Assembly: GCA_022564195.1 (NCBI GenBank)
Contig: JADFLW010000003.1
Location: 12,747 to 76,746, forward strand
Direction of reading: 5' to 3'
DNA: 64,000 nucleotides
Source of the DNA: Patescibacteria group bacterium
Lineage (GTDB): Bacteria; Patescibacteriota; Microgenomatia; UBA1400; Chisholmbacteraceae
The notes below the pieces were generated by a model. That model searched no databases, had not been told where the DNA came from, and saw only the letters and a list, made by a program, of their open reading frames with translations. Every line of letters starts with the position of its first letter. Positions within the stretch are counted from its first letter, which is position 1. The position numbers were made by a program, and so were the translations under genes. This document shows positions 1-64,000 of the stretch, one piece after another.

Positions 1-1
1 T

Positions 2-265
2 GCCATCTTCTACCATCGCAGTCCCGATAGCCTATCTGAGGCATTCAGGCAGGCGAAATGGATGGCACAGCGTCCATACAAGCTGGGGATACTAGGTCGC
101 GGGATTACCATGGCACGAACCTCACTACCGATTTCACTGATTGTCGGCGTTGTGAAAGCCGCTCGATACAAAACGCCATCGTTTATCCTTTTCAAAATCG
201 TCGTTGATTTCGCGTCTTTCTTGGGGATCACACGCATGTTCGTTGGGAGACAACGGGTAAAATAA
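2..265 (+). CDS. 3' end of an upstream gene (hypothetical), partial at window start
   Basis: Open reading frame with no stop from position 2 to TAA at 263-265. No recognisable motifs. Confidence 0.25.
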   Translation, partial: AIFYHRSPDSLSEAFRQAKWMAQRPYKLGILGRGITMARTSLPISLIVGVVKAARYKTPSFILFKIVVDFASFLGITRMFVGRQRVK

Positions 266-276
266 TAGACACCACT

Positions 277-1668
277 GTGATGAAGAAAGTAAAGATCAAC
301 ACTATTGGAGCCATCGTTGTCCTGGCGCTGATTCTGCGGCTTATCGCAATCAATCAATCGCTTTGGCTTGATGAGGCAATCAACCTGATCGCTGCCCGCG
401 ACCTGAGTCTGACAGGCTTGCTGTTTACCTACATGATTGGTGATTTTCATCCTCCGCTATTCCACACCATGCTCTGGGGCTGGTTCAAAATTTTTCCTGC
501 AGGTGAAGTATCAGCAAGAATACCGTCAGTGATCTTTGGTGCTGCAACGGTTGTTGTAACATACAACATTGCAAAGTTAGTGACGAAAGGGGAAAAGTAT
601 CAGTCACATATTTCCCGGCTCTCCGCGTTCCTTCTTGCAACATCGGGCCTCCATATCTACTATTCGCAAGAGGCACGGATGTATGCGCTTGCTGCTTTCT
701 TTACAACCCTCACATTCTTTGCTCTCCTTCAACTCAAAGAGGAACCCTCACCACAAAACAAGGCATTGTTTACAGGATCGTTGGTATTGATGCTTCTGTC
801 TGACTATCAACCCTGGTTGCTCCTTCCACTTTTCTTTGTGCTACGCCCGGGCCTCACCGCATTTGCGACACTCATGACACTCCCGTGGTGGCCAATGCTT
901 TCCCGTCAGATTGAGAGAGGATTAGAAACAACCCAAGCCTTCCCTGCTTGGGAGACAGTGGTGGGGACACTTTCAATAAAGTCGGCGCTACTTGTCCCAG
1001 TGAAATTCATGGTCGGTCGAACCTCAATAGACAACAACCTGATCTTCGCTTTGGCTCTGTTGATACCAGTCAGCGTCGTACTGATAAGCATCTTTAAGGC
1101 CTTTCAAAAAAGAAAATGGTATCGACGCGTACTACAGGGCTGGCTTGCTGTTCCGTTTGTTGTTGCGGCAATAGTCTCACTCAAGATCCCAGTATTTTCC
1201 TACTTCCGATTTCTGTTTGTGCTCCCTGTATTTTATTTGTTGATAGCGCTCGGAGTGACACGCTTGTCTGTGAGATACCAGAAGCTTGCAGTCGCTGTGT
1301 TACTTGTGACCAACATTATTTCTGCTGGAGCCTATCTTTTTCTTCCACGGTTCCATAGGGAAGATTGGAGGGGAATGGTTAACTACGTGCAACAACTCGA
1401 TCCAGCTGGTACCTTGGTTGTGTTTCCCAGTCTTGCACAATCAGCAGCATTTGACTATTACAACACCAACCAACTACGAACTCAAGACAAAAAAACCCTG
1501 GATCTTCATGAAAACGCGGGGACAGTGTTTCTTGTAAGATATGTTAGCGAAATCTTTGATCCCGAGAATCAGTTGGTTGAGGCACTACAACGCAATGGGT
1601 TCGAGAAAGTCAGCGAAGTTGCATTCAGGGGTATTCTCATCTGGCAGTATAAACGAGTTGATCTATGA
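277..1668 (+). CDS. GT-C family membrane glycosyltransferase (ArnT/PMT-like, GT39/GT83-type)
   Basis: 463 aa with many TM helices and an N-terminal 'DFHPPLFH' loop motif typical of ArnT/PMT-type GT-C enzymes. Has a C-terminal soluble domain. The stop overlaps the next start (ATGA). Confidence 0.6.
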   Translation: MMKKVKINTIGAIVVLALILRLIAINQSLWLDEAINLIAARDLSLTGLLFTYMIGDFHPPLFHTMLWGWFKIFPAGEVSARIPSVIFGAATVVVTYNIAKLVTKGEKYQSHISRLSAFLLATSGLHIYYSQEARMYALAAFFTTLTFFALLQLKEEPSPQNKALFTGSLVLMLLSDYQPWLLLPLFFVLRPGLTAFATLMTLPWWPMLSRQIERGLETTQAFPAWETVVGTLSIKSALLVPVKFMVGRTSIDNNLIFALALLIPVSVVLISIFKAFQKRKWYRRVLQGWLAVPFVVAAIVSLKIPVFSYFRFLFVLPVFYLLIALGVTRLSVRYQKLAVAVLLVTNIISAGAYLFLPRFHREDWRGMVNYVQQLDPAGTLVVFPSLAQSAAFDYYNTNQLRTQDKKTLDLHENAGTVFLVRYVSEIFDPENQLVEALQRNGFEKVSEVAFRGILIWQYKRVDL

Positions 1669-2795
1669 GAATCGCAATCGACGTGACCGGAAGCATCTAC
1701 AAAGGCACCGGTGTGGCAACATACTACACCAGTCTTATTCCGAAACTGCTCGAGATCGGTGGTGATCACGAATTCATATTGTTTGGATACTCCCTGCGAC
1801 GCTTCGGCGATCTTACTCTTGCACAACGCAAGTTCCTTTTTCCGCCTAGACTTGCAGAGCTCGTTTGGAACAAACTGCATGTCTTCCCGATAGAAAAGCT
1901 GATTGGCAAATGCGACATTCTCCACGCATGGGACTACATCCAGCCACCGACAGAGAAGGCAAAGCTGGTAACGACCATTCACGACCTCACACCACTGAAA
2001 TTCCCAAAACATCAGCATCCAAGGACGCTCTCCGCATACAAGTCGGGGTTGCATTGGGTAGAAAAGCAAGCCGCAGCGGTCATTGCTGATTCCTACTCCA
2101 CGAAGGAAGACATCGTAAATCTTCTCAAGATTCCCGAGAAAAAGGTTCATGTCGTTTATCTTGCGGCACCCCAAGAGTTTCACGCATTTAGAGGTCAACA
2201 TGAGAATACACAAGACGTGAGCGTAGATCAGGTGAAAAGAAAATACGGGATTGAAGGCGAGTACATCTTGTCCGTTGGGACGCAGGAACCACGCAAGAAT
2301 CTTAATCGCACGATCAAAGCCTATGAGGCGCTGAAGATGGACAAATCACTGGCTATCGTGGGTCAGTTTGGATGGGGAAAAAAGATTAGACCCGTGAAGG
2401 GCGTAAAGATCTTAGGATTCGTTCCAACTGAGGACTTGCCGGCGCTCTACGCAGGGGCCTCGTGTTTTGTCTATCCCTCGTTGTATGAAGGCTTTGGTTT
2501 ACCGGTATTGGAGGCGATGGCCGTCGGCTGTCCGGTTGTGACCTCCGATCGGGGGAGCTTAAGAGAAATAGCGGGCGAAGCCGCAGTTGAGGTGAACCCT
2601 GAATCCATAGAAGCCATTGCCTTCGGTATCAGGGTGGCGCTGGAGAGGGGAGAAGAGTTGAGGGAGAAAGGCATAGCCCAGGCCCAGAAGTACACATGGG
2701 AAGCCACTGCCAGGAAAACGCTGGAAGTCTATGAGAAAATAGGCCGCAGAAAAGTTGAAAGGAAGATAAGAAAAAACGGTAATGAAAAAAGCTGA
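1665..2795 (+). CDS. glycosyltransferase family 4 (GT-B fold)
   Basis: Carries the 'EGFGLPVLEAMAVGCPVVTSDRGSLREIAG' GT4 signature (E-x7-E). Confidence 0.8.
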   Translation: MRIAIDVTGSIYKGTGVATYYTSLIPKLLEIGGDHEFILFGYSLRRFGDLTLAQRKFLFPPRLAELVWNKLHVFPIEKLIGKCDILHAWDYIQPPTEKAKLVTTIHDLTPLKFPKHQHPRTLSAYKSGLHWVEKQAAAVIADSYSTKEDIVNLLKIPEKKVHVVYLAAPQEFHAFRGQHENTQDVSVDQVKRKYGIEGEYILSVGTQEPRKNLNRTIKAYEALKMDKSLAIVGQFGWGKKIRPVKGVKILGFVPTEDLPALYAGASCFVYPSLYEGFGLPVLEAMAVGCPVVTSDRGSLREIAGEAAVEVNPESIEAIAFGIRVALERGEELREKGIAQAQKYTWEATARKTLEVYEKIGRRKVERKIRKNGNEKS

Positions 2796-3098
2796 AACCA
2801 AACAACTCGAAGATATCCTCTATGTTGCCCAACTTGCCGCGATGGAAGCAGGCGATTATGCCCTGGAACATTTTATGAGGGTGCATGTCTTAAAAGAAAA
2901 ACCGATGTCAATAGATGAGGTGACCTCATGGCACGTCGCTTCGATCACCCAGCCGGAGCGCTTTTCATCAAGGAAGTAGGAGGGAAAGTTTCAGATACAG
3001 AAGGAAGACCCATCGATTGGAGAGAAACGAAACCGGTCCACATCGTTGCCAGTAACGGCACAATTCACAAGCGATTTTTACAAGTTCTCAAGGAGTAG
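2782..3098 (+). pseudogene. inositol monophosphatase (SuhB/IMPase family) remnant with internal deletion and frameshift
   Basis: An N-terminal fragment (frame 1, about 48 aa, 'ILYVAQLAAMEAGDYALEHF...DEVT') and a C-terminal fragment (frame 3, 2928-3098, 'GALFIKEVGGKVSDTEGRPIDW...IVASNGTIHKRFLQVL') both look like IMPase. Only about 105 of the expected ~260 aa are present. Confidence 0.45.
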
Positions 3099-3291
3099 GA
3101 ATCGAGAAAGTTCTTCTTCTTCGAACAGCGGCCGCAGTGCTGAGAAGAAGAGAATCAAGGTAGGAAGACAAGGTTCAATAAAGCAGTTTCGAAATGGAAG
3201 ATATTCCAAGAATATACATTGTAGGTAACACGAGAAGAAGGTAGCGAGGGAAGACAACGTGGGTAGATTGAAAAAGAAGATAGATGAGAAT

Positions 3292-4274
3292 TCATCCGAG
3301 AAGAATCTGTGGAGGCTTCAAAGGCAATCTTCGGAATTCTTTTTTCACCAGCAGAGAAAAAGTAGCCAAAATGGCGAGCGGCCAAGCGATCCAATACTCG
3401 GCAACTGGCTGAATCGGGGGTGTTGCGAACCAGGTCCGCCATTTTCCTAAGAAAAGAATCCTCCATATCTCAAACCAGGGATATTCCGGTAAGTACGATC
3501 GATAAAGCCTGGCGATCTTGATATGAAGCGACAAAAAATCCAAAGGAGAGTGAAAAAGAAAAAAGACTGCATAGGAAAGAAGATAGACAGAGAAACTCGA
3601 AGCCGCTACCGAAAAGAGTGCATGTCGCAACTGAGGCACGCGTTTAAGTACCAAGACCACAAGGACAAAAGCCAGAAGCAGCAATCCAGTGAACACAACT
3701 TTAGTTGCCATTGCCAACCCCACGGCAGCGCCAAGAAGCAAGAGGCGTTTTCTTGAGAAGCGTGACCGAGTAAGTAAGGAAAGAGCAAGAAGCACGAACA
3801 CAAGCTGAGGAAGATCCAGATTTACGCTCGTGCTTCGCTCAAGAAACAGTGGATCGAAGACCAAAACAAGTGAGGGAAGAAGATTCAATGGAGTTGAGAC
3901 TGCAACGCGCCGAGCAAGAAGATAAGTGAGGAATACAACCACAAGACTTGCCACAAACTGCACAATCAGAATGTTGCCGAAGGCCAAGATCGAAACTCCA
4001 AAAAGGTATTTGACTAATGGAGGATCTTCGAAGTTAACGACAGAGGGATCTTTTCCGCGAATGTACTCTAAAGCCGCGAATGTCCGAAGGTCTTCGTCGC
4101 TCATGTTGCCGAAGAACTCGTATCCTTGCCCCAAGTTGTATTGTGAATGCAGCCAGATTTGGCGAAGCCGCTCATTGTCGGTGATTTGCATAGGGACATT
4201 TGAGAACGAAAAGACAAGCTTCACGGCAATGACCAATGTAAGAACAAGAGTTGCGACATGCGCTTTTTTCATCG
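3292..4274 (-). CDS. polytopic membrane protein, possible GT-C-like glycosyltransferase
   Basis: Multi-TM N-terminal half with a soluble C-terminus. Start chosen at the internal 'MKKAHVATLVL' (complement 4272-4274), because the longer ORF would run into the divergent neighbour gene. It is the only - strand gene in the glycan cluster. Confidence 0.4.
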
Positions 4275-4340
4275 GCAAGATAGAGTATACACAAGCCCCA
4301 CAATATCCCTGCCACACTCCGTGGTGATATACTTTAAAGG

Positions 4341-5453
4341 ATGCATCTTGGAATAGACGGCAACGAGGCAAACATCAAACGTCGAGTTGGAAGCAATATC
4401 TACGCCTACGAGCTGCTTTCGTGGTTTCAAAAGTTGGACAAAAAGAGCAATTTCACCATCTATTTGAAGTCACAACCTCTAGATGATCTGCCTAAACCTC
4501 AAGAGAATTGGCAGTACCGTGTTATAAAACCCACTACACTCTGGACGCGCTGGCGATTGCCGCTGGATCTTTACTTGCATCGACCAAAACCCAATGTCTT
4601 TTTCACACCCGGACATTATGCTCCAAAATTCTGCCCAGCACCATTTGCGATTGCTATTATGGATCTCTCTTTCATCCATTTTCCAGAAATGTTTCGTAAG
4701 CAAGACCTCTATAAACTCACCAACTGGTCACGTGATTCAATCCTCCGTGCCGATCACATTTTCACGATCTCGAATTTTAGCAAGGATGATATAATCAAGA
4801 ACTATTCTGTTCCAGAGGAGAAAGTAACGGTAACCTACCCGGGGTTCGATCAAGAAAGATTCGGTAGGAGGATAAGCCCTCAAGAGATCGAGAGGATAAA
4901 AAAAAGGTACAATATCGTTGGGGATTACCTACTCTATGTTGGTACACTACAACCCAGGAAGAACTTGACAAGATTAATCCGAGCCTTCGCTCAGATAAAA
5001 GGTACACATCACAGTCTCGTCATCGCTGGAAAGAAAGGTTGGCTCTATTCGAAAATCCTTGATGAAGGAAAACAACTCGGGGTAGAAGACAGGGTGCGCT
5101 TTATCGGATACGTCACTAACAAGGATGCGCCGGCACTCATGAGTGGCGCAGAAGCTCTGGTCTTGGTGAGCCTCTATGAAGGATTCGGTATTCCGGTTCT
5201 AGAAGCCATGGCACTAGGAATCCCGACGGTCATCTCAGGCACCTCAAGCTTGCCAGAGATAGCAGGGGAAGTAGGAATAATGGTAGATCCCAAAGATGTG
5301 AAAAGCATAACCAGAGGTCTTGATCAGGCAATTCAATTAAATGAATTCCAGAGAAAAGAGAACGCCGTGAAAAGTAAAGTACAAGCAAAGAAGTTTACTT
5401 GGAAGCAAGCAGCCGAGAAAACACTGGAGGTGCTCTATGAGCTCGCCGTTTAA
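4341..5453 (+). CDS. glycosyltransferase family 4
   Basis: 'EGFGIPVLEAMALGIPTVISGTSSLPEIAG' motif. AAAGGA SD-like sequence upstream. Confidence 0.8.
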   Translation: MHLGIDGNEANIKRRVGSNIYAYELLSWFQKLDKKSNFTIYLKSQPLDDLPKPQENWQYRVIKPTTLWTRWRLPLDLYLHRPKPNVFFTPGHYAPKFCPAPFAIAIMDLSFIHFPEMFRKQDLYKLTNWSRDSILRADHIFTISNFSKDDIIKNYSVPEEKVTVTYPGFDQERFGRRISPQEIERIKKRYNIVGDYLLYVGTLQPRKNLTRLIRAFAQIKGTHHSLVIAGKKGWLYSKILDEGKQLGVEDRVRFIGYVTNKDAPALMSGAEALVLVSLYEGFGIPVLEAMALGIPTVISGTSSLPEIAGEVGIMVDPKDVKSITRGLDQAIQLNEFQRKENAVKSKVQAKKFTWKQAAEKTLEVLYELAV

Positions 5454-6042
5454 AGATAGAATGGGGAACCAATTGACTTGGAAGGAGGCAATCCCGAAAA
5501 TTGGATTTCGTTTCCAAAGTTACTATCTTGAATTCTTGACAGCACTTCTTTGGTGGTTGGGCTTCCTGCCATCTCACACGGTAAGAAAACTCCTTTTGAA
5601 AGCCGCTGGCATGAAAATCGGGAAGAAATCCTATATCCATATTGGCTTGAGGACTTATGACCCGAGAAATATCACGATTGGTGAGGGGACTATCGTTGGC
5701 GATTACGCTACCCTAGATGGAAGGGACATGTTAGAAATTGGGAATCATGTTGATATTGCATCAGGAGTCATGATCTTCAATGGAAGCCGCGATATCCACA
5801 CAGAAGACTTTACGCTCGTTTTAAAACCAGTCAAGATCGGAAATTATGTATTCATTGGACCAAGAGCAATTATTCTCCCGGGCGTGACAGTCGGGGATGG
5901 TGCAGTCATCGGGGCTGGAGCGGTAGTAACAAAAGATGTCTCGCCAAAAACATTAGTAGGCGGTGTCCCCGCCAAAAAGATTCGAGATCGAGACGTGAAG
6001 GAATTGAAATACCGCTTGGGAAGGGCCAGACTATTTTTCTGA
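5437..6042 (+). CDS. hexapeptide-repeat (LbH) sugar O-acyltransferase, WcaF/NeuD-like
   Basis: Repeated [LIV]G-x4 hexapeptides ('IGNHVDIASGVMIF...IGPRAIILPGVTVGDGAVIGAGAVV'). Has an N-terminal TM segment. Confidence 0.65.
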   Translation: MSSPFKDRMGNQLTWKEAIPKIGFRFQSYYLEFLTALLWWLGFLPSHTVRKLLLKAAGMKIGKKSYIHIGLRTYDPRNITIGEGTIVGDYATLDGRDMLEIGNHVDIASGVMIFNGSRDIHTEDFTLVLKPVKIGNYVFIGPRAIILPGVTVGDGAVIGAGAVVTKDVSPKTLVGGVPAKKIRDRDVKELKYRLGRARLFF

Positions 6043-6117
6043 TATGAACCGATATCCATAGCCGTATTCTTATTCCTCTTCAAACTTGATGCCACCTACG
6101 GAGCGTAAGTTTTAGCC

Positions 6118-7005
6118 ATGCAACTTACCATAATTATCGTAAGCTTCAACACCAAGGATCTCCTTAGAAAGGCAGTGAAGTCAATACCCACAAAGCCCGA
6201 TTGGGAAGTGATCGTCGTTGACAACGCCTCAACCGATGGATCCGTTGAGATGCTCAAAGAGGAATTTCCTGGTGTAAAGCTCATCACAAACAGCGAAAAT
6301 CTAGGATTTGCCAAAGCAAACAACCAGGGGATCAAAACGTCCTCTGGGAAATTTGTTCTACTGCTGAACTCAGATACCCAAGTGAAAAAGGATGCATTAG
6401 AGCAGCTGGTTGAGTTTATGCAAAAAAATCCGCAAGTTGGCATCGCAAGCGGGCAACTGTTAAATCCCGACGGATCCATACAACCGCAAGGAGGTTATCT
6501 CCCACACCTTTCCAATATAGCCTTCTGGATGCTGTTTATCGATGACATCCCCGCGATTGGTAAGTATCTTTGGCCATATCACATCACCGATCGTAAAAAA
6601 TTCACAACAGAGCGCCGAATTGGGTGGGTCGGGGGAACAGCAATGATGATAAAAAGGGTAGTCTTGGAAAAAGTTGGGCTACTTGACGAGGAAATTTTCA
6701 TGTACGCCGAAGATGTTGAGTTCTGTTTAAGAGCGCAGGAAGCAGGTTTCCTCGTTGCGATCTCCCCTTTGTCAAAAATCATCCACTACGGGCAGCAAAG
6801 CAGTGGCGGAGCTCCTTCTGCTGCGTGGCTGGGGGAGTACAAGGGGATAAAATACATTTTCAAAAAACACAAACCTAGCTGGGAATATCCCATCGTGAGA
6901 TTGTTGTTGAAACTCGGAGCACTACTGAGGATGGGCATCTTTGGTATACTTCAAGGCAGAAAGGACGCGTATGAAGCGTATAAAAAAGCTCTTCAGTTGG
7001 CTTGA
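6118..7005 (+). CDS. glycosyltransferase family 2
   Basis: 'IIIVSFNTKDLL...VIVVDNASTDGS' GT2 N-terminal signature with DxD-type motifs. Confidence 0.75.
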   Translation: MQLTIIIVSFNTKDLLRKAVKSIPTKPDWEVIVVDNASTDGSVEMLKEEFPGVKLITNSENLGFAKANNQGIKTSSGKFVLLLNSDTQVKKDALEQLVEFMQKNPQVGIASGQLLNPDGSIQPQGGYLPHLSNIAFWMLFIDDIPAIGKYLWPYHITDRKKFTTERRIGWVGGTAMMIKRVVLEKVGLLDEEIFMYAEDVEFCLRAQEAGFLVAISPLSKIIHYGQQSSGGAPSAAWLGEYKGIKYIFKKHKPSWEYPIVRLLLKLGALLRMGIFGILQGRKDAYEAYKKALQLA

Positions 7006-8569
7006 CAAGCACATCCTTGAACTACTTTCAGGCCTCCTTTTAGTGTTCATCCCCCTTTATCCGAAATGGCCACTGCTGGATGTGCTCCCAGGCTACATCG
7101 TTCGTCTGCGCCTGGAGGATTTCCTCATTGCCGGCGTCCTCGCCGTGTTTTTAGTTCAGTTATTGCGGAAAAAAGTAAGCGTAAGAGAAAATCCGCTGGC
7201 ACTGCCGATTCTTCTCTATTTAGGAATCGGACTGCTTTCTTCGATTTCAGCGCTTTTCATAACAAAAACTGTTCCCCTGGAAAGAATCCACGTTGCAAAA
7301 TTGTTTCTCCATTGGGCGAGACGAGTCGAGTACATGTCTCTTGCTTTCGTTTTCTTCTCAGCTTTGAAAACGACTCGACAAGTAAGACGGATGGTTACCA
7401 TTCTGGCTCTGGTGATGGTGACAATCACGCTCTACGGGTTTGGGCAGAAGTACTTCCAGTGGCCGGTGTACTCGACAATGAACAGAGAATTTGCCAAAGG
7501 ATGGCGGTTGGTCCTCACTGAAAATGCCAGAGTCCCCTCAACATTCGCAGGCCACTACGACTTTGCAGCCTACAACGTAATCATTCTTGCAGTGCTGGCA
7601 GGCTTGATGTTTCACGGCTCCAAAGCCAGAGTCTCCAAAATAATTATCATCGTCTTCATCGCCGGTTTTGCATCTCTGCTTCTTACCGCCTCAAGGACAT
7701 CATTCATAGCATACTTGGTTGCAGTGAGTGTCGTGATTTTCGCGTTATCATTTCGATACAGCCTAAAGTGGGCAGCAACGCGGTGGGTAGGATTTGTGGC
7801 CCTCAGTCTCATTGGCATGTTGTTCTTCGGAGACCTCTCTCAAAGATTCGAGCATTTTCTCAAACTTGGTCGGATAAAAGACTACATCGCTTTCGAAATA
7901 TTGAATCTGAAGAGTCAAGAACAAGAAAAGGTTAGTCAAACGCAAGTATCTCAAGATTTGGCGCTGGTGTACACAGAAACGGACCAACCTCCAATCCCAG
8001 CAGAGCCAGTTGAGCTCCCGCCTGGGGTGTTTGAGTATATTCCGGAGGCCTTTCCTGAAGCAACCCTCTCAGCGGATGCAGGTCCAGAGGTTGCCACGCT
8101 TGTCGGAAAACCAAGAACCTATTCACCAGCTGCGTTTACCTTCGGATTATCATCAGCAATCCGATTCGATGCGCTCTGGCCCAGGGCATGGAAAGGATTC
8201 TTGAGGAATCCACTGCTCGGAACAGGATATTCAACACTGACCAAGACGCAGCTGACGGAGTTCACCGAAGCAGAGTCGACAGATAACGACTTCTTGCGAG
8301 CCTTAGGCGAAACTGGGATTTTAGGGTTCATGAGCTTCTTTGGAATCTTAGGGTTCGCGCTCGTGACACTCTGGAAAAAGAGAAAGGCAATAGAGGACCC
8401 GTTCTTGTTTGCGCTGACAACAGGAATCGGAGGAGCAATCGTCGGCATGCTCGTCAATGGCCTGTATATAGACGTATTCGAAGCCTCAAAAGTCGCATAC
8501 ACGTTTTGGGCGATGATGGGAATATTATTTGCCTCAATCAGAATAGCAACGAAAAAATCAGTAAAATGA
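6941..8569 (+). CDS. O-antigen ligase/Wzy-like polymerase family membrane protein
   Basis: About 10 TM helices. The 'LLTASRTSFIAYLV' region resembles the Wzy_C/O-antigen-ligase domain, and there is a large periplasmic loop. An alternative start lies at 6971. Confidence 0.5.
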   Translation: MVYFKAERTRMKRIKKLFSWLDKHILELLSGLLLVFIPLYPKWPLLDVLPGYIVRLRLEDFLIAGVLAVFLVQLLRKKVSVRENPLALPILLYLGIGLLSSISALFITKTVPLERIHVAKLFLHWARRVEYMSLAFVFFSALKTTRQVRRMVTILALVMVTITLYGFGQKYFQWPVYSTMNREFAKGWRLVLTENARVPSTFAGHYDFAAYNVIILAVLAGLMFHGSKARVSKIIIIVFIAGFASLLLTASRTSFIAYLVAVSVVIFALSFRYSLKWAATRWVGFVALSLIGMLFFGDLSQRFEHFLKLGRIKDYIAFEILNLKSQEQEKVSQTQVSQDLALVYTETDQPPIPAEPVELPPGVFEYIPEAFPEATLSADAGPEVATLVGKPRTYSPAAFTFGLSSAIRFDALWPRAWKGFLRNPLLGTGYSTLTKTQLTEFTEAESTDNDFLRALGETGILGFMSFFGILGFALVTLWKKRKAIEDPFLFALTTGIGGAIVGMLVNGLYIDVFEASKVAYTFWAMMGILFASIRIATKKSVK

Positions 8570-10014
8570 ATACAGAAATTGTCCAAAATAAAAAAGAGTA
8601 TTTCTTAATCTCAATAATATTGGTTTTTGCCGTAATAACAAGACTTTATAGAATAAATTCCCCGCTCGCTGACTGGCACTCATGGAGGCAAGCCGATACT
8701 TCAGCGGTAACAAGAAGATTCGTAAATGAAGGCATAGACGTACTTCATCCACGCTATGACGATCTCTCAAATATCCCTTCTGGTAGGGACAATCCGAATG
8801 GATGGCGATTTGTCGAGTTTCCGTTTGTCAATGCCGGGACAGCTGTGCTGTACAAAGCACTTCCGGTAATTTCTCTCGAAGTTTGGGGCAGACTGCACTC
8901 AATTATGTTCTCGCTTGGGGCCGTCGTGCTGATCTTTCTTATTGTCAGAGACTTGGTAAGCGCACGCATTGGCTTGTTTGCAAGCGCGGTGTTTGCCCTT
9001 TTACCCTTTAACATCTACTTCCACCGGACAATCTTACCGGAAGTACCAATGGTGTTCTTTTCGCTTGCAGCTGTGTACTTTTTTCATCGTTGGTTGGAAA
9101 CCAAAAAATCCCGTGATTTCGCCCTTTCTGTCGCAGCTTCTGCCTTAGGGGTGCTGCTCAAACCATACGTGCTGTTTTTAGGATTGCCGATGCTGTATCT
9201 CACATACAGAAAGTGGGGAAGAGCAGCAGCAAAACAAAAATCGCTCTATCTTTACCTAGTACTTACGTTGATGCCTTTTGTGCTTTGGCGTCTTTGGGCA
9301 GCAAGATTCCCGGAAGGAATTCCCGCCTATACATGGCTGTTGAATGGAACGGGGATACGATTCAGACCCGCTTTTTTTCGCTGGATTTTTGCCGAACGAT
9401 TCGGAAAGCTCATTTTAGGATACTGGGGGCTGATTCCTTTCGGCATCGGTCTCATTCGCAAGCCTCGAGAAAAATGGGGCTGGTTTTTCCATTGGTGGCT
9501 GGTCGCAATGCTCCTCTATCTCGTGGTCTTTGCAACGGGCAACGTCACCCACGATTACTACCAAATCTTCATCACCCCGATCATCGCAATCTTCGTCGCC
9601 CTCGGCATAGACGGTTTACTCAGGATGCCCCGGAAAGTGTTCAGCCGTGGGCTCACGCTTGCACTGCTCCTCGTTTCTCTGGGATTCGGGCTCGGATTCT
9701 CATGGTTTCACATCCGTGATTTTTTTAACATCAATCACCCAGAAATTGTTTCCGCAGGCGAAGCAGCCAATAAAATACTTCCCGAGAACGCAATAGTGAT
9801 AGCACCCTATCAAGGAGATACCGCATTCTTATACCAGATCAATAGACCTGGCTGGCCAATCGGAGGTGATATAAAAAGGAAAATTGAGCTCGGGGCAACC
9901 GACTACGTCACCGTGAATTTCGACGAAGAGGCGAATTTTCTTTTGGAGCGTTGTAAGCCTGCACTACAACTCGAGCAGTTTGCCATCGTAAGTCTTCTAC
10001 ACTGCTCGCTATGA
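8566..10014 (+). CDS. GT-C family membrane glycosyltransferase (PMT_2/ArnT-like)
   Basis: 'HSWRQADT' loop motif after TM1, many TM helices. Start placed at 'MNTEIV', giving an ATGA overlap with the upstream stop. Confidence 0.55.
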   Translation: MNTEIVQNKKEYFLISIILVFAVITRLYRINSPLADWHSWRQADTSAVTRRFVNEGIDVLHPRYDDLSNIPSGRDNPNGWRFVEFPFVNAGTAVLYKALPVISLEVWGRLHSIMFSLGAVVLIFLIVRDLVSARIGLFASAVFALLPFNIYFHRTILPEVPMVFFSLAAVYFFHRWLETKKSRDFALSVAASALGVLLKPYVLFLGLPMLYLTYRKWGRAAAKQKSLYLYLVLTLMPFVLWRLWAARFPEGIPAYTWLLNGTGIRFRPAFFRWIFAERFGKLILGYWGLIPFGIGLIRKPREKWGWFFHWWLVAMLLYLVVFATGNVTHDYYQIFITPIIAIFVALGIDGLLRMPRKVFSRGLTLALLLVSLGFGLGFSWFHIRDFFNINHPEIVSAGEAANKILPENAIVIAPYQGDTAFLYQINRPGWPIGGDIKRKIELGATDYVTVNFDEEANFLLERCKPALQLEQFAIVSLLHCSL

Positions 10015-11201
10015 AGATTCTGATGATTACCCCCTATCTGCCGTACCCATTGCTCTCAGGAGGCCAAATCCGAACCTACAATCTTTTGAAAAATCTCAAA
10101 GACAAACATGAAATCCACCTCTACGCACTCATCAAAGACGATGCCGAGAAGAAGTCTGTTTCAGAACTTGAAAAGTTTTGCAGGACGGTTAATTTATTCA
10201 AAAGAAGCAAACGCCCTTTCACCCTTCGTAATGTGCTTTTAGCCGCGGTCACCCCATACCCTTTTTTGGTAACCAGAAATCTTCCAATCAAGGCAAAATC
10301 AGTGATCACGAACGCACTCAACAAAGGTAACTTTGATCTCATTCACGCAGAAACCTTCTATGTCATGCCAAATATTCCCCAAACGCCGGTGCCGATTCTC
10401 CTTGTTGAGCAGACGATAGAATATCTCGTGTATCAGGACTTTGTAAAACAGTTCAGAGTAGCCCCATTAAAGCCGTTCCTCATGTTTGATGTCTACAAAA
10501 TTAAACGATGGGAGAAGTACTACTGGAGGAGAGCCAAGAGACTCGCCACCATGTCCGAAGAAGATAGACAGTTCATACGTGAGGTTGTGCCTGAAGCAAA
10601 AATTGACGTTGTGTCCAATGGGGTGGACGCAGAATTTTTTCAAGAAGTGAAGCGCAAAAGGCTTTCTTCGCCGGTCGTGTTGTTTGTCGGCCAATTCAAG
10701 TGGATGCCCAACAGAGACGCCGCCCACTTCATTCATCGGGAAATTTGGCCTCACATAAAACGTGCCGCTCCCGATTGCAAGTTGTGGATTGTTGGAAGAC
10801 ATCCAACGGCAGATATCCAAGCCCTAAACAACGAACCTGATGTTGTTGTCGATGACGGGATAGAGGACATTCGTCAGGCGTATGCGGCGGCAAGCGTATT
10901 GTTAGCGCCCATTCGAAGTGGCAGAGGAACAAAGTACAAGATTTTGGAGGCAATGGCATCCGGGACACCAGTGGTCGCCACCTCCCTGGGAATTGAGGGA
11001 ATCAAAGCCGTGAACGGAACCCACGTCTTGATTGCGGATGACGCTGAGGGATTGGCAGAGAAGACAATAGAAATTCTCTCAAACCAGGAAAAAGCCAAGG
11101 GCATCGCTGAAGCTGCCAAAAAACTCATTCTGAAGCACTATAATTGGAAGAAGATATCACGAGAGCTCGATAGAATCTACAGACAATTAGGAAAAGCATG
11201 A
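10011..11201 (+). CDS. glycosyltransferase family 4
   Basis: 'KILEAMASGTPVVATSLGIEGI' motif. Confidence 0.8.
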   Translation: MKILMITPYLPYPLLSGGQIRTYNLLKNLKDKHEIHLYALIKDDAEKKSVSELEKFCRTVNLFKRSKRPFTLRNVLLAAVTPYPFLVTRNLPIKAKSVITNALNKGNFDLIHAETFYVMPNIPQTPVPILLVEQTIEYLVYQDFVKQFRVAPLKPFLMFDVYKIKRWEKYYWRRAKRLATMSEEDRQFIREVVPEAKIDVVSNGVDAEFFQEVKRKRLSSPVVLFVGQFKWMPNRDAAHFIHREIWPHIKRAAPDCKLWIVGRHPTADIQALNNEPDVVVDDGIEDIRQAYAAASVLLAPIRSGRGTKYKILEAMASGTPVVATSLGIEGIKAVNGTHVLIADDAEGLAEKTIEILSNQEKAKGIAEAAKKLILKHYNWKKISRELDRIYRQLGKA

Positions 11202-12103
11202 AGCTCAGCATCGTCATTTTAAACTTCAACACACGCGAGTACGTCCTCCAGTGCTTGCGATCCATAGAAGAGCAAAATATCGATCCGAAGGCGAATACGC
11301 TGGAAGTCATTGTCTCCGATAATGGATCAACTGATGGATCTGTTGAGGCAATACGGGAAAAATTCCCTTGGGTGAAAATCATTGAGAATAAGAAAAACAT
11401 CGGATTCGCCGCCGGAAATAACAGAGCGATAAAGCAAGCTCGCGGAAAGATCATCTTGCTTTTAAATTCGGACACCATCGTTCTCCCAGATTCCTTCGAG
11501 AAGATGCTTGAGTTTTTAGATAAGACTAAAGATGCTGGTGCGGCAACGGCGCGCCTTGAACTTAAAGATGGGGCGTTAGATCTGGGGTGCCACCGCGGTT
11601 TTCCAACGCCCTGGAATGCGATAACATATTTCTTAAGACTCGAGAGGTTATTCCCCAATGTGCCAGTGTTTTCCGGATACCATCAGTCTTGGAAGGATTT
11701 CAACGTGGCCCATGAGGTCGATGCGATTTCGGGGGCCTGTTTTTTTGTGCGAAGAAAGGTCGTCGAAGAAGTGGGATTGCTCGACGAGCGCTACTTCATG
11801 TATGCAGAGGACCTGGACTGGTGTATGCGGATAAAAAAAGCTGGTTGGAAGATTTACTACGTTCCCGACGCCAAAATCACCCATTTTAAAAAGCGATCGG
11901 GAAGAAGCAAGGCCGAGGGATTGCCAGTATCCCCAGAAACGAGGAAACTGCGAGCAAAAACGATTACCTATTTCTATGACACCATGAGGATCTTCTATGA
12001 TAAACACTACAAAGAAAAGTATCCTAGTTGGCTGAGAGCACTCGTAGTAGCAGGAATCTGGCTGCTCACAGCAGTAAAACTCATCCGCAACCGCTTTCTA
12101 TGA
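11198..12103 (+). CDS. glycosyltransferase family 2
   Basis: 'LSIVILNFNTREYV...VIVSDNGSTDGS' motif. Confidence 0.75.
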   Translation: MKLSIVILNFNTREYVLQCLRSIEEQNIDPKANTLEVIVSDNGSTDGSVEAIREKFPWVKIIENKKNIGFAAGNNRAIKQARGKIILLLNSDTIVLPDSFEKMLEFLDKTKDAGAATARLELKDGALDLGCHRGFPTPWNAITYFLRLERLFPNVPVFSGYHQSWKDFNVAHEVDAISGACFFVRRKVVEEVGLLDERYFMYAEDLDWCMRIKKAGWKIYYVPDAKITHFKKRSGRSKAEGLPVSPETRKLRAKTITYFYDTMRIFYDKHYKEKYPSWLRALVVAGIWLLTAVKLIRNRFL

Positions 12104-12186
12104 AGCGTACTGGCTCTCTAAGAAAGATATCTAAGGGTACGAATGCTGAAATCTCGCCGAAGCCCCGCTTGGTGGGACGGAGGCGG

Positions 12187-13323
12187 ATGAACATTGGTAT
12201 CGATGCCCGCTTTTGGGGATTGGAACATGCTGGCCTCGGGCGATACGTCATGGAGCTCGTCTCCCACTTGGCTCGCCTCGATCGAAAAAACCGCTACACG
12301 CTTTTCTTACGCAAACCTTACGATAAGGAATTAAAGCTTCCAAAAAACTTTGCGCTTGTGAGTGCCAATATCCGCCACTATACCATCGAAGAGCAATGGT
12401 TGCTTGCGGAAATATTTTCCAGGGCAAACCTCGACCTCCTTCATGTTCCCCACTTCAACGTCCCGCTGCTTTATAGAAGACCATTCATCGTGACCATTCA
12501 TGACCTGCTATGGCATGAGGTGAAAGGGCTGTCGGTGACGACCCAAAATACGCTCGTGTATCTCGTGAAATACATTGGATACCGAGCAATCGTTTCCCGC
12601 GTATTAAAGAATTCAGTGCGCATTTTAGTTCCGAGCAAAGTCATACGAGACAAGCTCGTCAACGAGCGTAGAGTAGAGAGAAAGAGAGTTCAAGTGACCT
12701 ACGAAGCGCCGAGCAAAATTTTTAGACCAGTAAGAAAGAAAGCGTCAATTCTTGCCAAATATCGGATCACCGAACCGTTTGTAATCTACGTGGGAAGTGC
12801 CTATCCGCACAAAAACATCGCCGCCGCCGCCGCCGCCGCCAAACTTATCAACGACCGTGGACACACAATCAAGCTTGTTGTTGCCAGCTCCCGCTCGGTC
12901 TTTTTAGATCGATTACGCAGGGAGCTTAAAAAGCAGGGGTCAGAAAAATTTGTGCGCCTCGTAGGATTCGTTCCCGACTATGACTTGGTCATCCTCTTTG
13001 CTCACGCGAAAGCTCTGATTCAACCATCATTGTCGGAGGGATTCGGGCTCACCGGGTTGGAAGCGATGGCCGCCGGACTCCCGGTGATTGCATCGAAGCT
13101 CAAGGTATTTGAAGAAATCTATAAGGACGCGGCTGTCTACATCGATCCGCAGTCGCCGGAAGAAATAGCTGATGAACTCGAAAAGATGGTAAGCAACGAA
13201 AACCTAAGACAACGTGTCATCAAAGCTGGCCTGTCCCGCACAAAGCAATTTAGCTGGTCTCGTCTTGCAAAAAAGACCCTACAAGTGTATGAAGATGCAG
13301 CGGAAGCGCAAAGGAAAGCATGA
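12187..13323 (+). CDS. glycosyltransferase family 4
   Basis: 'EGFGLTGLEAMAAGLPVIAS' motif. Start set at 'MNIGIDARF', preceded by a GGAGG SD, rather than the longer ORF start at 12028. Contains a poly-Ala run. Confidence 0.75.
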   Translation: MNIGIDARFWGLEHAGLGRYVMELVSHLARLDRKNRYTLFLRKPYDKELKLPKNFALVSANIRHYTIEEQWLLAEIFSRANLDLLHVPHFNVPLLYRRPFIVTIHDLLWHEVKGLSVTTQNTLVYLVKYIGYRAIVSRVLKNSVRILVPSKVIRDKLVNERRVERKRVQVTYEAPSKIFRPVRKKASILAKYRITEPFVIYVGSAYPHKNIAAAAAAAKLINDRGHTIKLVVASSRSVFLDRLRRELKKQGSEKFVRLVGFVPDYDLVILFAHAKALIQPSLSEGFGLTGLEAMAAGLPVIASKLKVFEEIYKDAAVYIDPQSPEEIADELEKMVSNENLRQRVIKAGLSRTKQFSWSRLAKKTLQVYEDAAEAQRKA

Positions 13324-14435
13324 GAACGGCACTCGTCTACGACAGGGTAAACAAAATCGGTGGGGCGGAACGGGTGCTTGGCACACTGCACAAGATGTAC
13401 CCGGCTGCCCCGCTTTTTACTGCCGTCTATCATGAGAAGAATGCGCCTTGGGCGAGAGAATGGGATGTCCGACCATCGTTCTTAAATCTCTTCCCACTGG
13501 CCCGTTCAACCCATGAGTTATACCCTTGGCTCACACCGCTCGCCTTTGAAAGCTTCGATTTTGAGGGATTCGACATGGTCATAAATGTCACCAGTGCTGA
13601 AGCAAAAGGAATTCTTACCAAGCCAGAGACCGTGCACCTCTGCTATTGCCTGACACCCACGCAATACCTTTGGGTCAACCCGAAACTATATGAGGAAGCC
13701 ATCCCTCGAATCTTAAGACCGCTAGCCAGGCCCGTATTTTCCTATTTGCGGCACTGGGATAAAATTGCCAGTCAACGCCCGGATGAGATGATCGCAATTT
13801 CAAAAACCGTTCAACGAAGGATTAAAAAGCACTATGGGCGAGATACAGAGGTAATCTATCCACCCGTGGATGTTGAGCGATTCAAGCAAAAGGAAACCAA
13901 GGACAAAGGGCCGCCAACCAACGATCATTTTCTCGTCGTTTCTCGACTCGTTCCATACAAACGCATAGATCTTGTGATTGATGCGTGCAACGCACGTAAA
14001 GTTCCATTGATTATTGTTGGCACGGGGCTTGAGATGAAAAAGCTGAAGCGTCGTGCGGGACCAACGATCCAGTTTGTAGGAAAATTGACAGAGAGTGAAC
14101 TCGTTATGTACTATCAAAGATGCCGTGCCCTGATTTTCCCACAAGAAGAGGATTTCGGCATCAGCGTTGTTGAAGCGCAAGCGGCAGGCAAGCCAGTGAT
14201 TGCCTTCAACAAAGGAGGAGCGACAGAAATCATTCGGACAGGGAAAACGGGCATCTTTTTTTCTCGCCAGAAAGTTGCATCGCTTGTCAACGCAATGGAA
14301 GAGTTTGAAAAATCACAGTTCAGCGCAAGAGTCTGTCAAACAAACGCCAAGCGTTTCAGTAAGGAAAGATTTATGAGAGAATTGAGAATAAAGGTGGAGG
14401 AGCTATGGCAGGAGCACAGAAGAAAATCCCGATAA
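13320..14435 (+). CDS. glycosyltransferase family 4
   Basis: 'FGISVVEAQAAGKPVIAFNKGGATEII' motif. Confidence 0.75.
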   Translation: MRTALVYDRVNKIGGAERVLGTLHKMYPAAPLFTAVYHEKNAPWAREWDVRPSFLNLFPLARSTHELYPWLTPLAFESFDFEGFDMVINVTSAEAKGILTKPETVHLCYCLTPTQYLWVNPKLYEEAIPRILRPLARPVFSYLRHWDKIASQRPDEMIAISKTVQRRIKKHYGRDTEVIYPPVDVERFKQKETKDKGPPTNDHFLVVSRLVPYKRIDLVIDACNARKVPLIIVGTGLEMKKLKRRAGPTIQFVGKLTESELVMYYQRCRALIFPQEEDFGISVVEAQAAGKPVIAFNKGGATEIIRTGKTGIFFSRQKVASLVNAMEEFEKSQFSARVCQTNAKRFSKERFMRELRIKVEELWQEHRRKSR

Positions 14436-15502
14436 AAGTCCTCATCATGTGTGGTGGAAAAGGCACCCGTATGTGGCCGATAAGCAACATCGGCCACCCG
14501 AAGCAGTTTGAGAATCTTCTGGGGAAACAATCAATGTTTCGACAGACCATAGAACGGGTGCTGAAAGGATTCCCGCCCGAGGACATCTATGTCGCTACGA
14601 GCGAGAAATTCGCCAAGTTTATCAAAAACCAAGCGCCAGAAGTTCCTCATGATCATTTCATCCTGGAACCAGCGATGAGGGATAATTTGGGAGCAATTGG
14701 TCTGGCAGCCGCGGTTATCAATCATCACCACCCTGACTCAGTGATGATTATTCTCTGGGGATCTGATCATATCGTCAAAAAGGTAGATAAGTTTTTGCAG
14801 GCGTTAAAACAGGCAGCCCAGTTGGCTTACGAGAACGACGTTATCGTCCACGTTGACACGTCTCCCAGTTATCCATCAGTGCACAATGGCTGGATAAAAA
14901 TCGGAAAGCGAATAAAAAAAATTGGAGACAACGAAGTGTACGAATTCATTTGCCAAGTGGAGAAGCCCGACAAAGAAACCGCAAAAACATTTTTCCGCTC
15001 CCGCAACTACCTCATTCACGTCGGGTACATGGCTGCAAAACCCGCTTTGCTTTTACGCTACTACCGCGAGTACGCTCCTGACGCCTACAAAGTCATCAAG
15101 AGAATTCAGCAAACAATTGGCACCAGTAAATTCAGAAAAACGTTAGAAAGAGAGTATCCTACGTTTGAAAAAGTTTCCGTTGACTATGGATTGTTTGAAA
15201 AACTTCCACCGAAAAGTCAGTGGGAGCTCCCAGTTGATATGGGTTGGATCGATGTCGGAACCTGGGAACTTCTGTATCTTGGACTCGATAAAGACGAGAA
15301 AGGAAATGTCGTGATCGGTGAAGCCCACCTTATTGATACAAAAAAATCACTGATCATAAGTAAGAATAAGGGAGTGATAGGGGTAATTGGCTTGCAAGAG
15401 ATGATTGTTGTGGAAACGGACGAAGGACTGTTGGTATGTCCTTTGAGTGCGGCTCCCAAAGTAAAGCAACTATACAACGAGCTGTACGAGAGGCCCAAGT
15501 AA
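14405..15502 (+). CDS. sugar-1-phosphate nucleotidyltransferase, mannose-1-phosphate guanylyltransferase-like
   Basis: N-terminal 'LIMCGGKGTRMWP...PKQF' NTP-transferase signature. The size and C-terminal domain resemble ManC. Confidence 0.6.
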   Translation: MAGAQKKIPIKVLIMCGGKGTRMWPISNIGHPKQFENLLGKQSMFRQTIERVLKGFPPEDIYVATSEKFAKFIKNQAPEVPHDHFILEPAMRDNLGAIGLAAAVINHHHPDSVMIILWGSDHIVKKVDKFLQALKQAAQLAYENDVIVHVDTSPSYPSVHNGWIKIGKRIKKIGDNEVYEFICQVEKPDKETAKTFFRSRNYLIHVGYMAAKPALLLRYYREYAPDAYKVIKRIQQTIGTSKFRKTLEREYPTFEKVSVDYGLFEKLPPKSQWELPVDMGWIDVGTWELLYLGLDKDEKGNVVIGEAHLIDTKKSLIISKNKGVIGVIGLQEMIVVETDEGLLVCPLSAAPKVKQLYNELYERPK

Positions 15503-15514
15503 CAGATTATTGCA

Positions 15515-16150
15515 ATGATGAAAACCAACTGGTACTTCGAGCCAGTCAAAAGGGTCATGGATATCATTCTAGCGCTGGCACTCATGGTGGTATTCTTGCC
15601 GATCTGGATTGTGATCCCGATCCTCGTCATCCTCGATTCTCCAGGCCCCATAATTTACCGGCATCGAAGAGTAGGCAAGGGAGACAAGGAGTTTTGGATG
15701 TATAAGTTTCGGAGCATGGTGCATAATGCCGATGAGATTCTCTTTAAAAAAGACAAAAAACTTTTGAAAAAGTTTAAAGATAGCGACTGGAAACTTGAGA
15801 AAGATCCGCGAATCACGATACTGGGAAAAATCATGCGCTCAATCACCATCGACGAATTCCCCCAACTCCTAAACGTCCTCAAAGGAGAGATGAGTCTTGT
15901 CGGCCCCCGAGCCTATGTGAAGGAGGAGTTGAAAGAACAACAGCGTAAGTACCCAGAAACAGAAGCCTGGATTGAAGACATTCTGACAATCAAGCCAGGG
16001 ATCACCGGGCCATGGCAAACATCGGGCCGCAATATCGTGCCCTTCAACGTACGAGCCGAGATGGACGCAGAGTATGCAAGAAAGAAATCGATTTTGGAAG
16101 ACATGATCATTATTCTCAAAACACCAGGGGCGATGTTCAGCAAATGGTAG
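15515..16150 (+). CDS. polyprenyl-phosphate sugar phosphotransferase (PglC/WbaP C-terminal-type initiating enzyme)
   Basis: 'DEFPQLLNVLKGEMSLVGPRA' bacterial sugar-transferase signature. It is the short one-TM form. Confidence 0.8.
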   Translation: MMKTNWYFEPVKRVMDIILALALMVVFLPIWIVIPILVILDSPGPIIYRHRRVGKGDKEFWMYKFRSMVHNADEILFKKDKKLLKKFKDSDWKLEKDPRITILGKIMRSITIDEFPQLLNVLKGEMSLVGPRAYVKEELKEQQRKYPETEAWIEDILTIKPGITGPWQTSGRNIVPFNVRAEMDAEYARKKSILEDMIIILKTPGAMFSKW

Positions 16151-16160
16151 AGGGAAAACG

Positions 16161-18122
16161 ATGAAGAAAATACAGTTGCTTAAGTTCTCCAAAGAGAAGA
16201 AACAGGCAAACCCAAATAGTAGAGATGAACAACAGCCAGTTCAAGCTGAAGCGGAGGATAGCCCGGGGAAACCGAAACCCCGCTGGCTGAAAGGGATTGG
16301 CATCGCGCTGGCCGCAATTTTCCTTATCGGAGGATTAGCCACGAGCGTTGCTGCCCTACAGGCCCGCAGTGTCGCTGCAGCTGCGAAAAAAACGGTGCAA
16401 GCCGCAAGAGCGGCGTACGACGCGGGCAAAAACCAAGATTTAATTGCCGCCAATCAGCAACTTGAGGACGTAAAAGCCAATCTCGACGAAACACAGCGTC
16501 GCTTTCAGACCTTGAGTTGGACCAAGTGGATCCCAATCGCTGGCAGCTACTGGCGTGATGGGGATCATGCCCTGAACGCGGCAAAAGCGAGCCTAGAAGC
16601 TGCTGATGTATTGGTGGACGCGATCGAGCCATACGCGGACGTCTTAGGCTTCAAGGGCCAAGGCAGTTTCCTGGGCGGCACAGCAGAAGACCGGATCGTG
16701 AAGGCATTAGAGACCTTGGATAAAGTTACCCCGCAACTCGATATCGTCGCCGAAAAATTAGAAATTGTCAATCAAGAACTTGGACAAATCGACCCGAAGA
16801 GATATCGCTTCACATATCAAGGGACAAAAGTCGATGACACAATTCGATTGGCGCAAAATTTGGCGCAAGATACGCTCTTCGCGGTGACCAAGGCCAAACC
16901 GGCAATCGAGAAACTACCAAAGATCATGGGCGTAGAAGGGGAAAGGAAGTACATGGTGCTGTTTCAAAACGATGCGGAATTGCGAGCAACTGGCGGGTTC
17001 ATGACAGCCTTCGCCATATTACGCATCGAGAAAGGAAAAGTATTCCAGGAGAAAAGCGAGGATATCTACGCCTTGGATAGCAAATTCAACTCCCGTATTC
17101 CAGCGCCAGAAATTATTCGTAAGTACCTTCCGCTCGTCTATCGCTATAACTTACGAGACATGAATCTCTCTCCCGATTTCAAGGTGTCAATGGACGAATT
17201 TTCTGGATACTACAATGAACTGCCTGGCGAACCGGAAATCGACGGAATCATTGCCGTCGACACCCAGGTATTAAAAGACATCGTCGAAGTCCTTGGTCCG
17301 ATCGAAGTGCCAGGCTACGGCACCTTCACCGCGGAGAATGATCCGCGATGCGAGTGTCCACAGATTGTTTACGAATTAGAGCTGTTGGTGAGCAGACCAG
17401 TTGCGACGTTGCGAAAAGACAGAAAGGGGGTGTTAGGACCCATGCTGCAGACCATTCTCATGAAATCTTATGCCGCACCAAAACAAATTTGGCCGAATCT
17501 GTTTCAGGCAATAATCCGCAATGTGGACGAGAAACACGTTCTGTTTTATTTCTACGATTCTGAGGAACAACGGGCGATGGAGCTTCTCAATATCGCTGGG
17601 CGAATAGAGGAGTATGAAGGCGATTATTTTCATCTTAATGACACGAACTTTGCGGGGGCCAAGTCCAATATGTTCACCGATCACCAAGTAGAGCAAATAA
17701 TCGAAGTGGCAGATGACGGAACCATCACCAAAACCGTAACCATCAAATACCAAAATCCACACCCGCCATCGAATTGCAATCTCGAGGCGGGAGAGCTCTG
17801 TCTCAACGGCACCTTGCGCGATTTTGTCCGACTCTATGTACCGAAAGGCAGCACACTCATAGAAGCATTGGGTTCAGAGGAGGAGGTAGAAACCAAGGAA
17901 GATCTCGGAAAGACGGTGTTTGAAGGCTTCTTCACTCTACGGCCGCAAAGCCAGGCAAAATTGATCTTCCGCTACACACTGCCATTCAAAGCCAGCCAGG
18001 ACTACAACCTGCTTATCCAAAAACAGCCGGGAAAGCGAGCCCCAACCTACACCATCATCACCCCAAGCTCAAAAGAAGACTTCACCCTCAAAACCGACAA
18101 ACAACTCTCCCTCCCGCTCTAG
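16161..18122 (+). CDS. membrane-anchored hypothetical protein (possibly DUF4012-like)
   Basis: 653 aa with a basic N-terminus, a single TM helix and a large extracytoplasmic domain. It lies next to the glycan cluster. The family assignment is uncertain. Confidence 0.4.
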   Translation: MKKIQLLKFSKEKKQANPNSRDEQQPVQAEAEDSPGKPKPRWLKGIGIALAAIFLIGGLATSVAALQARSVAAAAKKTVQAARAAYDAGKNQDLIAANQQLEDVKANLDETQRRFQTLSWTKWIPIAGSYWRDGDHALNAAKASLEAADVLVDAIEPYADVLGFKGQGSFLGGTAEDRIVKALETLDKVTPQLDIVAEKLEIVNQELGQIDPKRYRFTYQGTKVDDTIRLAQNLAQDTLFAVTKAKPAIEKLPKIMGVEGERKYMVLFQNDAELRATGGFMTAFAILRIEKGKVFQEKSEDIYALDSKFNSRIPAPEIIRKYLPLVYRYNLRDMNLSPDFKVSMDEFSGYYNELPGEPEIDGIIAVDTQVLKDIVEVLGPIEVPGYGTFTAENDPRCECPQIVYELELLVSRPVATLRKDRKGVLGPMLQTILMKSYAAPKQIWPNLFQAIIRNVDEKHVLFYFYDSEEQRAMELLNIAGRIEEYEGDYFHLNDTNFAGAKSNMFTDHQVEQIIEVADDGTITKTVTIKYQNPHPPSNCNLEAGELCLNGTLRDFVRLYVPKGSTLIEALGSEEEVETKEDLGKTVFEGFFTLRPQSQAKLIFRYTLPFKASQDYNLLIQKQPGKRAPTYTIITPSSKEDFTLKTDKQLSLPL

Positions 18123-18158
18123 CCTCCCATCTCACGTGCTAAACTAGAAAATAACTCT

Positions 18159-18704
18159 ATGCGCTCGCGTACTTACAAAACCGAAGGCATCATTCTCCAA
18201 CGTCTAAACGTTGGTGAGGCAGATAGGATTCTGACGGTATTTACGAAAGCACAAGGAAAAATCAGATGCATCGCCAAAGGCGTGCGCAAACCAACCTCAA
18301 GAAAATCCGCAAGTATCGAGCTTTTCAATCGGACGACGCTGTTTATTGCTAGGGGCCGCAACTTGGACATTGTCACCCAGACGGAGGTTGTTGAAAGTTT
18401 TCCTAAGATAAGAAAGAAACTCAAGGCAATCAAGGCCGCCTATCATGTGGTTGAGCTCGTGGAGCTTCTCACTGCGCAGAATCAAGAAAACGCACGTGTT
18501 TATGAGCCGCTGCTTAGTATCTTAAGAACCATCAACAAGCAGTCACATGCCACACGACGCCAAATCTCCGGGTTCGAGAAGGAGTTGCTCAGAGAACTTG
18601 GATTCGGTACGCCAAAGCAAGATTCGCAGGCAGCCCTCATACAGTTCATCGAGTCGATCATTGAAAAGCGCTTAACATCTATAGAAATCTTCAAAGATAT
18701 CTAG
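18159..18704 (+). CDS. recO: DNA repair protein RecO (short form)
   Basis: N-terminal OB-fold pattern 'EGIILQRLNVGEADRILTVFT...G.RK..S' typical of RecO. Confidence 0.55.
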   Translation: MRSRTYKTEGIILQRLNVGEADRILTVFTKAQGKIRCIAKGVRKPTSRKSASIELFNRTTLFIARGRNLDIVTQTEVVESFPKIRKKLKAIKAAYHVVELVELLTAQNQENARVYEPLLSILRTINKQSHATRRQISGFEKELLRELGFGTPKQDSQAALIQFIESIIEKRLTSIEIFKDI

Positions 18705-18755
18705 CAATTTTCATCGTTTCCCTCTCAGTACTCATTCGTGTGATACGATATCCCT

Positions 18756-20111
18756 ATGGCAAAATTAGAGGAAGTCGTTGCACTCGCTAAACGCCGGGGG
18801 TTTGTTTATCCCGGAAGCGAGATTTATGGGGGTTTAAAGGGTTTTTGGGATTATGGACCTCTTGGAGTTGAATTGAAAAATAATATCAAAAGCGCATGGT
18901 GGAACGAAATGGTTTACGGGCGTGACGATGTTGTGGGGATTGACGCGGCCATAATCATGAATCCCAAAGTTTGGGAAGTATCCGGTCATACAGAAGCATT
19001 CACAGATCCTTTAGTTGAGTGCAAAAAGTGTCATAAGCGATTTAGAGAAGATCATGTTGAAGAGAGAAAAAAAATTCATAAAAAGATTCGTTACAAGACT
19101 AAAGGAGTAAGTAATATTACACTTACAAATGAAGATAAGTATTATTTATTTTGTTCTGATGGAGTAAGTCACGAATTTACAGAGCCGAGAGTTTTCAATC
19201 TATTAACAGAGGTTTTTTTGGGTGTCACTGAGCCCAAACAAAAAACATATCTTAGGGGAGAAGTTACTCAAGGAGTTTTTGTGAACTTTAAGAATATTCT
19301 TGATTCGACTTCTATGAAAGTCCCTTTTGGAATAGCGCAGATAGGAAAGGCGTTCAGAAATGAAATTACTCCGGGGAATTTTACTTACAGAACTCGTGAG
19401 TTTGAGCAGATGGAGCTTGAGTATTTCATCAAGCCAGATGAACAGCAAGCTGAAAAAACATTTGAGTACTGGAAAAAGGAGCGGATGGATTGGTATATTT
19501 CTTTGGGCATGACAAAAGAGAACTTACGTTTTAGAAAGCATGGGAAAGACGAAAGAGCACATTATGCAAAGTTTGCTGAGGACATTGAGTACAAAGCGCC
19601 TTTTGGTTGGAGTGAGTTTGAGGGGATTCATCACAGAGGAGATTGGGATTTGGGAAGGCACAAATTATCTTATAAAGATGATGAAACTGGAAAAGAATAT
19701 ACTCCTTGGGTTATAGAGACATCTGGTGGTGTTGATCGGTCTACCCTGTTTTTCTTAATTGACGCATATTATAAGGCTAAAGATAGGGTGGTTCTTAGAC
19801 TCCACCCCCGTCTTGCTCCTTACAAAGTAGCTGTTTTTCCGTTGTTGGCCAATAAGCCAAAGCTTGTCGAAAAAGCAAGGAAGGTCTTCGGCAAGCTCAG
19901 ACTCTCGTTTCACTCGACCTGGGATGATCGGGGTAACATCGGAAAGCGATACTACGCGCAAGACGAAATCGGGACCCCCTGGTGTGTGACAATTGACTTT
20001 AAAACCTTGGATGATGATACGGTGACGGTACGGGATCGCGACACGACCAAGCAGGAGCGTGTGAACATCACCAAACTGATAGCGTATTTCGATGAAAGGC
20101 TTAAAACCTAA
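18756..20111 (+). CDS. glyQS: glycine--tRNA ligase (dimeric class II type)
   Basis: 'RGFVYPGSEIYGGLKGFWDYGPLG' and the class II motifs. Confidence 0.85.
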   Translation: MAKLEEVVALAKRRGFVYPGSEIYGGLKGFWDYGPLGVELKNNIKSAWWNEMVYGRDDVVGIDAAIIMNPKVWEVSGHTEAFTDPLVECKKCHKRFREDHVEERKKIHKKIRYKTKGVSNITLTNEDKYYLFCSDGVSHEFTEPRVFNLLTEVFLGVTEPKQKTYLRGEVTQGVFVNFKNILDSTSMKVPFGIAQIGKAFRNEITPGNFTYRTREFEQMELEYFIKPDEQQAEKTFEYWKKERMDWYISLGMTKENLRFRKHGKDERAHYAKFAEDIEYKAPFGWSEFEGIHHRGDWDLGRHKLSYKDDETGKEYTPWVIETSGGVDRSTLFFLIDAYYKAKDRVVLRLHPRLAPYKVAVFPLLANKPKLVEKARKVFGKLRLSFHSTWDDRGNIGKRYYAQDEIGTPWCVTIDFKTLDDDTVTVRDRDTTKQERVNITKLIAYFDERLKT

Positions 20112-20925
20112 ACTCATTCCAATTCTTCTCCTCGCATTGCTTGTTGTTGCCGGAATCTTGGGCTTGAAGTTCTTGCGATCGCGAGGTGAGGATCAAGAAG
20201 AAACCCGAGGATCTGCTCCGAGAGTTGAACCGGTTAATCAGCTCCCGATCAGTCTGCGTCCGTTTACCCTAATCATCCCAAGATCGGATGGAAGAGAAGT
20301 ACGCATCATTATCAACCGCTTAGAAAGCGCTTCGCAAGCTGAATACGAACTTGAGTATCAAGCCGGCACGCTTCTTCAGGGAGCATTCGGAAAAATCGAC
20401 TTTACGAAAGAAGAGGCGCCAGTGACGAGAAATATCCTTCTTGGCTCTTGCAGCGCTGGAGGAAAGTGTAGCTATCACGAAAACGTCATCGGAGGGACGC
20501 TTCTTCTCCGCTACGCAAACGGAGAAACCACGGCGCTCAAAAGCGAGTGGAACTTTCAAGTGATGAGCGAACAAGAGGGGCGATTCACCTCCCGCGACGC
20601 AAAGTTCACGTATGATGTCGGAAAAAACGGCCTCTCTGCTCGCACCTTCGTGATCATTGCACAGACCATGGGATTGCCAGCACCGGTCGATGGAGAAGTG
20701 GTCGGCGGCCCCTACGCGGTGAGTTTGCCCAAAGGAGTTTCACCAAGAGCGAGAGAGATAGAGCTTACATTGCGTGCGAGCACCACCGATTCGAATGTCA
20801 AACTCTTGGGTTGGACAGAAAACGGCTGGATCGAATACGAGGTCAAACAAAGCGGAAAAACCCTCGAAGCCGTTGTCGACCAAGCCACCACCTTCGTTGC
20901 GGTAATAACTCCAAGCACTCCATAA
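20092..20925 (+). CDS. hypothetical secreted/membrane-anchored protein
   Basis: N-terminal signal/TM segment. No recognisable motifs. Confidence 0.35.
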   Translation: MKGLKPKLIPILLLALLVVAGILGLKFLRSRGEDQEETRGSAPRVEPVNQLPISLRPFTLIIPRSDGREVRIIINRLESASQAEYELEYQAGTLLQGAFGKIDFTKEEAPVTRNILLGSCSAGGKCSYHENVIGGTLLLRYANGETTALKSEWNFQVMSEQEGRFTSRDAKFTYDVGKNGLSARTFVIIAQTMGLPAPVDGEVVGGPYAVSLPKGVSPRAREIELTLRASTTDSNVKLLGWTENGWIEYEVKQSGKTLEAVVDQATTFVAVITPSTP

Positions 20926-21004
20926 GTCAGTCAAACTCTCTTTTAATCCGCCTTCGCGAAAATCTCCGGCCTTTCAGGCCTGAGAGCTTCAATCTGCCTC
21001 TTGA

Positions 21005-21054
21005 CAAAGTGCATCAAAGTGCTCTTGAATGGTAAGTAGTGGTGAAAAGTGGTG
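21005..21054 (+). promoter_or_regulatory. MraZ-box-like direct repeats (AAAGTG[C/G]) upstream of mraZ
   Basis: 'CAAAGTGCatCAAAGTGC' then 'AGTGGTGaaAAGTGGTGaa' with about 10-bp periodicity, about 60-100 bp upstream of the mraZ ATG. TATAAAT at 21064-21070. Confidence 0.35.
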
Positions 21055-21112
21055 AATCAACCTATAAATAGAGATAGTCTCTAATCCTCTGCCTGGGGTA
21101 GATGAAAAAGCA

Positions 21113-21544
21113 GTGTTCATAGGAATTTATTATCACACATTGGAAGCAAAAGGCAGGCTGGCGATACCAGCAAGCTTTCGTCGCAACCTTGACAAGGGAA
21201 GTGTCGTAACTCGGGGACTTGATGGATGTCTTTTTCTCTTTCCTGCCCGCGACTGGAGAAAGTTCGTAAAAAAACTCCAACAAAGTCCTTTAACCCAGAA
21301 GAAAGCCCGCGAATTCGTACGGCTCATGACGCACCAAGCAGCAGAGGTTGAATTTGACAGCCAAGGAAGGACAAGAATACCAAGTTACTTGCAGGAGCTT
21401 GCCGGTTTGAAAAAGGAGGTGGTCATTGCCGGATCACTCGACAGGATAGAAATTTGGGACAAAGCACGCTATCACCGATACATGAGAAAGATTGAAGAAA
21501 GAAGCGAAGAGATTGCTGAAAGCCTAACAGAACTCGGTATTTAA
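21113..21544 (+). CDS. mraZ: transcriptional regulator MraZ
   Basis: 'GRLAIPASFRRNL...GLDGCLFLFPARDW' double MraZ-domain pattern. Confidence 0.85.
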   Translation: MFIGIYYHTLEAKGRLAIPASFRRNLDKGSVVTRGLDGCLFLFPARDWRKFVKKLQQSPLTQKKAREFVRLMTHQAAEVEFDSQGRTRIPSYLQELAGLKKEVVIAGSLDRIEIWDKARYHRYMRKIEERSEEIAESLTELGI

Positions 21545-21701
21545 GGTTATATACGGCGGACAGAGAAAGGAGAGGCGATGACGATGTTCAACGGCGAAGA
21601 AATACGCGAGAAGCTGCAAGACCATCTGAGCCGACTCCAAGTTCAAACCCAGATTGAGGGACAAGAGCCCCCAAGAGAGGAGGAAATGCCTCAAGCAAAC
21701 G

Positions 21702-22628
21702 ATGAGCAACCACAAGAAGGGTAAGCATGTCCCGGTGCTGACCAAGGAAGCGATTCAAGGACTGAATGTACAAAAAGGAAAGCAATACATCGACGCGACT
21801 GTAGGGGACGCAGGACATGCAACAAGAATCATAAAGAAAGGAGGACTCGTTTTAGCCATCGATTGGGATCCAGGGGCCGTAAAAAGGGCAAAACAACGGC
21901 TGAAGGAAGTTTGCCTTGCCCCAAACCAGGTTTTGCGGGGCCCTACCCAGCCGTTCATCTGTGTCGTCGGGAACTTCAAGAACTTGGCAAAGATTGCAGG
22001 AAAATACGGATTCGGTCACCCAGCAGGCATTCTTTTCGATCTTGGAGTATCCTCACCCCAACTTGAAGATCCAAAGAGGGGCTTAAGCTTCACAAAAGAA
22101 GGACCGCTTGACATGCGACTGGATCCTTCACTGAAACGCACGGCAAAGGATTTGATCAACGAATTGAGTCAGGAGGAGCTCTATGAGATTTTTACTCGAA
22201 ATGCTCAGGAGGAGCTGGCTCGGCCAATTAGCAAGGCTATTGTCCGCGCCCGTCGCCTAAAACCAGTAGCGACAACAGTTGAGCTTGCCGAAATTGTACG
22301 GGGTGTCGCTGCAACCAGGCGAGGAAGGAGCAAGCTCCATCCGGCAACTAAGGTATTTTTGGCATTACGCATAGAAGTAAATGAGGAAACTGCCAACCTC
22401 AAAGAAGGGGTCTTCCAGGCAATCGACTTACTTAGACCTGAAGGGAGACTCGTGGTCATAAGTTTCCACGAAACCGAAGACAGAATCGTCAAGCACGCCT
22501 TGCGAAAGGGGTTGAGAGAAAAAAAACTCACGATTCTCACACGAAAGCCCATGACAGCATCGATGCCTGAGAGAACAAGGAATCCGAGAGCACGAAGCGC
22601 GAAACTGCGAATCGCCGAACGTCTATGA
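21702..22628 (+). CDS. rsmH: 16S rRNA (cytosine1402-N4)-methyltransferase RsmH/MraW
   Basis: 'HVPVLTKEAI...YIDATVGDAGHA'. Start taken at ATG 21702. The ORF track extends it to a TTG at 21654. Confidence 0.85.
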   Translation: MSNHKKGKHVPVLTKEAIQGLNVQKGKQYIDATVGDAGHATRIIKKGGLVLAIDWDPGAVKRAKQRLKEVCLAPNQVLRGPTQPFICVVGNFKNLAKIAGKYGFGHPAGILFDLGVSSPQLEDPKRGLSFTKEGPLDMRLDPSLKRTAKDLINELSQEELYEIFTRNAQEELARPISKAIVRARRLKPVATTVELAEIVRGVAATRRGRSKLHPATKVFLALRIEVNEETANLKEGVFQAIDLLRPEGRLVVISFHETEDRIVKHALRKGLREKKLTILTRKPMTASMPERTRNPRARSAKLRIAERL

Positions 22629-22930
22629 ATCGAAAACCATCTGAAGCACCACATCGGAGGCTGATAGCGATAGCTATCGTGTCTGTTGTAACCTTCTTGG
22701 CGGCGAACCTGTTTGTTTCCAATGTATTGGCGACAAGCGGTGAAAAGTTGCGGGACCTGAAGCGTAGGCAGGAGAATCTCCTGGATCAAAATAGCAGATT
22801 AAGAGCCGAGATCATTGAAAAAAGCGCCCTCACGGCCCTTGAGGATCGGGCGCAAAAGCTTGGATTTGTTAAATCGACTCAGACCTTGAGCATCTCTTCG
22901 CAACCACCAGTAGCGATGCATCAACAATGA
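22625..22930 (+). CDS. ftsL: FtsL-like cell division protein
   Basis: Small single-TM protein with a coiled-coil, located between rsmH and ftsI, with ATGA overlaps on both sides. Confidence 0.5.
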   Translation: MNRKPSEAPHRRLIAIAIVSVVTFLAANLFVSNVLATSGEKLRDLKRRQENLLDQNSRLRAEIIEKSALTALEDRAQKLGFVKSTQTLSISSQPPVAMHQQ

Positions 22931-24672
22931 TGAAGCGACGCCTGAATTTCTTGCTTGCAGTTCTTCTTCTGACAACGGTAGCCATCGTCATCCGTCTCTT
23001 CTACTGGCAAGTGATCGCCGCGGAGCAGTTAGTTGTCCTCTCAGAAAGCCAACTGCAAGAAACTTACGAAATTCCCGCAATGCGAGGCGAAATCCGCACC
23101 AGCGATGGATTTCCGCTGGTGACGAACAAGAAAACATTTTTGGTATACGCCTACCTCCCTCAACTTGAAAAAACTCGCGAAGAGGTGGCAGATGCCCTAA
23201 ACCCTATTCTCGCATCACTCATGTTTCAAGAAGCCTCGCCTTCTGCCCAGCCTGCACTGACCTCACGAGAAAACGAGGCACATGAAGCGCTTCTTATGAA
23301 ACTGAAGCGTCAGGATGTGCTGTGGATTCCACTCGTCCGAAACGCCCAAAATTGGCAAAAAAAAGCGGTCGAAAAGCTTGAGATCAAAGGCATAGGAACA
23401 GAGTTCTCTTTCAGGCGAGAATATCCAGAGGCATCCATGGCAGCCAGCCTTTTAGGGTTTGTCGGAAGTGACATTGCTGGAAATCCAAAAGGCTATTTTG
23501 GTGTCGAGGGACACTACGGTCTGGAACTCAAGGGGAGGCCCGGCTTGGTGCGGCATGAAAAAGATGCTTCAGGAAAGCCAATTCTGATCGGGAATTTCAG
23601 TGAACTCGAAGCCAAAGACGGAAGAAATTTGGTGCTCCACCTGGACCGAGCCATACAAAGAATCGTCGAAAAAAAGCTTCAAGAGGGGCTTGAGAAATAC
23701 AAAGCAGTACGGGGAGAGGTTGTGATTCTTGAGCCCAAAACTGGAGCCGTGATTGCTATGGCTTCTCTCCCAGGTTACGATCCTTCGCAATTCCATCGGT
23801 ACGACGAGAAATTGTACAAAAATCCCGTGGTCTCGGAAGCATACGAGCCGGGCTCCGCGTTTAAAGTGCTTGTCATGGCAGCAGCGCTGGAGGAAGGAGC
23901 AGTGAAACCAGAAACCCGCTGCACAATATGCGATGGACCAGTGAACATCGGAGGATACACAATCCGTACTTGGAACGATGAATATCATCCGGAGATGACC
24001 GTGCGAGAAGTCATCCAATACTCAGATAATGTCGGGATGGTGTTCACGGCTTCCAAGCTGGGCTTGGCGAAACTCCATGAATATTTAGTCCGTTTCGGGA
24101 TTGGAGAAAAGACGGGAATTGATCTCGAGGAAGAGACCGCAGCATCACTGCGACCGAAAGAGGAGTGGAAAGAAATAGACATCGCAACAGCCGCGTTTGG
24201 TCAGGGAATCGCGGTGACCGGCATCCAAATGGTACGAGCGGTTGCCGCAATAGCCAACAACGGAATCATGATGGTTCCTCAAGTCGTGCAGAGGGTAGAG
24301 GGAGACAGGACAGTAGAAATTCAGCCAAAAATAGTGAAAAGAGTGGTATCGGAAGAAACGGTAGAGATCCTAACGGAGATGTTGGTCAATGCGGTTGAGA
24401 ACGGGGAAGCCCAATGGGCAAGACCAAAAGGATTTAAAATTGCCGGCAAGACCGGTACATCGCAAATCCCGGTCGCAGGGCACTACGACGAAGAAAAAAC
24501 AATCGCAAGCTTTATTGGATTTGCCCCCGCCGATGACCCGAAGTTTGTCATGCTCGTCAAACTGAGAGAACCGGGAACCTCACCTTGGGGATCCGAAACA
24601 GCAGCGCCACTCTGGTTTTCAATTGCCAAAGACCTGTTTTATTACTACGGAATCCAACCGCAGATATACTAA
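22927..24672 (+). CDS. ftsI: penicillin-binding protein 2B/3, FtsI transpeptidase
   Basis: SxxK ('SAFKV'), SxN ('YSDN') and KTG ('KTGTSQ') motifs, with an N-terminal TM segment. Confidence 0.85.
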   Translation: MMKRRLNFLLAVLLLTTVAIVIRLFYWQVIAAEQLVVLSESQLQETYEIPAMRGEIRTSDGFPLVTNKKTFLVYAYLPQLEKTREEVADALNPILASLMFQEASPSAQPALTSRENEAHEALLMKLKRQDVLWIPLVRNAQNWQKKAVEKLEIKGIGTEFSFRREYPEASMAASLLGFVGSDIAGNPKGYFGVEGHYGLELKGRPGLVRHEKDASGKPILIGNFSELEAKDGRNLVLHLDRAIQRIVEKKLQEGLEKYKAVRGEVVILEPKTGAVIAMASLPGYDPSQFHRYDEKLYKNPVVSEAYEPGSAFKVLVMAAALEEGAVKPETRCTICDGPVNIGGYTIRTWNDEYHPEMTVREVIQYSDNVGMVFTASKLGLAKLHEYLVRFGIGEKTGIDLEEETAASLRPKEEWKEIDIATAAFGQGIAVTGIQMVRAVAAIANNGIMMVPQVVQRVEGDRTVEIQPKIVKRVVSEETVEILTEMLVNAVENGEAQWARPKGFKIAGKTGTSQIPVAGHYDEEKTIASFIGFAPADDPKFVMLVKLREPGTSPWGSETAAPLWFSIAKDLFYYYGIQPQIY

Positions 24673-24707
24673 GTGCGGAAATCCCCCAGTTTAGTATAAT
24701 TTCAGCC

Positions 24708-25973
24708 ATGAAACCCAGTGCAGGGGAAGTGTTGAGAAACCAAAGGGCAGTTGTGTGGATTCGTGGTCTGATTCCGCATCGTTTGCTGAATAGGGTGTAT
24801 CATTTGCCTCGAGCAGTGATCGCAAATGCGGTATATAGGTTTCCTTCTAAAAGGCTCACCGTTGTTGGTGTGACCGGAACCAAAGGAAAAACGACAACCG
24901 CTCACATGATGTACCATATTTTGAGAGAGCAGAAGAAGAACGTGTTGCTCATCTCAACCATCGGTGCGTTCTTTGGCCCAACCAAGATTGACACAGGACT
25001 GCATGTCACAAATCCTGAACCATTTGCGCTGCAAAAACTCCTCCGTCAGGCAGCGGACGAAGGATACGAGTATGTGGTCCTCGAGGTCACAAGCCATGGA
25101 CTGGCTCAATTCAGAAATTGGGGAATTCGGTTTGCCTTGGGGGTGTTCACGCAAGTGCGCGCCGATCATATCACCTACCACGGAGGGGTAGAGGAATATA
25201 AGAAAGCCAAATCCAGGCTCGTAAAAATGTCAAGCAAAGTTGTGCTCAACAGTGATGATCCGAGCCTAAAGTACTTGCTATCCGTGGCCAAACAACACGA
25301 TGTTCCCGCAGTTTTCTATAAAGGAAGTGAAAAGCGCCTTAAGTCTCAGAATGAAGAAGCTGCAATTGCTGCGGCAGTGGAGCTTGGGATTAGAGAAAGC
25401 GAAAGCCGGAAAGCGCTGGAATCATTTCCCGGGATTCCTGGCCGCATGGAGGTGATGAAAAAAAGACCGTTCACTCTTGTCATCGATTTCGCCCACACTC
25501 CAGAGAGTTTGGAGGCCTCACTGAGTGAGCTCCGTCCGATGGTAAAGAAAGACGGGAAGTTGCTTGCGGTCTTCGGCTGTGCCGGTGACAGAGATCCGGG
25601 TCGAAGAAAGATGGGCGCCGTGGCTGCAAAATTGTCAGACATGTTTATCATCACCGCTGAAGATCCCAGGACAGAAGGGGTTGAGAAGATAAGCGATGAG
25701 ATCAGAAGGCACGCGCTATCAGCAGGAGCAAGAGAGATCCCGCTTAAAAAAGCCGTACCGTCGAACAAGAAAAATGGAGCGACGTTCACTCATATCCCAG
25801 ACAGACAAGAAGCAATAAACTTCGCAATTGCCAATGCAAATCCCGGTGATGTGATAGGATTCTTTGGCAAGGGTCATGAGAAGAGTATGTGTTTTGGTGC
25901 GACAGAATACACCTGGTCCGAGCATAAGGCAGTGCGAAAAGCGTTATCATTACGGGAGAAAGGGAAAAGATGA
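24708..25973 (+). CDS. murE: UDP-N-acetylmuramoyl-tripeptide synthetase (MurE-type Mur ligase)
   Basis: 'VVGVTGTKGKTTTAHM' Mur-ligase P-loop. Start at 'MKPSAGE', downstream of the ftsI stop. The amino-acid specificity cannot be determined from the sequence. Confidence 0.75.
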   Translation: MKPSAGEVLRNQRAVVWIRGLIPHRLLNRVYHLPRAVIANAVYRFPSKRLTVVGVTGTKGKTTTAHMMYHILREQKKNVLLISTIGAFFGPTKIDTGLHVTNPEPFALQKLLRQAADEGYEYVVLEVTSHGLAQFRNWGIRFALGVFTQVRADHITYHGGVEEYKKAKSRLVKMSSKVVLNSDDPSLKYLLSVAKQHDVPAVFYKGSEKRLKSQNEEAAIAAAVELGIRESESRKALESFPGIPGRMEVMKKRPFTLVIDFAHTPESLEASLSELRPMVKKDGKLLAVFGCAGDRDPGRRKMGAVAAKLSDMFIITAEDPRTEGVEKISDEIRRHALSAGAREIPLKKAVPSNKKNGATFTHIPDRQEAINFAIANANPGDVIGFFGKGHEKSMCFGATEYTWSEHKAVRKALSLREKGKR

Positions 25974-27247
25974 GCCAAGTTACCGCAGTCCTCCTTGCAG
26001 GTGGTGTCGGCAAGCGCCTTTGGCCAATGACTCAGGATAAAAGCCTCCTTCGATTTTTGGACAAACCGCTCATTGCGCATACAGCCTTGGCACTGAGGAA
26101 CGCCGGAATTACGCATGTGGTTGTAGTCGCCAACAGACAAAATCAAAAAGCACTACAGGAGCTCAAGGGAGGAACGGTAGTCGTTCAAAAGAACCCTCTT
26201 GGAATGGGGGATGCCATGCTGACGGTGCGAACCCACATCAAAGGAAGCTCGATCCTTGTCGTCAATGCTGCCGACATTGTCGATCAAAAGTTGTACGAAA
26301 ATATTCTCCAGAAAGCTCAAAAGACGAGTGCGGACATCATTATTCCGGGCTTGGAAAGAAAAGAGTATTTTCCTGGGGGATACCTGAGAATCGAGGGGGG
26401 GAAAGTGGTCGAAGTAGTTGAGAAGCCTGGAGAGGGAAGGCGGCCGAGCAATTTGGTCAATCTGGTCGCGCACTTTTTCCGAAACGCGAATGAGTTTCTT
26501 GAAAAGATTCAAAAGACGGATTCAAAAAGAGATGATGTGTACGAGCAGGCCTTGTCCGCGCTTCTCAAAACCAAGAAGGCGGAGGTAATTCGCTACAAAG
26601 GCCCGTTTGGATGGATAAAATACCCCTGGGATATCTTGGAGATGTCAAGCCTTTTCTTGAGAGAAAGAGTGAGCACATCGAGCATAAGCCGAAAGGCATC
26701 CATTCATGGTTCAGCAATCATTGAAGGCCCGGTGGTTATTGAGAGCGGGGCGAAGGTGCTCGAGCACGCAGTGATCAAAGGCCCGACATACATTGGAGCC
26801 AACTCCACAATTGGAACAAGCGCCTTGGTTCTTGAGTCGATGATAGGGAGAAATTGTATGGTTGGCTTCGCGAGTGAGGTAGCAAGGAGTTATCTGGGGA
26901 ACGGGTGTTGGCTGCATACCAACTACATCGGCGACTCGGTGTTCGAAGGGGAAAACTATTTGGGCGCAGGTGCCGTGACCGCAAATTTCCGATTCGATGA
27001 AAACAACATCCATTCAACAGTAGAGGGAAAAAGGATGAACACGAAACGGACCAAACTCGGAGCTATCCTTGGTCGAGGTGCCCGTGTTGGAGTCAACGCC
27101 AGCCTGATGCCGGGAGTGAAAATCGGCTCGGGTGCATTCGTTGGTCCCGGTGTCGTGCAGTATTCGGATATGAATGCTCAAGGTCGAGTATTCATGGATC
27201 GAGCTCTAGTTCGTGAGTCAATACGAAAGAAGAAAAACGATCAATGA
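25970..27247 (+). CDS. bifunctional-type sugar nucleotidyltransferase (NTP-transferase N-domain + LbH C-domain, GlmU-like)
   Basis: 'LLAGGVGKRLWPMT' nucleotidyltransferase signature plus C-terminal hexapeptide repeats. Confidence 0.55.
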   Translation: MSQVTAVLLAGGVGKRLWPMTQDKSLLRFLDKPLIAHTALALRNAGITHVVVVANRQNQKALQELKGGTVVVQKNPLGMGDAMLTVRTHIKGSSILVVNAADIVDQKLYENILQKAQKTSADIIIPGLERKEYFPGGYLRIEGGKVVEVVEKPGEGRRPSNLVNLVAHFFRNANEFLEKIQKTDSKRDDVYEQALSALLKTKKAEVIRYKGPFGWIKYPWDILEMSSLFLRERVSTSSISRKASIHGSAIIEGPVVIESGAKVLEHAVIKGPTYIGANSTIGTSALVLESMIGRNCMVGFASEVARSYLGNGCWLHTNYIGDSVFEGENYLGAGAVTANFRFDENNIHSTVEGKRMNTKRTKLGAILGRGARVGVNASLMPGVKIGSGAFVGPGVVQYSDMNAQGRVFMDRALVRESIRKKKNDQ

Positions 27248-27990
27248 AGAATGTCGCAGCGATCGTTCTTGCTGCCGGAAAAGGAACACGAATTAACGCC
27301 CTGACAACCAACAAAGTTCTGTTCCCACTAGCGGGGAAGCCAATGATTGGATACACTGCTGAGCTTCTCCGCAAGACAGGTGTTTCTCCAATTGTGGTTG
27401 TGGTCGGCTTCAAGGGGAAGGAGGTCATGCGCTTCTTAGGCCGCGGATTTGTGTATGTCAATCAAGGCAAGCTTCTTGGCACGGGCCATGCGGTTCAAAA
27501 AGCAATGACAAAGCTACCCCAAGAAACAAAACAGACATTGGTGCTCAATGGAGACGATTCGGCGTTTTATACTCCGCAATTGTTGAAAGATTTAATAAAC
27601 CTTCATCTCAGATCTCACGCGGTCATGACCGTTCTTTCGGTCGAAAGGAAAGATCCAATAGGATACGGACGAATACTTCGGGATCGAAATGGAGAAGTTA
27701 CAGGAATTCGGGAGGAAAGGGATGTTACGGAAAAAGAAAAAAGGATAAAGGAAATCAACACGGGCGCCTATTGTTTCTCAGTGAGCTTCCTCAGAAAGTA
27801 CCTCAATAATATCAGAAAAAATCCCGTGAAAGGCGAATACTATCTCACTGATTTGGCAGAGTTAGCCGTGAAGGACAATCTAGACGTGGAGGCAGTCAAA
27901 GTGGATGATGAGACAGTCTCGTTGGGGGTGAATTCCCTGGAAGAATTGAAACAAGCAGATCGGCTGATGAGACAGAAGCTCAAGTCATGA
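27244..27990 (+). CDS. UDP-GlcNAc pyrophosphorylase-like nucleotidyltransferase (GlmU N-terminal domain only)
   Basis: 'LAAGKGTRINALTTNKVLFPLAGKPM...LGTGHAV' matches the GlmU uridyltransferase motifs. There is no LbH domain. Confidence 0.55.
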   Translation: MKNVAAIVLAAGKGTRINALTTNKVLFPLAGKPMIGYTAELLRKTGVSPIVVVVGFKGKEVMRFLGRGFVYVNQGKLLGTGHAVQKAMTKLPQETKQTLVLNGDDSAFYTPQLLKDLINLHLRSHAVMTVLSVERKDPIGYGRILRDRNGEVTGIREERDVTEKEKRIKEINTGAYCFSVSFLRKYLNNIRKNPVKGEYYLTDLAELAVKDNLDVEAVKVDDETVSLGVNSLEELKQADRLMRQKLKS

Positions 27991-28703
27991 TAACTATTCA
28001 TCTCTCACCAGATGCATATAGCGTTGTCACTGAAACCTCTGAAGGAAATATCGATGCTCGATTTGGTAAAAAGAGCCTGATCCAAAGCAATATCAAAAAC
28101 ATCGCAAAGCAACTGAAGATCAATCCATTGGATTTCGTCCAAATGCGACAAGTGCACAAAACACATATAGCGCGAGTTGGGAAAGCTCATCGAGGGACAA
28201 AGATCAAGGAAGTCGACGGCTTGATCACCGATGAGCCAGATGCTGTCCTGATGCTCCGTGTGGCTGACTGCATTCCGGTATTTCTTCTCGATCCCCAAAC
28301 CCGCGCAATCGGATTAGTCCATTCTGGATGGAGAGGGTCGATAGGAAAAATCATCCTTGTCGCAATCGAAAAGATGATGCTGGAATTCAACACGAACCCT
28401 CGTGATCTACACATAGCTCTCGGCCCATCAATCCAAGCCTGCTGCAACAGATGGGAAAGACCACCGCTGCAACTGGAGCTTCCCGAATGGGAGCCGTTTG
28501 TTACAAAAAAAGGAAATGGATTTGCGGTCGATCTTCCGGCATTCGTGGTCGACACTTCCATCAAGGCAGGCGTCAAAAGAGAAAACATAACCATGTCGAA
28601 AAATTGCACGGTAATGGATCGTAAATTTTTTTCCCACAGGCGATCTCAAGAAACCGGTGAAGCGGAAGGTCGCTTCGCCACAATTATAGGGCTAAAATCC
28701 TGA
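27987..28703 (+). CDS. pgeF: peptidoglycan editing factor PgeF / YfiH (Cu-oxidase_4, DUF152) family
   Basis: 'ADCIPVFLLDP...GLVHSGWRGS' conserved Cys/His motifs. Confidence 0.7.
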   Translation: MITIHLSPDAYSVVTETSEGNIDARFGKKSLIQSNIKNIAKQLKINPLDFVQMRQVHKTHIARVGKAHRGTKIKEVDGLITDEPDAVLMLRVADCIPVFLLDPQTRAIGLVHSGWRGSIGKIILVAIEKMMLEFNTNPRDLHIALGPSIQACCNRWERPPLQLELPEWEPFVTKKGNGFAVDLPAFVVDTSIKAGVKRENITMSKNCTVMDRKFFSHRRSQETGEAEGRFATIIGLKS

Positions 28704-28762
28704 AATAAGGATAGACGGCCGTCGACACAGATTCAGGATTCAAAAGCAAAAAACTCAAGATA

Positions 28763-30172
28763 ATGAATATCAACAGGATACACAACATCCATTTTTCTGG
28801 AATAAAGGGCGTCGGGATGACTGCGCTTGCTCTCTATGCTCAGGATATGGGGAAGAACATCACCGGTAGTGATGTTGCCGAAGAGTTCGTTACCCAAAAA
28901 GTTTTACAACGTCGCAACCTTCCGATATCGGTGGGACTGAGTGAAGACAGTGTGCCTCCTGATACAGGAGCGTTGGTGTATTCGGCAGCCCATCCCAAGA
29001 ATCCGCAAATTCGATATGCAGAGAAGAAAAGCATTCCTGTATTGAGTTACGCCCAAGCCTTGGCGCAGTTGACAAGCGAGAAACAAATCGTTGCGGTCTG
29101 CGGAGTGGGAGGGAAGTCAACCACAGCCGCAATGATTGCAACAATTCTTCATAAAGCTCGGATGAGCCCAAGCTTTGTCATCGGAGTCGGGAATATCTCA
29201 AGCTTTGGCGTTCCAGGTAGATTCGTGGAAGGCAAACATGCTGTTGTCGAAGCGGATGAGTACGTCACTGTCCCAAACGCAGATATGACTCCCAAATTTC
29301 TTTATCTCAATCCCAAGATCATCGTGGTAACCAATATCGAACATGATCACCCTGACGTCTACAAAAACTTGGACGAAACAAAGCAAGCATTCCAAAGATT
29401 TTTCCGGCATCTCCCCAATGATGGATTGCTCGTGGCAAACATCGACAGCGCGAATGTGCAAAGCGCTTTAGTAAGCCTAAGAGAACTAAGGTTCAGCGCA
29501 GAGGTCGTGACCTATGGATTCTCACCGCAAGCGGACTGGCACATAGAAAAGATAGTGGTGAAAGACAATAAGACGCAGTGCACGGTAGGATTCGATGGAG
29601 TAAGCGCCGAGCTTACCTTAAGCATCCCGGGAAAGTTCAATGCGGCCAATGCTGTAGCTGCCATGGTAGTCGCCACTCATCTCGGCGTAGCTCACAGGGT
29701 GTCACGGCAAGCGCTCGAACAATTTAGAGGGACTAAGCGGCGCTTCCAACGCATCGGGAGTTTCAAAGGAGTAGAGGTTTGGGATGACTACGCACACCAT
29801 CCAAACCAGATCCAAGCCACACTTGCCGCCGCAAGAAACTGGTTTGCCAAACGAAGGCTCGTTGTCGTCTTCCAACCGCATACCTACTCAAGGACCAAAG
29901 CCCTGCTTGAGGATTTCGCGCAAGCCTTGAGTTTGGCTGACGAAGTCATCGTCACCGAAATCTACGCCTCAGCCCGAGAGAAAAAGGACCCATCAATATC
30001 AGGAAGCGTACTTGCCCAACGCACAGCGAAGCACCTCAAGAGCAGCAGATACATTCAGAAGGATGCCGTGCTAGAATATCTGAGAAGCTCCACAAAAAGC
30101 GGAGATGTAGTCATGACTCTGGGAGCCGGAGATATTTACAAAGTGGCAGAAGAAATGGTTGGAAGCGGATGA
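28763..30172 (+). CDS. murC: UDP-N-acetylmuramate--L-alanine ligase
   Basis: 'IHFSGIKGVGMTALALYAQDMGKNITGSD' MurC N-terminus and 'GVGGKSTTAAM' P-loop. Confidence 0.85.
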   Translation: MNINRIHNIHFSGIKGVGMTALALYAQDMGKNITGSDVAEEFVTQKVLQRRNLPISVGLSEDSVPPDTGALVYSAAHPKNPQIRYAEKKSIPVLSYAQALAQLTSEKQIVAVCGVGGKSTTAAMIATILHKARMSPSFVIGVGNISSFGVPGRFVEGKHAVVEADEYVTVPNADMTPKFLYLNPKIIVVTNIEHDHPDVYKNLDETKQAFQRFFRHLPNDGLLVANIDSANVQSALVSLRELRFSAEVVTYGFSPQADWHIEKIVVKDNKTQCTVGFDGVSAELTLSIPGKFNAANAVAAMVVATHLGVAHRVSRQALEQFRGTKRRFQRIGSFKGVEVWDDYAHHPNQIQATLAAARNWFAKRRLVVVFQPHTYSRTKALLEDFAQALSLADEVIVTEIYASAREKKDPSISGSVLAQRTAKHLKSSRYIQKDAVLEYLRSSTKSGDVVMTLGAGDIYKVAEEMVGSG

Positions 30173-31149
30173 AGAAAGCATACAGGAAGTGTGTTGATGC
30201 TCTCGGTAAGAATAGAATTCAATTGAATGAACCGCTGGCACGGCACACCTACATGAAGGTCGGCGGACCTGCCGATCTCTTCTTCGTCGCCCAAAATAGC
30301 AATGAACTAAAAAAAGCCGTTCGCGCTGCAATGAAGCTCAGCATCCCATATTTCATTCTGGGGGGAGGATCGAACATCCTCGTCGGCGACAAAGGAATAC
30401 GAGGGTTGGTGATCAAAAACCGTGCGGACAAGATCACAATTCATAAATTCAAAGGAAGAATGAAAGATAAAAAAGTGGTTGTTGAAAAGGCACAAGTGGT
30501 GGCCGAGAGTGGAGTGATTACCAATCTTCTTGTCCGCAAAACAATCGAGGAAGGTTTAGCCGGGCTGGAACATTTTCTCGGGGTACCAGGCACGATAGGA
30601 GGGGCAATCTATAACAACTCCCACTACCAGAAGGAGCTTATCGGGAATTTTGTGGAAGAAGTGGCGGTTTTGAATACGGAGGGAAAAGAACATACGTACA
30701 AAAAAAGTGAGATGGACTTTACCTACGATTACTCCATCCTCCAGGAAACACACGAGACGGTACTCACAAGCACCTTCCTCTTGAAGGGGGGAAATCCGAG
30801 AAGAATTTGGAAGAAAGCAGAGCGGTTTGCCAAGCGCCGTGCCGATACCCAACCACTGAGCTTCCCCAGCTCTGGATGCATCTTCAAGAACATTGAATCC
30901 AAAAATGGGACCTACGGCACAAATATTCGACAATACACGGCGGCCGGATACTTGATTGAAAAAGCCGGGCTCAAAGGCACAAAGCTTGGGAAGGCACAGG
31001 TCAGCGAGAAACATGCAAGCTTCATCATCAACACCGGAGGTGCAACGGCAAGTGAGGTCGTGGAACTTATTGATATCGTTCGAGCCAGGGTAAAAGAGAA
31101 ATTTGGGGTCACGTTGGAGATGGAAGTCTTTAAAGTAGGGCAGTTTTAA
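30169..31149 (+). CDS. murB: UDP-N-acetylenolpyruvoylglucosamine reductase
   Basis: 'MKVGGPADLFFV...ILGGGSNILV' FAD-binding MurB pattern. Confidence 0.85.
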   Translation: MKKAYRKCVDALGKNRIQLNEPLARHTYMKVGGPADLFFVAQNSNELKKAVRAAMKLSIPYFILGGGSNILVGDKGIRGLVIKNRADKITIHKFKGRMKDKKVVVEKAQVVAESGVITNLLVRKTIEEGLAGLEHFLGVPGTIGGAIYNNSHYQKELIGNFVEEVAVLNTEGKEHTYKKSEMDFTYDYSILQETHETVLTSTFLLKGGNPRRIWKKAERFAKRRADTQPLSFPSSGCIFKNIESKNGTYGTNIRQYTAAGYLIEKAGLKGTKLGKAQVSEKHASFIINTGGATASEVVELIDIVRARVKEKFGVTLEMEVFKVGQF

Positions 31150-31157
31150 GGATACGA

Positions 31158-32474
31158 ATGGAAAAATTCATCATCCAGGGAGGAAGAGAACTTCACGGCT
31201 CCGTCCGGCTCGGAGGCGCGAAAAACTCAAGCTTCAAGCTCATGATCGCGTCTCTATTGGCTCAAGGAGAAACGCGTCTTTTAAACATCCCACTCATCAA
31301 TGATGTGGAGATCACCCGGCAGATAATCGATCACTTGGGAGGCCGAGTCCGCAGCGCCGGAGAACGGTTGCTTTGCGTTGATGGTACAAATCTCACAACG
31401 AATGAAGTTCCTCAACGCTTCGGAAAACACTCTCGTGCCTCGACGATGTTCATCGCCCCCTTGCTTAGTAGATTCAAGAAGGCGGTTGTCCCATTGCCAG
31501 GAGGAGATAAAATCGGCGCTCGTCCCTTAGACAGGCATTTCGCCGTATTTAAAGCGCTTGGTGCAACCGTCACACAACGAGGCAACGTGGTTGTCGTTTC
31601 CGCAGACCGATTGACTGGTTCACACTACAAATTTGAAAAGAATAGCCATACTGGAACTGAAACGGCGATCATGGCCGCGGTACTGGCTGTGGGCAAAACG
31701 ATCCTGGAAAACGCGGCAGCAGAACCTGAGGTCGACGACCTTATCACTTTTCTCACGAGCATGGGTGCCAAGATTCAAAGGAAGCCCGGTCGCAGAATAG
31801 AGATCATCGGAGTGAAGAAACTTATCCCGACAATCCACCGCATCATGCCGGATCGAAATGAGGCGGTATCCTTCGCCTGCGCGGCGGTTGCAACAGGTGG
31901 AGACATCATTGTGGAAAACGCAAGAGAAGAACATCTCAAAGCGTTTCTCCATAAGCTTGAAGAAGTGGGGGGCGGGTATGAAGTAGGAAGTTTCGGCATT
32001 CGATTTTACCATCAAGGAGCCTTTAGATCGGTTGATGTGGTTACGAAACCGTATCCCGGATTCATGACTGACTGGCAACCGCTCTGGGCCGTGCTGATGA
32101 CGCAAGCCAAGGGCACCGCGATCATCCATGAAACGGTTCACAACAACCGATTCCAGTATGTTCGAGATTTAAGAAAGATGGGTGCCAAGATTTCGCTTTT
32201 CAATCCAAAAGTTACAAATCCAAGAAGGTTCTATAATTTCAATCTTCAAGACGATCGTCCGGAGTATCGCCACGCTGCCAAAATTCAGGGCCCGACGCCA
32301 CTGAAGGGAAGAGAGCTTAAAGTTCATGATCTCCGCGCCGGGGCAACCTTGGTTTTGGCAGCCCTGATTGCCAAAGGGCAAAGCACCATAACTGGAGTGG
32401 ACCATATTGACAGAGGCTACGAAAATCTCGATGGCCGACTGATTGACTTAGGTGCTAGTATAAAGAGGTTGTAA
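31158..32474 (+). CDS. murA: UDP-N-acetylglucosamine 1-carboxyvinyltransferase
   Basis: 'IQGGRELHGSVRLGGAKNSSFKLMIASLLA' EPT-fold signature. Confidence 0.9.
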   Translation: MEKFIIQGGRELHGSVRLGGAKNSSFKLMIASLLAQGETRLLNIPLINDVEITRQIIDHLGGRVRSAGERLLCVDGTNLTTNEVPQRFGKHSRASTMFIAPLLSRFKKAVVPLPGGDKIGARPLDRHFAVFKALGATVTQRGNVVVVSADRLTGSHYKFEKNSHTGTETAIMAAVLAVGKTILENAAAEPEVDDLITFLTSMGAKIQRKPGRRIEIIGVKKLIPTIHRIMPDRNEAVSFACAAVATGGDIIVENAREEHLKAFLHKLEEVGGGYEVGSFGIRFYHQGAFRSVDVVTKPYPGFMTDWQPLWAVLMTQAKGTAIIHETVHNNRFQYVRDLRKMGAKISLFNPKVTNPRRFYNFNLQDDRPEYRHAAKIQGPTPLKGRELKVHDLRAGATLVLAALIAKGQSTITGVDHIDRGYENLDGRLIDLGASIKRL

Positions 32475-32529
32475 TAAAGGGGAAGGGAGGTGGTTGGGAA
32501 GCAAAAATAGCAAAGAAGCGTGTGGTCCC

Positions 32530-32735
32530 GATAGCGCTGGCGCTTATCGGGAATACGAGGAAGGGGGATCCCCCGACATCACGTCGGGGGGATCGGACTC
32601 CCGGTGTAAAATACCGGGGAGAATCTGCGGAGACCCCCTGGTTGTTCGGCCAACCACAACGGACGGATCAAAACCTCGCAGTAATGTGGGAGACAGAGTC
32701 CAACCGAAGCCGAAAGGGTTTTCTTCATCCCTAAT
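32530..32735 (+). ncRNA. glmS ribozyme: candidate glmS ribozyme (GlcN6P-responsive self-cleaving riboswitch) in the glmS 5' leader
   Basis: In the order seen in the Bacillus glmS ribozyme: 'AGCGC' (cleavage-site region, about 32533), 'ACGAGGA.GGGGG' (32554-32566), 'ACUCCCGG' (about 32597-32604) and 'AAAGGGUUUUCUUCA' (about 32714-32728). Compare GACGAGGA, CCUCCCGGCUG and GUAAGGAUUUCUUCA in Bacillus. It lies about 100-300 nt upstream of glmS. Confidence 0.5.
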
Positions 32736-32823
32736 AATTTCCTGATTATTGAACATCAATAAGGAGGAGTGTTTTGTGTGGTGAAACTAGTGTATTTTCA
32801 CCCTAAACCTAAACGCTAATGAT

Positions 32824-34605
32824 ATGTGTGGAATTTTCGGATACGTAGGTCACCAAGAAGACGCAGCCGACATCGTCTTTGAGGGCTTAAAAAGATTGGA
32901 ATACCGCGGATACGACTCTTGGGGAATTGCGGTCAAAAAGCCAGGAACGGGCAGCAAAAATACCTTTGCGATCAGGAAAAGAACGGGAAAGATCGGAAAC
33001 GCCAAGGTCAGTGACCTCCCCAAAAGCAGCTTTGGTTTAGGACACACGAGGTGGGCAACCCATGGTGGGGTAACCAAAATTAATGCCCACCCACATACCG
33101 ACTGCACAGGTTCCATTGTCTTGATCCACAACGGCATAATCGAGAATTACGAAAAGTTGAAAAAGAACCTTATAGCCCACGGCCACCGTTTTGTGTCCGA
33201 AACAGATAGCGAAGTTGCGGTCCATTTGATTGAAGAGCTCAACAAAACCTGCTCATTCACAGAGGCAGTTCGCAAAGCTTTTCTTAAGTTGGAGGGCTTA
33301 AACGCCATAATCGTCATGCATCCGCGAGCGCACACATTTGTTGGGGTCCGGAACGGATCGCCACTTGTCGTTGGTTTGGGAAAGGGAGGAAACTACCTTG
33401 CCTCAGATGCTGCCGCTCTCCTGCCTCACACCAAGAAGGTGTACTTTTTAGAAGATAACGATTTGGTGGTAGCAGACGCAGAGAATGTCCAAATCATCGA
33501 GGTGAAAACGGGGAAGAGAAAGAAGATCAAGCCGCGTACGCTTACCTGGAGCATAAAGCAAGCTGAAAAAGGGAAGTACCCCCATTTCATGATCAAAGAA
33601 ATTCATGAACAGCCGTCCATACTCTCTGAGATTGCTTCGAGTGGTCTCTCTAATGCCAAAAAGCTCAGCAAACATATCGATCAGGCCTTCGACACCTACA
33701 TGGTGGGCTGCGGAACCGCTTCATATGCCTGTATTGCAGGTTCCTACCTTTTTTCCAAAATCGCCAATCGTCATATCAACTGGGCTGTTGGAAGCGAATT
33801 CGGATATCAGCTAGACTTTTTAACCCCAAAAAGCCTGGTTATGGCACTCTCTCAATCTGGCGAAACAATAGATACACTTGAAGCGGTGAAGAAAGCGAAA
33901 GGGAAAGGCGCAAAGATTTTTGCACTTGTCAATACACTTGGGTCGTCTCTGTATCGTGAAGCCGACTATTCAATGCTCATTGGTGCAGGACCAGAGAAAG
34001 CCGTCGCCTCCACAAAAGCCTTCACTGGAAAGCTTGCCCATCTGGTGCTTCTTGCATACGCTCTGGCCGGCAAACCAAAGAGTGGTCAATCGACACTCTT
34101 GAAAGCCGCAAAGGCAAGCAAGACAGTCCTCACTCCTGAATCTAGGGCGAGGATAAAAAAACTCGCGGAGAGGATGAAAAACAAAGAGCACATCTATGTT
34201 ATTGGAAGAGGCTTATCGTACCCCGCGTCGCTAGAAACCGCATTAAAAATCAAAGAGATCTCCTACATCCATGCCGAAGGATTCGCGGCTGGAGAATTGA
34301 AGCACGGCGTGATCGCGCTTGTCGAGAAAGGTACCCCTTGCATTGCCTTTTTACCTAACGATGAAACGTATGGTGCCAATCTCGCTGGCGCGATGGAAAT
34401 GAAGGCCCGTGGCGGCTCCATCATCGGGATTTCCCACAAGCCGCACGAGGTCTTTGATTTCTATATTCCAGTGGCAGATGCTCAAGAAGCCACGATCATT
34501 CCCAATGTCATCGTCGGTCAAGTCTTAGCCTATTATCTCGCGATCGCGCGCGACCTCGACCCCGACATGCCCCGCAACCTCGCTAAATCCGTAACGGTGA
34601 AGTAA
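32824..34605 (+). CDS. glmS: glutamine--fructose-6-phosphate aminotransferase
   Basis: 'MCGIFGYVG' Ntn-amidotransferase start followed by two SIS domains. Confidence 0.9.
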   Translation: MCGIFGYVGHQEDAADIVFEGLKRLEYRGYDSWGIAVKKPGTGSKNTFAIRKRTGKIGNAKVSDLPKSSFGLGHTRWATHGGVTKINAHPHTDCTGSIVLIHNGIIENYEKLKKNLIAHGHRFVSETDSEVAVHLIEELNKTCSFTEAVRKAFLKLEGLNAIIVMHPRAHTFVGVRNGSPLVVGLGKGGNYLASDAAALLPHTKKVYFLEDNDLVVADAENVQIIEVKTGKRKKIKPRTLTWSIKQAEKGKYPHFMIKEIHEQPSILSEIASSGLSNAKKLSKHIDQAFDTYMVGCGTASYACIAGSYLFSKIANRHINWAVGSEFGYQLDFLTPKSLVMALSQSGETIDTLEAVKKAKGKGAKIFALVNTLGSSLYREADYSMLIGAGPEKAVASTKAFTGKLAHLVLLAYALAGKPKSGQSTLLKAAKASKTVLTPESRARIKKLAERMKNKEHIYVIGRGLSYPASLETALKIKEISYIHAEGFAAGELKHGVIALVEKGTPCIAFLPNDETYGANLAGAMEMKARGGSIIGISHKPHEVFDFYIPVADAQEATIIPNVIVGQVLAYYLAIARDLDPDMPRNLAKSVTVK

Positions 34606-34614
34606 GCGAGTCTT

Positions 34615-34989
34615 GTGATTTGCTATACTACTTCTGTTATGCGAAGGCACATCACTGCGTTCGGGCTCGCCTTTTCCGGAATCTGGTATGCTTGGCGCAC
34701 GCAGCCGAATTTTGTTGTCCACTCGCTGTTTACCGCTCTGGTAATTGGCCTTGGTGTGACGCTAGAGATTTCGCACGTTGAGTGGGTAGCACTCCTGCTG
34801 ACCGTCATACTCGTTTTCGTGGCGGAGATGATAAACACCTCGATCGAGTCAATGACGAATCTCATCACCACGGAACACCGGAAAAATGCCAAAATCGCCA
34901 AAGACGTGTCAGCGGGAATGGTATTAACGGCAGTAATTGGCGCCCTAATCATTGGTCTCGTCATCTTCGCACCAAAGATACTGCGTTGA
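34615..34989 (+). CDS. dgkA: diacylglycerol kinase / undecaprenol kinase (DgkA family)
   Basis: Three TM helices. 'EMINTSIESMTNLIT' and 'AKDVSAGMVL' match DAGK_prokar motifs. Confidence 0.65.
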   Translation: MICYTTSVMRRHITAFGLAFSGIWYAWRTQPNFVVHSLFTALVIGLGVTLEISHVEWVALLLTVILVFVAEMINTSIESMTNLITTEHRKNAKIAKDVSAGMVLTAVIGALIIGLVIFAPKILR

Positions 34990-35081
34990 ATAAGAAACAA
35001 GTAATAAGTGACAGGAAAAGAATTCTTAGGTCTTAAACCTTAAACATCAAACATTAAACGTTAACCATTAGTCATCAGCCC

Positions 35082-36110
35082 ATGGCTTTGCTCCTCGGAC
35101 TTCTCATCTTTTCCTTCCTGACAACGGCCATTTTGATCGTGCCGTTCATCAATCTTCTCTATAAACTTCGCTTCCAGAGAGGCCAGCAACGAACTCGTGA
35201 CGCATTTGGAAAACTCACACCAATATTCAATCGTTTCCATAGCGCAAAAGCCGGAACACCGGTAGGTGGTGGATTGCTGGTCATGATCGTCGTCGCGATC
35301 CTCTTCTCGATAGTATTTCCGCTTATTCGGTTTGTAGGTGTTCCTATAACCGAAGTCTATCCCCTTCGCGACGAGGTAAATATCCTGTTCTTCACCTTCA
35401 TCGCCTTTGGTCTTTTGGGCCTCTACGATGACTTCATGAAATTCTTTGGAGTCGACAAAAAGTTCTTCGGACTCCGACTGCGTCATAAGTTTGTCATACA
35501 ATGGATCCTGGCGTTGATCGTTGCCCTCCTTTTGTATGTCAATCTGAAGATCGACATCCTAAACATCCCGTTTGTCGGGGTGTTCAAGCTGGGGTGGTGG
35601 TACGTGCCTTTTGCTGCGTTCACGATTGTTGCATTTACCAATGCATTTAACATCACCGATGGACTCGATGGTTTAGCGACGGGGTTATTGATGATCGCCC
35701 TGTTTGGCTTTTGGGTCATCTCTGCTTCAATTTTGGATACGCCCTTGTCGGTGTTCCTAACCCTATGGTTGGGGGCACTGATCGCGTTTTTGTATTTCAA
35801 TGTCTACCCGGCAAGAATCTTCTTAGGCGATGTCGGGGCCCTCGCTTTCGGAGCAACACTGGCGGTCGTGGGACTACTGCTTGGAAAGATATTAGCACTC
35901 GTGGTCATCGGGGGGCTCTTCGTCATTGAGATTACATCAAGCCTTCTCCAGCTCACCTACAAACGCTTCTACGGGAGGAAGCTATTCCCCGTAGCGCCGG
36001 CGCACCTGTGGTTGCAGCACATCGGATGGGAGGAGCCCAAGATCGTGACAAGAGCTTGGCTGGGCGGGATCATGCTTGCGATCTTCGGCGTCTGGTTAGC
36101 TGTGATCTAA
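35082..36110 (+). CDS. mraY: phospho-N-acetylmuramoyl-pentapeptide transferase
   Basis: 'NAFNITDGLDGLATG' and other MraY loops, with 10 TM helices. Confidence 0.9.
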   Translation: MALLLGLLIFSFLTTAILIVPFINLLYKLRFQRGQQRTRDAFGKLTPIFNRFHSAKAGTPVGGGLLVMIVVAILFSIVFPLIRFVGVPITEVYPLRDEVNILFFTFIAFGLLGLYDDFMKFFGVDKKFFGLRLRHKFVIQWILALIVALLLYVNLKIDILNIPFVGVFKLGWWYVPFAAFTIVAFTNAFNITDGLDGLATGLLMIALFGFWVISASILDTPLSVFLTLWLGALIAFLYFNVYPARIFLGDVGALAFGATLAVVGLLLGKILALVVIGGLFVIEITSSLLQLTYKRFYGRKLFPVAPAHLWLQHIGWEEPKIVTRAWLGGIMLAIFGVWLAVI

Positions 36111-36147
36111 AGCTTCAAAAGGAGAGTTCCCCTGATATAATGAGCCT

Positions 36148-36939
36148 ATGCGACAAGATGCCATAGGCGTCTTTGACTCTGGGGTGGGCGGACTCTCGAT
36201 TTGGCGCGAAATTCGGCGTTTGCTTCCACGGGAGAACACGGTCTATGTCGCAGATCAAAAACACCTTCCGTATGGGGAAAAAAGCGATGAAGAAATAAGA
36301 GGCAGGTCCGAAAAAATCACCAAGTACTTGTTAGATCAAGGATGCTCGCTCATCGTCGTCGCCTGCAACAGTGCCACCGTCTCAGCACTCGCTCAGCTCC
36401 GTCGTCAGTTTTCCATTCCCTTCGTCGGCGTCGAGCCGGCAGTCAAACCGGCTGCCCGAAAAAGCAAGACAGGAGAAATAACGATTCTTGCAACAACCAA
36501 GACCGCAACAAGCAAAAGACAACGGAGTTTGTTAGAGCAGCATGCGAACTCAGTAAAAGTCAATCTTCTTGCGGCACCAGAGTTCGTTGAGCTTGTGGAG
36601 AAAGGGGAGATCGACACTCCTCGCGCATCACGCAGAATCGCTGCCTTTTTGCGATCACACAACCTGGGGAAAAGCGACGTTTTTGTTCTCGGGTGCACCC
36701 ACTACATCTTTTTAAAAGACACGATAAGAAACGCTTTACCGGACCATGTCACGATCATCGAGCCGTCAAGGGCGATAGCCAAGAGAGTCGAGTCGATAAG
36801 AAAAAATCAAGTGAGAAAAACGCAACAAAAGCCGGGAAAGCAGAGGTTCATGACCACCGCAAATGTGGTTCGCTTCACAAACGTTGCCCAAAAGCTTATC
36901 GGAGGCGCAATAGAATCAGCAGGGAAGCTCGAGGTATGA
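36148..36939 (+). CDS. murI: glutamate racemase
   Basis: 'IGVFDSGVGGLSI...VVACNSATV' Asp/Glu racemase motifs. Confidence 0.85.
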   Translation: MRQDAIGVFDSGVGGLSIWREIRRLLPRENTVYVADQKHLPYGEKSDEEIRGRSEKITKYLLDQGCSLIVVACNSATVSALAQLRRQFSIPFVGVEPAVKPAARKSKTGEITILATTKTATSKRQRSLLEQHANSVKVNLLAAPEFVELVEKGEIDTPRASRRIAAFLRSHNLGKSDVFVLGCTHYIFLKDTIRNALPDHVTIIEPSRAIAKRVESIRKNQVRKTQQKPGKQRFMTTANVVRFTNVAQKLIGGAIESAGKLEV

Positions 36940-38291
36940 CGCCATTTGAAAAATTCAAAAAGGACTTTCAAGAGAAACGCGTGTTGATATTTGGTATCGG
37001 GTTGCTCGGGAGAGGGATTGACGTTGCAAGAACGTTCGCGAGTATCGGATCTCACGTGTTAGCGACGGATCTCAAAACACGAAAGATGTTAAGACCATCA
37101 TTGGAGAAACTTGAAGGAATACCCGTCGAATTGAGGCTTGGCGAGCATAGGCTAGAAGATGTGTTAAACGCCGATGTGCTCATTCGCAATCCCGCGGTAC
37201 CTTGGCATCACCCACTCCTTGACCGTGCTAGAAAAAAGGGGATTCCGATTCACATGGATTCGAGCCTGTTTGCCAGATATTTCCCGGGTAGAATAATCGG
37301 CATCACCGGAACCCGCGGTAAAACCACGACCACAATGATGATCTTTAAATTGCTAAAAAATCAGAAAGGCTTGAGAGTTGTGCTTGCCGGCAACGCAACG
37401 AGAACAGCAAATATACGGCTTTTGAAAAACGCTTCACCCGATCAAATAGCAGTGATGGAACTCTCCTCATGGGAACTACAAGGATTCCGACACCTGCGTG
37501 TAAGCCCGCACATTGGAGTTATCACCAACATCTACAAAGATCATCTCAATCGGTATAAAGCTATGGAAGAATACGTTTCAGACAAAGAAGCAATTTTTGC
37601 CTTTCAGAAAGAAAAGGATTACATTCTTTTAAATAAGAAGAACGCCTGGACCATGGATATGGCCAAACGAGCCCCGTCAAAGGTAATCTGGTTCTCTGCG
37701 AAAGACTTTCCCTCAATTTGGACGCTCAATCTCATTGGCAGCCACAACAGAGAAAACGCGGCCGCAGCGCTGAAGGTGGGCAGGCTCATGGGTATGCGCC
37801 AGGGGACAATGAAATCCGTTTTTTCGCGATTCCAACCAGTTCCGCACAGGTTAGAAACCGTCGCCGAGTTGAGAGGCGTGCGATTCATAAACGATACAAC
37901 ATCGACCACCCCAATTGCCACTCTGAAGGCGCTGCGGGCGATTTCGGCTCCCACGATCCTTTTGGTGGGAGGAAACAGCAAGAACTTGCCTCTCAATGAG
38001 TTAGCCCGGGAGATTTCCAAAAAAACAAAAGGTGTGCTTCTCCTGCGAGGCGATGGAACCGCCAAACTCAAAAAAGAGCTTCAGCGTCACAAGAAAGCGC
38101 CGATCCTCAAAGAGAATCTCTCTTTAGAGAAAGCAATTGAAGCCGCAGCCAAGACAGCAACTTCCGGTGATGTGGTCCTTCTCAGTCCCGGATTCACCTC
38201 ATTTTCTGAGTTCAACAACGAATTCGAACGTGGAGAGCGCTTCAAGGAAGTTGTAAAGAACTTGGCCGCTAAAAAGAGGAAGAAGAAGTAG
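36936..38291 (+). CDS. murD: UDP-N-acetylmuramoylalanine--D-glutamate ligase
   Basis: Rossmann N-terminus 'VLIFGIGLLGRG' and 'GITGTRGKTTTTMM'. Start at 'MTPFEKF', an ATGA overlap with the murI stop. The ORF-track start at 36693 is an upstream extension. Confidence 0.8.
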   Translation: MTPFEKFKKDFQEKRVLIFGIGLLGRGIDVARTFASIGSHVLATDLKTRKMLRPSLEKLEGIPVELRLGEHRLEDVLNADVLIRNPAVPWHHPLLDRARKKGIPIHMDSSLFARYFPGRIIGITGTRGKTTTTMMIFKLLKNQKGLRVVLAGNATRTANIRLLKNASPDQIAVMELSSWELQGFRHLRVSPHIGVITNIYKDHLNRYKAMEEYVSDKEAIFAFQKEKDYILLNKKNAWTMDMAKRAPSKVIWFSAKDFPSIWTLNLIGSHNRENAAAALKVGRLMGMRQGTMKSVFSRFQPVPHRLETVAELRGVRFINDTTSTTPIATLKALRAISAPTILLVGGNSKNLPLNELAREISKKTKGVLLLRGDGTAKLKKELQRHKKAPILKENLSLEKAIEAAAKTATSGDVVLLSPGFTSFSEFNNEFERGERFKEVVKNLAAKKRKKK

Positions 38292-38303
38292 CGTAACGTA
38301 TCT

Positions 38304-39407
38304 ATGCGCAGCCGCAGAACTAAACCAAAAGAACTCAAACAGACACAACGCAAAAGCATGGACCATGTCCTGCTCATTACGACCAGCATCCTCACCCTCT
38401 TTGGGGTGCTCATGGTGTATGACGCCTCTGTCGTTGAGGCCTACAGAGATTTCTCTGATAAATTTTATTTTGCAAAGCAGCAACTGGTTTGGGCGGGATT
38501 GGGTCTCATGCTGATGCTTGTTGTTTCCCAAATTCCATATCAGCTCTTCCGACGAGTGGCACTCTGGGCATTCGCGGCAACGGTTCTCATGCTCCTTCTG
38601 GTTCTCATTCCCTCAATTGGGACGAAAGTCTTGGGCGCTCGTCGCTGGATCAACATCAGAGGCTTCACTCTCCAACCAGCGGAACTAGCAAAGCTGACGT
38701 TGGCGATGTATTTAGCTTCCTTTCTGGAAAAAAAGCAGCCGTTTATCCAGTTCGCGCTGATTACGGCTGCAGTCGTTGGGCTCATCATGCTTGAGCCTGA
38801 CTTAGGCACGGCCACGGTGATGGCGAGCATCGCAGTAGCAGTCTACTTTTTTTCAGGAGCACCTCTGCGGGCGATATTTGCGGTTTTAAGCGCTGGTCTC
38901 CTTGGAGGCTTTGGCTTCATTGCCACCTCCGAATACAGAAGGGCGCGGGTGGCAACCTTTCTGGATCCTTCAAAGGATCCTCTGGGAATCTCCTACCATA
39001 TTCGACAAGTGCTCATCGCCTTAGGATCCGGTGGCGTGTTTGGCGTCGGAATAGGAAAATCTAGGCAGAAGTACGAGTATATTCCGGCTGCAACCACGGA
39101 CTCGATCTTTGCAATCGTTGCGGAAGAATTAGGATTCATTGGGGCGGCAGTGTTGATCGCCCTCTTCGTCGTGCTCTTCATACGAAGCTTCAGTATCGCA
39201 AAACGGGCTCCGGATCAATTTAGCAAGCTACTGGCTGGCGGTATAGCGACGTGGATAAGTATTCAGACCCTCATCAATTTGGCGACAATGGTCGCGCTAC
39301 TTCCACTAACAGGAGTACCCTTGCCACTGATTTCGTACGGTGGATCGTCAACCATAGCCACTTTAGTGGGAGTCGGCATGCTCCTAAGCATCTCAAAAAG
39401 TTTGTAG
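38304..39407 (+). CDS. ftsW: cell division protein FtsW (SEDS peptidoglycan glycosyltransferase)
   Basis: 10-TM SEDS architecture and its position between murD and murG. An alternative start lies at 38358. Confidence 0.8.
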   Translation: MRSRRTKPKELKQTQRKSMDHVLLITTSILTLFGVLMVYDASVVEAYRDFSDKFYFAKQQLVWAGLGLMLMLVVSQIPYQLFRRVALWAFAATVLMLLLVLIPSIGTKVLGARRWINIRGFTLQPAELAKLTLAMYLASFLEKKQPFIQFALITAAVVGLIMLEPDLGTATVMASIAVAVYFFSGAPLRAIFAVLSAGLLGGFGFIATSEYRRARVATFLDPSKDPLGISYHIRQVLIALGSGGVFGVGIGKSRQKYEYIPAATTDSIFAIVAEELGFIGAAVLIALFVVLFIRSFSIAKRAPDQFSKLLAGGIATWISIQTLINLATMVALLPLTGVPLPLISYGGSSTIATLVGVGMLLSISKSL

Positions 39408-39412
39408 GACCC

Positions 39413-40552
39413 ATGGATAGCAATACACGACGCAAGAAACTGCTTATTACCGGAGGGCACCTCACGCCCGCCATTGCCGTGATCCAGCGGCTTAAGAACC
39501 ATGAGTGGGAAGTGATCTTTATGGGGCGCAAAGTCGCGCAAGAAGGAACCAGCGATCCAGCAAGAGAAATGCAGGAAATTCCAAAGCTTGGGGTCAAGAT
39601 CATTACAATACCGGCCGGAAAACTTCCTCGGCACCTCAGCCTTCGCTCTATGCTTGCCGTTCTTCGCTTCCCCGCTGGTCTCCTTGCGGCTTTCTGGCAC
39701 ATCATGCGTTTACGCCCTGACGTGATCCTCTCATTTGGCGGATATGTCGCCCTGCCAACGGCACTGGCCGGGAAAGTGCTAGGCATCCCAATTGTCACCC
39801 ACGAACAGACGCTGACCAAGGGCCTTGCAAATGCAATCATTGAACGATTCGCAGATGCCGTTGCTGTTTCTTGGAAAGAAACGAAGACCATTTTCAAAGG
39901 AAATGTGGTAGTAACCGGCAATCCGCTGCGAGAAGAGATTGTCCGCTCAGATGGATGGAAAGTGCCAATCCAAAACACGAACATTCCGCTGCTGTATATC
40001 ACTGGAGGAAATCAAGGAGCACATCGAATAAATATGGTAGTCAAAAAGGCGCTGCCGCAACTTTTGAAAAAGTATGCCATCGTGCATCAATGCGGATCGG
40101 CCAGAGAAAAAAGTGATTACACGATGCTCCTTCAAACGAGAGCATCTCTACCAGACGAACTGAAAAACCGCTATGTCATACGCGATTGGTTCCAAGAGTC
40201 GGAGGTGGCCTGGCTCTTAAGAAATGCGGATCTGATTATCTCTCGTTCAGGAGCAAACACGATAACGGAAATCGCATACACGGGCGCGACAGCCCTATTC
40301 ATTCCTCTGCCCATTGCAGGAAGAAATGAGCAGCTTGCCAACGCAGAGTTTATAAAGGCCGCGGGCACGGCCGAGATTTTACTCCAAAGTAAGCTTTCGC
40401 CAGTCACGCTGAGGAAAAAAATTCGGCAGATGCTTAAGGACCTTACCAACTACAAAAGAAATGCAGCAAAAGCCCGCGCCTTGGTGGTTCCCAACGCCGC
40501 CAGAAAGGTCATCAAGCTAGTTGATCAAGTGTATGAGAAAGCGAAGAAGTAA
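39413..40552 (+). CDS. murG: undecaprenyldiphospho-muramoylpentapeptide beta-N-acetylglucosaminyltransferase
   Basis: 'LLITGGHLTPAIAV' N-terminal G-loop, GT28 fold. Start at 'MDSNTRRKK', just after the ftsW stop. Confidence 0.85.
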   Translation: MDSNTRRKKLLITGGHLTPAIAVIQRLKNHEWEVIFMGRKVAQEGTSDPAREMQEIPKLGVKIITIPAGKLPRHLSLRSMLAVLRFPAGLLAAFWHIMRLRPDVILSFGGYVALPTALAGKVLGIPIVTHEQTLTKGLANAIIERFADAVAVSWKETKTIFKGNVVVTGNPLREEIVRSDGWKVPIQNTNIPLLYITGGNQGAHRINMVVKKALPQLLKKYAIVHQCGSAREKSDYTMLLQTRASLPDELKNRYVIRDWFQESEVAWLLRNADLIISRSGANTITEIAYTGATALFIPLPIAGRNEQLANAEFIKAAGTAEILLQSKLSPVTLRKKIRQMLKDLTNYKRNAAKARALVVPNAARKVIKLVDQVYEKAKK

Positions 40553-41303
40553 GAGACGAGAGGGAAGGGTCTTTCAAGCTTCGTCCATGAGATACCTTGT
40601 GGTGACCAAAAAGCATCTTGCTTGGGTTCTCGGGGCTGGAGTTGCAACAACACTGGTTGGGTGGCTGCTGTTTGCGGGGTTCACCATCAAGACAATAGCC
40701 TGCCAGAAAGATGAGGGAGAGTGCAATGAGCAAGTGGAAGCAGAGCTTAAGCAGTTGATGGGAAGCTCGCTCTTGACATTCCGAAGCGAAAGGCTGGTCG
40801 TGAAGCTAACAAGCGCAGATCCGGCGATTGAAAAAATAGAGGTGACGACCAGATTTCCAAATCAACTTCTCGTTCATATTCGCTCTCGTCAACCAGAAGT
40901 AATGTTAAAAACGACACAGTCTTCAAAAGCGCTCATCGCCGACGCACAAGGGATGGTGTATAAAGTGGCAGACCCGGAAGACGGATGGTTGCCGCTGATC
41001 GTTTCTGATGCTCTTGCAGGCGAAACAATCGGAAAAAAGATTACCGATCCACCCCTCCTTGCCGCGATAAAGCTTGCAACAACCCTCAAAGAGCACTTCA
41101 TAGCGTTTCGCGAGATCAGAATCCAAAACGCAAGTTTGCTCGTTTCTGTGACTAAACAAACAGTGGCGGTGTTTTCACACGAGAGAGACATCGAAAAACA
41201 GGTTAGCTCTTTACAATTAATTCTTTCCCAAGTTACAATAGGCTCGGAGCCGATAACTATTGATGTGAGGTTTAAAAAGCCCGTGCTGCGAATTATTGAG
41301 TAA
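40536..41303 (+). CDS. ftsQ: FtsQ/DivIB-like cell division protein
   Basis: Basic N-terminus, a single TM helix and a POTRA-like periplasmic domain, in the correct position. The start is ambiguous between 40536 and 40587. Confidence 0.5.
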   Translation, partial: RKRRSKRREGRVFQASSMRYLVVTKKHLAWVLGAGVATTLVGWLLFAGFTIKTIACQKDEGECNEQVEAELKQLMGSSLLTFRSERLVVKLTSADPAIEKIEVTTRFPNQLLVHIRSRQPEVMLKTTQSSKALIADAQGMVYKVADPEDGWLPLIVSDALAGETIGKKITDPPLLAAIKLATTLKEHFIAFREIRIQNASLLVSVTKQTVAVFSHERDIEKQVSSLQLILSQVTIGSEPITIDVRFKKPVLRIIE

Positions 41304-41360
41304 GGAGGGAACGAAGGCGCAGGATCAGGCGCATAGTAGACAGCGACGAACGGATACGAT

Positions 41361-42653
41361 ATGCAGAAAGGTAAAATGATAGCTTCAATAGATGTCGGAA
41401 CGGATAAGATCACGACAATCATTGCTTCCGAAAATCCCGAGACAAAAAAGATAAACGTCATGGGTGTTGCCGCCACTGGCTCGAAAGGAGTCCGAAAAGG
41501 ACAGATCGTCGATATCGATGAGGCAACAGATGCAATAACAGAAAGCGTCGAAGCAGCAGAGAGGATGGCCGGGTACAGTATCACTCAAGCGGTGGTCTCT
41601 ATTGGGGGTGCCCACCTTTCTTCCCAGAATTCCAAAGGAGTGGTTGCAGTGGCGGAACCCGAAGGCGAAATCACCAGTGAGGATGTGGAGCGAGTGATCG
41701 AGGCCGCCCGCGCGGTATCACTCCCATCGGCAAGAGAAATTATTCATGTGATACCGAAAAACTTTACCGTCGATTCTCAAGATGGGATCAAGGATCCGGT
41801 GGGCATGAGTGGAGTGCGATTGGAAGCCGAGGCGCACCTGGTTACCGGCTCTTCCACGGCGATTCGCAATCTCACAAAATGCGTGAATGAGATAGGAGCC
41901 GATGTGACGAGCATGGTATTCACGGGTCTGGCTGCCGCAGAATCAATCCTTACTGAGACGGAGAAAGAACTTGGAGTCGTACTCGTGGATATCGGGGCAG
42001 GAACAACCTCAATCGTGGTCTACATCGAGGGCAATCTTTCCTATTCCTCTGTTCTGCCGATTGGGGCCCGAAATATCACGAATGACTTGGCGATCGGAAT
42101 GCGGATAAGCTCCGAGAGTGCAGAGACTATCAAACGCCATCTTTCAAAAGCCAAGAAATCACGGGGGAACACTGCTCAGGAAAAGATGGAAAAAAAGGGA
42201 GAGGAGCTTGATCTTGGCAAGCTCAATTTAAAAGAGGAACTGAAAACAGCCTCCCGCAAGACGTTAGTAGAAGGCATCATCAAGCCAAGGCTCCATGAGA
42301 TCTTCACCATGATAGGAATTGAACTGAAAAAATCCGAGACAGCTGGCCAAACACCTGCCGGGTTAGTTGTCACCGGGGGAGGAGCGGAAACAATAGGAGT
42401 GAACCAAGCCGCCAAACGAACGCTTTCCATGCCGACACGTATTGGTATTCCAAAAGGACTTTCTGGTCTGATTGAGGAAATTCAATCTCCGGCATATGCT
42501 GTTTCCAGCGGTCTTGTGCTCTACGCTGCCAGGAAAGTACCCACAACCCGCGGAGCATTCGGTATGACCACCCTCACTGGAGTAATGGGACGGCTTCCTG
42601 GAAAAGGATTGGCAGTGAAAATCACCGACTTCATCAAGTCTTTCTTGCCCTGA
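41361..42653 (+). CDS. ftsA: cell division protein FtsA
   Basis: Actin-like ATPase motifs ('IASIDVGTDKI', 'GGGAETIG'). An alternative start lies at 41376. Confidence 0.85.
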   Translation: MQKGKMIASIDVGTDKITTIIASENPETKKINVMGVAATGSKGVRKGQIVDIDEATDAITESVEAAERMAGYSITQAVVSIGGAHLSSQNSKGVVAVAEPEGEITSEDVERVIEAARAVSLPSAREIIHVIPKNFTVDSQDGIKDPVGMSGVRLEAEAHLVTGSSTAIRNLTKCVNEIGADVTSMVFTGLAAAESILTETEKELGVVLVDIGAGTTSIVVYIEGNLSYSSVLPIGARNITNDLAIGMRISSESAETIKRHLSKAKKSRGNTAQEKMEKKGEELDLGKLNLKEELKTASRKTLVEGIIKPRLHEIFTMIGIELKKSETAGQTPAGLVVTGGGAETIGVNQAAKRTLSMPTRIGIPKGLSGLIEEIQSPAYAVSSGLVLYAARKVPTTRGAFGMTTLTGVMGRLPGKGLAVKITDFIKSFLP

Positions 42654-42700
42654 ACCTCAGCCATAGATCTGTTCCCATACCTTGAAAAAAACAACAAATA

Positions 42701-43858
42701 GTGTATAGTGTGAGCCACTTCAAGAAACATATGGGACTTGTCAAGCCTGATCTGAATACATTTGCAAAGATAAAAGTTCTCGGTATCGGTGGCGGCGGCA
42801 GCAACGCGATAAACTCCATGATCAAAAGCCAGCAAATCCAAGGCGTTGAATTCGTTGCCATCAACACCGACGCGCAGGCGCTTCTAACCTGTCATGCTGA
42901 AGAAAAAATCCAAATCGGAGAAAATATCACGAAGGGATTAGGTTCAGGCGCTGATCCCGAAATTGGTCGTCAAGCAACGGAAGAATCCAAGGAGAAGCTG
43001 AAAAACTTTTTAGTGGACACGGATATGGTCTTCCTCACCTGTGGCATGGGCGGAGGGACCGGAACCGGCGGATCACCGATCATTGCCGAAGTTGCGAAAG
43101 AGTCCGGCGCCTTAACTGTGGCAGTGGTCACAAAACCGTTCGGATTTGAAGGAACGCGCAGAATGGTCGTGGCTGATGAAGGAATTGAGAATCTGAAAGA
43201 AAAGGTGGACACATTGATTGTGATTCCCAACGAACGAATACTGGATGTGGTTGATAAGAAAATGACGCTTCTTGAGGCATTCAGAGTTGCAGACTCGGTA
43301 CTGGGAGAGGGGGTTCAGGGAATTTCGGATCTCATTACCACACCGGGCTTGATTAACGTGGACTTTGCTGATGTGCGCTCAATCATGACGGACGCAGGCT
43401 CGGCGCTCATGGGAATAGGCACTGGAGTAGGAGAAAATCGCGCAACAGCGGCGGCAAGAATGGCGGTTGCAAGTCCCCTTCTTGAAGTCTCCATCGATGG
43501 GGCGAGGGGAATCTTGTTCAATATCACTGGTGGACCCGATCTGACGATGAGCGAAGCCAATGAGGCTGCAAAGATCATTTCCGAGTCCGCTGATGCAGAT
43601 GCAAATATCATTTTCGGAGCGACAATTGACGAAGACATGGTGGATCAAGTAAAGATCTCGGTCATTGCCACGGGATTTGATGAGACGAGACAACGATTGC
43701 AGCGCTTCGCCGCTCCAACCGCGCAAAAGCAAGCCGCTCCAGATGAAGATGAAGAAGTGAAAAAGGAAGATGAAGAAGCTCCCCCGAAAGCGGACGGCGA
43801 AATCGATCAGTACGAAGACGAGCTTGACATTCCGGCGTTTCTTCGACAAGGCCGATGA
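42701..43858 (+). CDS. ftsZ: cell division GTPase FtsZ
   Basis: '[11 protein letters not shown]' and '[10 protein letters not shown]' tubulin signature, with an acidic C-terminal tail ending 'DIPAFLRQ'. An alternative start lies at 42731. Confidence 0.9.
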
Positions 43859-43947
43859 AAACTGACCAACAATCTCCGCATTTGCGCCTCATTTGATCCC
43901 TCACGCTCTGCCAGGGTAAAATACTCTCATCTCCAAAAACTGAGATA

Positions 43948-46900
43948 GTGTTACCGATGATGAAAAACCATACACCCAAACCAGTTGATGCCGTACCAGA
44001 TTTCCCACTACTTGAGAAAAATCTCCTCGACTATTGGCGCAAGTCAGGGATTGTTGACAAGTATCTTCAGCGAAACGACAAATCCAAAAAGTACTTCAGC
44101 TTCATTGATGGCCCGATCACCGCTAACAACCCGATGGGGGTACACCATGGCTGGGGACGGACCTACAAGGATGTCTGGCAGCGGTTCTACAACATGATGG
44201 GCTTCAAACAGCGCTTCCAGAATGGCTTTGATGCCCAAGGCCTCTGGGTAGAAGTCGAAGTGGAAAAGCAGCTTGGGTTCAAAACCAAAAAAGATATCGA
44301 AAAGTATGGCATCGCCAAATTTGTCCAAAAGTGCAAGGACCACGTGATGAAATATTCCCGAATCCAAACCGAGCAATCCAAACGCTTAGGTTACTTCATG
44401 GATTGGGACAACTCCTACTACACTCACTCCGATGAGAACAACTACATGATCTGGCATTTCTTAAAGGAATGCCACAAGAACGGCTGGCTCTATAAAGGAA
44501 AGGATTCCGTTCCCTGGTGTCCCCGCTGCGAAACCGCCATCAGCCAACACGAGATGTTAACCGAGGATTACAAGGAAGTCGTGCATGAGTCGATTTATCT
44601 GGCGTTACCAATTGAGGGGAGAAGGAATGAATATCTTCTGGTGTGGACCACAACCCCTTGGACGATCCCAGCCAATATCGCCGTAGCAGTCGATAAAAAA
44701 CTCGACTACGCGCTGGTGAAAAGCGAGGGAGGAAAGACGTATTGGGTGGCCCACGAGACTGTCAAAAGGGTGTTTTTAAATGTGAAGCATCGGATGGTCA
44801 GAACTGCCAAAGGCAGCCAACTCGTTGGGCTGAAGTACCGAGCTCCTTTTGACGACCTGCCCGCAGTCCAAAAGGTCGCAAGAGAAAATCCGAAGACATT
44901 CCACACCGTGATCCCAACCGACACGCGAATCTTGCAAATCCTGACAACTGAGGGAACAGGGCTTGTGCACACTGCTGTCAGTGCAGGGAGCGAGGACTTC
45001 AAACTCGGAAAAAAACTGGGACTTCCGATGATTCCAGTCATTCAGGATAACGCTGAGTATTTTCCCGAATTTGGTGTGTTATCCGGGAAAAACGCCAAGA
45101 AGCACCCAGAAGTGGTTCTGGACGAGATCAGAGCCTTGGATGAGAAACCAGGGCAGCACTGGGCCTTCAAGATTGAGAATTATTTACACCGGTATCCCAC
45201 CTGCTGGCGCTGCAAAACGGAACTTGTCTGGAAGGTGACCGACGAGTGGTATATAGCAATGGATAAGCCATCGAAGTCAAAAGCCAAAACTCAAAACTCA
45301 AAAGTCAAAACCCTCCGAGAGAGAATGATGGAGGTTACAAAAAAAATCCGCTGGATTCCGACCTTCGGGCTTGATCGAGAGCTTGATTGGCTTGAGAACA
45401 TGCAGGATTGGTTAATCAGCAAAAAGAATCGGTATTGGGGGCTGTGCTTGCCAATCTGGGAGTGTGAAGAGTGCGGCGGCTTTGAGGTTATCGGCTCCAA
45501 AGTGGAGCTCAAAAAACGTGCCGTCGACGGCTGGGATCAATTCCAAGGAAAAAGTCCTCACAAACCGCAAATTGACAAGGTCAAAGTGAAGTGTAAAAAG
45601 TGCGGCGAAACGATTTCACGGATCGAGCCAGTTGGAAGTCCATGGCTGGACGCGGGAATCGTGCCATTTTCGACAATCTCGAAGGATAACAAAAGCGCTC
45701 CCTTGTATAGGGCCCACAGGAGTCAGTGGGAGAAATGGTTTCCCGCGGACTTCATCACCGAGAGCTTCCCCGGGCAGTTCAAGAACTGGTTTTACTCTCT
45801 GATTGCCATGGCGACAGTCTTGGAGAATAAAGAGCCGTTCAAAACTGTGCTCGGCTTTGCAACACTTCTTGGGGAAGACGGTCGCCCGATGCATAAAAGT
45901 TGGGGGAACGCAGTGGAGTTCAATGAAGGGGCGGATCGGATTGGGGTTGACGTCATGCGCTGGATGTATGTCACTCAAAATCCGACCCAGAACCTCCTTT
46001 TCGGTTACCAAACCGCCTCCATGGTGCGTCGACAGTTTCACCTCATTCTCTGGAACTCATACCGATTCGTCGCCAACAACATGGCGGTGGAAAAACCCGA
46101 TCTGAAAAAGAATCCGAGAAAACTCGACGTCCTTGATCGCTGGATTCTTTCGCGCCTCAACAACACAACGGATAAAGTCACGAAAGCACTCCTTGATTAC
46201 AACGCCAATGATGCAGCCAAACACTTGGACGAGTTCGTTCAAGACTTCTCAACCTGGTACATCCGTCGCAGCCGCGAGAAAGTAGGCCCCACAGCCAACA
46301 ATCAGACTTCAAAATTCGCGTTCTATCACACATCAATTGAAGTCTTAACGACACTATCAAAGCTCCTTGCTCCATTCACGCCTTTCATTGCCGATGTAAT
46401 CTTCCGCAATCTCACCGGAGAAACATCCGTTCACCTTGCGGACTGGCCTAGGGCAGATAAAAAAATGATAGATAGAAATCTTGAAGAAAAAATGGAGATC
46501 GCTAGAGAAATTGTTGAAGGACTACATGCACTCCGAAAGAAACACTCACGGAAAGTAAGACAGCCGTTGAGAGCTTGGTCATTTGATGCAAAAGAAAAAA
46601 ATGTTTTCAGAAACTACCCTGGAATACTTGAACTGATAGAACATGAAACAAACGTCAAAGTATTTATTCCAGCTGATGAACGTCTGCTTAATTTGGAAGA
46701 AAGAAAGGATGCCAGAGTTGAGTGGACGAAAGTCTCAAGTAAGTATCTTGGGGAGATTACCATCTATCTAGATTTGAATCTGACAAAAGAGCTAGAGAGA
46801 GAAGGGAACGCAAGGGAACTGATCCGACGCATCCAGAAACAGCGCAAAAAATTGGGAACGAAACTCAATGAAAAAGTGGTCGTAACCGTGCCAACAATAC

Positions 46901-46989
46901 CGAAAGGTTTTGAGGAGGAAATCAAACGAAGAACTCTGACAGGAGAATTGACAGAAGGGAAACCGTTCAAGGTAGTAAAGGCCAATTGA
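43948..46989 (+). CDS. ileS: isoleucine--tRNA ligase
   Basis: Class I 'P..ANN.MGVHHG' HIGH-type and 'MHKSWGN' KMSKS-type motifs, plus a large editing domain. 1013 aa. Confidence 0.85.
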   Translation: MLPMMKNHTPKPVDAVPDFPLLEKNLLDYWRKSGIVDKYLQRNDKSKKYFSFIDGPITANNPMGVHHGWGRTYKDVWQRFYNMMGFKQRFQNGFDAQGLWVEVEVEKQLGFKTKKDIEKYGIAKFVQKCKDHVMKYSRIQTEQSKRLGYFMDWDNSYYTHSDENNYMIWHFLKECHKNGWLYKGKDSVPWCPRCETAISQHEMLTEDYKEVVHESIYLALPIEGRRNEYLLVWTTTPWTIPANIAVAVDKKLDYALVKSEGGKTYWVAHETVKRVFLNVKHRMVRTAKGSQLVGLKYRAPFDDLPAVQKVARENPKTFHTVIPTDTRILQILTTEGTGLVHTAVSAGSEDFKLGKKLGLPMIPVIQDNAEYFPEFGVLSGKNAKKHPEVVLDEIRALDEKPGQHWAFKIENYLHRYPTCWRCKTELVWKVTDEWYIAMDKPSKSKAKTQNSKVKTLRERMMEVTKKIRWIPTFGLDRELDWLENMQDWLISKKNRYWGLCLPIWECEECGGFEVIGSKVELKKRAVDGWDQFQGKSPHKPQIDKVKVKCKKCGETISRIEPVGSPWLDAGIVPFSTISKDNKSAPLYRAHRSQWEKWFPADFITESFPGQFKNWFYSLIAMATVLENKEPFKTVLGFATLLGEDGRPMHKSWGNAVEFNEGADRIGVDVMRWMYVTQNPTQNLLFGYQTASMVRRQFHLILWNSYRFVANNMAVEKPDLKKNPRKLDVLDRWILSRLNNTTDKVTKALLDYNANDAAKHLDEFVQDFSTWYIRRSREKVGPTANNQTSKFAFYHTSIEVLTTLSKLLAPFTPFIADVIFRNLTGETSVHLADWPRADKKMIDRNLEEKMEIAREIVEGLHALRKKHSRKVRQPLRAWSFDAKEKNVFRNYPGILELIEHETNVKVFIPADERLLNLEERKDARVEWTKVSSKYLGEITIYLDLNLTKELEREGNARELIRRIQKQRKKLGTKLNEKVVVTVPTIPKGFEEEIKRRTLTGELTEGKPFKVVKAN

Positions 46990-46999
46990 GGCCATTTCT

Positions 47000-47039
47000 A
47001 CACATTAAATGTGTCCGAATAAAATTCACATTTAATGTG
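47000..47039 (+). promoter_or_regulatory. tandem palindromic operator-like sites upstream of rodA
   Basis: 'ACACATTAAATGTGT' (47000-47014) and 'CACATTTAATGTG' (47027-47039) are two near-identical palindromes about 27 bp apart. A TACAAT -10-like hexamer sits at 47062-47067. Confidence 0.35.
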
Positions 47040-47076
47040 TAAGTGAACGCTCGAGGTATGTTACAATGGCGCCACG

Positions 47077-48150
47077 ATGCGAAGGCAGTTCTTTGACCCT
47101 TGGATCATTGGATCCATAATTGTTTTGCTTCTGTTTTCGCTCATTGTTTTGCGAAGTGTACTTCCTGGTGAGATTGGTCAACAACTCCTATTTGTCATCT
47201 TAGGAGTCGTAGCCTTTCTTTTCTTGTCTCAAATCGATTATCGCATCCTTAGTGAACTTTCGCGATTCTTCTATGGGGTGGCAGTTGTACTGCTCGTGGC
47301 GACCCTTATCTTCGGTCAGGCAACACGCGGCTCAGTGCGCTGGCTCGAAATTGGACCACTCACCATTCAACCATCAGAGTTCATTAAACCGGTGATGATC
47401 CTCTTTTTGGCGACGTTCGTGCACACGAGAAGCCTTCGGCGAGGACGAAACTTAATGTTGTACGTGCTGTTCACGGCGTTGCCGGTTCTTCTGGTTTTCA
47501 AACAACCCGATCTGGGCAGTGCCCTGGTCCTATCGATCATTGGCCTGTCGATTGCCTTCACGGCAGGGATACCCTTGATGTTATTTGGGCTGGTTCTAGG
47601 GGGGACCACACTCAGCCTGCCACTTATTTTCCAATTTCTTAAACCGTATCAACAGGATCGGCTCCTGGCGTTTATCGACCCATTTGCCGATCCTTTAGGG
47701 AGTGGGTACAACGTCATCCAATCGATGATTGCGGTTGGAGCCGGAAAGCTTTTTGGTCGTGGACTTGGCCATGGAACACAGTCCCAGTTGAGGTTCTTAC
47801 CAGAACGCCACAGCGATTTCATATACGCATCTCTAGCAGAAGAGCTCGGATTCATCGGAGCAGGGCTCGTATTGGCTAGTTACTTCGTACTGCTCTATCG
47901 CTTATTCAGTTCAATCAAAGAGGATTGCGAGCCGCTGGGAAGCCACATCTTAGTAGGCATCCTCAGTATGTTCATGTTTCAGGTGACGGTCAACATCGGA
48001 ATGAATATCGGTCTTTTACCGATAACGGGAATCACTCTGCCCCTCATCTCTTCAGGGGGAAGTTCAATGCTGGCGACCATGATAAGTCTTGGAATTGCAC
48101 AGTCCGTTGTTGGCCGCAACAAGTCTCGCCAGACAATTGAAATACGATGA
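47077..48150 (+). CDS. rodA: rod shape-determining protein RodA (SEDS family)
   Basis: Second SEDS paralogue, with 10 TM helices. Confidence 0.75.
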   Translation: MRRQFFDPWIIGSIIVLLLFSLIVLRSVLPGEIGQQLLFVILGVVAFLFLSQIDYRILSELSRFFYGVAVVLLVATLIFGQATRGSVRWLEIGPLTIQPSEFIKPVMILFLATFVHTRSLRRGRNLMLYVLFTALPVLLVFKQPDLGSALVLSIIGLSIAFTAGIPLMLFGLVLGGTTLSLPLIFQFLKPYQQDRLLAFIDPFADPLGSGYNVIQSMIAVGAGKLFGRGLGHGTQSQLRFLPERHSDFIYASLAEELGFIGAGLVLASYFVLLYRLFSSIKEDCEPLGSHILVGILSMFMFQVTVNIGMNIGLLPITGITLPLISSGGSSMLATMISLGIAQSVVGRNKSRQTIEIR

Positions 48151-48230
48151 TTTCCCAGGTATAATCACTTCTCTAGAAGACAGGAAGAGAAAAATCAGCC
48201 CTATACGCTAGACGCTATACCCTAAACGCT

Positions 48231-48578
48231 ATGCAATACGCCATTATTCAAACAGGGAGCAAGCAGTACAGAGTGAAAGCTGGCGATGAAATTATTGTCG
48301 AGAAGATTCAAGGAGCAGAGGGTGATAAAGTAACCTTCGACAACGTTTTGCTGGTTGCCGACCCAGGTAAGGCGACAATTGGGCAGCCGCACCTTATACA
48401 CTTTGCGGTTACCGGTAAAATTGTTGCCCAGACCAAGAGCAAAAAGATTCGGGTAGCAACCTATAAAGCGAAATCTCGTTACAGAAAGGTCAAGGGCCAC
48501 CGCCAACAGGTAACCAGGGTAGCTATAGAGGCAATCTCCAAAAAGGGAAGAATCGCGAAGAAACCTTCGAAAAGATGA
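48231..48578 (+). CDS. rplU: 50S ribosomal protein L21
   Basis: 'MQYAIIQTGSKQYRVKAGD' canonical L21 N-terminus. Confidence 0.9.
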   Translation: MQYAIIQTGSKQYRVKAGDEIIVEKIQGAEGDKVTFDNVLLVADPGKATIGQPHLIHFAVTGKIVAQTKSKKIRVATYKAKSRYRKVKGHRQQVTRVAIEAISKKGRIAKKPSKR

Positions 48579-49750
48579 ACCGCTACCTGGTAGTTTTAGG
48601 AAGAAAAACCACTCTTGCTTTTGCAGAGCTCCAGACCGTACTGAGAAGAAACGAAAAAGCTGCAAGCCGAATATCCATAACGCCGGTTCACCACACCGCA
48701 ATCGTGGAGTCTGAGTCCGAACTTGATTGCAAGGCATTGATGGCCATTCTCGGTGGGACAATCAAAATAGCAGTGTTAGGGAAAAGAGCAACATCGAAAA
48801 ACTTTCCCGATAGACTAGTAACAATCCTCCGAAATGAAAGTATTGGAAAAGCACGCTTGAGGTTCGGTATCAGCCTTGTAGGAAGCCGAGGAGCAAATCA
48901 ACGATTTCTCCTCCCAAAAATCCTCAAAGCTCGCCTGTCACACGAGAAGATTGAGACAAGATTCATTCTACCGAGAAGATCAAATGAATTATCAAGCAGC
49001 CAAGTAAAACTCGTGGATCTCACTGAGCTTTATGTGGTGTGGTCAGGGACCGATATTGAAATAGGCAAAACCGTTGCACTACAAGATTTTGAAGGATTTG
49101 CAAATCGTGACTACAAGCGCCCGTATGCGGATCCCAAGACGGGAATGTTGCCTCCGAAAGTGGCAAGAATGATGGTGAATCTGGCTTTCCCTCAAAAAAT
49201 ACGGCCCACAATGTGGCTCCTGGATCCGTTTTGCGGCACAGGCACGATTGCCATGGAAGCCCTGATGCTAGGCATGAACACAGTAAGCAGCGATCATTCT
49301 CACAAGAAAGTGGCAGGAACCCGGGCAAATCTTACCTGGCTCTGCAAGGAAGAAAAATGGAAAACCAAATGGCGAGTTATGCAGGGTGATGCGACGAAAG
49401 TATCCCAAATGATCGAAATCAAGGTTGACGCAATCGTTACCGAGCCTTTCTTGGGATCGCCGAGGTTTACTGCCCAAAAAGTTCCGGACATCATCAAGGG
49501 ATTAAACAAGCTCTATCTGGGAGCGCTGAAAGATTGGCGGAAATGTTTACGGAAAAATGGAAGGGTCGTGATGGTCATCCCGGAAATACGCGTTGGGAAT
49601 CTCGTGAAAAGGGCAGATCTCGTCATTGACAGGTGTGAAAACCTCGGATATACTCTCGTCGCCGGTCCCTTTGAATATGACCGCCCGCAAGCACGGGTGA
49701 GAAGGCAAATCATCGTCTTTGAAAAACAAATAGCAAGGAAAGTGGAATAA
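48575..49750 (+). CDS. THUMP-type RNA (guanine-N2-like) methyltransferase, UPF0020/Trm11/RlmL-like
   Basis: '[14 protein letters not shown]' SAM motif I and 'VTEPFLG' (DPPY-like motif IV). The N-terminal domain is THUMP-like. Confidence 0.5.
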
Positions 49751-49752
49751 AG

Positions 49753-49998
49753 ATGGCAAAGGCAAAACAATCAGGAAAAGCCACGCAGCGAACGACCCGA
49801 CCAGGAAAGCGTCTGGGGGTGAAGATTTTTGGTGGCCAAAAGGTAAAAACCGGAATGATCATTGTCCGTCAGAAAGGCAGCAAGTACCATCCGAGTCAGG
49901 GAGTTGGTATGGGCCGGGATCATACACTTTTCGCACTAAAGGACGGAGTCGTAGAGTTTAAAGTACGCCGCGGAAGGCGAATCATCATGGTACAGTAA
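49753..49998 (+). CDS. rpmA: 50S ribosomal protein L27
   Basis: '[43 protein letters not shown]' matches L27. Confidence 0.9.
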
Positions 49999-50008
49999 CC
50001 AAGAGATT

Positions 50009-50824
50009 ATGGAGAACAACGAGAAAAAGCCCAGCGAGCTTCAGATCGACCAACTGCAACCGAACCCCCTTCAGCCGCGAGGATCAATTACTCCCGATAC
50101 ACTCCAGGATCTGGTGGAGTCTATCAAGGAGCACGGCGTTTTGGAGCCTCTGATCATTGCCCATACCCCAGCCGGGTACCAAATCATTGCCGGAGAGCGT
50201 CGCTGGAGGGCAGCCAAAATTGCGGGCTTGAGTGAAGTTCCGGTGATCCTCAAAGAAACAACTCCGCGTGGAATGCTAGAAATGGCCTTAGTGGAGAATG
50301 TTCAGCGAACCGACCTGAATCCGATCGAGCGGGGAAAGGCATTTCAGCGTCTCGTGACCGAATTCAACCTCACAACTGGAGAAGTCTCAAAGAGAATCGG
50401 CAAAAGCGCCTCATTTGTCTCAAATACCCTGCGCATCCTAACGCTCCCAGACGCGCTAAAAGATGGGGTGTTAACCGGGATGATTACTGAGGGACACGCG
50501 CGAGCCCTGGCAGCAATCGAAGATGAAGCAGTCATGATCGAGGCATACAAGATCGTTCTGCGTGAAGCAGGCTCAGTTCGCCGCGCCGAAGAGCTAGCAA
50601 GAAGAATGAAAAAGAAAAAGCGGCGCAGTCTCCTGGATGATCAGCTCATTGTAGACAAAAAAATCGACAGAATGCAGGAGGAAATGACAAACGCGCTTGG
50701 TGAGAGATCAAGAGTTTCATTGAAACGATCAAGAGTGGAAACGAAGCTGGCTATTGTGTTGAAGGGCACACCCACAGACACAGAGAAAAACCTCAAAAAA
50801 ATCTACAAAGCCATAATCTCCTAG
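50009..50824 (+). CDS. parB: ParB/Spo0J-like partitioning (ParB-N nuclease-fold) protein
   Basis: 'LEPLIIAHTPAGYQIIAGERRWRAAKIAGLSEVPVI' ParB box and an HTH. No parA lies adjacent to it. Confidence 0.8.
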   Translation: MENNEKKPSELQIDQLQPNPLQPRGSITPDTLQDLVESIKEHGVLEPLIIAHTPAGYQIIAGERRWRAAKIAGLSEVPVILKETTPRGMLEMALVENVQRTDLNPIERGKAFQRLVTEFNLTTGEVSKRIGKSASFVSNTLRILTLPDALKDGVLTGMITEGHARALAAIEDEAVMIEAYKIVLREAGSVRRAEELARRMKKKKRRSLLDDQLIVDKKIDRMQEEMTNALGERSRVSLKRSRVETKLAIVLKGTPTDTEKNLKKIYKAIIS

Positions 50825-50861
50825 ACCCCCATACCAAACCCTAAAACCCTAAACCCTATAC

Positions 50862-51437
50862 TTAATATGCTGCCTCAGCGATGAATCCAACCCGCTGAGG
50901 AGGCCAATACCGCACCCATGCCCGACCGACGATATTCTCCGCCGGCACTGGACCCCAACCACGTGAATCGCTCGAATGTCCCCGGTTATCCCCGAGAACG
51001 AAGTACTCATCTTCTCCAAGACGTAGGGTAAAGGGTTTATTTCCAGGTGTGCCTGTTCCAAAGGCAGTTTCATTGGGAAGATAGGCTTCCGAAAGCGTGG
51101 TCCCATTGACCAAAATTTCCCCTTCTTGGATTGTGATGGTCTCCTGAGGCAAGCCGACGATGCGTTTGACAAAGTCGCATTGCAGTTCCAGAGGGCAGCG
51201 TGCACTCGGCGGCGCACGGAAAATAATCACGTCACCTCTCCTCGGATCGTTGAATCGATAGGAGAACTTATCGGTCAGAAGGTACTCTCCATCCAAGAAA
51301 TTGGGCCACATCGAATTCCCGTTGATCTGGTGTGGCTGGATCAAGAAAAGGTAGATAATCACAAAAATGGCCATAGCAACGACGACCGTCTCGATGATGT
51401 CCAAAAAAAAGCGGGCAATCAACCGCAGAAGCTTCAT
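50862..51437 (-). CDS. lepB: signal peptidase I
   Basis: 'GNSMWPNFLDGEY' (Ser box) and 'VLGDNRGHSSDSRGWGPVP' S26 motifs. Confidence 0.85.
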   Translation of the reverse strand: MKLLRLIARFFLDIIETVVVAMAIFVIIYLFLIQPHQINGNSMWPNFLDGEYLLTDKFSYRFNDPRRGDVIIFRAPPSARCPLELQCDFVKRIVGLPQETITIQEGEILVNGTTLSEAYLPNETAFGTGTPGNKPFTLRLGEDEYFVLGDNRGHSSDSRGWGPVPAENIVGRAWVRYWPPQRVGFIAEAAY

Positions 51438-51456
51438 GAGCGTATTATGCCTCTCC

Positions 51457-51485
51457 TTTCGCCCGAAGGCAAGAACTGATATAAT
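51457..51485 (+). promoter_or_regulatory. putative promoter of tRNA-Val (extended -10 TGaTATAAT)
   Basis: 'TGATATAAT' at 51477-51485, 11 nt before the tRNA 5' end. The -35 is weak. Confidence 0.3.
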
Positions 51486-51496
51486 ACGAGATGGTT

Positions 51497-51572
51497 GGGC
51501 TCATAGCTCAATCGGCAGAGTGCTTCGTTCACATCGAAGAGGTTCCAGGTTCGAGTCCTGGTGAGCCCACCA
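51497..51572 (+). tRNA. tRNA-Val: tRNA-Val (anticodon CAC), CCA encoded
   Basis: Manual cloverleaf. Acceptor GGGCTCA/TGAGCCC. D-arm GCTC..GAGT. Anticodon stem CTTCG/CGAAG with loop TTCACAT. T-arm CCAGG-TTCGAGT-CCTGG. Discriminator A followed by CCA. Confidence 0.8.
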
Positions 51573-51574
51573 AT

Positions 51575-51910
51575 ATGAAAATCGTCTCTCTCGAGAAACT
51601 CAAAGATGAACCGCTGACTCACAGTCCTAAGATCAAGAAACGGGTTTTGCTAAAAAAAGGAGAGGTTCCTCATCTGACAAGTTTCTCACAAGCCACTTTC
51701 AAGCCTGGACAAATCGCCAGCGAACACGTCCATGAGGATATGTACGAAGTCTATTTAGTTCAAGGTGGAACGGGCCTGATCAAAGTCGATGGAAAAGTAC
51801 ACCAACTCAAAAAAGGCGACTGCGTGATGACTGAGCCAGGAGAGAACCACGAATTCATCAACACCGGCTCCGAGGACTTAGTCCTCACCTACTTCGGAAT
51901 ACAAAAGTAA
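51575..51910 (+). CDS. cupin-domain protein
   Basis: 111 aa with 'GQIASEHVHEDMYEVYLVQGG...GENHEFIN' double-His cupin motifs. The ORF-track start at 51491 overlaps the tRNA and is rejected. Confidence 0.6.
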   Translation: MKIVSLEKLKDEPLTHSPKIKKRVLLKKGEVPHLTSFSQATFKPGQIASEHVHEDMYEVYLVQGGTGLIKVDGKVHQLKKGDCVMTEPGENHEFINTGSEDLVLTYFGIQK

Positions 51911-52006
51911 AGGAAATTCTTCTTAGGGAAAAAAGAAACCAAATAAGAACGCGTGTATGTAGGGATTGAAGAGAAAGAGAAAGCCAAACCCCAAAAAGGG
52001 GAGGTG

Positions 52007-52037
52007 AGATAGGCTCAGAGCCCACCTCACCTGTTCT
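52007..52037. terminator. bidirectional hairpin terminator between the cupin gene (+) and the island operon (-)
   Basis: 'AGGTGAG-ataggctcagagcccac-CTCACCT' is a 7-bp stem. On the - strand it is followed by CCCCUUUUUGGGG and a U-rich tract. Confidence 0.35.
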
Positions 52038-52199
52038 CTCGCCGCCTCACAAGGCCATTGTAGGCCCAGAGTCCCAGGCCTCCCGCACATAGTGGGAAGA
52101 CGGAGGAAAATGACGAGATTGCTCAACACCTCTCGCACTTCAGTAAGCTCATGGATGCGATCCGACCGATAGCTAAGCGGCCGTGTGATCACGAGCGCG

Positions 52200-53639
52200 T
52201 CAGCTCTCCGCAACAGCTGCTGGGCGAGCAGGAGCCGGACGTCCGAGCCCGAGCTCCTCGGCGTAGTAGGTGATCGGTTTATCCCTCGTCTCCCTGATGA
52301 GGTCCTTTTGGGCGAACACCCACCGATTGGTAGCCTCATTGCCATTCCAGTAGACAGCTTTCACCCGCTTGATTTCGTCATACTGATCACTGGTGGTAAG
52401 GTTTTTAAGCTTCCGGCACTTCGACCTACCCACATTGATCTTCGGATGGTCAGCTAAAGGGTTGTCGGTGAACAACCACAAGAGAGTCGAGAGCGAAAGC
52501 ATCTTCTCCCGAGCAAAGTAGGCTTCGGTGGTCTGCTCCCCTCCTTGCTCATAGAGAACGTCGACGATGAGTGTCAGGCTTCGTTCCTTGCCGTCTCCGT
52601 TCGGCCGCGAGTCCCTGTACTGGCCTTTGATCGCCAGAAGCTCTGTGCCAAAGGCGATTGATTGGACGGAAATGGCTCCCGGAATCCAAGGCTGGCCTTC
52701 GGTTTTGAAGTCGCCTTCCGTTCTGAAGACCGGGCTGCGGGAATGGCCCTGGACGACCTTCGTCCCCGAGGTCTTGATCGCGATCACGCGTTTCCCGGAA
52801 GCCGTCAGCCGCCGAGCGCGCTTGATGAAAAACTCTCCCATCTGCACCCAGGCGAACATCGGGGTGACCCCTTCTGGCGCAGCATAGAGCTCCACTCGAG
52901 GATCTTCCAGATGGCCCATGAACAGCATATCATCGCTGAGGTCCGTGTAGTCCTCTTCCCGCTCTCCGGCGATGCAGGCCATGAGATGAAAGTCTGAGTA
53001 CTGATCCTCCTCCATCATCAACATCGCTGCCCTAAAAATCGCCCGTAGATTCATGGTCTTGCCAACTCCACCTGGACCGGCAATCCATAGACCGTGGCCT
53101 TCGCCGAGCGGCCATCCGCCACGGAAAATGATCCCGAGGACAGGTTCGTACTCTTCGTCCCAGGAAACCCGGCGATCGAAGTAGTCGAGTGGAAGAGGTT
53201 TGTTGGGATAGCGGCCGAAGATCTTGTTCTGATCCTCCTCGTCCGGCTTCGCAACCAAAGTGGGCCAATTTCGGACCACCGCAGCGTCCGTTTCCCCGTT
53301 GACGGAAATGATCTGAGTGATAGGGTCCGGAGGAACCTCTTCCTCGTTGTCGGATCTGCTGCTCGATCTGTCAGGCGGCTCCCGATAGAGGATAAGATCC
53401 CCTTCCCGTAATCCCCACAGCTCCACAGTAGGGGAAGGAATGAATCGGCCCCTTGCAAGGGACTCAGCAAAAATCTCACTCCTGGGGAATTTCGCCAACT
53501 TCTTGGCGTTTGGCGGGATGACCACCGTATCTGGAGTTCCCCATTTGCCGTATACAGGTCTCTGGCTCTGAGGGAGCTCCGAGAGGGGTCGTTGTAGTAC
53601 CAACCCACGCTTCGGTTTATCATCTTGTGTACTCAACAC
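52200..53639 (-). CDS. P-loop NTPase (island gene A), function unknown
   Basis: Walker A 'GPGGVGKT' in mid-protein and a candidate Walker B 'LTLIVDV'. The start is re-set to GTG at 53637-53639, because the conserved hairpin+SD leader motif ('GGAAAGGAG' + 8 nt) sits immediately upstream. The ORF-track ATG at 53699 lies inside that leader. Confidence 0.55.
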   Translation of the reverse strand: MLSTQDDKPKRGLVLQRPLSELPQSQRPVYGKWGTPDTVVIPPNAKKLAKFPRSEIFAESLARGRFIPSPTVELWGLREGDLILYREPPDRSSSRSDNEEEVPPDPITQIISVNGETDAAVVRNWPTLVAKPDEEDQNKIFGRYPNKPLPLDYFDRRVSWDEEYEPVLGIIFRGGWPLGEGHGLWIAGPGGVGKTMNLRAIFRAAMLMMEEDQYSDFHLMACIAGEREEDYTDLSDDMLFMGHLEDPRVELYAAPEGVTPMFAWVQMGEFFIKRARRLTASGKRVIAIKTSGTKVVQGHSRSPVFRTEGDFKTEGQPWIPGAISVQSIAFGTELLAIKGQYRDSRPNGDGKERSLTLIVDVLYEQGGEQTTEAYFAREKMLSLSTLLWLFTDNPLADHPKINVGRSKCRKLKNLTTSDQYDEIKRVKAVYWNGNEATNRWVFAQKDLIRETRDKPITYYAEELGLGRPAPARPAAVAES

Positions 53640-53648
53640 AAGTCTTTC

Positions 53649-53678
53649 TCCTTTCCTAGTGGGCCTCAGGCCCAACCG
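53649..53678 (-). promoter_or_regulatory. conserved leader hairpin + SD motif (copy for gene A)
   Basis: Gene-sense 'CGGUU-GGGCC-UGA-GGCCC-ACUAGGAAAGGAG'. A degenerate second copy lies at 53721-53750. Confidence 0.5.
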
Positions 53679-53996
53679 GTCAGTCCGTTTTCCAGTCATT
53701 GCTGGATTGGGAACAGGCTACCCTCTAGTAGTGGGCCTCTGGTCCAAAAGGAAATCTCTAGAGAGCATTCCGTTCCCAATCCGTACGCGTTCTTATTTGG
53801 TTGTCAAGGAGCTAATGCGAAGCATAAGCTCCGCACCCGCCAATATTTTTCGAGGGAGTATACGGCTGACTAAGCAGTAAGCCGACCATCGATAAAATAT
53901 GGTGGGAAAGTGCTATCCCGCTCAAGCGGGATCCAAATGCCCGCCCCAACAAACGCCAAATGTCTGTTTGCAGGCGTCTTATAAATTGTCAATTTT

Positions 53997-54063
53997 CCTC
54001 TGTTTCGCCCTCCGTAGCTTTAGCGTAGGGGGCTCATCAGTCAGCCTTTGGCTGAAACAGAAA
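53997..54063 (-). ncRNA. hammerhead ribozyme, type III (HHR-1)
   Basis: Gene-sense 'UUUCUGU U|UCAGCC-AAA-GGCUGA CUGAUGA G-CCCCCUACGC-UAAA-GCUACGGAGGG-C GAA ACAGAGG'. Canonical CUGAUGAG...CGAAAC core. Stem III UUUCUGU/ACAGAGG, stem I UCAGCC/GGCUGA, GUU cleavage triplet. Confidence 0.6.
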
Positions 54064-54225
54064 ACAACACAACAAAATCAAACTACAACCCCCTTCACAC
54101 AAACAAACAAACAAACAATTCATCAACCCCGCAAATGGGATTGAGATGTCTGCCGAATTTCGGTGAAGAGAGGGTGAGGGAGGGATCCCAAACTTCGGGA
54201 TCCCATTCCCATGTCAACGTCCCTC

Positions 54226-54576
54226 TTAGGACCGCCACGGTCTTCGGCCTATCCATTCGGCTGTTGGGAGGTCATTCCCGCGCCATCGTCCGTTGGATCG
54301 CAATGGATCCTCATTGACGACCTGACGTAAAAGCCCAATGGAAAGGGCGATCGCGCCGATGATGCCAACGAAAACGGCCAGGAAGCTCGAAACCAAACGC
54401 GAGAGTAGTGGAATGGACTCCACCAAATCTCGCTGAGCCGACGTTAACTCGCCGCCCGACGGAAAGCCAAATGCCGCAAACACATGAAGCGCGAATATGC
54501 CTCCCAGGAAAGGTAGGAGCAAATGAGGCCGATGAAAAGTGCTAAATGGACTCGGAAGTACCAGTCCGAAAACCAT
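54226..54576 (-). CDS. small two-TM membrane protein (pilin/VirB2-like topology)
   Basis: 116 aa. GAGGAG SD 8 nt before the ATG. Hydrophobic N-terminal segment, polar loop, second TM helix. Confidence 0.4.
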   Translation of the reverse strand: MVFGLVLPSPFSTFHRPHLLLPFLGGIFALHVFAAFGFPSGGELTSAQRDLVESIPLLSRLVSSFLAVFVGIIGAIALSIGLLRQVVNEDPLRSNGRWRGNDLPTAEWIGRRPWRS

Positions 54577-54677
54577 TTCGGTACGCTCCTCTCATTCGGC
54601 TCTTTCCTCTTAGCTCCCAAAGGAGCACGTCCGCGATTCTTGCCGTTTCCCGCGATCCAACCCCTCAAAGTGATCAA
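54444..54677 (-). CDS. possible small one-TM ORF (TTG start) overlapping the previous gene in another frame
   Basis: Preceded by a perfect copy of the conserved hairpin+SD motif ('CGGUU-UGGCC-AGA-GGCCA-ACUACGAAGGGAGG'). Overlaps the 54226-54576 gene by 132 nt, so one of the two is probably mis-modelled. Confidence 0.2.
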   Translation of the reverse strand: MITLRGWIAGNGKNRGRAPLGAKRKEPNERSVPKWFSDWYFRVHLALFIGLICSYLSWEAYSRFMCLRHLAFRRAAS

Positions 54678-54680
54678 ATC

Positions 54681-54716
54681 CTTCCTCCCTTCGTAGTTGG
54701 CCTCTGGCCAAACCGG
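54681..54716 (-). promoter_or_regulatory. conserved leader hairpin + SD motif (copy for small ORF)
   Basis: See the leader-motif finding. Confidence 0.45.
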
Positions 54717-54914
54717 ATACTGGAACGCTTCATTGGGCGATTGATCCCGAATGAAGGATAAAACGGATAAGTCCGGGAGGAGCAGGTTCGAGAGAACCCA
54801 ACTCCTCTTTTTTTGGCTAGCGCCGATCAGATCAAGAGCAAGAGCAATGCATACCCCAGCCATTTCAACTGAACGTTTTGGAACATGATCGCTCCTTCCA
54901 TCGAATCGTCGTGA

Positions 54915-56537
54915 CTAAGACGACGAATCGTTCTCATCAACCTCTCGGAGTTGAGACGGTCTGGTTCGACCGCCTGACGATTTCCCGCGACGAAGCCGTA
55001 GCGAGACGCGCCCCCGTGACACCGCGGTATCCCCCGACGCCAAAGCGCTATCGTCGACTTCGCGTAGGGTAGAGGATCTCTTCGCCGGCTGCGCAACCTC
55101 CGGTGGTTGAGCCACATCCGTGACCCGATCCACCACAGTCGGCTGCAGTTCACGATACTTCTCTTGCACGTATCGCGCCTCGATGTCGGCGATGTGCCAT
55201 CCCTGACCGAGCAACCGGGCAAACAGCCTGAGCGTAATACCAGAGCGAAGGCAGAACGCGATCGCGTCGTCCCTCTCAAGACCAGCGTCTTCGATGCGCT
55301 TACGCTTGTAGAAGGTATCGCTGTCCCACAGCGCTTCGAGCTCTGCGCGAAATTTCGCGTTGTCTTGCTTGAGCTCGTCAAGCGAGCGGGTGATCACCGG
55401 ACGGCCCGGGAGTTCATCAGAGAACTCCTCCTGAACCTCCGCAATGGTGACCCCAGGCATAGCCAGTTCTTGCCCGATCTCGAAGCCTTCAAAGCTCCAA
55501 TGATCGGGATCCTCGACTGTGGCCTCGTCAATCGTGGAGGGTTCTGCCTTGATCCGAAGCAGGGCGTCGTAATGAACCATCACTGCCTGGAAAGCCTCCT
55601 CCGCCTGCGCATCGGTCGCGCCTCCAGCAAGGGCCTCCACTCCAGCTGCATTCGCTCGACTCTCAGCTGTGCCTCGAAGCTGTAGCATGAACGCTGCGCG
55701 TCGTCGAATCTTGCCCCGAGCATTCATGAAAGCGACGGCATTCTCCCTGTAGAGAGCCAAGTCGTGTGCCCGTGGCCCGGCCCTGGAGGGGAAGCTCAAG
55801 CTCATGACATCCTCTTTCTGGAATCTGCGCTTGTTCCACCACTTCCTGAGTCGACTCGTCTTGATATCATTATCGAGCAGGTCAGGATCGGTGCGGGCCA
55901 ACACGTCTTCGATCATCGTCGTCGGCGTCGCCGAGATATACATATCCTCCCCGGCCTTGAATAGGCTGGGAATGGTGACACCGCCTTTGCGATGTCGCAT
56001 CTCATCAGTGTAGATGAGATACCTGTCTTGGCGTTGCTGCCAGCGAAGGACGTGGTACGTAAGCGTCGGCGTGAGGAACGCAAGCACAGGCCACGCCCAA
56101 AACGCCATCCCCCATTCGGGGGCCGATGGGTCGATCAACTTGAAATCGGGGACGTCTGGCGAAACCGTGATCGCCGCTACAAATGCGCCCAACGCCAAAT
56201 TGATGAACGACACCGTGACAGCCAGGAGAAACGGCCCAAAGATGCTAAAACCGAAGGCGAAGGGAGACCATTTGAGAAACTCCGGCCAAACGTACGCCTT
56301 CTTGCTCATTTCCAGCACCTTTTCAAGCCTAACTCCTGCCTCGAGTTCGCGCGTCCGCTTCTTCTCACTCACGAGGAAGAAAAAGTCGAAGACACGCTGG
56401 ATCACCTTCTCCCCGAAAGGGAAGATCATCAGTGTTGCAGAGAAGATGATCCAGACGCAAACCACGATGATGGCAAGGCCAACATACGCGGCTGCATCCG
56501 ACGGAAGTACCTCTGAAAGGAACTCTTCGAACGTCAC
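54915..56537 (-). CDS. membrane protein with N-terminal TM bundle and large cytoplasmic domain (island gene B)
   Basis: 540 aa, with 3-4 N-terminal TM helices and no P-loop. GTG start (complement 56535-56537) 8 nt after an AAGGAG SD that lies within the conserved leader motif. Confidence 0.5.
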   Translation of the reverse strand: MTFEEFLSEVLPSDAAAYVGLAIIVVCVWIIFSATLMIFPFGEKVIQRVFDFFFLVSEKKRTRELEAGVRLEKVLEMSKKAYVWPEFLKWSPFAFGFSIFGPFLLAVTVSFINLALGAFVAAITVSPDVPDFKLIDPSAPEWGMAFWAWPVLAFLTPTLTYHVLRWQQRQDRYLIYTDEMRHRKGGVTIPSLFKAGEDMYISATPTTMIEDVLARTDPDLLDNDIKTSRLRKWWNKRRFQKEDVMSLSFPSRAGPRAHDLALYRENAVAFMNARGKIRRRAAFMLQLRGTAESRANAAGVEALAGGATDAQAEEAFQAVMVHYDALLRIKAEPSTIDEATVEDPDHWSFEGFEIGQELAMPGVTIAEVQEEFSDELPGRPVITRSLDELKQDNAKFRAELEALWDSDTFYKRKRIEDAGLERDDAIAFCLRSGITLRLFARLLGQGWHIADIEARYVQEKYRELQPTVVDRVTDVAQPPEVAQPAKRSSTLREVDDSALASGDTAVSRGRVSLRLRRGKSSGGRTRPSQLREVDENDSSS

Positions 56538-56540
56538 ATC

Positions 56541-56576
56541 TCACACTCCTTCGTAGTGGGACTCTGTCCCAACCGA
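56541..56576 (-). promoter_or_regulatory. conserved leader hairpin + SD motif (copy for gene B)
   Basis: Gene-sense 'CGGUU-GGGAC-AGA-GUCCC-ACUACGAAGGAG'. Confidence 0.5.
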
Positions 56577-56624
56577 ATGAACCATACGCGTCGTTGCGCG
56601 TGGGCTCGAAAATGAACCCGACGG

Positions 56625-56683
56625 AGTCGGGGCCACATTAGAGCCCACTGCCTGACACGCAGGCACTCTCTACGAATGATCAA
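56625..56683 (-). repeat. conserved leader block (copy 1 of 2)
   Basis: About 85% identical to 60808-60852: 'TCGGGGCCACAT.AG.GCC.AC.GCC.GACACGCAG..ACTCTCTA'. Confidence 0.5.
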
Positions 56684-56782
56684 TTCCCATCTTTCCTTTC
56701 TATAATCTTGTTGTGTTGTCAAAGTGCGTATCCCTCGCCCGTATACCACGCTCGCATTGAGCAGGTTTGAGTTTGGAATGTA

Positions 56783-56854
56783 TTCTGTTTCGTCCCTCCA
56801 TAGCTTATTAGCGACGGGGGACTCATCAGGTCCGACGTATATCGGACGACAGAA
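56783..56854 (-). ncRNA. hammerhead ribozyme, type III (HHR-2)
   Basis: Gene-sense 'UUCUGU C|GUCCGA-UAUACG-UCGGAC CUGAUGA G-UCCCCCGUCGC-UAAUAA-GCUAUGGAGGGA-C GAA ACAGAA'. Perfect 6-bp stem III, 6-bp stem I, canonical GUC cleavage triplet. Confidence 0.65.
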
Positions 56855-56943
56855 AAACACAACAAGTAGAGCGAGGGGGGGAGAAGCAAGATGGGTGGGT
56901 GGACCGAAGGTCCACCCCTGTAGCGAGCGTTCGCTACCCCATC

Positions 56944-58407
56944 TCACTTCACCGTTGTTGCCGCGCAGGTCCCAAGGACCAACCACGGGTCCATCCAACC
57001 CCGATTCATCTCTCCGTAGAGAACGAAGTCATCGGGATGCTGATCGGAAACCCCGATATGGACATGCGATCCAGCATCGGGATTCTCAGAAGAAGGCTTC
57101 GGATAGACGTCGCCGGTATTGCCGCACTCGCCGATCTTTTGGCCTTTCTTCACCTTCCTTCCCGGGATCATCAAGAACGCCTTCTTGTCAAGGTGGGCGT
57201 ATACAACGTAGATCCCACCATGATCGATCCAGATATGCTTTCCGAACCCGGTGATCCCATCCATGAGCGTACCGGACGAGGGCTTGATGATCTTCCCGTC
57301 CGCGAGAGCCACGATCGGATCGCCTGTCGAACAGTCGAAGTCTCCACCGTAGTGGATGATGATCTTCTTGTGTCCATCCTCGTCTTCGACCTCGCGTTCT
57401 TCGAGCCACTCCCCAGTCACTACGATTGGGAAGCCTTCCGGAAACGGCGCTTCAAGAAACCCCGTCACTTCCGGCAGGAGCCCGAGCGCATCCAGGAGGT
57501 CGATGATCCATTTCCTGAGGAAGTCAAACATTCCCCAGTCAACGGTGTCTTCCGACCCTCCCGTGCCGATGACGCCGACGTCCCCAACGAGAGCATTGAT
57601 CTCTGCAGCCCTATTGACCAGGACTCCGACATAAACAAAGTCGCAGTTCCAACTGCAGTACAACGCATCGATCTTCTCTTTGCGAGACAGATTCGCTCTG
57701 TAGCCGATGGCATGCAACCAGGCGGGGATCGCGTGGAAGGAAACCTTCTCAGACCAGAAGTCACAACTTCGAACTTCGTCGTCGTTGCTCTTCTTCAGAT
57801 ACTTCTGGCAGACGATCTTCGCCGTTGTCGGTAGCCAACCGCCCCGACCCATCTCTCCGGCGCCACAGTGGCTTATGTAGCCCCCGTAGCCCTCGTAGAT
57901 ATAGGCGCGGGCGATCGGATTGCGATCCCGGACATCGTGTTTGCGCCAGTGTCGCATCATCCACCGGGCAGCGGCTAACTCCTTGCGAAGTTGCCGAGGG
58001 TTATGACCCCAGCGCTGCTTGATGCTCGATTGCCAGTCGCAGGAGCCCATGTTGTTCCCACTCGCGGATTCAAACTGCTCGATCGTGAGCAGAATGCCGA
58101 TGTCGATGTTGGCGCCGAAGCGGCGGTTACACCATAAACGCCCGGCCTCGGCATTCGCCACGGCTGAGGGAGAAAATCCCAGGGATGCAACTCGCTCCTG
58201 ATCCTCAGGGGACAGGGCAAAGTCGTATCCGCCGCAGCCGAGTCCCAACCAACGACTAACGATCTCGTTGTAGGAGTTGGGAAAGGTGGCGTGGGCGTAC
58301 CACGCGAACATGATCCCGGTAAAGGAACCGAAAATCAACAGAGGTACGCCCATCAAACTCACCAGCCCGATGAATCTACGCAGGAGTCGTTGTCCTGCAT
58401 TCATCAT
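56944..58407 (-). CDS. membrane-anchored cell-wall hydrolase with C-terminal M23 (LytM) peptidase domain (island gene C)
   Basis: N-terminal TM segment. C-terminal 'HYGGDFDC.TGDPIVALADGKII...HIWIDHGGIYVVYAHL...GECGNTG...GSHVHIGV' matches the M23 HxxxD...HxH pattern. Translationally coupled to gene D, 9 nt downstream of its stop. Confidence 0.7.
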   Translation of the reverse strand: MMNAGQRLLRRFIGLVSLMGVPLLIFGSFTGIMFAWYAHATFPNSYNEIVSRWLGLGCGGYDFALSPEDQERVASLGFSPSAVANAEAGRLWCNRRFGANIDIGILLTIEQFESASGNNMGSCDWQSSIKQRWGHNPRQLRKELAAARWMMRHWRKHDVRDRNPIARAYIYEGYGGYISHCGAGEMGRGGWLPTTAKIVCQKYLKKSNDDEVRSCDFWSEKVSFHAIPAWLHAIGYRANLSRKEKIDALYCSWNCDFVYVGVLVNRAAEINALVGDVGVIGTGGSEDTVDWGMFDFLRKWIIDLLDALGLLPEVTGFLEAPFPEGFPIVVTGEWLEEREVEDEDGHKKIIIHYGGDFDCSTGDPIVALADGKIIKPSSGTLMDGITGFGKHIWIDHGGIYVVYAHLDKKAFLMIPGRKVKKGQKIGECGNTGDVYPKPSSENPDAGSHVHIGVSDQHPDDFVLYGEMNRGWMDPWLVLGTCAATTVK

Positions 58408-58416
58408 GCACCGCCA

Positions 58417-60717
58417 TCACCACTGGCGTCCGGTGACATTCAGGATGCTGTCCGGAATGTCGTTGATCAGGTTGTAGTACACTTCGTCCCGATCCACCGG
58501 ATTCCGCACGATGATGCGGTAATACGGCATCTTCCGGAACCAGAGTTCCAAGGGGAAGGATTCGGCAAACCCCTCGATGAACGCCTTGACCTGATCGACC
58601 GTGTGCGCCGTAGCCACGAACCAGATGCGATCCTTATGGATCCCGTCCAGGGCATACACGCACCAGTCGCGTCCTCGCATGCCGATATCGTGGGGGATCA
58701 TGCCCAGCTCTTCATGCTTAGTGAGCGCCGGCCAGGCGTAGATGTCTTCGATGGTCAGCGAACAGATCGGGGGCGTCGGCCACTCATAGCCGGCATACCC
58801 GGTCTCCCACTCCTCATACTCGGGCGTCACTCCCTCGATATCGTCGGGCGGGACTGCCCAGTTCCTGAAGCGGAGGTTGAACTCCTCCAGATCAGCGAGC
58901 ACGTAGTGGGAGTAGGCGAAACTCTTGATCGAAGGCATGAGAAGCTCTGGCATACCGACGAACTTGCCCGTCTTCCACCATTGCTTTGCCTTGGCTTGAA
59001 CCCGGGCGCGTGCCTGCGCTTCTACCTTGCGCATCAGTTCCATCTGGTCCTCGACGGTGTGCGCATCTGCGATGCTCACCACGTTGATGTCACCACCGTG
59101 GTGCTTGACCCAGTTGATGGCACCCTCTTGCCTGGCAGTCGTCAAGGCAACACGCTTGCCGAAGGGGCCGACCTGGTTGCCGCCGAGGGCAGCGTCCCAA
59201 GTGGTCTTCCCGCGTTCACCTTTGCCAATGAGCAGGAGATGTTTGTAATTCTCCCGATCGATGAAGACCGGATGCCCGGTCTCCTCGTCTTTGCCCCAGT
59301 AGTGGGTACCCTGGATCTCGCCGATCCCGTTGACCGTCGAGACCAGCCCGTGCAGCAGCTCATCAGCACCAGTCGTAACCGTGTGCCGGAACCGAGTCAG
59401 GGGATAGTCCAAGATCGGATCCAGTGGCGGTGCCCCAGGAATCATTTTCCGGAACGCCTTCTGCAGCTGGTCAAACAGCCCCGTGACTCTGTGCCACTCT
59501 CCCAGGTTGCTGAGCCTGAGCTCAACATCGTCGAACTTGGGCATCCGCCCGTTTTCGATCTGGGAGGAGGTGCGGAGGAGCGTCGTGATGTACAGCTCTC
59601 GGGATTGAAGATCACCCTCAAACCACGGCAGCTTGACGCGCTCACACTGAATCCAGATGTCCAGATCCAGCTCCGGGTCAAGTAGATCCTGCAGAAACTC
59701 GTGCGGGAACGGACCCTTCCAGATCCTGTAGGCGCGATCGCCCAAGATGTAGTAGTCATGCCGCCATTTCGGGCGGATCGGGCAAGCAACCTCCAGGGGA
59801 GGCAGTGGTCGTTCAGCCAGCTTGATCGGCCGGCGGTGAATCACCGAGTGCAGGAACGAACCGAACAGCTGATAGGGCAGCACCAAGCCGCCCATCGCCG
59901 CCGAAGTCCCGCGACTACCGATGAACGCACCCGAGAGACCAGTAATGATCAGGTTCCTCTCGTAGAGTTCCTTCCCATCATAGCCCTGTTGGTAGTCACC
60001 CAGGGCAGCGTCTTGGATCTCGTCGATCAGAATCTTATAGGGGCGATTCCCCTGACGCCTGATCTCGTCCAGATGTCTCTTGAAAGGTTCCACGATCATC
60101 GGCGAGTTGAGAAGGAGCATGGTGATGACGTTGCCAAGATGGGAGTCACCCCAATGGTGTAACATCAAGTTGATACCCGCCACCACATGACGTGTGCCGT
60201 CCTCGTCAGGCACGGTATATCCGTGCTGGAGCGGTCGATTGTGAAACACAACCGATCGCCATTTCTTGCGAGTTGCGGTCGGATCGCTGTCAGCCTTCTT
60301 TCGCCAATTGGATGGCCAAAGGCGAGCCAGAGTGGCAAACAGTCCTTTTCGATCCGAAAGCTCGAGCGGAGCGACCATCAGCATATTGCCGTAGCGTGTT
60401 TCTGCGGTCGCGCGAAGCCCCAAGATTTCTTCAGCGGTTCCCTCGTCAACATTGGGATCCCTTTTCTTGCGGGCTGAGATCCTCAGCGGTTCACGCTGAG
60501 GTTTGCTCCCCATTTTCTCTTCCATTACGGAAGGAAGAAGGGGCGCCGGTGTCCTCACTCCCCGAGCGAGCATATGGCCAACCTCTGGCAGTTCCGGCTC
60601 TGGTTGTTCCAGATCCGGTTGTACCGCCTCCGGTTGTTCCACACTGTGGTCAGCCTCTGGCTGTGGCTGTACCACAGTCCCGTCAGGGTGAACCTCTGCC
60701 TGTGCGTCGGTATTCAT
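58417..60717 (-). CDS. large P-loop NTPase (VirB4-like or SF3-helicase-like; island gene D)
   Basis: 766 aa from ATG 60715-60717, 4 nt after an AGGAGG within the conserved leader. Walker A 'LLLIGKGERGKTT' at about residue 500, with candidate Walker B 'NVVSIAD' or 'YVLADLEE'. Acidic Pro/Glu-rich N-terminus. The ORF-track start at 60828 is an upstream extension through the leader. Confidence 0.55.
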   Translation of the reverse strand: MNTDAQAEVHPDGTVVQPQPEADHSVEQPEAVQPDLEQPEPELPEVGHMLARGVRTPAPLLPSVMEEKMGSKPQREPLRISARKKRDPNVDEGTAEEILGLRATAETRYGNMLMVAPLELSDRKGLFATLARLWPSNWRKKADSDPTATRKKWRSVVFHNRPLQHGYTVPDEDGTRHVVAGINLMLHHWGDSHLGNVITMLLLNSPMIVEPFKRHLDEIRRQGNRPYKILIDEIQDAALGDYQQGYDGKELYERNLIITGLSGAFIGSRGTSAAMGGLVLPYQLFGSFLHSVIHRRPIKLAERPLPPLEVACPIRPKWRHDYYILGDRAYRIWKGPFPHEFLQDLLDPELDLDIWIQCERVKLPWFEGDLQSRELYITTLLRTSSQIENGRMPKFDDVELRLSNLGEWHRVTGLFDQLQKAFRKMIPGAPPLDPILDYPLTRFRHTVTTGADELLHGLVSTVNGIGEIQGTHYWGKDEETGHPVFIDRENYKHLLLIGKGERGKTTWDAALGGNQVGPFGKRVALTTARQEGAINWVKHHGGDINVVSIADAHTVEDQMELMRKVEAQARARVQAKAKQWWKTGKFVGMPELLMPSIKSFAYSHYVLADLEEFNLRFRNWAVPPDDIEGVTPEYEEWETGYAGYEWPTPPICSLTIEDIYAWPALTKHEELGMIPHDIGMRGRDWCVYALDGIHKDRIWFVATAHTVDQVKAFIEGFAESFPLELWFRKMPYYRIIVRNPVDRDEVYYNLINDIPDSILNVTGRQW

Positions 60718-60757
60718 ACGACCTCCTAATGGGTAGTCGGCCTCTTGGCCGAACCGA
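60718..60757 (-). promoter_or_regulatory. conserved leader hairpin + SD motif (copy for gene D)
   Basis: Gene-sense 'CGGUU-CGGCC-AAGA-GGCCG-ACUACCCAUUAGGAGG'. Confidence 0.5.
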
Positions 60758-60807
60758 AAGACTTTTCGCGTCATTGCGCGATTGGCCCAAAAATGATCCC
60801 GACAACG

Positions 60808-60852
60808 TCGGGGCCACATCAGGGCCAACCGCCCGACACGCAGACTCTCTAG
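60808..60852 (-). repeat. conserved leader block (copy 2 of 2)
   Basis: See 56625-56683. Confidence 0.5.
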
Positions 60853-61010
60853 GAGATCTCAAAAATCCAATAATTCCTCGCTCTATTCTTGTTGTGTTGT
60901 CAAAGTGCTATCCCGATGAGATGTCGGGATTTCATTGCCCGCATACGCAAACGCTTCTCGTTCACAACGCGGGCCGTAAATAACTCAGGTTGTCAAGTTT
61001 GTCTGTTTCG

Positions 61011-61082
61011 CCCTTCGACTGCCTGTCCTACTGACAGTCCGCTCAGGGGCTCATCAGGTCCGACGTATAGCGGACAACAAAC
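61011..61082 (-). ncRNA. hammerhead ribozyme, type III (HHR-3)
   Basis: Gene-sense 'GUUUGU U|GUCCG-CUAUACGU-CGGAC CUGAUGA G-CCCC...(extended stem II)...GAAGGG-C GAA ACAGAC'. Stem III GUUUGU/ACAGAC with a G-U pair. Stem I covaries with HHR-1. Confidence 0.6.
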
Positions 61083-61242
61083 AAACACAAACAAGAAGAA
61101 GCGACACTCTCTACCAAAGACAAAAAACCAACAAACCAACCCCGCTACTGGGATTGAAAAGGTTCTTTGCTTGAGCAAAAGAGTGAAGGTGGATAGAGAG
61201 GGTTCAAACATCGAACCCCCTCCTATCACCTGTGCATTCCCA

Positions 61243-61626
61243 CTAGCCATCCTTCCCATCTTGGCGTTTCGCCAACGTCGCTCGGTCCTCTGGACCTTGA
61301 CCACGGGTGGTGAAGATCCGTTGAAGGGTAACGTCCCGCTTCAACAGGGTGTCGAACGGCTTGGCCCGTCTGTTGCTTTTCCTCGCCTCAATCAGATGCG
61401 AGTTCGTCTCCCAAAAGAGGTGTAGGAAAAACAAGCTAACATAGGCCATTGCGATAACGGCACTCACCACCGTGATCAACGGTAAGTCGCCTTCGAGGAG
61501 AAGGCTCATCTCGTTGTACACGAGGAGCAAGTCAGAACCGACCAAGATAAGTAGGACGGCCCGTAACCGCATTGGGTGGGAAGTATCCACAAGCCAGTAG
61601 TGAACTGACCTGACTCGCTCATACAT
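61243..61626 (-). CDS. small two-TM membrane protein, translationally coupled to gene E
   Basis: 127 aa. The ATG overlaps the gene E stop (ATGTATGA). GGGAGGT SD upstream. Confidence 0.4.
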   Translation of the reverse strand: MYERVRSVHYWLVDTSHPMRLRAVLLILVGSDLLLVYNEMSLLLEGDLPLITVVSAVIAMAYVSLFFLHLFWETNSHLIEARKSNRRAKPFDTLLKRDVTLQRIFTTRGQGPEDRATLAKRQDGKDG

Positions 61627-63397
61627 CGCTCACCTCCCGGAGATAGCGCGATGGCCCTTGCCGCTTTCGAGGCTGGGAACGTTGAGCCCGTACTGGACGA
61701 GCCACGTTTTCCTCCATAGGGACATCTGCGGATTGGCGCAGCTGCCGTGTACGCCGACGCTCGTCCACCGATCTCGTCACATGGACTATCGCGCCAGTTG
61801 CCCACTTTGCAGGCCTAAGCTGCGGATTGATTTTGGCAGCGATGTCAGCAGCCGTATCTTGCACTTCAAAGTAGCGAAGCGGAAGCCTTCTCATGCGTTC
61901 CGCAAACCCAGGAGATTCCTCTCGGAAGCCCTCAGGCCGAGCAGACGGATCCCGTAGGATACCAGCCTGTCCGTCGACGGAATCGTCAGCCATCCAAGCA
62001 CTGCCGGGCTGAGAGACAGATCCGCTCACGCGTCCGACTCCCGGTTGACGGAGCGCCCCAGGCTGATCGCCAGTGCGTACCCTTCCGGGAGCTCGAGTAT
62101 CGCTGATACCACCAGCACTTCCTTGAGATGCGGAAGCAGTCGGCCTTCGAAGACGACTCCCGAACTGGAGGGAAACCTTGGTCTCCTCTTCCTTCCGGGA
62201 GAGCGATCTGGATCCAGCTCGCCTGCCGCGATATCGACCGGTCGGACCGGTCGCACGGGAACCTGGGGTTCCCCTCACCGGCCCTCGACGACTTCCTCCT
62301 TTCGCATCGCGCAAGCCACCCAACCTGTCGCCTGGCTTTCCCTTCGTACCAAGAGGTGGGTCCTTGGAAGGACTGCCTTTGTCCGAGGGAGCAGGAGGCA
62401 CCATCGGCCCGGGTGGCGGAAGCCGCGCTTGGCCAGAGCGTTCGTCGCGGAGTCGCGCTTGGCTCGGTCCACCAGTAGGGATTGGCCCTGTAGTAGCGGT
62501 GGCCGTTGCGGTTGTGGTCCGCCGATAGCGTCTCACGTCAACGCCTCGCAGACCAGCGACGCCAGCCGCGTCGAAGCTCCGCAGCGTGCTGCGTCGCCTT
62601 CTGCCTTCTTGCGCTTGCACTGCCTGTCCCTCTGCTTCCTTGAAGGAGGTGACTGGCGCAAACACCAGTGCGATGACCGGCAGTATGACGTAGCAGATGA
62701 GCTGCGTGAGTCCGAGCACCCAGGCATAGAGCCCGATGTTGGCGGTCTGTGTCGAGATTGGTCCTACTTCCAGCGTCGGAGTCCCGCTGACCAGAAACGT
62801 GATCATGCTGAACCCCCAACTGAAAAGCAGCCAGCCGACAACTTGCGCTACCCAAACATTCATGGGTCTCGTGTTACCCACGATCACGGTGGCGAAAATC
62901 GCAACCACGTACGTCAGCAGCATAATGGCCTGAACGTACCGGTGGATCAACGCAACATTGAGGATAACCCCCACCAGCATTGGCGCATTCACGATGTCGG
63001 CGATTGAAGGGCTCGTCAAGCCAAACGCTTCTGCGATCGAAAAGAGGCTGATATCGTCAGGTTGAAGTCGCGACCCGACCAGGGTGAGCGCCGGGATGAC
63101 AGCCCCCACAAACCCTGCCCCGAAGGTGAGGATCTGCCATTTGATGACACCTCCTGTGTCCTGTCTACTTGCCGCCTGCAGCGCCTTGTACGTCGCCAAC
63201 GGCACGAGAATGAGCAGGATGCGAGTCAACCTCCGATATTTCTCAAGATCCGGTTTCAGAAACCAGAGCCCGAGCCACTTCTCGTTGATCGCTCTCAGGA
63301 TATCTCCGATAGGACCGAGAGGTTCCTCACTGCTGCACGCGGCGAGAATCAACCCACCAAGCATCAGCAGCAGGAGAGACAGCGCCTTGCGTTTCAT
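61619..63397 (-). CDS. polytopic lipoprotein with long disordered Arg/Gly/Pro-rich C-terminal region (VirB6/TrbL-like topology; island gene E)
   Basis: Lipobox 'LILAAC'. About 6 TM helices in the N-terminal half. Low-complexity 'RGxRG/PGxxG' tail. 'TTTATATATTGP' Thr-rich run. Confidence 0.55.
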   Translation of the reverse strand: MKRKALSLLLLMLGGLILAACSSEEPLGPIGDILRAINEKWLGLWFLKPDLEKYRRLTRILLILVPLATYKALQAASRQDTGGVIKWQILTFGAGFVGAVIPALTLVGSRLQPDDISLFSIAEAFGLTSPSIADIVNAPMLVGVILNVALIHRYVQAIMLLTYVVAIFATVIVGNTRPMNVWVAQVVGWLLFSWGFSMITFLVSGTPTLEVGPISTQTANIGLYAWVLGLTQLICYVILPVIALVFAPVTSFKEAEGQAVQAQEGRRRRSTLRSFDAAGVAGLRGVDVRRYRRTTTATATATTGPIPTGGPSQARLRDERSGQARLPPPGPMVPPAPSDKGSPSKDPPLGTKGKPGDRLGGLRDAKGGSRRGPVRGTPGSRATGPTGRYRGRRAGSRSLSRKEEETKVSLQFGSRLRRPTASASQGSAGGISDTRAPGRVRTGDQPGALRQPGVGRVSGSVSQPGSAWMADDSVDGQAGILRDPSARPEGFREESPGFAERMRRLPLRYFEVQDTAADIAAKINPQLRPAKWATGAIVHVTRSVDERRRTRQLRQSADVPMEENVARPVRAQRSQPRKRQGPSRYLREVSDV

Positions 63398-63401
63398 GGC
63401 G

Positions 63402-63956
63402 CTACCGTGGAGCTGCCGGTTCCGCGAACTCCTGAGTGAAATGGTCGATGATGTTCACTCCTCGAGGGGGCAGGAAGCTGTCGAAACCGATCAGTTCACC
63501 CGCGATCCCGATGACGATGATGATCCCGACCATGATCCCGATCCAGGTGCCTATGGGCGAAGGTGCGCCTGCTGCCGTCGGTCTCCTCACGTTTAACGGC
63601 CCGAAGAAGACCGCATAGAGAATAACCAACACACCGGCGACGATGACGTACCAGTGAATTCTCAACAGAAATCTCTCTTCGTCTTCACCTTCCTGCAGCA
63701 AGACGCCCATGAGCAAAATGCCCGTGAACGCCGTTGCCTGCAGACGCGTTCCAGAAATGGGGCCATAGTTACGCTCCCCGATTCTGGCGAGATCGATCCT
63801 CGCTGTCAGCCGCTGAAGCGGTTTCAGCAGAAGGATCGCGATCGTGTAGAGCAAAGCCAACACGATCAACGGGTTGGGCTCAAGCAGAAACTGCACAAGC
63901 CCCGAAAATGGGGTGGAAAGCATCGCCACTCCATGAGCAAAAAGTGTGTCCAACAT
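63402..63956 (-). CDS. small polytopic membrane protein (island gene F)
   Basis: 184 aa with 4 hydrophobic segments. AGGAG SD 8 nt upstream, preceded by a covarying leader hairpin. Confidence 0.45.
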   Translation of the reverse strand: MLDTLFAHGVAMLSTPFSGLVQFLLEPNPLIVLALLYTIAILLLKPLQRLTARIDLARIGERNYGPISGTRLQATAFTGILLMGVLLQEGEDEERFLLRIHWYVIVAGVLVILYAVFFGPLNVRRPTAAGAPSPIGTWIGIMVGIIIVIGIAGELIGFDSFLPPRGVNIIDHFTQEFAEPAAPR

Positions 63957-63961
63957 AGTGG

Positions 63962-63995
63962 ACTCTCCTATCTAGGGGTGATTGATTCACCCTCC
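63962..63995 (-). promoter_or_regulatory. conserved leader hairpin + SD motif (copy for gene F)
   Basis: Gene-sense 'CGGAG-GGUGA-AUCAA-UCACC-CCUAGAUAGGAGAG'. Confidence 0.4.
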
Positions 63996-64000
63996 GGTCA

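Follow-up and report, generated by a model that had tools for sequence, protein, structure and literature searches.

Classical glmS ribozymes have been described from B. subtilis, B. anthracis and T. tengcongensis, and we took the definitions of helices and pairings from two studies of them, a k-seq paper on the B. subtilis ribozyme (PMC11602151) and an array paper on the T. tengcongensis (Tte) ribozyme (PMC7125110). In the Tte core, G26 belongs to a G26.(G7-C52) base triple, the identity of the C2-G pair matters, and single mutations of the 5-53 pair lower the rate by about 200-fold or more, with the exception of the wobble-forming C5U (PMC7125110). Among natural active ribozymes the 5-53 pair is poorly conserved (PMC7125110). 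Decay of the cleaved glmS message in Bacillus is RNase J1-dependent, as Collins et al. (2007) are quoted in a citing paper.

Searches of the full-text literature returned no paper that joins the glmS ribozyme with the Candidate Phyla Radiation (CPR), the main distribution surveys lying outside the scope of these searches, none on glmS and riboswitches together with the CPR or Saccharibacteria, and no Patescibacteria riboswitch paper relevant to natural elements. CPR organisms have minimal regulatory repertoires.

The DNA that we analyzed (hereafter the window) is a stretch of 64,000 nucleotides from a Patescibacteria group bacterium. When all of it was scanned with Rfam 15 at gathering thresholds, two matches were found, a tRNA (51497-51569) and the glmS ribozyme family RF00234. 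The latter match extends over 32506-32716 on the plus strand and covers model positions 1-167, i.e., the full model, with a score of 55.8 bits against a gathering score of 37 and E = 3.6e-10 (whole window, 4227 families); the score is below those of classical representatives (60-116 bits). The element ends 108 nt 5' of the ATG of glmS (32824) on the same strand. A first-pass annotation of this DNA had proposed a glmS ribozyme upstream of glmS, and the covariance-model search bore this out. We consider it highly likely that 32506-32716 is a genuine glmS ribozyme, of a subtype specific to Patescibacteria (CPR), located in the glmS 5' leader. This prediction is based on the covariance model, the core nucleotides, the capacity to form the helices and pseudoknots, comparative support and the invariable link to glmS. 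The glmS ribozyme is a known RNA class, and we rate the element as lineage-specific structural variation within this class and not as a new variant class, because any Rfam-based annotation would find it.

Alignment to the covariance model places the predicted cleavage site A(-1)^G1 at 32517/32518, within AAGCGUGUGG, a sequence kept in every relative found through GlmS homology; the nucleotides here are A32517, G32518, C32519 and G32520. The P1 hairpin (32526-32552, from the fold and the alignment) has 11 bp, one bulge and a CUGG loop and folds at -16.1 kcal/mol (z = -4.45). Its distal stem includes the pairs G32534-C32543, C32535-G32542 and G32536-C32541, and the conserved identity of the G at the P1 tetraloop-receptor position is kept (G32551). 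The core strand AUACGAGGAA (32553-32562), assigned from the alignment and published nucleotide maps, contains ACGAGG (A32555-G32560), in which A32555 is the base-triple A and G32560 corresponds to the catalytic guanine (Tte G40 / Bsu G42). U32554 stands where classical ribozymes have G26. According to the same maps, the active-site nucleotides G32630 and A32631 (Bsu G67/A68) are followed by G and A (32630-32633). Further conserved nucleotides are kept as well, namely the C2-G pair, U-C before the P2.2 3' strand and G-A after it.

All of the nested helices, P1, P2, P3, P4 and P4.1, were recognized from the alignment, the folds and the pairing of P2. The P2 5' strand GGGGG (32563-32567) pairs with CCCCC (32634-32638), and across 72 relatives P2 is 99.7% paired in the anchored register, with 11 distinct helices; since P2 is G/C-homopolymeric, registers shifted by +/-1 are still 77-86% paired, so this control is a weak one. 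The P3 hairpin UGGUUG/CAACCA follows at 32639-32656 (stem 32639-44 / 32651-56; alignment and fold). Next come J3/4 and the P4 5' strand, CAACGGACGGAUCAAAA (32657-73), whose B. subtilis counterpart we take to be GUAAGGAUUUCUUCA. The P4/P4.1 peripheral domain (32660-32706; alignment, fold -13.7 kcal/mol) has an A-rich internal loop (CAAAA / ACAGA), the GNRA tetraloop GUAA (32681-84) and two mismatched positions in P4.

All three pseudoknots, P2.1, P2.2 and P3.1, are able to form in the window ribozyme. Under the published pairing scheme (PMC7125110), the P2.2 5' strand consists of C2, G3, U4, G5, a bulged U6 and G7 (32519-32524), and the 3' strand of C32625 and UGCG 32626-29 (32625-32629). The resulting pairs are C32519-G32629, G32520-C32628, U32521.G32627 and G32522.U32626, then the bulged U32523 and G32524-C32625, i.e., two Watson-Crick pairs and two G.U pairs (U4.G and G5.U), then G-C past the bulge. 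For comparison, we aligned 42 sequences (20 minimal CPR-type and 22 classical) with MAFFT. This alignment displaces one P2 and one P3 strand by a column between the subgroups and aligns the CPR-type P4 domain poorly; only P2.1 and P2.2 were scored on it, whereas for P2, P3 and P3.1 we scored each sequence separately, using anchors. The five P2.2 and three P2.1 pairs are together 98.8% paired, compared with 25-38% in controls with the 3' partner shifted by 1-3 columns, and the P2.2 helix by itself is 100% paired. Pair 5-53 changed on both sides (C-G in 22 of the 42 sequences, G.U in 20) and pair 4-54 is C-G or U.G, these classes being essentially two clades and hence few independent events. At the third P2.1 pair, 33 sequences have A-U and 7 have C-G.

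The P2.1 5' strand C32556 G32557 A32558 (32556-32558) is part of the core strand. Its partner was chosen by comparison among several CG dinucleotides of an insert and is predicted to be the UCG at 32593-32595, inside the single-stranded AUCGGA (32592-97), giving C32556-G32595, G32557-C32594 and A32558-U32593. We prefer this assignment because AAUCGGAC is conserved in L156, the nearest CPR-type relative among the matches listed, and because both share a plan of hairpin, single-stranded UCG and hairpin. In the minimum free energy fold, the bottom pairs of the first hairpin (G32567-C32594, A32568-U32593) compete with P2 and P2.1 and would need opening. P3.1 pairs the P3 loop UUCGGC (32645-50) with its perfect 6-bp complement GCCGAA (32709-14), and a compensatory U-A to C-G change distinguishes the window from L156. 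Over 65 CPR-type sequences, the longest complement between loop and tail averages 4.85, compared with 4.04 +/- 0.09 (maximum 4.29 in 300 permutations) when loops are permuted between sequences.

The two hairpins that bracket the P2.1 3' strand are insertions. Hairpin 1 (32568-32592; stem 32570-77 / 32583-90; fold -19.8 kcal/mol) lies in place of the short P2-to-P2.1 linker, and hairpin 2 (32598-32621; fold -13 kcal/mol) is at the P2a loop position. They occur beside the P2.1 strand, where the Tte mutational map suggests little tolerance (PMC7125110). The distance from the P2 5' strand to the P2.2 3' strand has a bimodal distribution, with 26 sequences at 12-15 nt (e.g., UUUAUCGGAUAAUC) and the others at 38-130 nt; in the window it is 58 nt. 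Among the matches listed, 26 of the 72 CPR-type relatives are minimal, with no inserts, and folds of 33 of the 72 revealed a common plan consisting of hairpin 1, single-stranded AAUCGG(A/G), hairpin 2, (G)AGUAUC and UGCG. In L156 both hairpins differ in sequence from those of the window, yet they still pair and are located in the same places.

Relatives were collected through GlmS homology from one-genome-per-species GTDB contigs, and Rfam scans covered all 80 GlmS-relative loci. The closest GlmS proteins belong to Candidatus Gottesmanbacteria and "Patescibacteria group" MAGs (63-67% identity), some of which bear implausible default labels such as "uncultured Gammaproteobacteria", followed by Levybacteria (~55%) and then Chloroflexota (48-53%). 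Classical ribozymes were detected 5' of glmS in Chloroflexota, Thermomicrobiales, Sphaerobacter and Methylomirabilota/Rokubacteria MAGs (60-99 bits) and in Firmicutes controls (88-116 bits). Lower scores (45-66 bits) were obtained for CPR genomes (L002, L004-L007, L065, the Dojkabacteria locus L064 and the Saccharibacteria locus L068), and no RF00234 match was found in Levybacteria, Peregrinibacteria, Woykebacteria, Woesebacteria or archaea among the 80 loci. The first-pass annotation had treated the ribozyme as a Firmicutes/Deinococcus feature. This premise is too narrow: the class is not confined to these phyla, because classical copies occur in Chloroflexota and Methylomirabilota, and CPR-type copies occur in several Patescibacteria lineages. 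The presence of the ribozyme in the CPR is thus a range extension and not an anomaly.

A signature AGCGUGUGG...AUACGAGGA is present in seven of the closest GlmS relatives (L001, L002, L004-L007 and L065), and a GCGUA form of it in L064 and L068. All CPR copies have U at position 4 and AUACGAGG instead of the classical (U/A)UGACGAGG. Judging from GlmS and from this RNA signature, we regard the window as DNA of a Microgenomates-type CPR genome. A metagenome scan with the pattern AGCGTGTGG-N(12-42)-ATACGAGGAA returned at least 120 stretches; because the pattern fixes AGCGUGUGG and AUACGAGGAA, variation at these places is invisible in this set. Of the 120 stretches listed, ~66 are real CPR-type ribozymes, and about 45 were discarded as chance matches to unrelated sequence, most of it coding. 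Among the matches listed, glmS lies downstream in every CPR-type locus with enough downstream sequence, 135-680 nt (mostly 170-400 nt) from the start of the extracted element.

In Gottesmanbacteria RBG_16_52_11 (L001, 2691-2912) a CPR-type ribozyme is present and falls below the Rfam gathering score; therefore, Rfam-based annotation under-counts insert-rich copies. L003, whose GlmS is 64% identical to that of the window, has no ribozyme signature at all 5' of glmS. The Dojkabacteria (L064, 2794-2966) and Saccharibacteria (L068, 2769-2966) elements have A at both 5 and 53 (GCGUA ... UCAGCGG), an A/A mismatch in P2.2, and keep U4 and AUACGAGG. The P4/P4.1 domain is poorly conserved among CPR-type ribozymes (alignment columns 125-200); L156 (Ga0209542_10000005, ~1260-1320) has no GNRA tetraloop, and L088 and L176 have a very short 3' domain, which suggests that the tetraloop-receptor brace may be dispensable or replaced in part of the CPR-type group. 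In addition, a classical bacterial ribozyme (91 bits) was found at 2638-2803 of DASRWT010000065.1 (L044), 5' of a GlmS 51% identical to that of the window, on a contig binned as the archaeon Candidatus Nitrosocosmicus; this is probably a mis-binned bacterial contig.

By analogy with the classical systems, the RNA would fold into a double-pseudoknot core (P2-P2.1-P2.2), with P1 and the P3/P3.1-P4/P4.1 domain as its braces, and its preformed pocket would bind glucosamine-6-phosphate (GlcN6P) as a catalytic cofactor. Self-cleavage between A32517 and G32518 would then leave the glmS message with a 5'-hydroxyl end, the message would be degraded, and GlmS synthesis would drop as the product accumulates. 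Ligand dependence, actual cleavage and the decay step are what we infer from homology with the B. subtilis, B. anthracis and T. tengcongensis ribozymes. No RNase J/Y gene is encoded within the 64-kb window.

The ribozyme is embedded in a complete dcw cluster, in which NCBIfam and Pfam scans placed all genes on the plus strand. The 5' part has the order rsmH, ftsI, Mur ligase, two glmU-like genes, pgeF, murC, murB, murA and the ribozyme; the 3' part consists of glmS, a dgkA-type kinase gene (DAGK_prokar), mraY, murI, a murD-like ligase gene, ftsW, murG, an unidentified ORF, ftsA and ftsZ. The gene order that had been noted at first pass (murC, murB, murA, glmS, dgkA, mraY) therefore stands. The glmS gene (32824-34605, plus strand) encodes a glutamine--fructose-6-phosphate transaminase with the N-terminus MCGIFGY (NF001484, 655.9 bits; TIGR01135, 624.2 bits). 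Directly 3' of it lies the dgkA-type kinase gene (34615-34989, plus strand; Pfam DAGK_prokar, 106.5 bits), followed by mraY (35082-36110, plus strand; profile scan). On the 5' side, the stop codon of murA (31158-32474, plus strand; profile scan) is 43 nt from the cleavage site. A consensus scan, which may not fit CPR promoters, detected no sigma-70-like promoter in 31900-35200 (3.4 expected by chance), and a scan of the same locus detected no terminator between murA and the ribozyme. Because murA ends so close to the cleavage site, with no recognizable promoter or terminator between, the ribozyme is probably transcribed as an internal part of a dcw/mur polycistron.

A broader proposal, which we hold tentatively and regard as rather doubtful, is that the CPR-type glmS ribozymes form a structurally distinct subclass, inherited vertically and marked by U4, U26 and hairpins on both sides of the P2.1 strand, and that the one in the window acts as an operon-internal processing switch also controlling genes 3' of glmS. 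If the operon-internal part of it were true, the GlcN6P-triggered cut would split the dcw polycistron between murA and glmS, the downstream fragment with its 5'-OH would be destabilized, and control by GlcN6P would extend beyond glmS to dgkA, mraY, murI, murD, ftsW and possibly murG-ftsA-ftsZ, with the upstream murC-murB-murA being spared. Among the loci and matches listed, the murA ... dgkA-mraY-murI neighborhood occurs only in the window and L156, and embedding between murA and dgkA-mraY is not a general property of CPR-type ribozymes. In a crude ORF-based count of the 53 loci for which enough upstream sequence was available, 15 have a same-strand ORF whose end is within 60 nt of the cleavage site.

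It is also conceivable, but improbable, that the element is related to the glmS ribozyme but derived or in decay, so that the fold is kept, cleavage is inefficient or depends on another ligand or condition, and the RNA serves as a structured leader or processing signal. Its bit score is indeed lower than those of classical copies. With two Watson-Crick and two G.U pairs, P2.2 is weakened, and U takes the place of G26; both changes are at sites that matter in the Tte core (PMC7125110). In addition, large inserts adjoin the P2.1 strand, the P4/P4.1 domain is poorly conserved in the CPR-type group, and the GNRA loop is missing from L156. However, the variant positions are fixed across dozens of contigs from three or more CPR lineages, in each case 5' of glmS, and this speaks for a working element under purifying selection. 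None of the active-site and cofactor-pocket nucleotides examined has been lost, pairing in P2, P2.1, P3 and P3.1 is preserved by compensatory changes, and the 5-53 pair is one that varies among natural active ribozymes (PMC7125110).

The same ribozyme had been read in another register in the first-pass annotation, which took AGCGC (32533-32537) as the cleavage site, ACGAGGAAGGGGG (32555-32567) as the second block, GGACUCCCGG (32595-32604) as the P2 3' strand and P3, and AAAGGGUUUUCUUCA (32713-32727) as the fourth block, the start of P4. All four strings are present and resemble parts of the B. subtilis sequence, and the placement of ACGAGGAAGGGGG, which comprises core strand and P2 5' strand, is right. 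The covariance model, however, puts none of the other three there. AGCGC belongs to the distal P1 stem and is absent from L156, the true site being A32517^G32518. GGACUCCCGG is contained in a 56-nt insertion relative to the RF00234 model, where it runs from the last part of the P2.1 3' strand into the 5' arm of an inserted hairpin; the P2 3' strand is in fact CCCCC (32634-38), and P3 is UGGUUG...CAACCA (32639-56). AAAGGGUUUUCUUCA shares its first two bases with the end of the P3.1 tail and is otherwise 3' of the ribozyme. The start given for the candidate, 32530, is 13 nt 3' of the cleavage site, so that the site itself, the P2.2 5' strand and the P1 5' arm are omitted. Such a register offers no P1 hairpin, no well-placed P2.2 partner and no P4.1 or GNRA loop past the fourth block, and more than 70 homologues support the covariance-model register. 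The model alignment and the absence of AGCGC from L156 already refute the first-pass register. Finally, chance resemblance, in which the region would have no RNA function and would either be plain intergenic spacer or belong to an overlapping 83-aa ORF (32494-32745), is for practical purposes excluded by a full-model match at this E value over the whole window and 4227 families, and also has against it the homologous elements with compensatory changes at the same position in many genomes and the lack of a Pfam match for the ORF.

Beyond the glmS ribozyme itself, the rest of the glmS leader (32717-32823, plus strand) has features of its own. A small hairpin (32716-31) directly 3' of the ribozyme has the loop UUUCUUC, which is complementary to AAGGAG with one G.U pair, and L156 has a similar loop, UUCUUCA. 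A strong Shine-Dalgarno-like sequence, AAGGAGGAG (32761-69), is located 55 nt 5' of the glmS ATG, not adjoining the start; after it come a GTG-TGG-TGA mini-ORF and a 7-bp hairpin (32780-32802). The CCUARACGCUAA that precedes the glmS ATG is also conserved. From its sequence, this part of the leader may be a second, translational layer of control.

Some observations concern other parts of the window. Two adjacent glmU-like genes are found at 25970-27990, in the same cluster as glmS; one encodes a full-length archaeal-type sugar-1-phosphate nucleotidyltransferase/acetyltransferase that scores below the NCBIfam cutoff, and the other a protein of 248 aa whose match to bacterial GlmU is limited to the N-terminal uridyltransferase half. 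A large polysaccharide/glycosylation cluster (1665-16150) includes six GT1-family and two GT2-family glycosyltransferases together with Wzy_C, PMT_2, Bac_transf, a hexapeptide acetyltransferase and NTP_transferase. Right after the tRNA at 51497-51569, GC content rises from ~0.48 to 0.56-0.57 and genes switch to the minus strand; genes in this region (51497-64000) are large (499-803 aa), and only one of them, for a Peptidase_M23 protein (56944-58407), has a Pfam match at 1e-10. The region may represent an island that integrated at the tRNA, or else a chimeric assembly.

Our analysis extends a well-studied metabolite-dependent ribozyme to the CPR. The class definition is unchanged by the CPR-type glmS ribozyme, and the advance is solid but incremental. 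CPR-type sequences represent natural experiments on the core, with a two-wobble P2.2, U at the G26 position and hairpins beside P2.1. The signature shared by Gottesmanbacteria-like, Dojkabacteria and Saccharibacteria elements, together with the classical form in Chloroflexota, bears on the age of the ribozyme and on lineage relationships. Because of its place within an operon, the window ribozyme can serve to test whether such an RNA would split a cell-wall/cell-division transcript.

Compared with the classical glmS ribozymes of B. subtilis, B. anthracis and T. tengcongensis, the window element has the same position in the glmS leader, the same A^G cleavage site and ACGAGG core with the catalytic G, the same P1, P2, P3 and P4/P4.1 helices and P2.1, P2.2 and P3.1 pseudoknots, and the same bulged nucleotide 6, G7-C pair, GNRA L4 and A-rich P4 internal loop. 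It differs in its P2.2 strands, GCGUG instead of GCGCC on the 5' side and UGCG instead of GGCG on the 3' side, which yield U4.G and G5.U, and in AUACGAGG instead of (U/A)UGACGAGG, which places U at the G26 base-triple position. Two stable hairpins of ~25 nt flanking the P2.1 3' strand and a weaker P4 also set it apart from these classical ribozymes, and its score of 55.8 bits compares with 88-116 bits in the Firmicutes controls. The nearest non-CPR relatives of the window GlmS (48-53% identity), from Chloroflexota/Thermomicrobiales and Methylomirabilota MAGs (L021-L058, L066), are preceded by ribozymes that have the same position and P2.1 covariation (A-U or C-G) as the CPR-type, but retain the classical GCGCC/GGCG and a UGACG(A/C)GG core, lack inserts and are 153-166 nt long (60-99 bits). 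The CPR-type set (drawn from L001-L007, L064, L065, L068 and L081-L200) shares with the window U4 and AUACGAGG, the ...AUC UGCG G... 3' strand and a downstream glmS. Its nearest member among the matches listed, L156, also shares the murA / dgkA-mraY-murI context, whereas most CPR-type ribozymes among these matches are located in other gene neighborhoods.

Follow-up and report, generated by a model that had tools for sequence, protein, structure and literature searches.

In the MAG of a tiny Patescibacteria bacterium, the translational units of a mobile element that resembles a secretion system each begin with a folded mRNA leader, previously uncatalogued; the leader's structure exists on the sense RNA, where it is kept by compensatory change. 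Its last helix, a GC-rich hairpin here called P4, is tied in position to the Shine-Dalgarno sequence (SD) and not to the preceding helix, P3. The initial annotation of this 64,000-nt stretch of DNA (the window) had reported a hairpin repeated six times just upstream of the SD at island gene heads; the repetition is real, with five intact copies and one degenerate, but the hairpin proved not to be self-contained: it is the last helix of a four-helix leader with hammerhead ribozymes adjoining.

The island is a tRNA-adjacent region of higher GC in the Patescibacteria genome, and all its genes lie on the minus strand (coordinates are given on the plus strand). It is a divergent type IV secretion-like gene set comprising a VirB4/TrwK-fold ATPase (gene D), an M23 hydrolase, polytopic membrane proteins and a second RecA-fold ATPase. 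Function could be assigned to a minority of the element proteins, and no RNA-binding or RNase domain was detected in the element. Leaders occur only after intergenic gaps, while leaderless genes overlap or abut the gene before them; the intergenic modules are clear paralogous duplicates.

Architecture of the leader

The leader spans about 110-130 nt and runs from P1/P2 through P3, an A-rich linker of 10-37 nt and P4 to a strong SD and the start codon, with a P4-to-SD spacer of 0-12 nt across leaders. P1/P2 is an irregular, G.U-rich hairpin of about 20 bp with conserved sides UGAUGUGG and AUCAUUUUG, P2 being followed by AUCAUUUUUG; P3 is a 4-5 bp stem capped by a hexaloop, CRANGA, that is invariant at four of its six positions (C, A, G, A).

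The five intact P4 copies stand 2-10 nt upstream of the SD of five island genes and share the layout CGG(UU)-hairpin-(A)CUA-2..10 nt-GGAG-5..9 nt-start (Table 1). This largely agrees with the layout and the hairpins first described, except that the F copy has neither the UU nor the A flank, that the stems are of 6 bp and not 5, a U-A pair closing four of them, and that the F loop has 5 nt. The degenerate copy, A2, is followed by ACUACUAGAGGG and lies within the P1 stem of leader A; the sequence of that stem recurs before the A homologue in the related element L004. Upstream of P4, leader F runs past the end of the window; this part is visible in L002.

Table 1 Leader helices, hammerheads and neighbouring elements in the window
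Feature	Position	Strand	Details
P4, copy A, UGGGCC-UGA-GGCCCA	53660-53674	minus	dG -9.5 kcal/mol; then SD AAAGGAG, GTG 53639
P3, leader A, UCCAG-CAAUGA-CUGGA	53691-53706	minus	
P1-like stem, leader A, GGAUUGGGAAC / GUUCCCAAUCC	53704-53782	minus	encloses A2 copy
A2, degenerate P4-like, UUGGACC-AGA-GGCCCA	53732-53747	minus	dG -2.5 kcal/mol; one A.C mismatch
CA box, degenerate copy	53790-53811		
Type III hammerhead upstream of leader A	53996-54064	minus	RF00008 37.3 bits, E = 4e-5, below gathering score 48.5
Terminator-like hairpin, U-rich tail	54144-54123		after upstream gene
P4, small ORF, UUGGCC-AGA-GGCCAA	54697-54711	minus	dG -7.2 kcal/mol; then SD GGGAGG, TTG 54677
Weak P3-like hairpin, small-ORF leader, CGC-CCAAUGAA-GCG	54726-54739	minus	
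P4, copy B, UGGGAC-AGA-GUCCCA	56557-56571	minus	dG -7.4 kcal/mol; then SD GAAGGAG, GTG 56537
P1/P2 + P3 before B	56583-56653	minus	model R1 71.3 bits, E = 5e-14
P3, leader B	56586-56601	minus	
P1/P2, leader B	56600-56648	minus	
CA box, second copy	56706-56727		
Type III hammerhead upstream of leader B	56783-56854	minus	
P4, copy D (VirB4-like ATPase), UCGGCC-AAGA-GGCCGA	60737-60752	minus	dG -10.2 kcal/mol; then SD AGGAGG, ATG 60717
P1/P2 + P3 before D	60763-60834	minus	model R1 82.1 bits, E = 2e-16
P3, leader D	60766-60781	minus	
P1/P2, leader D	60778-60832	minus	
CA box, GCACUUUGACAACACAACAAGA, between hammerhead and leader D	60887-60908	minus	
Type III hammerhead upstream of leader D	61000-61069	minus	long stem II insert; RF00008 20.5 bits, E = 2.2
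Terminator-like hairpin, U-rich tail	61157-61136		after upstream gene
P4, copy F, GGGUGA-AUCAA-UCACCC	63976-63992	minus	dG -7.9 kcal/mol; then SD AGGAG, ATG 63956

The gene starts that the motif had been taken to redefine held up. Gene D starts 37 codons inside the ORF-track start, which makes it equal to the 766-aa database protein P0001; B starts at its GTG (540 aa); and A starts at an in-frame GTG, the ATG 53699 of the longer A ORF being a spurious ORF-track start that falls inside the P3 loop CAAUGA. The start of the small ORF is uncertain; read from its TTG, the ORF is 77 aa long and shares sequence, in a different frame, with a gene for a 116-aa membrane protein that has its own SD (ATG 54576).

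Three type III hammerheads lie in the same intergenic regions as leaders, about 250-330 nt before P4 with a CA box and P1-P3 in between; the small-ORF leader has no hammerhead upstream. The CA box is promoter-like and contains TTGACA, with no canonical -10 element. The hammerhead upstream of the VirB4/TrwK-fold ATPase gene is syntenically conserved in distant Patescibacteria clusters: a descriptor places a hammerhead at the same position in L001, L004, L010 and L011, and inspection by eye does so in L006 and L008.

Compensatory change on the sense strand

Across P1-P3, for which an RNAalifold consensus was also computed, pairing holds in 93% of cells and double changes occur at 18 of the 23 pairs, with a covariation score of 0.65 against 0.24 in shuffles (reached in 0/500); P3, aligned by its loop, is 98.7% paired. 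In 24 of 28 leaders the sense strand folds more stably than its antisense counterpart (p = 2e-5), and the covariance model R1 gives the sense strand 82 bits where the antisense gets 34, and 71 bits where it gets 20. Matches to the P1-P3 model are confined to the island, with none in 51 kb of host sequence, and a search of the leader against Rfam matched no family and no riboswitch.

Covariation in P4 itself, the check proposed along with the motif, was assessed on 12 copies with 3-nt loops: each of the five pairs has changes in both strands of the stem, the count of these two-sided cells being 17 (4.6 in shuffles), and the score of 0.83 compares with 0.21 in shuffles (0/500) and at most 0.12 in slid controls. 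P4 copies of 5-7 bp range in dG from -4.5 to -10.2 kcal/mol, and some stems contain G.U pairs (L1B, L4_16198, L10_7530). Beyond the outer GGG/CCC pairs and A-rich loops of 3-7 nt, which share no conserved loop sequence, P4 has little conserved sequence, and its inner pairs covary. The outer pairs and the orientation of P4 could be kept because a factor recognises them, and not for stability alone; they could also simply stem from common descent of the modules.

A composite descriptor, a hexaloop hairpin followed by a GC hairpin, recovers the island copies, with one unrelated match in the host part of the window, lacking an SD, and one further match on the opposite strand inside gene D. Such a hairpin is present at 8 of 12 SD-bearing gene heads in the island against 2 of 22 in the host (Fisher p = 9e-4). 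When leaders were anchored independently by model R1 (n=23), 14 carried a hairpin of at least 5 bp between leader and SD, where shuffles predict 2.2 (Poisson p = 8e-8). With P3 at least 24 nt from the SD, only 2 of 16 leaders lack such a hairpin, both having one of 4 bp. Some leaders have no P4, and in these the SD is adjoined either by P3 or by no hairpin at all.

Relatives whose neighbouring ATPase is only 23-46% identical have a hairpin at the same gene heads with different stems: GGGUGA, UGGGGG, GGGACU, GGGAC, GGGGU, UGGGGU and GGGCG at F-type heads, UCGGCC, AUGGGUU, GGAACGU and GCCC at D-type heads, and UGGGAC and GGUGAC at B-type heads. Orthologous heads thus retain pairing with new sequence. 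The flanks that the initial annotation described as conserved, in contrast, are lineage-specific: CGGUU and ACUA are kept only in the window element and its closest relative, L001, and are absent in L004, L007, L008, L009 and L010.

Alternative readings of the leader

The preference for an RNA structural element over a DNA operator is borne out by pairing that is kept while sequence changes, among paralogous copies and at distant orthologous heads alike, and is further backed by G.U pairs in the stems and by the sense-over-antisense folding of the surrounding leader. A palindromic operator or cruciform acting as DNA, an antisense terminator or a chance by-product of duplicated intergenic DNA is extremely improbable. 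The hairpins are indeed perfect 5-6 bp palindromes in duplex DNA, and the modules are duplicates, but half-sites differ between copies within one element, so that one dimeric repressor could not read them all; the opposite strand would have A.C mismatches in place of the G.U pairs of P4 and of the many in P1/P2, and its folding energy and model score are also far weaker. No U-tract follows the hairpin on either strand, and compensatory changes across such diverged lineages exclude chance. An action on transcription is very unlikely: the leader would be an antitermination or pausing signal (a put/EAR-like RNA or nut-like boxB), with P4 as pause hairpin, for read-through of the terminator-like hairpins, and the two-hairpin architecture downstream of the promoter-like CA box, together with the sequence after P2, would suit it. 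The position of P4, however, is set relative to the SD (0-12 nt) and not to the CA box or P3, there is no boxA/boxB-like consensus (boxB carries a GNRA-like pentaloop on a stem of 5 bp, whereas the loops of P4 vary and have 3-7 nt), and the CA box lacks a canonical -10 element.

Regulation in trans or by the leader itself has more to weigh. P4, alone or with P3, might bind a factor from element or host (a translational repressor or activator, or a hairpin-specific, Cas6/Csy4-like endoribonuclease cutting the stem base) that would bring all units under coordinate post-transcriptional control, which we consider unlikely. The same module heads every unit, the outer pairs, fixed orientation and A-rich ANA triloops are partly conserved, the P3 loop is largely invariant, ACUA persists within the closest pair of elements, and most element proteins are without known function; yet P4 varies freely in inner pairs, loop length and loop sequence, its flanks are not conserved across the family, some leaders lack it, and the domain search of the element found no candidate. 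P3 is the more plausible site for a sequence-specific factor or translational operator, because its loop is invariant at those four positions and P4 is little conserved. Decidedly unlikely is a riboregulator, riboswitch-like or a protein or temperature switch, in which P4 would sit in the expression platform and alternative pairings would free or hide the SD. Candidate pairings are P1 base against P3 and an upstream anti-SD against the SD. In several copies, wD, L1D and L1F among them, the P1 base shares nucleotides with the P3 5' strand; in the minimum free energy folds of leaders D and B the SD region is paired to a CU-rich stretch lying upstream (predicted probability of an unpaired SD, 0.00 for leader D); L004 has two mutually exclusive hairpins before the SD (7117-7150); and the leader is built of several helices, with internal loops conserved in sequence. 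Against this, the anti-SD partner is placed inconsistently and is absent in L001 D, SD accessibility differs between copies (0.00 to 0.85) without any pattern, no conserved junction resembles a ligand pocket, Rfam gave no riboswitch, and a metabolite sensor repeated at least five times inside one secretion operon would be odd.

A candidate cap for processed mRNA units

The reading that we favour, tentatively and at somewhat under even chances, is that P4 is a sequence-independent structural cap that would protect and insulate the ribosome-binding site (RBS) of processed mRNA units. Breaking or deleting P4 in silico gave no computational support for its keeping the SD open (mean probability unpaired 0.37 in the wild type, 0.32 with P4 broken and 0.41 with P4 deleted; no consistent change), and P4 is not indispensable, since several leaders do without it.

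Phage T7 and SP82-type phages carry RNase III processing hairpins between genes. In the island it is P1/P2, not P4, that resembles them: this irregular duplex, about 20 bp long with internal loops conserved in sequence, is repeated between genes of the mobile element's polycistronic transcript. Cleavage at P1/P2 is putative. Clustered hammerheads flanking genes in prophages and mobile elements process polycistronic RNA, and the role proposed for them is to divide long transcripts so that gene-length mRNAs result (Perreault et al. 2011, PMC3088659). That system likewise has several coding-strand hammerheads in intergenic regions, within an integrated element whose gene array lies on one strand, but it is described with no conserved downstream leader or SD-proximal hairpin, and in the island the hammerhead before the VirB4-like gene is syntenically conserved. 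The synthetic insulator RiboJ joins the sTRSV hammerhead to a 23-nt hairpin before the RBS, and the hairpin that remains after cleavage is proposed to make the mRNA more stable and leave the RBS exposed (PMC6206723). The order hammerhead, hairpin, RBS is the same, but RiboJ is engineered and its hairpin adjoins the ribozyme, whereas the island has the CA box and P1-P3 in between and one leader without a hammerhead. According to the references in PMC3997798, 5' stem-loops near the RBS stabilise the papA and ompA mRNAs of E. coli and the aprE mRNA of B. subtilis, that of papA operating after intercistronic processing of the polycistronic papBA RNA, and in these accounts they act structurally, largely independent of sequence. 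They lie at or within a few nt of a mapped 5' end; P4 recurs at every unit of one element and is embedded in a larger conserved leader of four helices.

On the cap reading, hammerhead self-cleavage would cut a long same-strand transcript into units, and host RNases might make further cuts, at the P1/P2 duplex or within the A-rich linker. Because the hammerheads lie so far upstream, ribozyme cleavage by itself would not leave P4 at the 5' end, so that the reading has to assume a second cut or trimming by an exonuclease. Adjoining the RBS as a largely sequence-independent cap, P4 would then be the natural counterpart of the papA, ompA and aprE stabilisers and of the RiboJ hairpin, preventing 5'-to-3' decay or RNase entry from reaching the SD, and would set a defined single-stranded SD context for each unit of the element.

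An island of leader-bearing gene blocks

Past a tRNA gene (see table for coordinates), the window closes with a 12.4-kb island whose GC content is 55-59%, against about 48% in the remaining window; all long ORFs of the island lie on the minus strand. At the heads of genes A, the small ORF, B, D and F we found a perfect GC-rich hairpin, here called P4, 2-10 nt 5' of a GGAG-type Shine-Dalgarno sequence (SD); upstream of A there is also a sixth copy (A2), which is mismatched. The initial annotation had given these hairpins a uniform layout of 5-bp stems and 3-4-nt loops, which holds for the window copies save that four stems are 6 bp long, with a U-A closing pair, and that the F copy has a 5-nt loop and no UU/A flanks. 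The gene starts that it had redrawn from the motif agree with other evidence: those of D, where the 766-aa protein P0001 begins, and of B coincide with independent gene calls, and A has an in-frame GTG after its SD, the ORF-track ATG falling inside a hairpin loop.

Only genes with an intergenic gap before them have leaders; internal genes overlap their predecessor or adjoin it directly. Two leader copies have no credible gene directly downstream: that of the small ORF, which overlaps out of frame a gene for a 116-aa membrane protein with an SD of its own, and wG, an extra copy outside the window, followed by a 3-codon ORF and about 125 nt before the next gene. Both may represent leader peptides or modules in decay. 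A glmS ribozyme upstream of glmS, in the window's host part, is ordinary in itself but notable for a Patescibacteria genome.

Sequence searches against Pfam, PHROGs, NCBIfam and the PDB left almost no island protein annotated, and no Pfam, PHROGs or NCBIfam model matched D. Foldseek comparison of an AlphaFold model for D (pLDDT 76.5) gave a match to full-length TrwK/VirB4 from the R388 type IV secretion system (T4SS; E = 1e-12). With this predicted fold and the lack of a profile match, we class the island as a divergent element of T4SS-like character, whose distant relatives are chromosomal Patescibacteria clusters. Canonical Patescibacteria T4SSs have recognisable VirB4 profiles (PMC12102498); D, with no Pfam match, was not assigned to them and appears distinct.

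The ATPase is very rare. A word-index search of 5.8 billion proteins matched D itself and one 46%-identical protein, and a word-indexed search with a 12-sequence D profile returned the same two proteins only; protein-pattern scans of genome, viral and metagenome contigs and tblastn against plasmids and phages gave no match for D. A full HMMER search among 1.84 billion protein clusters placed 56 representatives in the family, one of them annotated candidate division WWE3 (the window's host proteins are annotated 'Patescibacteria group bacterium'), and this search with contig look-ups supplied the relatives. One contig, L002, is the same element as the window (0 mismatches over a 9,732-nt overlap) and so is not independent evidence; L001 is 46% identical in D, and L004 (identical to L005) and L006-L011 are distant relatives with 22-31% identity. 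All share one gene order: a gene for a small protein, then one for a polytopic protein (about 500 aa) and one for a ~120-aa protein; after a gap come the ATPase and an M23 peptidase, and after another gap a ~500-aa protein, with further genes beyond. Beyond the window end, a second direct repeat of about 150 nt is accompanied by inverted copies (GCCGCTACATCCC / GGGATGTAGCGGC) around an AT-rich stretch, a feature also present in L001 and L004 that might be an origin or recombination site of the element.

A larger leader surrounds the hairpin

Alignment revealed three further conserved helices upstream of the gene heads, so that P4 is part of a larger leader. P1 is a long-range stem (UUGGCCC/GGGCCAA before D, GUGGGCUC/GAGCCCAC before B, UUGGUCA/UGACCAA in L001) that encloses a conserved UGAUGUGG, the P2 hairpin (CCCGAC...GUCGGG) and AUCAUUUUG; P3 is a 4-5-bp stem with the loop CAAYGA or CGACGA, four of whose six positions are invariant, and it is followed by an A-rich linker and then P4. 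In the P1/P2 alignment, RNAalifold predicted 21 pairs, 15 of them with compensatory changes. A covariance model of P1-P3 (R1; 23 pairs) scored the leaders of D and B at 82 and 71 bits, and recovered 17 more sense-strand copies in the relatives; antisense matches were always far weaker (34 bits for D and 20 for B, for example). Its search of the 51 kb of host sequence returned nothing at E <= 1, an E-value that is rough owing to a shortened calibration. R1 detected neither the small-ORF leader nor leader A, a variant that has the degenerate A2 copy within its P1 stem.

Among 16 distinct top R1 matches, in an alignment fitted to that model, 93% of P1-P3 cells were paired, double changes occurred at 18 of the 23 pairs and the covariation score was 0.65 against 0.24 (0/500), with slid controls at about 0.11. 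When P3 stems were anchored on the loop sequence only, 98.7% of cells paired. The sense RNA was more stable than the antisense in 24 of 28 leader stretches (122 nt upstream of the start; mean difference -7.6 kcal/mol, Wilcoxon p = 2e-5), consistent with many G.U pairs. Inspection by eye led us to reject a pseudoknot pairing the P3 loop with the 3' side of P2, the partner register differing between CAAUGA and CAACGA copies, and no consistent anti-SD was found in the leaders.

Recurrence and covariation of P4

A composite structural descriptor recovered the island copies; the 51 kb of host DNA gave a single match, with no SD, and gene D another on the opposite strand. Such a hairpin accompanies 8 of 12 SD-bearing gene heads in the island versus 2 of 22 in the host (Fisher p = 9e-4). 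Some P4 copies were picked by a hairpin finder; the least biased figure is anchored on leaders located independently by the covariance model, which excludes P4: in 14 of 23, a hairpin of 5 bp or more separates the R1 match from the SD, against 2.2 expected from dinucleotide shuffles (p about 8e-8).

Variable loop and linker lengths prevented a MAFFT alignment of P4 from distant copies, so we analysed it in equal-length blocks and relative to the model-anchored leaders. Orthologous gene heads in the homologues retain an SD-adjacent hairpin with different stems: the 5' strands are GGGUGA (window), UGGGGG (L001), GGGACU (L004), GGGAC (L008), GGGGU (L009), UGGGGU (L007) and GGGCG (L010) at F-type heads, UCGGCC (window), AUGGGUU (L001), GGAACGU (L008) and GCCC (L010) at D-type heads, and UGGGAC (window) and GGUGAC (L001) at B-type heads. 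The proposed covariation was upheld in 12 copies with 3-nt loops, where both sides change at all five pairs; these copies were pre-selected as hairpins, so the informative measure is how varied the pair types are rather than what percentage is paired. Their covariation score was 0.83 against 0.21 ± 0.06 in shuffles (0/500) and at most 0.12 in slid controls, a significance that, like every shuffle-based one here, is inflated because the copies are related, represent about eight independent lineages and are in many cases within-element paralogues.

The resulting consensus is (U)GGGNN-[A-rich loop of 3-7 nt]-N'N'CCC(A), with largely conserved GGG/CCC pairs on the outside and free variation in the two inner pairs. 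The flanks had also been described as conserved, which proved too broad: CGGUU and ACUA are common to the window element and L001 only. P4 keeps its position relative to the SD (0-12 nt), the distance from P3 varying between 10 and 37 nt; its sequence is mostly free and its stability moderate to high. Leaders that end within about 20 nt of the SD have no P4, and in two such cases P3 abuts the SD.

Type III hammerheads upstream of the leaders

The long intergenic regions that precede A, B and D contain one coding-strand type III hammerhead each, defined by the core CUGANGA ... GAAA, closed stems I and II, an open stem III and a non-G cleavage site, and MFE folds gave the three-way junction in all three. 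All lie below the RF00008 gathering score of 48.5 bits because long stem II inserts lower their scores, and the copy before B is absent from the RF00008 matches (cmscan, E <= 10). By sequence and structure these neighbouring ribozymes are type III hammerheads, and self-cleavage is predicted. The descriptor places a hammerhead between the gene for the ~120-aa protein and the VirB4-like gene in L001, L004, L010 and L011, and we recognised one by eye at the same position in L006 and L008; the small-ORF leader has none. Clustered hammerheads that flank genes in integrated elements are known, and cut polycistronic RNA in vitro (PMC3088659). In L007 and L009 the hammerhead slot holds an AU-rich, apparently structured stretch (UCUAUGUAACUAGGUAACUGG...UUAGUUACUUAGAGAG) with no Rfam match, which could be another processing element.

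Between hammerhead and leader lies a conserved sequence, the CA box (GCACUUURACAA-CACAACAAGAA). A GU-rich tract directly 5' of each hammerhead is complementary to the CA box GCACUUUGACAACACAACAAGA about 170 nt downstream; the two pair in MFE folds, and in L001 there is a matching change in tract and box (UUGUUGUGG with CCACAACAA). The box was rejected as a sigma-70 promoter: TTGACA is present, and a -10 element at workable spacing is absent. L001 encodes a protein that carries the C-terminal domain of RNA polymerase alpha (Pfam RNA_pol_A_CTD), a possible candidate for a transcription factor acting at the CA-box or promoter-like sites. The sole match of a CA-box DNA pattern among viral contigs, L003, is an unrelated AT-rich phage whose likeness is due to chance; there TAAAAACACAACAAA(A)ACTAAAAAC recurs just before successive genes, probably as a promoter or intergenic signal of the phage.

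Features of the island, host part and relatives. Window coordinates are those of the plus strand.
Feature	Sequence	Position	Strand	Remarks
glmS ribozyme	window	32506-32716	+	Rfam 55.8 bits
tRNA gene	window	51497-51569		
Start of A	window	53639		GTG; ORF-track ATG at 53699
Hammerhead before A	window	53996-54064	-	descriptor; RF00008 37.3 bits (E = 4e-5) for 53997-54063; MFE fold
116-aa membrane-protein gene	window	54226-54576	-	
Small ORF	window	54444-54677	-	TTG 54677; 77 aa
Start of B	window	56537		GTG
CA box and GU tract before B	window	56706-56727 and 56860-56880	-	
Hammerhead before B	window	56783-56854	-	descriptor; MFE fold
Gene D	window	58417-60717	-	ATG 60717
CA box and GU tract before D	window	60887-60908 and 61070-61100	-	
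Hammerhead before D	window	61000-61069	-	RF00008 20.5 bits; MFE fold
Hammerhead	L001	9712-9768		descriptor
Hammerhead	L004	9644-9725		descriptor
Hammerhead	L010	9770-9835		descriptor
Hammerhead	L011	9790-9853		descriptor
AU-rich stretch	L007	~2990-3060		hammerhead slot
AU-rich stretch	L009	~5150-5230		hammerhead slot
Leader copy wG	L002	2924-3050		
Direct repeat	L002	2440-2590 and 5470-5620		
Inverted copies	L002	2568-2585 and 2885-2902		
Repeat/inverted-copy feature	L001	about 4650 and 6650		
Repeat/inverted-copy feature	L004	about 13800		
RNA_pol_A_CTD protein	L001	5111-5842		
Hairpin pair before SD	L004	7117-7150		mutually exclusive
Repeat before genes	L003	331-353 and ~690-715		

Comparison with known elements

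Searches with cmscan against Rfam 15 covered the window at the gathering threshold, positions 51400-64000 at E <= 10, L001, L002, L004, L007 and L008 at E <= 0.1, and L006, L007, L009 and L010 at E <= 1. They matched tRNA, glmS and weak Hammerhead_3 only; no family, including Drum, twister, pistol, hatchet and the riboswitches, matched the leader or its hairpin. P4 was rejected as an intrinsic terminator, having no U-tract (ACUA or A-rich sequence follows in the sense direction, ACCG... in the antisense), and a terminator scan listed no P4. Nor is it an SD-occluding operator or RNA thermometer of the ROSE/fourU kind, as the SD lies outside the stem, 0-12 nt past P4, in all copies.

P4 would work most like a 5' stem-loop mRNA stabiliser or insulator, a putative likeness that rests on its predicted stability (-4.5 to -10.2 kcal/mol in copies of 5-7 bp) and its 0-12-nt distance from the SD; that class is defined by a position at the mature 5' end or no more than a few nucleotides from it. 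As closest precedents we see the 5' stem-loops of papA, ompA and aprE mRNAs (listed in PMC3997798) and the hairpin in the synthetic RiboJ insulator (PMC6206723). In RiboJ the hairpin directly follows the ribozyme and is 5'-terminal after self-cleavage, whereas P4 is about 250-330 nt from the hammerhead; with this gap, and with a small-ORF leader that has no hammerhead, we did not class the arrangement as a RiboJ-like ribozyme-hairpin-RBS unit.

Discussion

We tentatively favour a plausible reading, short of probable, in which processed units have their ribosome-binding site capped structurally by P4. Upstream ribozymes would cut the transcript into units, and P4 would block 5'-to-3' decay or the entry of RNases and give the SD a fixed context. 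We favour such a cap because the element is a structure of the sense RNA, is tied to the SD and mostly free in sequence, belongs to leaders that follow gaps, and has ribozymes upstream. The hammerheads lie 250-330 nt away, so that another cut or trimming would be needed, with the P1/P2 duplex, which looks RNase III-like, or the A-rich linker as candidate sites. Disrupting P4 in silico shifted SD accessibility in no consistent direction, and we set aside a role of P4 in holding the SD unpaired. Also counting against a cap are the conserved GGG/CCC pairs, which could instead mark the binding site of a trans-acting factor; that such a factor binds P4 we consider unlikely. It is quite unlikely that P4 is the expression platform of a switching leader. 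At one orthologous head in L004, mutually exclusive hairpins (UCCCAU/AUGGGG and GGGACU/AGUCCC) precede the SD and may form a local switch.

That the leader is a transcriptional antitermination or pausing signal strikes us as very unlikely. The boxB consensus of lambda nut sites is a 5-bp stem with a GNRA-like pentaloop, and a nut site also has a conserved boxA; we found no boxA-like conserved linear element next to P4 or P3, and rejected P4 as a boxB, its loops being variable (3-7 nt) and that of P3 a hexamer (CRANGA). A DNA-level feature or chance is extremely improbable. Stems that differ within one element (GGGCC, UGGCC, GGGAC, CGGCC and GGGUGA) led us to reject a palindromic DNA operator, and the original preference for an RNA element is sustained by the lack of conserved half-sites and likewise by the G.U pairs and the strand asymmetry.

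Neither hairpins repeated upstream of ribosome-binding sites nor clustered hammerheads are new as kinds of feature. Three things appear new: a conserved leader of four helices, the repetition of this leader at every unit of a very rare Patescibacteria VirB4-like cluster, and the syntenic hammerhead. None of them is described in the literature we searched or in Rfam. It is conceivable, if doubtful, that the leader (P1/P2, P3 and P4) and the syntenic hammerhead form a new dedicated RNA cassette of an unrecognised, very rare VirB4-like secretion or conjugation apparatus in Patescibacteria, read by a specific factor or self-processing, that coordinates all units post-transcriptionally.

Patescibacteria (CPR) are uncultured or barely cultured episymbionts, and to our knowledge almost nothing has been established about how they control gene expression; we likewise know of few roles for bacterial hammerheads. 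The locus offers a covariation-supported structured mRNA leader, absent from Rfam, at each block of a divergent T4SS-like cluster and physically linked to conserved hammerheads, and the leader model could mark further members of this very rare gene cluster. If a ribozyme cut does combine with a hairpin-capped ribosome-binding site, the arrangement would be a natural version of the design reached independently in RiboJ and would give bacterial hammerheads a concrete function; if the cassette reading is true, every unit of the apparatus would be under coordinated post-transcriptional control.

Follow-up and report, generated by a model that had tools for sequence, protein, structure and literature searches.

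Organization of a predicted type IV secretion-like gene cluster

The window, a 64-kb stretch of DNA from a Patescibacteria group bacterium, contains a cluster of minus-strand genes arranged in successive units, of which the main components are listed below.

52200-53639, minus strand: gene E, 479 aa from a GTG at 53639, RecA-type P-loop ATPase whose homologues carry PF00006 (ATP-synt_ab)
54915-56537, minus strand: gene C, 540 aa, without a family match
56944-58407, minus strand: gene B, 487 aa, with a hydrophobic N-terminal segment and a Peptidase_M23 domain
58417-60717, minus strand: gene A, 766 aa, predicted VirB4/TrwK-like ATPase with the Walker A motif GKGERGKTT (AlphaFold pLDDT 78.9)
61243-63956, minus strand: an upstream unit of three genes, whose products (hydrophobic as judged by eye) are 184, 592, and 127 aa long

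Protein A has no Pfam match, and its VirB4/TrwK-like fold is predicted from a structure model that matches TrwK/VirB4 of R388 (8rtd_O/7o43_B, Foldseek) along its full length, with E values of 2.8e-12 to 1.3e-11 and a probability of 1.0 over ~800 columns. Gene B likely codes for a cell wall hydrolase; an M23 peptidase gene follows A in every locus examined, and in related loci B is followed by a gene of ~490 to 580 aa, similar in length to C. The product of gene E weakly matches Rho, and its structure model is unusably poor (pLDDT 40). The order of the upstream unit (184/592/127 aa) also recurs in related loci. None of nine proteins matches a relaxase or a VirD4 coupling protein; neither an integrase nor a relaxase nor an att repeat was seen in the cluster, and no integrase or phage gene in its setting. 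With its membrane proteins, VirB4-like ATPase, M23 wall hydrolase, protein C, and RecA-type ATPase, this is a rare cluster that is predicted to be type IV secretion-like, and its regulatory motifs match those of candidate division WWE3.

Type III hammerhead ribozymes at the unit boundaries

A first-pass annotation of this DNA had proposed three minus-strand type III hammerhead ribozymes between co-oriented genes. All of the described elements are present at every site, and the placement at boundaries between gene units is right. The three copies are as follows.

53996-54064, minus strand: HHR-1, between small ORFs and gene E; stem III UUUUCUGU/ACAGAGGA, H17 = U; stem I UCAGCC-AAA-GGCUGA; core CUGAUGA, then stem II GCCC...GGGC, then GAA; predicted scission after 54056 (GUU/U)
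56783-56854, minus strand: HHR-2, between genes B (M23 peptidase) and C; stem III UUCUGU/ACAGAA, H17 = C; stem I GUCCGA(U)...(G)UCGGAC; stem II GUCCC...GGGAC; predicted scission after 56848 (GUC/G)
60997-61086, minus strand: HHR-3, upstream of gene A; stem III GUUUGUUUGU/ACAGACAAAC, up to 10 bp, H17 = U; stem I GUCCG...CGGAC; stem II GCCC...GGGC; predicted scission after 61076 (GUU/G)

The CUGAUGA ... GAA core can be read in all three copies with every position canonical, and the cleavage triplets (GUU, GUC, and GUU in HHR-1, -2, and -3) are as first annotated, as are the compensated differences between the stems of the copies. One boundary required correction: the range given earlier for HHR-3 (61011-61082) stops short of its GAA-ACAGAC element, which ends at 61001 with a 6-bp stem III or at 60997 with the full stem. 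The topology is that of type III, with stems I and II closed by loops and stem III open, in both the descriptor scan and unconstrained folds. Each copy has the A15.1-U16.1 pair, an H17 other than G, and an A after GAA. The N1.1-N2.1 pair is U-A in HHR-1 and G-C in HHR-2 and HHR-3, G10.1-C11.1 is present in all three, and the stem II helix next to it runs for 4 to 5 bp before its first irregularity. Fast hammerhead cleavage at physiological Mg2+ needs a tertiary contact or pseudoknot between loops I and II; inspection of the loops in the window copies, in which Watson-Crick pairing alone is assessable, showed no Watson-Crick complementarity between them. The pairs adjoining the core and the length of stem II place all three copies within the acceptance rules of Perreault 2011, which call for N1.1-N2.1 and G10.1-C11.1 pairs at the core and for two or more base pairs in stem II (PMC3088659).

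The descriptor, which combines the core with A15.1-U16.1, H17 other than G, and stems I, II, and III of at least 4, 3, and 4 bp, respectively, matches exactly these three sites on both strands of the 64-kb window and has no match in 200 block shuffles; the simpler pattern CUGAUGA...GAAAC has a chance expectation of 0.39. In one analysis of unconstrained folding the three-way junction is the minimum-free-energy fold, and in a second this again holds for HHR-1 and HHR-3, with the junction as the centroid for HHR-2; folding z-scores for the three motifs, in turn, are -3.0, -4.9, and -2.4.

With the Rfam family RF00008 (clan CL00010), which the first-pass annotation had named as a check, every copy stays below the gathering threshold of 48.5 bits: HHR-1 scores 37.3 bits (E=3.7e-5), HHR-3 is matched out of register at 20.5 bits, and HHR-2 is unlisted even at E<=10, while the copy in a relative (L048) scores 34.3 bits. 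The window hammerheads and RF00008 are alike in the core C3-U4-G5-A6-N7-G8-A9 ... G12-A13-A14 with A15.1-U16.1, in H17 (U, C, and U), in G10.1-C11.1, and in having an open stem III and closed stems I and II, but the window copies have a long stem II (25 to 41 nt) and a stem I, GUCCGA.../...UCGGRC, that is conserved inside this group. The model R1, built from orthologues with HHR-1 and the copies of lineages L044 and L039 left out of training, scores 45.3 bits on HHR-1 (E=1e-10), 81.8 bits on HHR-2, and 72.2 bits on HHR-3, and 45 to 53 bits on the three held-out copies. Across 416 kb plus 52 kb (468 kb), R1 matches solely hammerheads at unit boundaries, with the sole exception of one 13.7-bit match (E=0.81).

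Conservation in related lineages

Six other lineages (L001, L040-42, L039, L044/45, L049, and L048) have a hammerhead at the syntenic site upstream of A, and their A proteins are 22 to 46% identical to that of the window. Most lineages have a single hammerhead per cluster; L048 has a second one after the M23 gene, as with HHR-2. The catalytic core is intact throughout in the window copies, L040, and L048, and L001 deviates solely at the variable position 7. Junctions to stem II depart from the consensus in L044 (an extra A after A9), L039 (A/A), and L049 (G-U), and these three ribozymes may be slow or inactive. Lineages L043 and L046 have no hammerhead at the site upstream of A and retain the flanking repeats described below (box and anti-box), indicating that the ribozyme is dispensable.

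In an alignment of 11 distinct sequences, which is fitted to the model and so favours the structure, 96.3% of cells are paired, compared with 24 to 52% when the partners are slid, and the covariation score, 0.368 versus 0.146, is reached by none of 500 shuffles. Both sides have changed among homologues in 6 of the 16 stem pairs, and the inner stem III sequence CUGU/ACAG is common to all copies. Together, the canonical cores, the compensated stem differences, and the syntenic orthologues in six lineages with covarying stems support the three elements as genuine type III hammerheads, and do so more strongly than the first-pass annotation could show. By sequence comparison, uncultured bacteria that are distant relatives have related, predicted ribozymes at the corresponding position.

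It is very improbable that the motifs are relics without activity, or that they were merely copied along as passengers when the spacer modules were duplicated: although the HHR-2 and HHR-3 spacers, ~4.2 kb apart, are 81 to 89% identical over several blocks, the two L048 copies are identical over ~100 nt, and the motif is absent from L043 and L046, the cores stay intact in the window, L040, and L048 with compensatory stem changes at this depth of A protein divergence, and HHR-1 has diverged in all three stems with every pair kept, which neutral relics would not preserve.

Leaders, hairpins, and inverted repeats flanking the units

The predicted cuts lie 250 to 360 nt from the start codon of the downstream gene, and each such gene has its own conserved leader of 250 to 360 nt, with conserved elements beginning 60 to 190 nt 3' of the ribozyme. 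The spacers contain the following hairpins.

61136-61157, minus strand: terminator-like hairpin, its tail rich in U and G, ~50 nt upstream of HHR-3
54123-54144, minus strand: twin terminator-like hairpin, upstream of HHR-1
60784-60850, minus strand: conserved leader hairpin, downstream of the box

The leader hairpin has a copy at 56603-56669 that is 81% identical, and its outer stem covaries (UGGCCC/GGGCCA versus GGGCUC/GAGCCC). The terminator-like hairpins lie 40 to 60 nt upstream of HHR-1 and HHR-3, and little RNA may therefore reach those two ribozymes.

Each gene unit is bounded by a 5' "box" and a reverse-complementary 3' "anti-box." The arms are 14 to 23 nt long and share the core AACACAACAAG among many units, with extensions that are mostly unit specific and covarying; the box is also found in candidate division WWE3 genomes.

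61084-61102, minus strand: anti-box, 3' arm of the 184/592/127-aa unit, GCUUCUUCUUGUUUGUGUU, ending 8 nt before the HHR-3 cut
60876-60908, minus strand: box, 5' arm of the A-B unit, GCACUUUGACAACACAACAAGAAUAGAGCGAGG
56856-56878, minus strand: anti-box, 3' arm of the A-B unit, CCCCUCGCUCUACUUGUUGUGUU, ending 8 nt before the HHR-2 cut
56705-56727, minus strand: box, 5' arm of the C-D unit, GCACUUUGACAACACAACAAGAU
54064-54078, minus strand: anti-box, 3' arm of the C-D unit, AUUUUGUUGUGUUGU, ending 8 nt before the HHR-1 cut
53785-53802, minus strand: variant box, 5' arm of the E unit, AACCAAAUAAGAACGCGU
51937-51954, minus strand: anti-box after gene E, complementary to 53785-53802 at 18/18 positions

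The distance from the end of the anti-box to the predicted cut is 7 nt plus H17 in all three window copies. The anti-box of the 184/592/127-aa unit is complementary at 18 of 19 positions, with one bulge, to the box of its own unit, which lies just past the window end (L002 6451), and that of the A-B unit is complementary at 21 positions to its box (60876-60898); each is the best match of four boxes. The anti-box of the C-D unit is complementary to its box (56705-56719) at 14 of 15 positions, a score that ties with the A-B box and is thus not unit specific. The anti-box after gene E is the last element before a compositional junction, and no hammerhead follows it. In seven of eight loci, the best reverse complement of the box upstream of A in the whole locus is found just after the M23 gene, and the sequences of these boxes and anti-boxes differ between lineages. 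Among the mismatches between arms, G-U is no more frequent than A-C (6 versus 11), so this test does not support pairing at the RNA level. Ribosomal RNA operons have long-range 5'/3' processing stems, and bacterial mRNAs such as icaR and hbs pair their 5' and 3' UTRs; these systems and the units here have complementary, covarying ends, and the box/anti-box pairs differ in their 14- to 23-nt arms that share a common core over many units.

Proposed separation of neighbouring transcripts

Clustered hammerheads that flank genes have been described in prophages of Agrobacterium tumefaciens, Clostridium scindens, and Azorhizobium caulinodans, and cleave in vitro and in vivo (Perreault 2011, PMC3088659); the window hammerheads are therefore new examples of an already known class of ribozyme, in a setting that is both unusual and well conserved. 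Both the prophage clusters and the window have several co-oriented hammerheads within a few kilobases, between genes or small gene blocks, and for the prophages the proposed role is likewise the processing of long transcripts into gene-length RNAs (PMC3088659). Unlike the prophage cases (PMC3088659), the window hammerheads lie in a VirB4/M23 secretion-like cluster, the site upstream of a VirB4-like gene is kept across deep divergence, and each hammerhead adjoins the 3' arm of an inverted repeat that flanks a unit.

The reading that probably accounts best for these data as a whole is that genuine hammerheads self-cleave in the spacers and separate neighbouring units. We infer that RNA polymerase reads through the spacers, whereupon the motif would fold into its three-way junction and cleave itself after H17 (61076, 56848, and 54056). 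The box in the leader of a unit and the anti-box at its other end form the 5' and 3' arms of one inverted repeat. Each cut would fall precisely 8 nt beyond the anti-box, and cleavage there would separate one unit from the next. The upstream unit would end in a 2',3'-cyclic phosphate adjoining its anti-box, and the downstream RNA would begin with a 5'-OH on the paired stem I hairpin, keeping its own long leader. From the arrangement of the motifs, separating adjacent units of read-through RNA and setting their ends is the most likely role of the ribozymes, in keeping with the earlier suggestion that a polycistronic transcript would be cut into segments, and the likely benefit is that the ends, stability, and expression of each unit's RNA become independent of its neighbour.

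An unlikely alternative places the function on the downstream side only, with the ribozyme trimming upstream RNA and giving the next mRNA a defined 5'-OH terminus with the stem I hairpin as its cap, as a natural equivalent of the synthetic RiboJ insulator, and with the adjacency of the anti-box incidental. In every case the conserved hammerhead precedes the VirB4-like gene, and the first nucleotide after cleavage would be paired in a stem I of 5 to 7 bp. In HHphage and in RiboJ, too, it is a hammerhead in the 5' leader that fixes where the downstream message begins. The transcript 5' end in haloviruses HF1/HF2, the HHphage case, is within 3 nt of the hammerhead cleavage site (PMC3088659). However, HHphage lies 13 nt from the start codon, whereas the cuts here are hundreds of nucleotides upstream, before a conserved structured leader, and a downstream role alone does not explain why all three window copies keep the same 8-nt distance from the anti-box.

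It is scarcely credible that the units between hammerheads (A-B, 4,228 nt; C-D, 2,792 nt), once released, have their ends joined through box/anti-box pairing or a hybrid stem III and are ligated by the ribozyme or an RtcB-type ligase into circular mRNAs. The units have complementary arms, the shared inner stem III would let the 3' end of one copy anneal to the 5' part of the copy before it, and 5'-OH and 2',3'-cyclic phosphate ends fit the chemistry of RtcB. Against this, the box lies 100 to 190 nt inside the 5' end of the unit rather than at it, and the single hammerhead of most lineages means that circles are not a conserved function. Perreault et al. raised circular RNA as a possibility for clustered hammerheads; they looked for circles and for spliced products and saw neither (PMC3088659).

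Within the preferred reading of hammerheads as separators of neighbouring units, a more specific and tentative proposal is that the functional unit is box-genes-anti-box, with arms that would pair in the RNA and the hammerhead serving as a dedicated maker of 3' ends. Cleavage 8 nt past the anti-box would let the two ends of the unit form a 5'/3' panhandle that terminates in a cyclic phosphate, and would also stop the anti-box from mispairing with the near-identical box of the next unit ~150 nt downstream. If true, this would give a bacterial hammerhead a concrete cellular job and would point to a system in WWE3-like Patescibacteria by which mRNA ends pair throughout the genome.

Three type III hammerheads between gene units

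Complete type III hammerhead ribozymes can be read directly from the sequence at the three minus-strand sites where the first-pass annotation had placed them, upstream of gene E, between genes B and C, and upstream of gene A. Their full extents are as follows.

53996-54064, minus strand: HHR-1, complete type III hammerhead
56783-56854, minus strand: HHR-2, complete type III hammerhead
60997-61086, minus strand: HHR-3, complete type III hammerhead

Each copy is organized in the same order, with a stem III 5' strand whose last nucleotide is U16.1, H17 as the cleavage nucleotide (U in HHR-1 and HHR-3, C in HHR-2), a closed stem I hairpin, and CUGAUGA, followed by a closed stem II (G10.1 ... C11.1), GAA, A15.1, and the stem III 3' strand. 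The range originally given for HHR-3 (61011-61082) is too short, as GAA-ACAGAC, with its end at 61001, falls outside it. A descriptor requiring the core, the adjacent pairs, and all three stems finds these three sites and no others on both strands of the 64 kb and nothing in 200 block shuffles; chance alone would give 0.39 occurrences of the bare pattern CUGAUGA-N10-40-GAAAC. In unconstrained folding with flanks included, the three-way junction is the minimum-free-energy fold in all copies tested. When the motifs are folded at their exact coordinates, HHR-1 and HHR-3 have this junction as their minimum-free-energy fold and HHR-2 has it as its centroid, with energies 2.4-4.9 sd lower than those of shuffles.

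Covariance models and covariation

The Rfam check proposed in the first-pass annotation fails, with none of the three copies reaching the RF00008 gathering threshold (48.5 bits); at gathering thresholds Rfam reports only a tRNA and a glmS ribozyme in the whole window and no hammerhead. In E-value mode, RF00008 gives HHR-1 37.3 bits (E = 3.7e-5), HHR-3 20.5 bits in the wrong register, and HHR-2 no match, and the hammerhead of the related locus L048 scores 34.3 bits. Because the curated threshold is missed, the case rests on anatomy and comparative evidence. Covariance model R1 was trained on six orthologous copies (HHR-2, HHR-3, and those of loci L001, L040, L048, and L049) and searched against 416 kb and then a further 52 kb. 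Its matches are boundary hammerheads only, bar one 13.7-bit match in L046 (E = 0.81), and include the untrained copies HHR-1 (45.3 bits, E about 1e-10), L044 (52.6 bits), and L039 (52.0 bits).

In an alignment of 11 distinct sequences from the R1 results, standard pairs occupy 96.3% of cells, and sliding the partners by 1-3 columns lowers this to 24-52%. Fitting the alignment to R1 inflates the pairing somewhat; the slid controls and hand-read stems agree. Both sides change in 6 of the 16 pairs, and the covariation score (0.368 versus 0.146) is reached by 0 of 500 shuffles. Compensated stems read by hand are UCAGCC/GGCUGA, GUCCGA/UCGGAC, GUCCGAU/AUCGGGC, and UCCCGC/GCGGGA. Judged from core sequence, topology, and paired stems, the three elements are hammerheads in all respects save the Rfam score, and RF00008 at its curated threshold misses an entire bacterial subgroup of type III hammerheads.

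Relatives of protein A and their hammerheads

Protein A (766 aa, 58417-60717) has only two matches in a word-indexed search of 5.8 billion proteins, and a profile query still returns only two; a search of 1.84 billion cluster representatives yields 56. It matches no Pfam family, searches of IMG/VR, GTDB species representatives, and JGI metagenomes found no relatives, and tblastn gives no match in plasmid and phage collections. Gene order is kept in the contigs of the relatives, with three hydrophobic proteins, a spacer of ~250-450 nt, A, an M23 peptidase, and a ~500-aa protein, followed in L044 by a PF00006-type ATPase. The spacer upstream of A contains a type III hammerhead in the following loci.

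Type III hammerheads in the spacer upstream of A in related loci
L001: A 46% identical; core CUGACGA, with a minimal stem II, GACC-AAAA-GGUC
L040/41/42: A about 31% identical; stem I UCCCGC/GCGGGA
L039, 2782-2855: non-consensus junction, with A residues on either side of stem II
L044/45: A about 22% identical; in L044 (2435-2502), non-consensus stem II junction, an extra A between A9 and G10.1
L049, 7768-7837: non-consensus stem II junction, a G10.1-U11.1 wobble
L048: incomplete, as the contig starts within the copy

No hammerhead is found at this site in L043 and L046. L048 has a second hammerhead after its M23 gene, like the window, and the window cluster is present with the same ribozymes, near-identical, in three other metagenome assemblies. 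The L048 contig (3.9 kb) carries the same ~100-nt hammerhead-containing sequence at both ends (1-102 and 3758-3859), which would fit either a circular contig or, as a collapsed repeat, identical ribozyme copies on the two sides of VirB4-M23.

The gene cluster and its genomic setting

Across its full length, the AlphaFold model of protein A (pLDDT 78.9) matches TrwK/VirB4 from the type IV secretion system of R388 (E 2.8e-12, about 800 aligned columns), and its matches to HerA, FtsK, and EccC are far weaker. The 5' part of gene A (60584-60641) contains three tandem 15-nt repeats encoding a Pro/Glu-rich N-terminal region, and residues 1-85 of the model have a pLDDT below 50. Protein B has a Peptidase_M23 domain. 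Homologues of E carry PF00006 and E itself is weakly Rho-like; its structure model (pLDDT 40) is unusable. No integrase, relaxase, phage, or defence families are found among the cluster proteins, and PADLOC and PHROGs return the M23 domain only. Past the right end of the window, L050 (1-2114 and 3262-5678) contains a tandem duplicate of a four-gene block (462, 110, 142, and 64 aa) upstream of the cluster, and L002 (2440-2590 and 5480-5620) has repeated spacer elements of about 140 nt.

Two contigs with related clusters, 155 kb and 349 kb long, carry housekeeping genes next to them, and so at least some lineages have the cluster on the chromosome. The window's G+C content climbs sharply, from about 48% to about 57%, at 51.9-52.0 kb. 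This junction is roughly 15 nt or less from the stop codon of a cupin gene, itself located after tRNA-Val(CAC) (51497-51572). The left 52 kb codes for a cell-wall and cell-division cluster, glmS, and IleRS, and has none of the cluster's regulatory motifs. Either the cluster is foreign to this flank or the junction is a misassembly join. Classical integration at tRNA-Val was rejected, as the cupin gene intervenes and no direct repeat (att-like) or integrase is seen. There are tRNA genes a few kb upstream of the cluster in L001 (3185-3546) and L040 (409-557) as well, which may be a coincidence or a hint of tRNA-associated insertion. The glmS ribozyme (32506-32716, plus strand) scores 55.8 bits, which exceeds the gathering score, and immediately precedes glmS (32824-34605), an ordinary known arrangement.

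Spacer layout and leader elements

The spacers share a common layout, in which a strong post-stop hairpin, a terminator-like hairpin (61136-61157 and 54123-54144), a G/U-rich tract, and the hammerhead are followed by a hairpin, a box (GCACUUUGACAACACAACAAGA), a structured leader, and a small hairpin before the Shine-Dalgarno. The box, of the form GCACNTTNANAACACAACAAGA (56705-56727 and 60876-60908, minus strand, and in loci L003-L036), lies in every case between a hairpin on its 5' side and a structured leader on its 3' side, at about 100-130 nt from a start codon. A pattern search finds it in eight genome stretches, of which seven belong to assemblies of candidate division WWE3 or Patescibacteria, and in 26 metagenome loci, of which 0/26 have a hammerhead. 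It includes a TTGACA-like hexamer, but there is no -10 at 16-18 nt and a promoter scan is negative, and its interpretation as a sigma-70 promoter was rejected.

Several smaller elements recur. A 67-nt leader element upstream of C (56603-56669) and A (60784-60850), both on the minus strand, is 81% identical between the two and has a nested hairpin (CCCGAC...GUCGGG) with a covarying outer stem (GGGCUC/GAGCCC versus UGGCCC/GGGCCA); it could be attenuator-like, because a U-rich tail follows the inner hairpin. The hairpin immediately before the Shine-Dalgarno is repeated at 53648-53674, 54685-54710, and 56546-56570 (minus strand), and also at 53723-53753, with a covarying stem (GGGAC-AGA-GUCCC, UGGCC-AGA-GGCCA, and GGGCC-UGA-GGCCC) followed by ACUAnGAAGGAG; it suggests that E starts at GTG 53639 and a 77-aa gene at TTG 54677. 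The distal stem II of HHR-1 (54012-54030) and HHR-2 (56797-56818) has the sequence CGCUAA(U)AAGCUAYGGA, and a similar hairpin, CGCGUAAAGCUACGGA, is located just 3' of the box in a WWE3-type metagenome locus (L012, ~2985-3010; see also L029); these may represent one structural or protein-binding module common to both.

Inverted repeats around the gene units

The G/U-rich tract before the hammerhead is the reverse complement of the box (an anti-box), and the tracts match best the 5' box of their own unit, including its unit-specific extension.

Anti-box tracts and their matching boxes
Tract before HHR-3: box before the 184-aa gene, 18/19 positions
56856-56878, tract before HHR-2: box before A (60876-60898), 21 positions
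51937-51954, anti-box after gene E: box before E (53785-53802), 18/18
Tract before HHR-1: two boxes tie for best match

The plus-strand segment 51925-52112 was considered as a truncated rightward leader and is better explained as the anti-box of the E unit. When whole loci are searched for the best reverse complement of the A-upstream box, it lies just after the M23 gene in seven of eight, and the sequence of the pair differs in each lineage (e.g., GCGCAAUAGGAAAA/UUUUCCUAUUGCGC and UACAACAGGAAGAUCU/AGAUCUUCCUGUUGUA); in L044 the arms are at 2531-2551 and 6504-6524. In WWE3 loci with enough downstream sequence the pair recurs, its arms separated by 2.3-5.6 kb. The window, distant relatives, and WWE3 loci all have gene units of 2-6 kb flanked by the box and its reverse complement, with covarying, unit-specific extensions (further examples are L006, L008, L009, L012, and L015). 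In all three window copies 7 nt separate the anti-box end from H17, so the anti-box adjoins the stem III 5' strand.

The arms would either pair in RNA or act in DNA. Their mismatches, compared for RNA- versus DNA-level pairing, have no G-U excess (6 G-U versus 11 A-C). RNAduplex energies between the tract 5' of the hammerhead and the downstream leader are not better than shuffles (z -1.8 to +1.8) and are uninformative; G/U-rich tracts will pair with any sequence.

Predicted consequences of cleavage

Gene-flanking hammerhead clusters were already described in 2011, with prophage clusters experimentally tested (PMC3088659), and the window ribozymes therefore add members to a known class. For the function of genomic hammerheads in bacteria, reviews offer hypotheses only (PMC6765202), and our literature search turned up no paper that connects hammerheads to Patescibacteria, the candidate phyla radiation, or type IV secretion. 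From hammerhead chemistry and the tested prophage clusters (PMC3088659), RNA reading through the spacer would be expected to self-cleave after H17. The upstream unit would then be left with a 2',3'-cyclic phosphate end beside its own anti-box, and the downstream RNA would carry a 5'-OH at its start, where stem I is paired, and retain a leader of 250-360 nt.

The simplest purpose of such cleavage would be the uncoupling of adjacent units. A more specific version, which we advance tentatively, is that cleavage forms the 3' end of a 5'/3' panhandle and blocks pairing of the anti-box with the near-identical box of the next unit. A purely downstream role, like that of RiboJ, seems unlikely. Circularization of the RNA between two ribozymes is very improbable; it was sought in other hammerhead clusters and not found (PMC3088659). 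Equally doubtful is that the hammerheads are inactive passengers of duplicated spacers, a reading contradicted by their intact cores and compensated stems.

What merits following here is the setting in a conserved secretion cluster and the geometry of box and anti-box. The ribozyme is kept at one defined secretion-cluster spacer while neighbouring proteins share only 22-46% identity; losses, duplications, and variants of the junction occur naturally and are open to mutual comparison; and the cleavage site keeps a constant distance of 8 nt from the covarying inverted repeat around each gene unit. Together, the kept spacer, the natural variants, and this fixed geometry lead to specific predictions about RNA ends.
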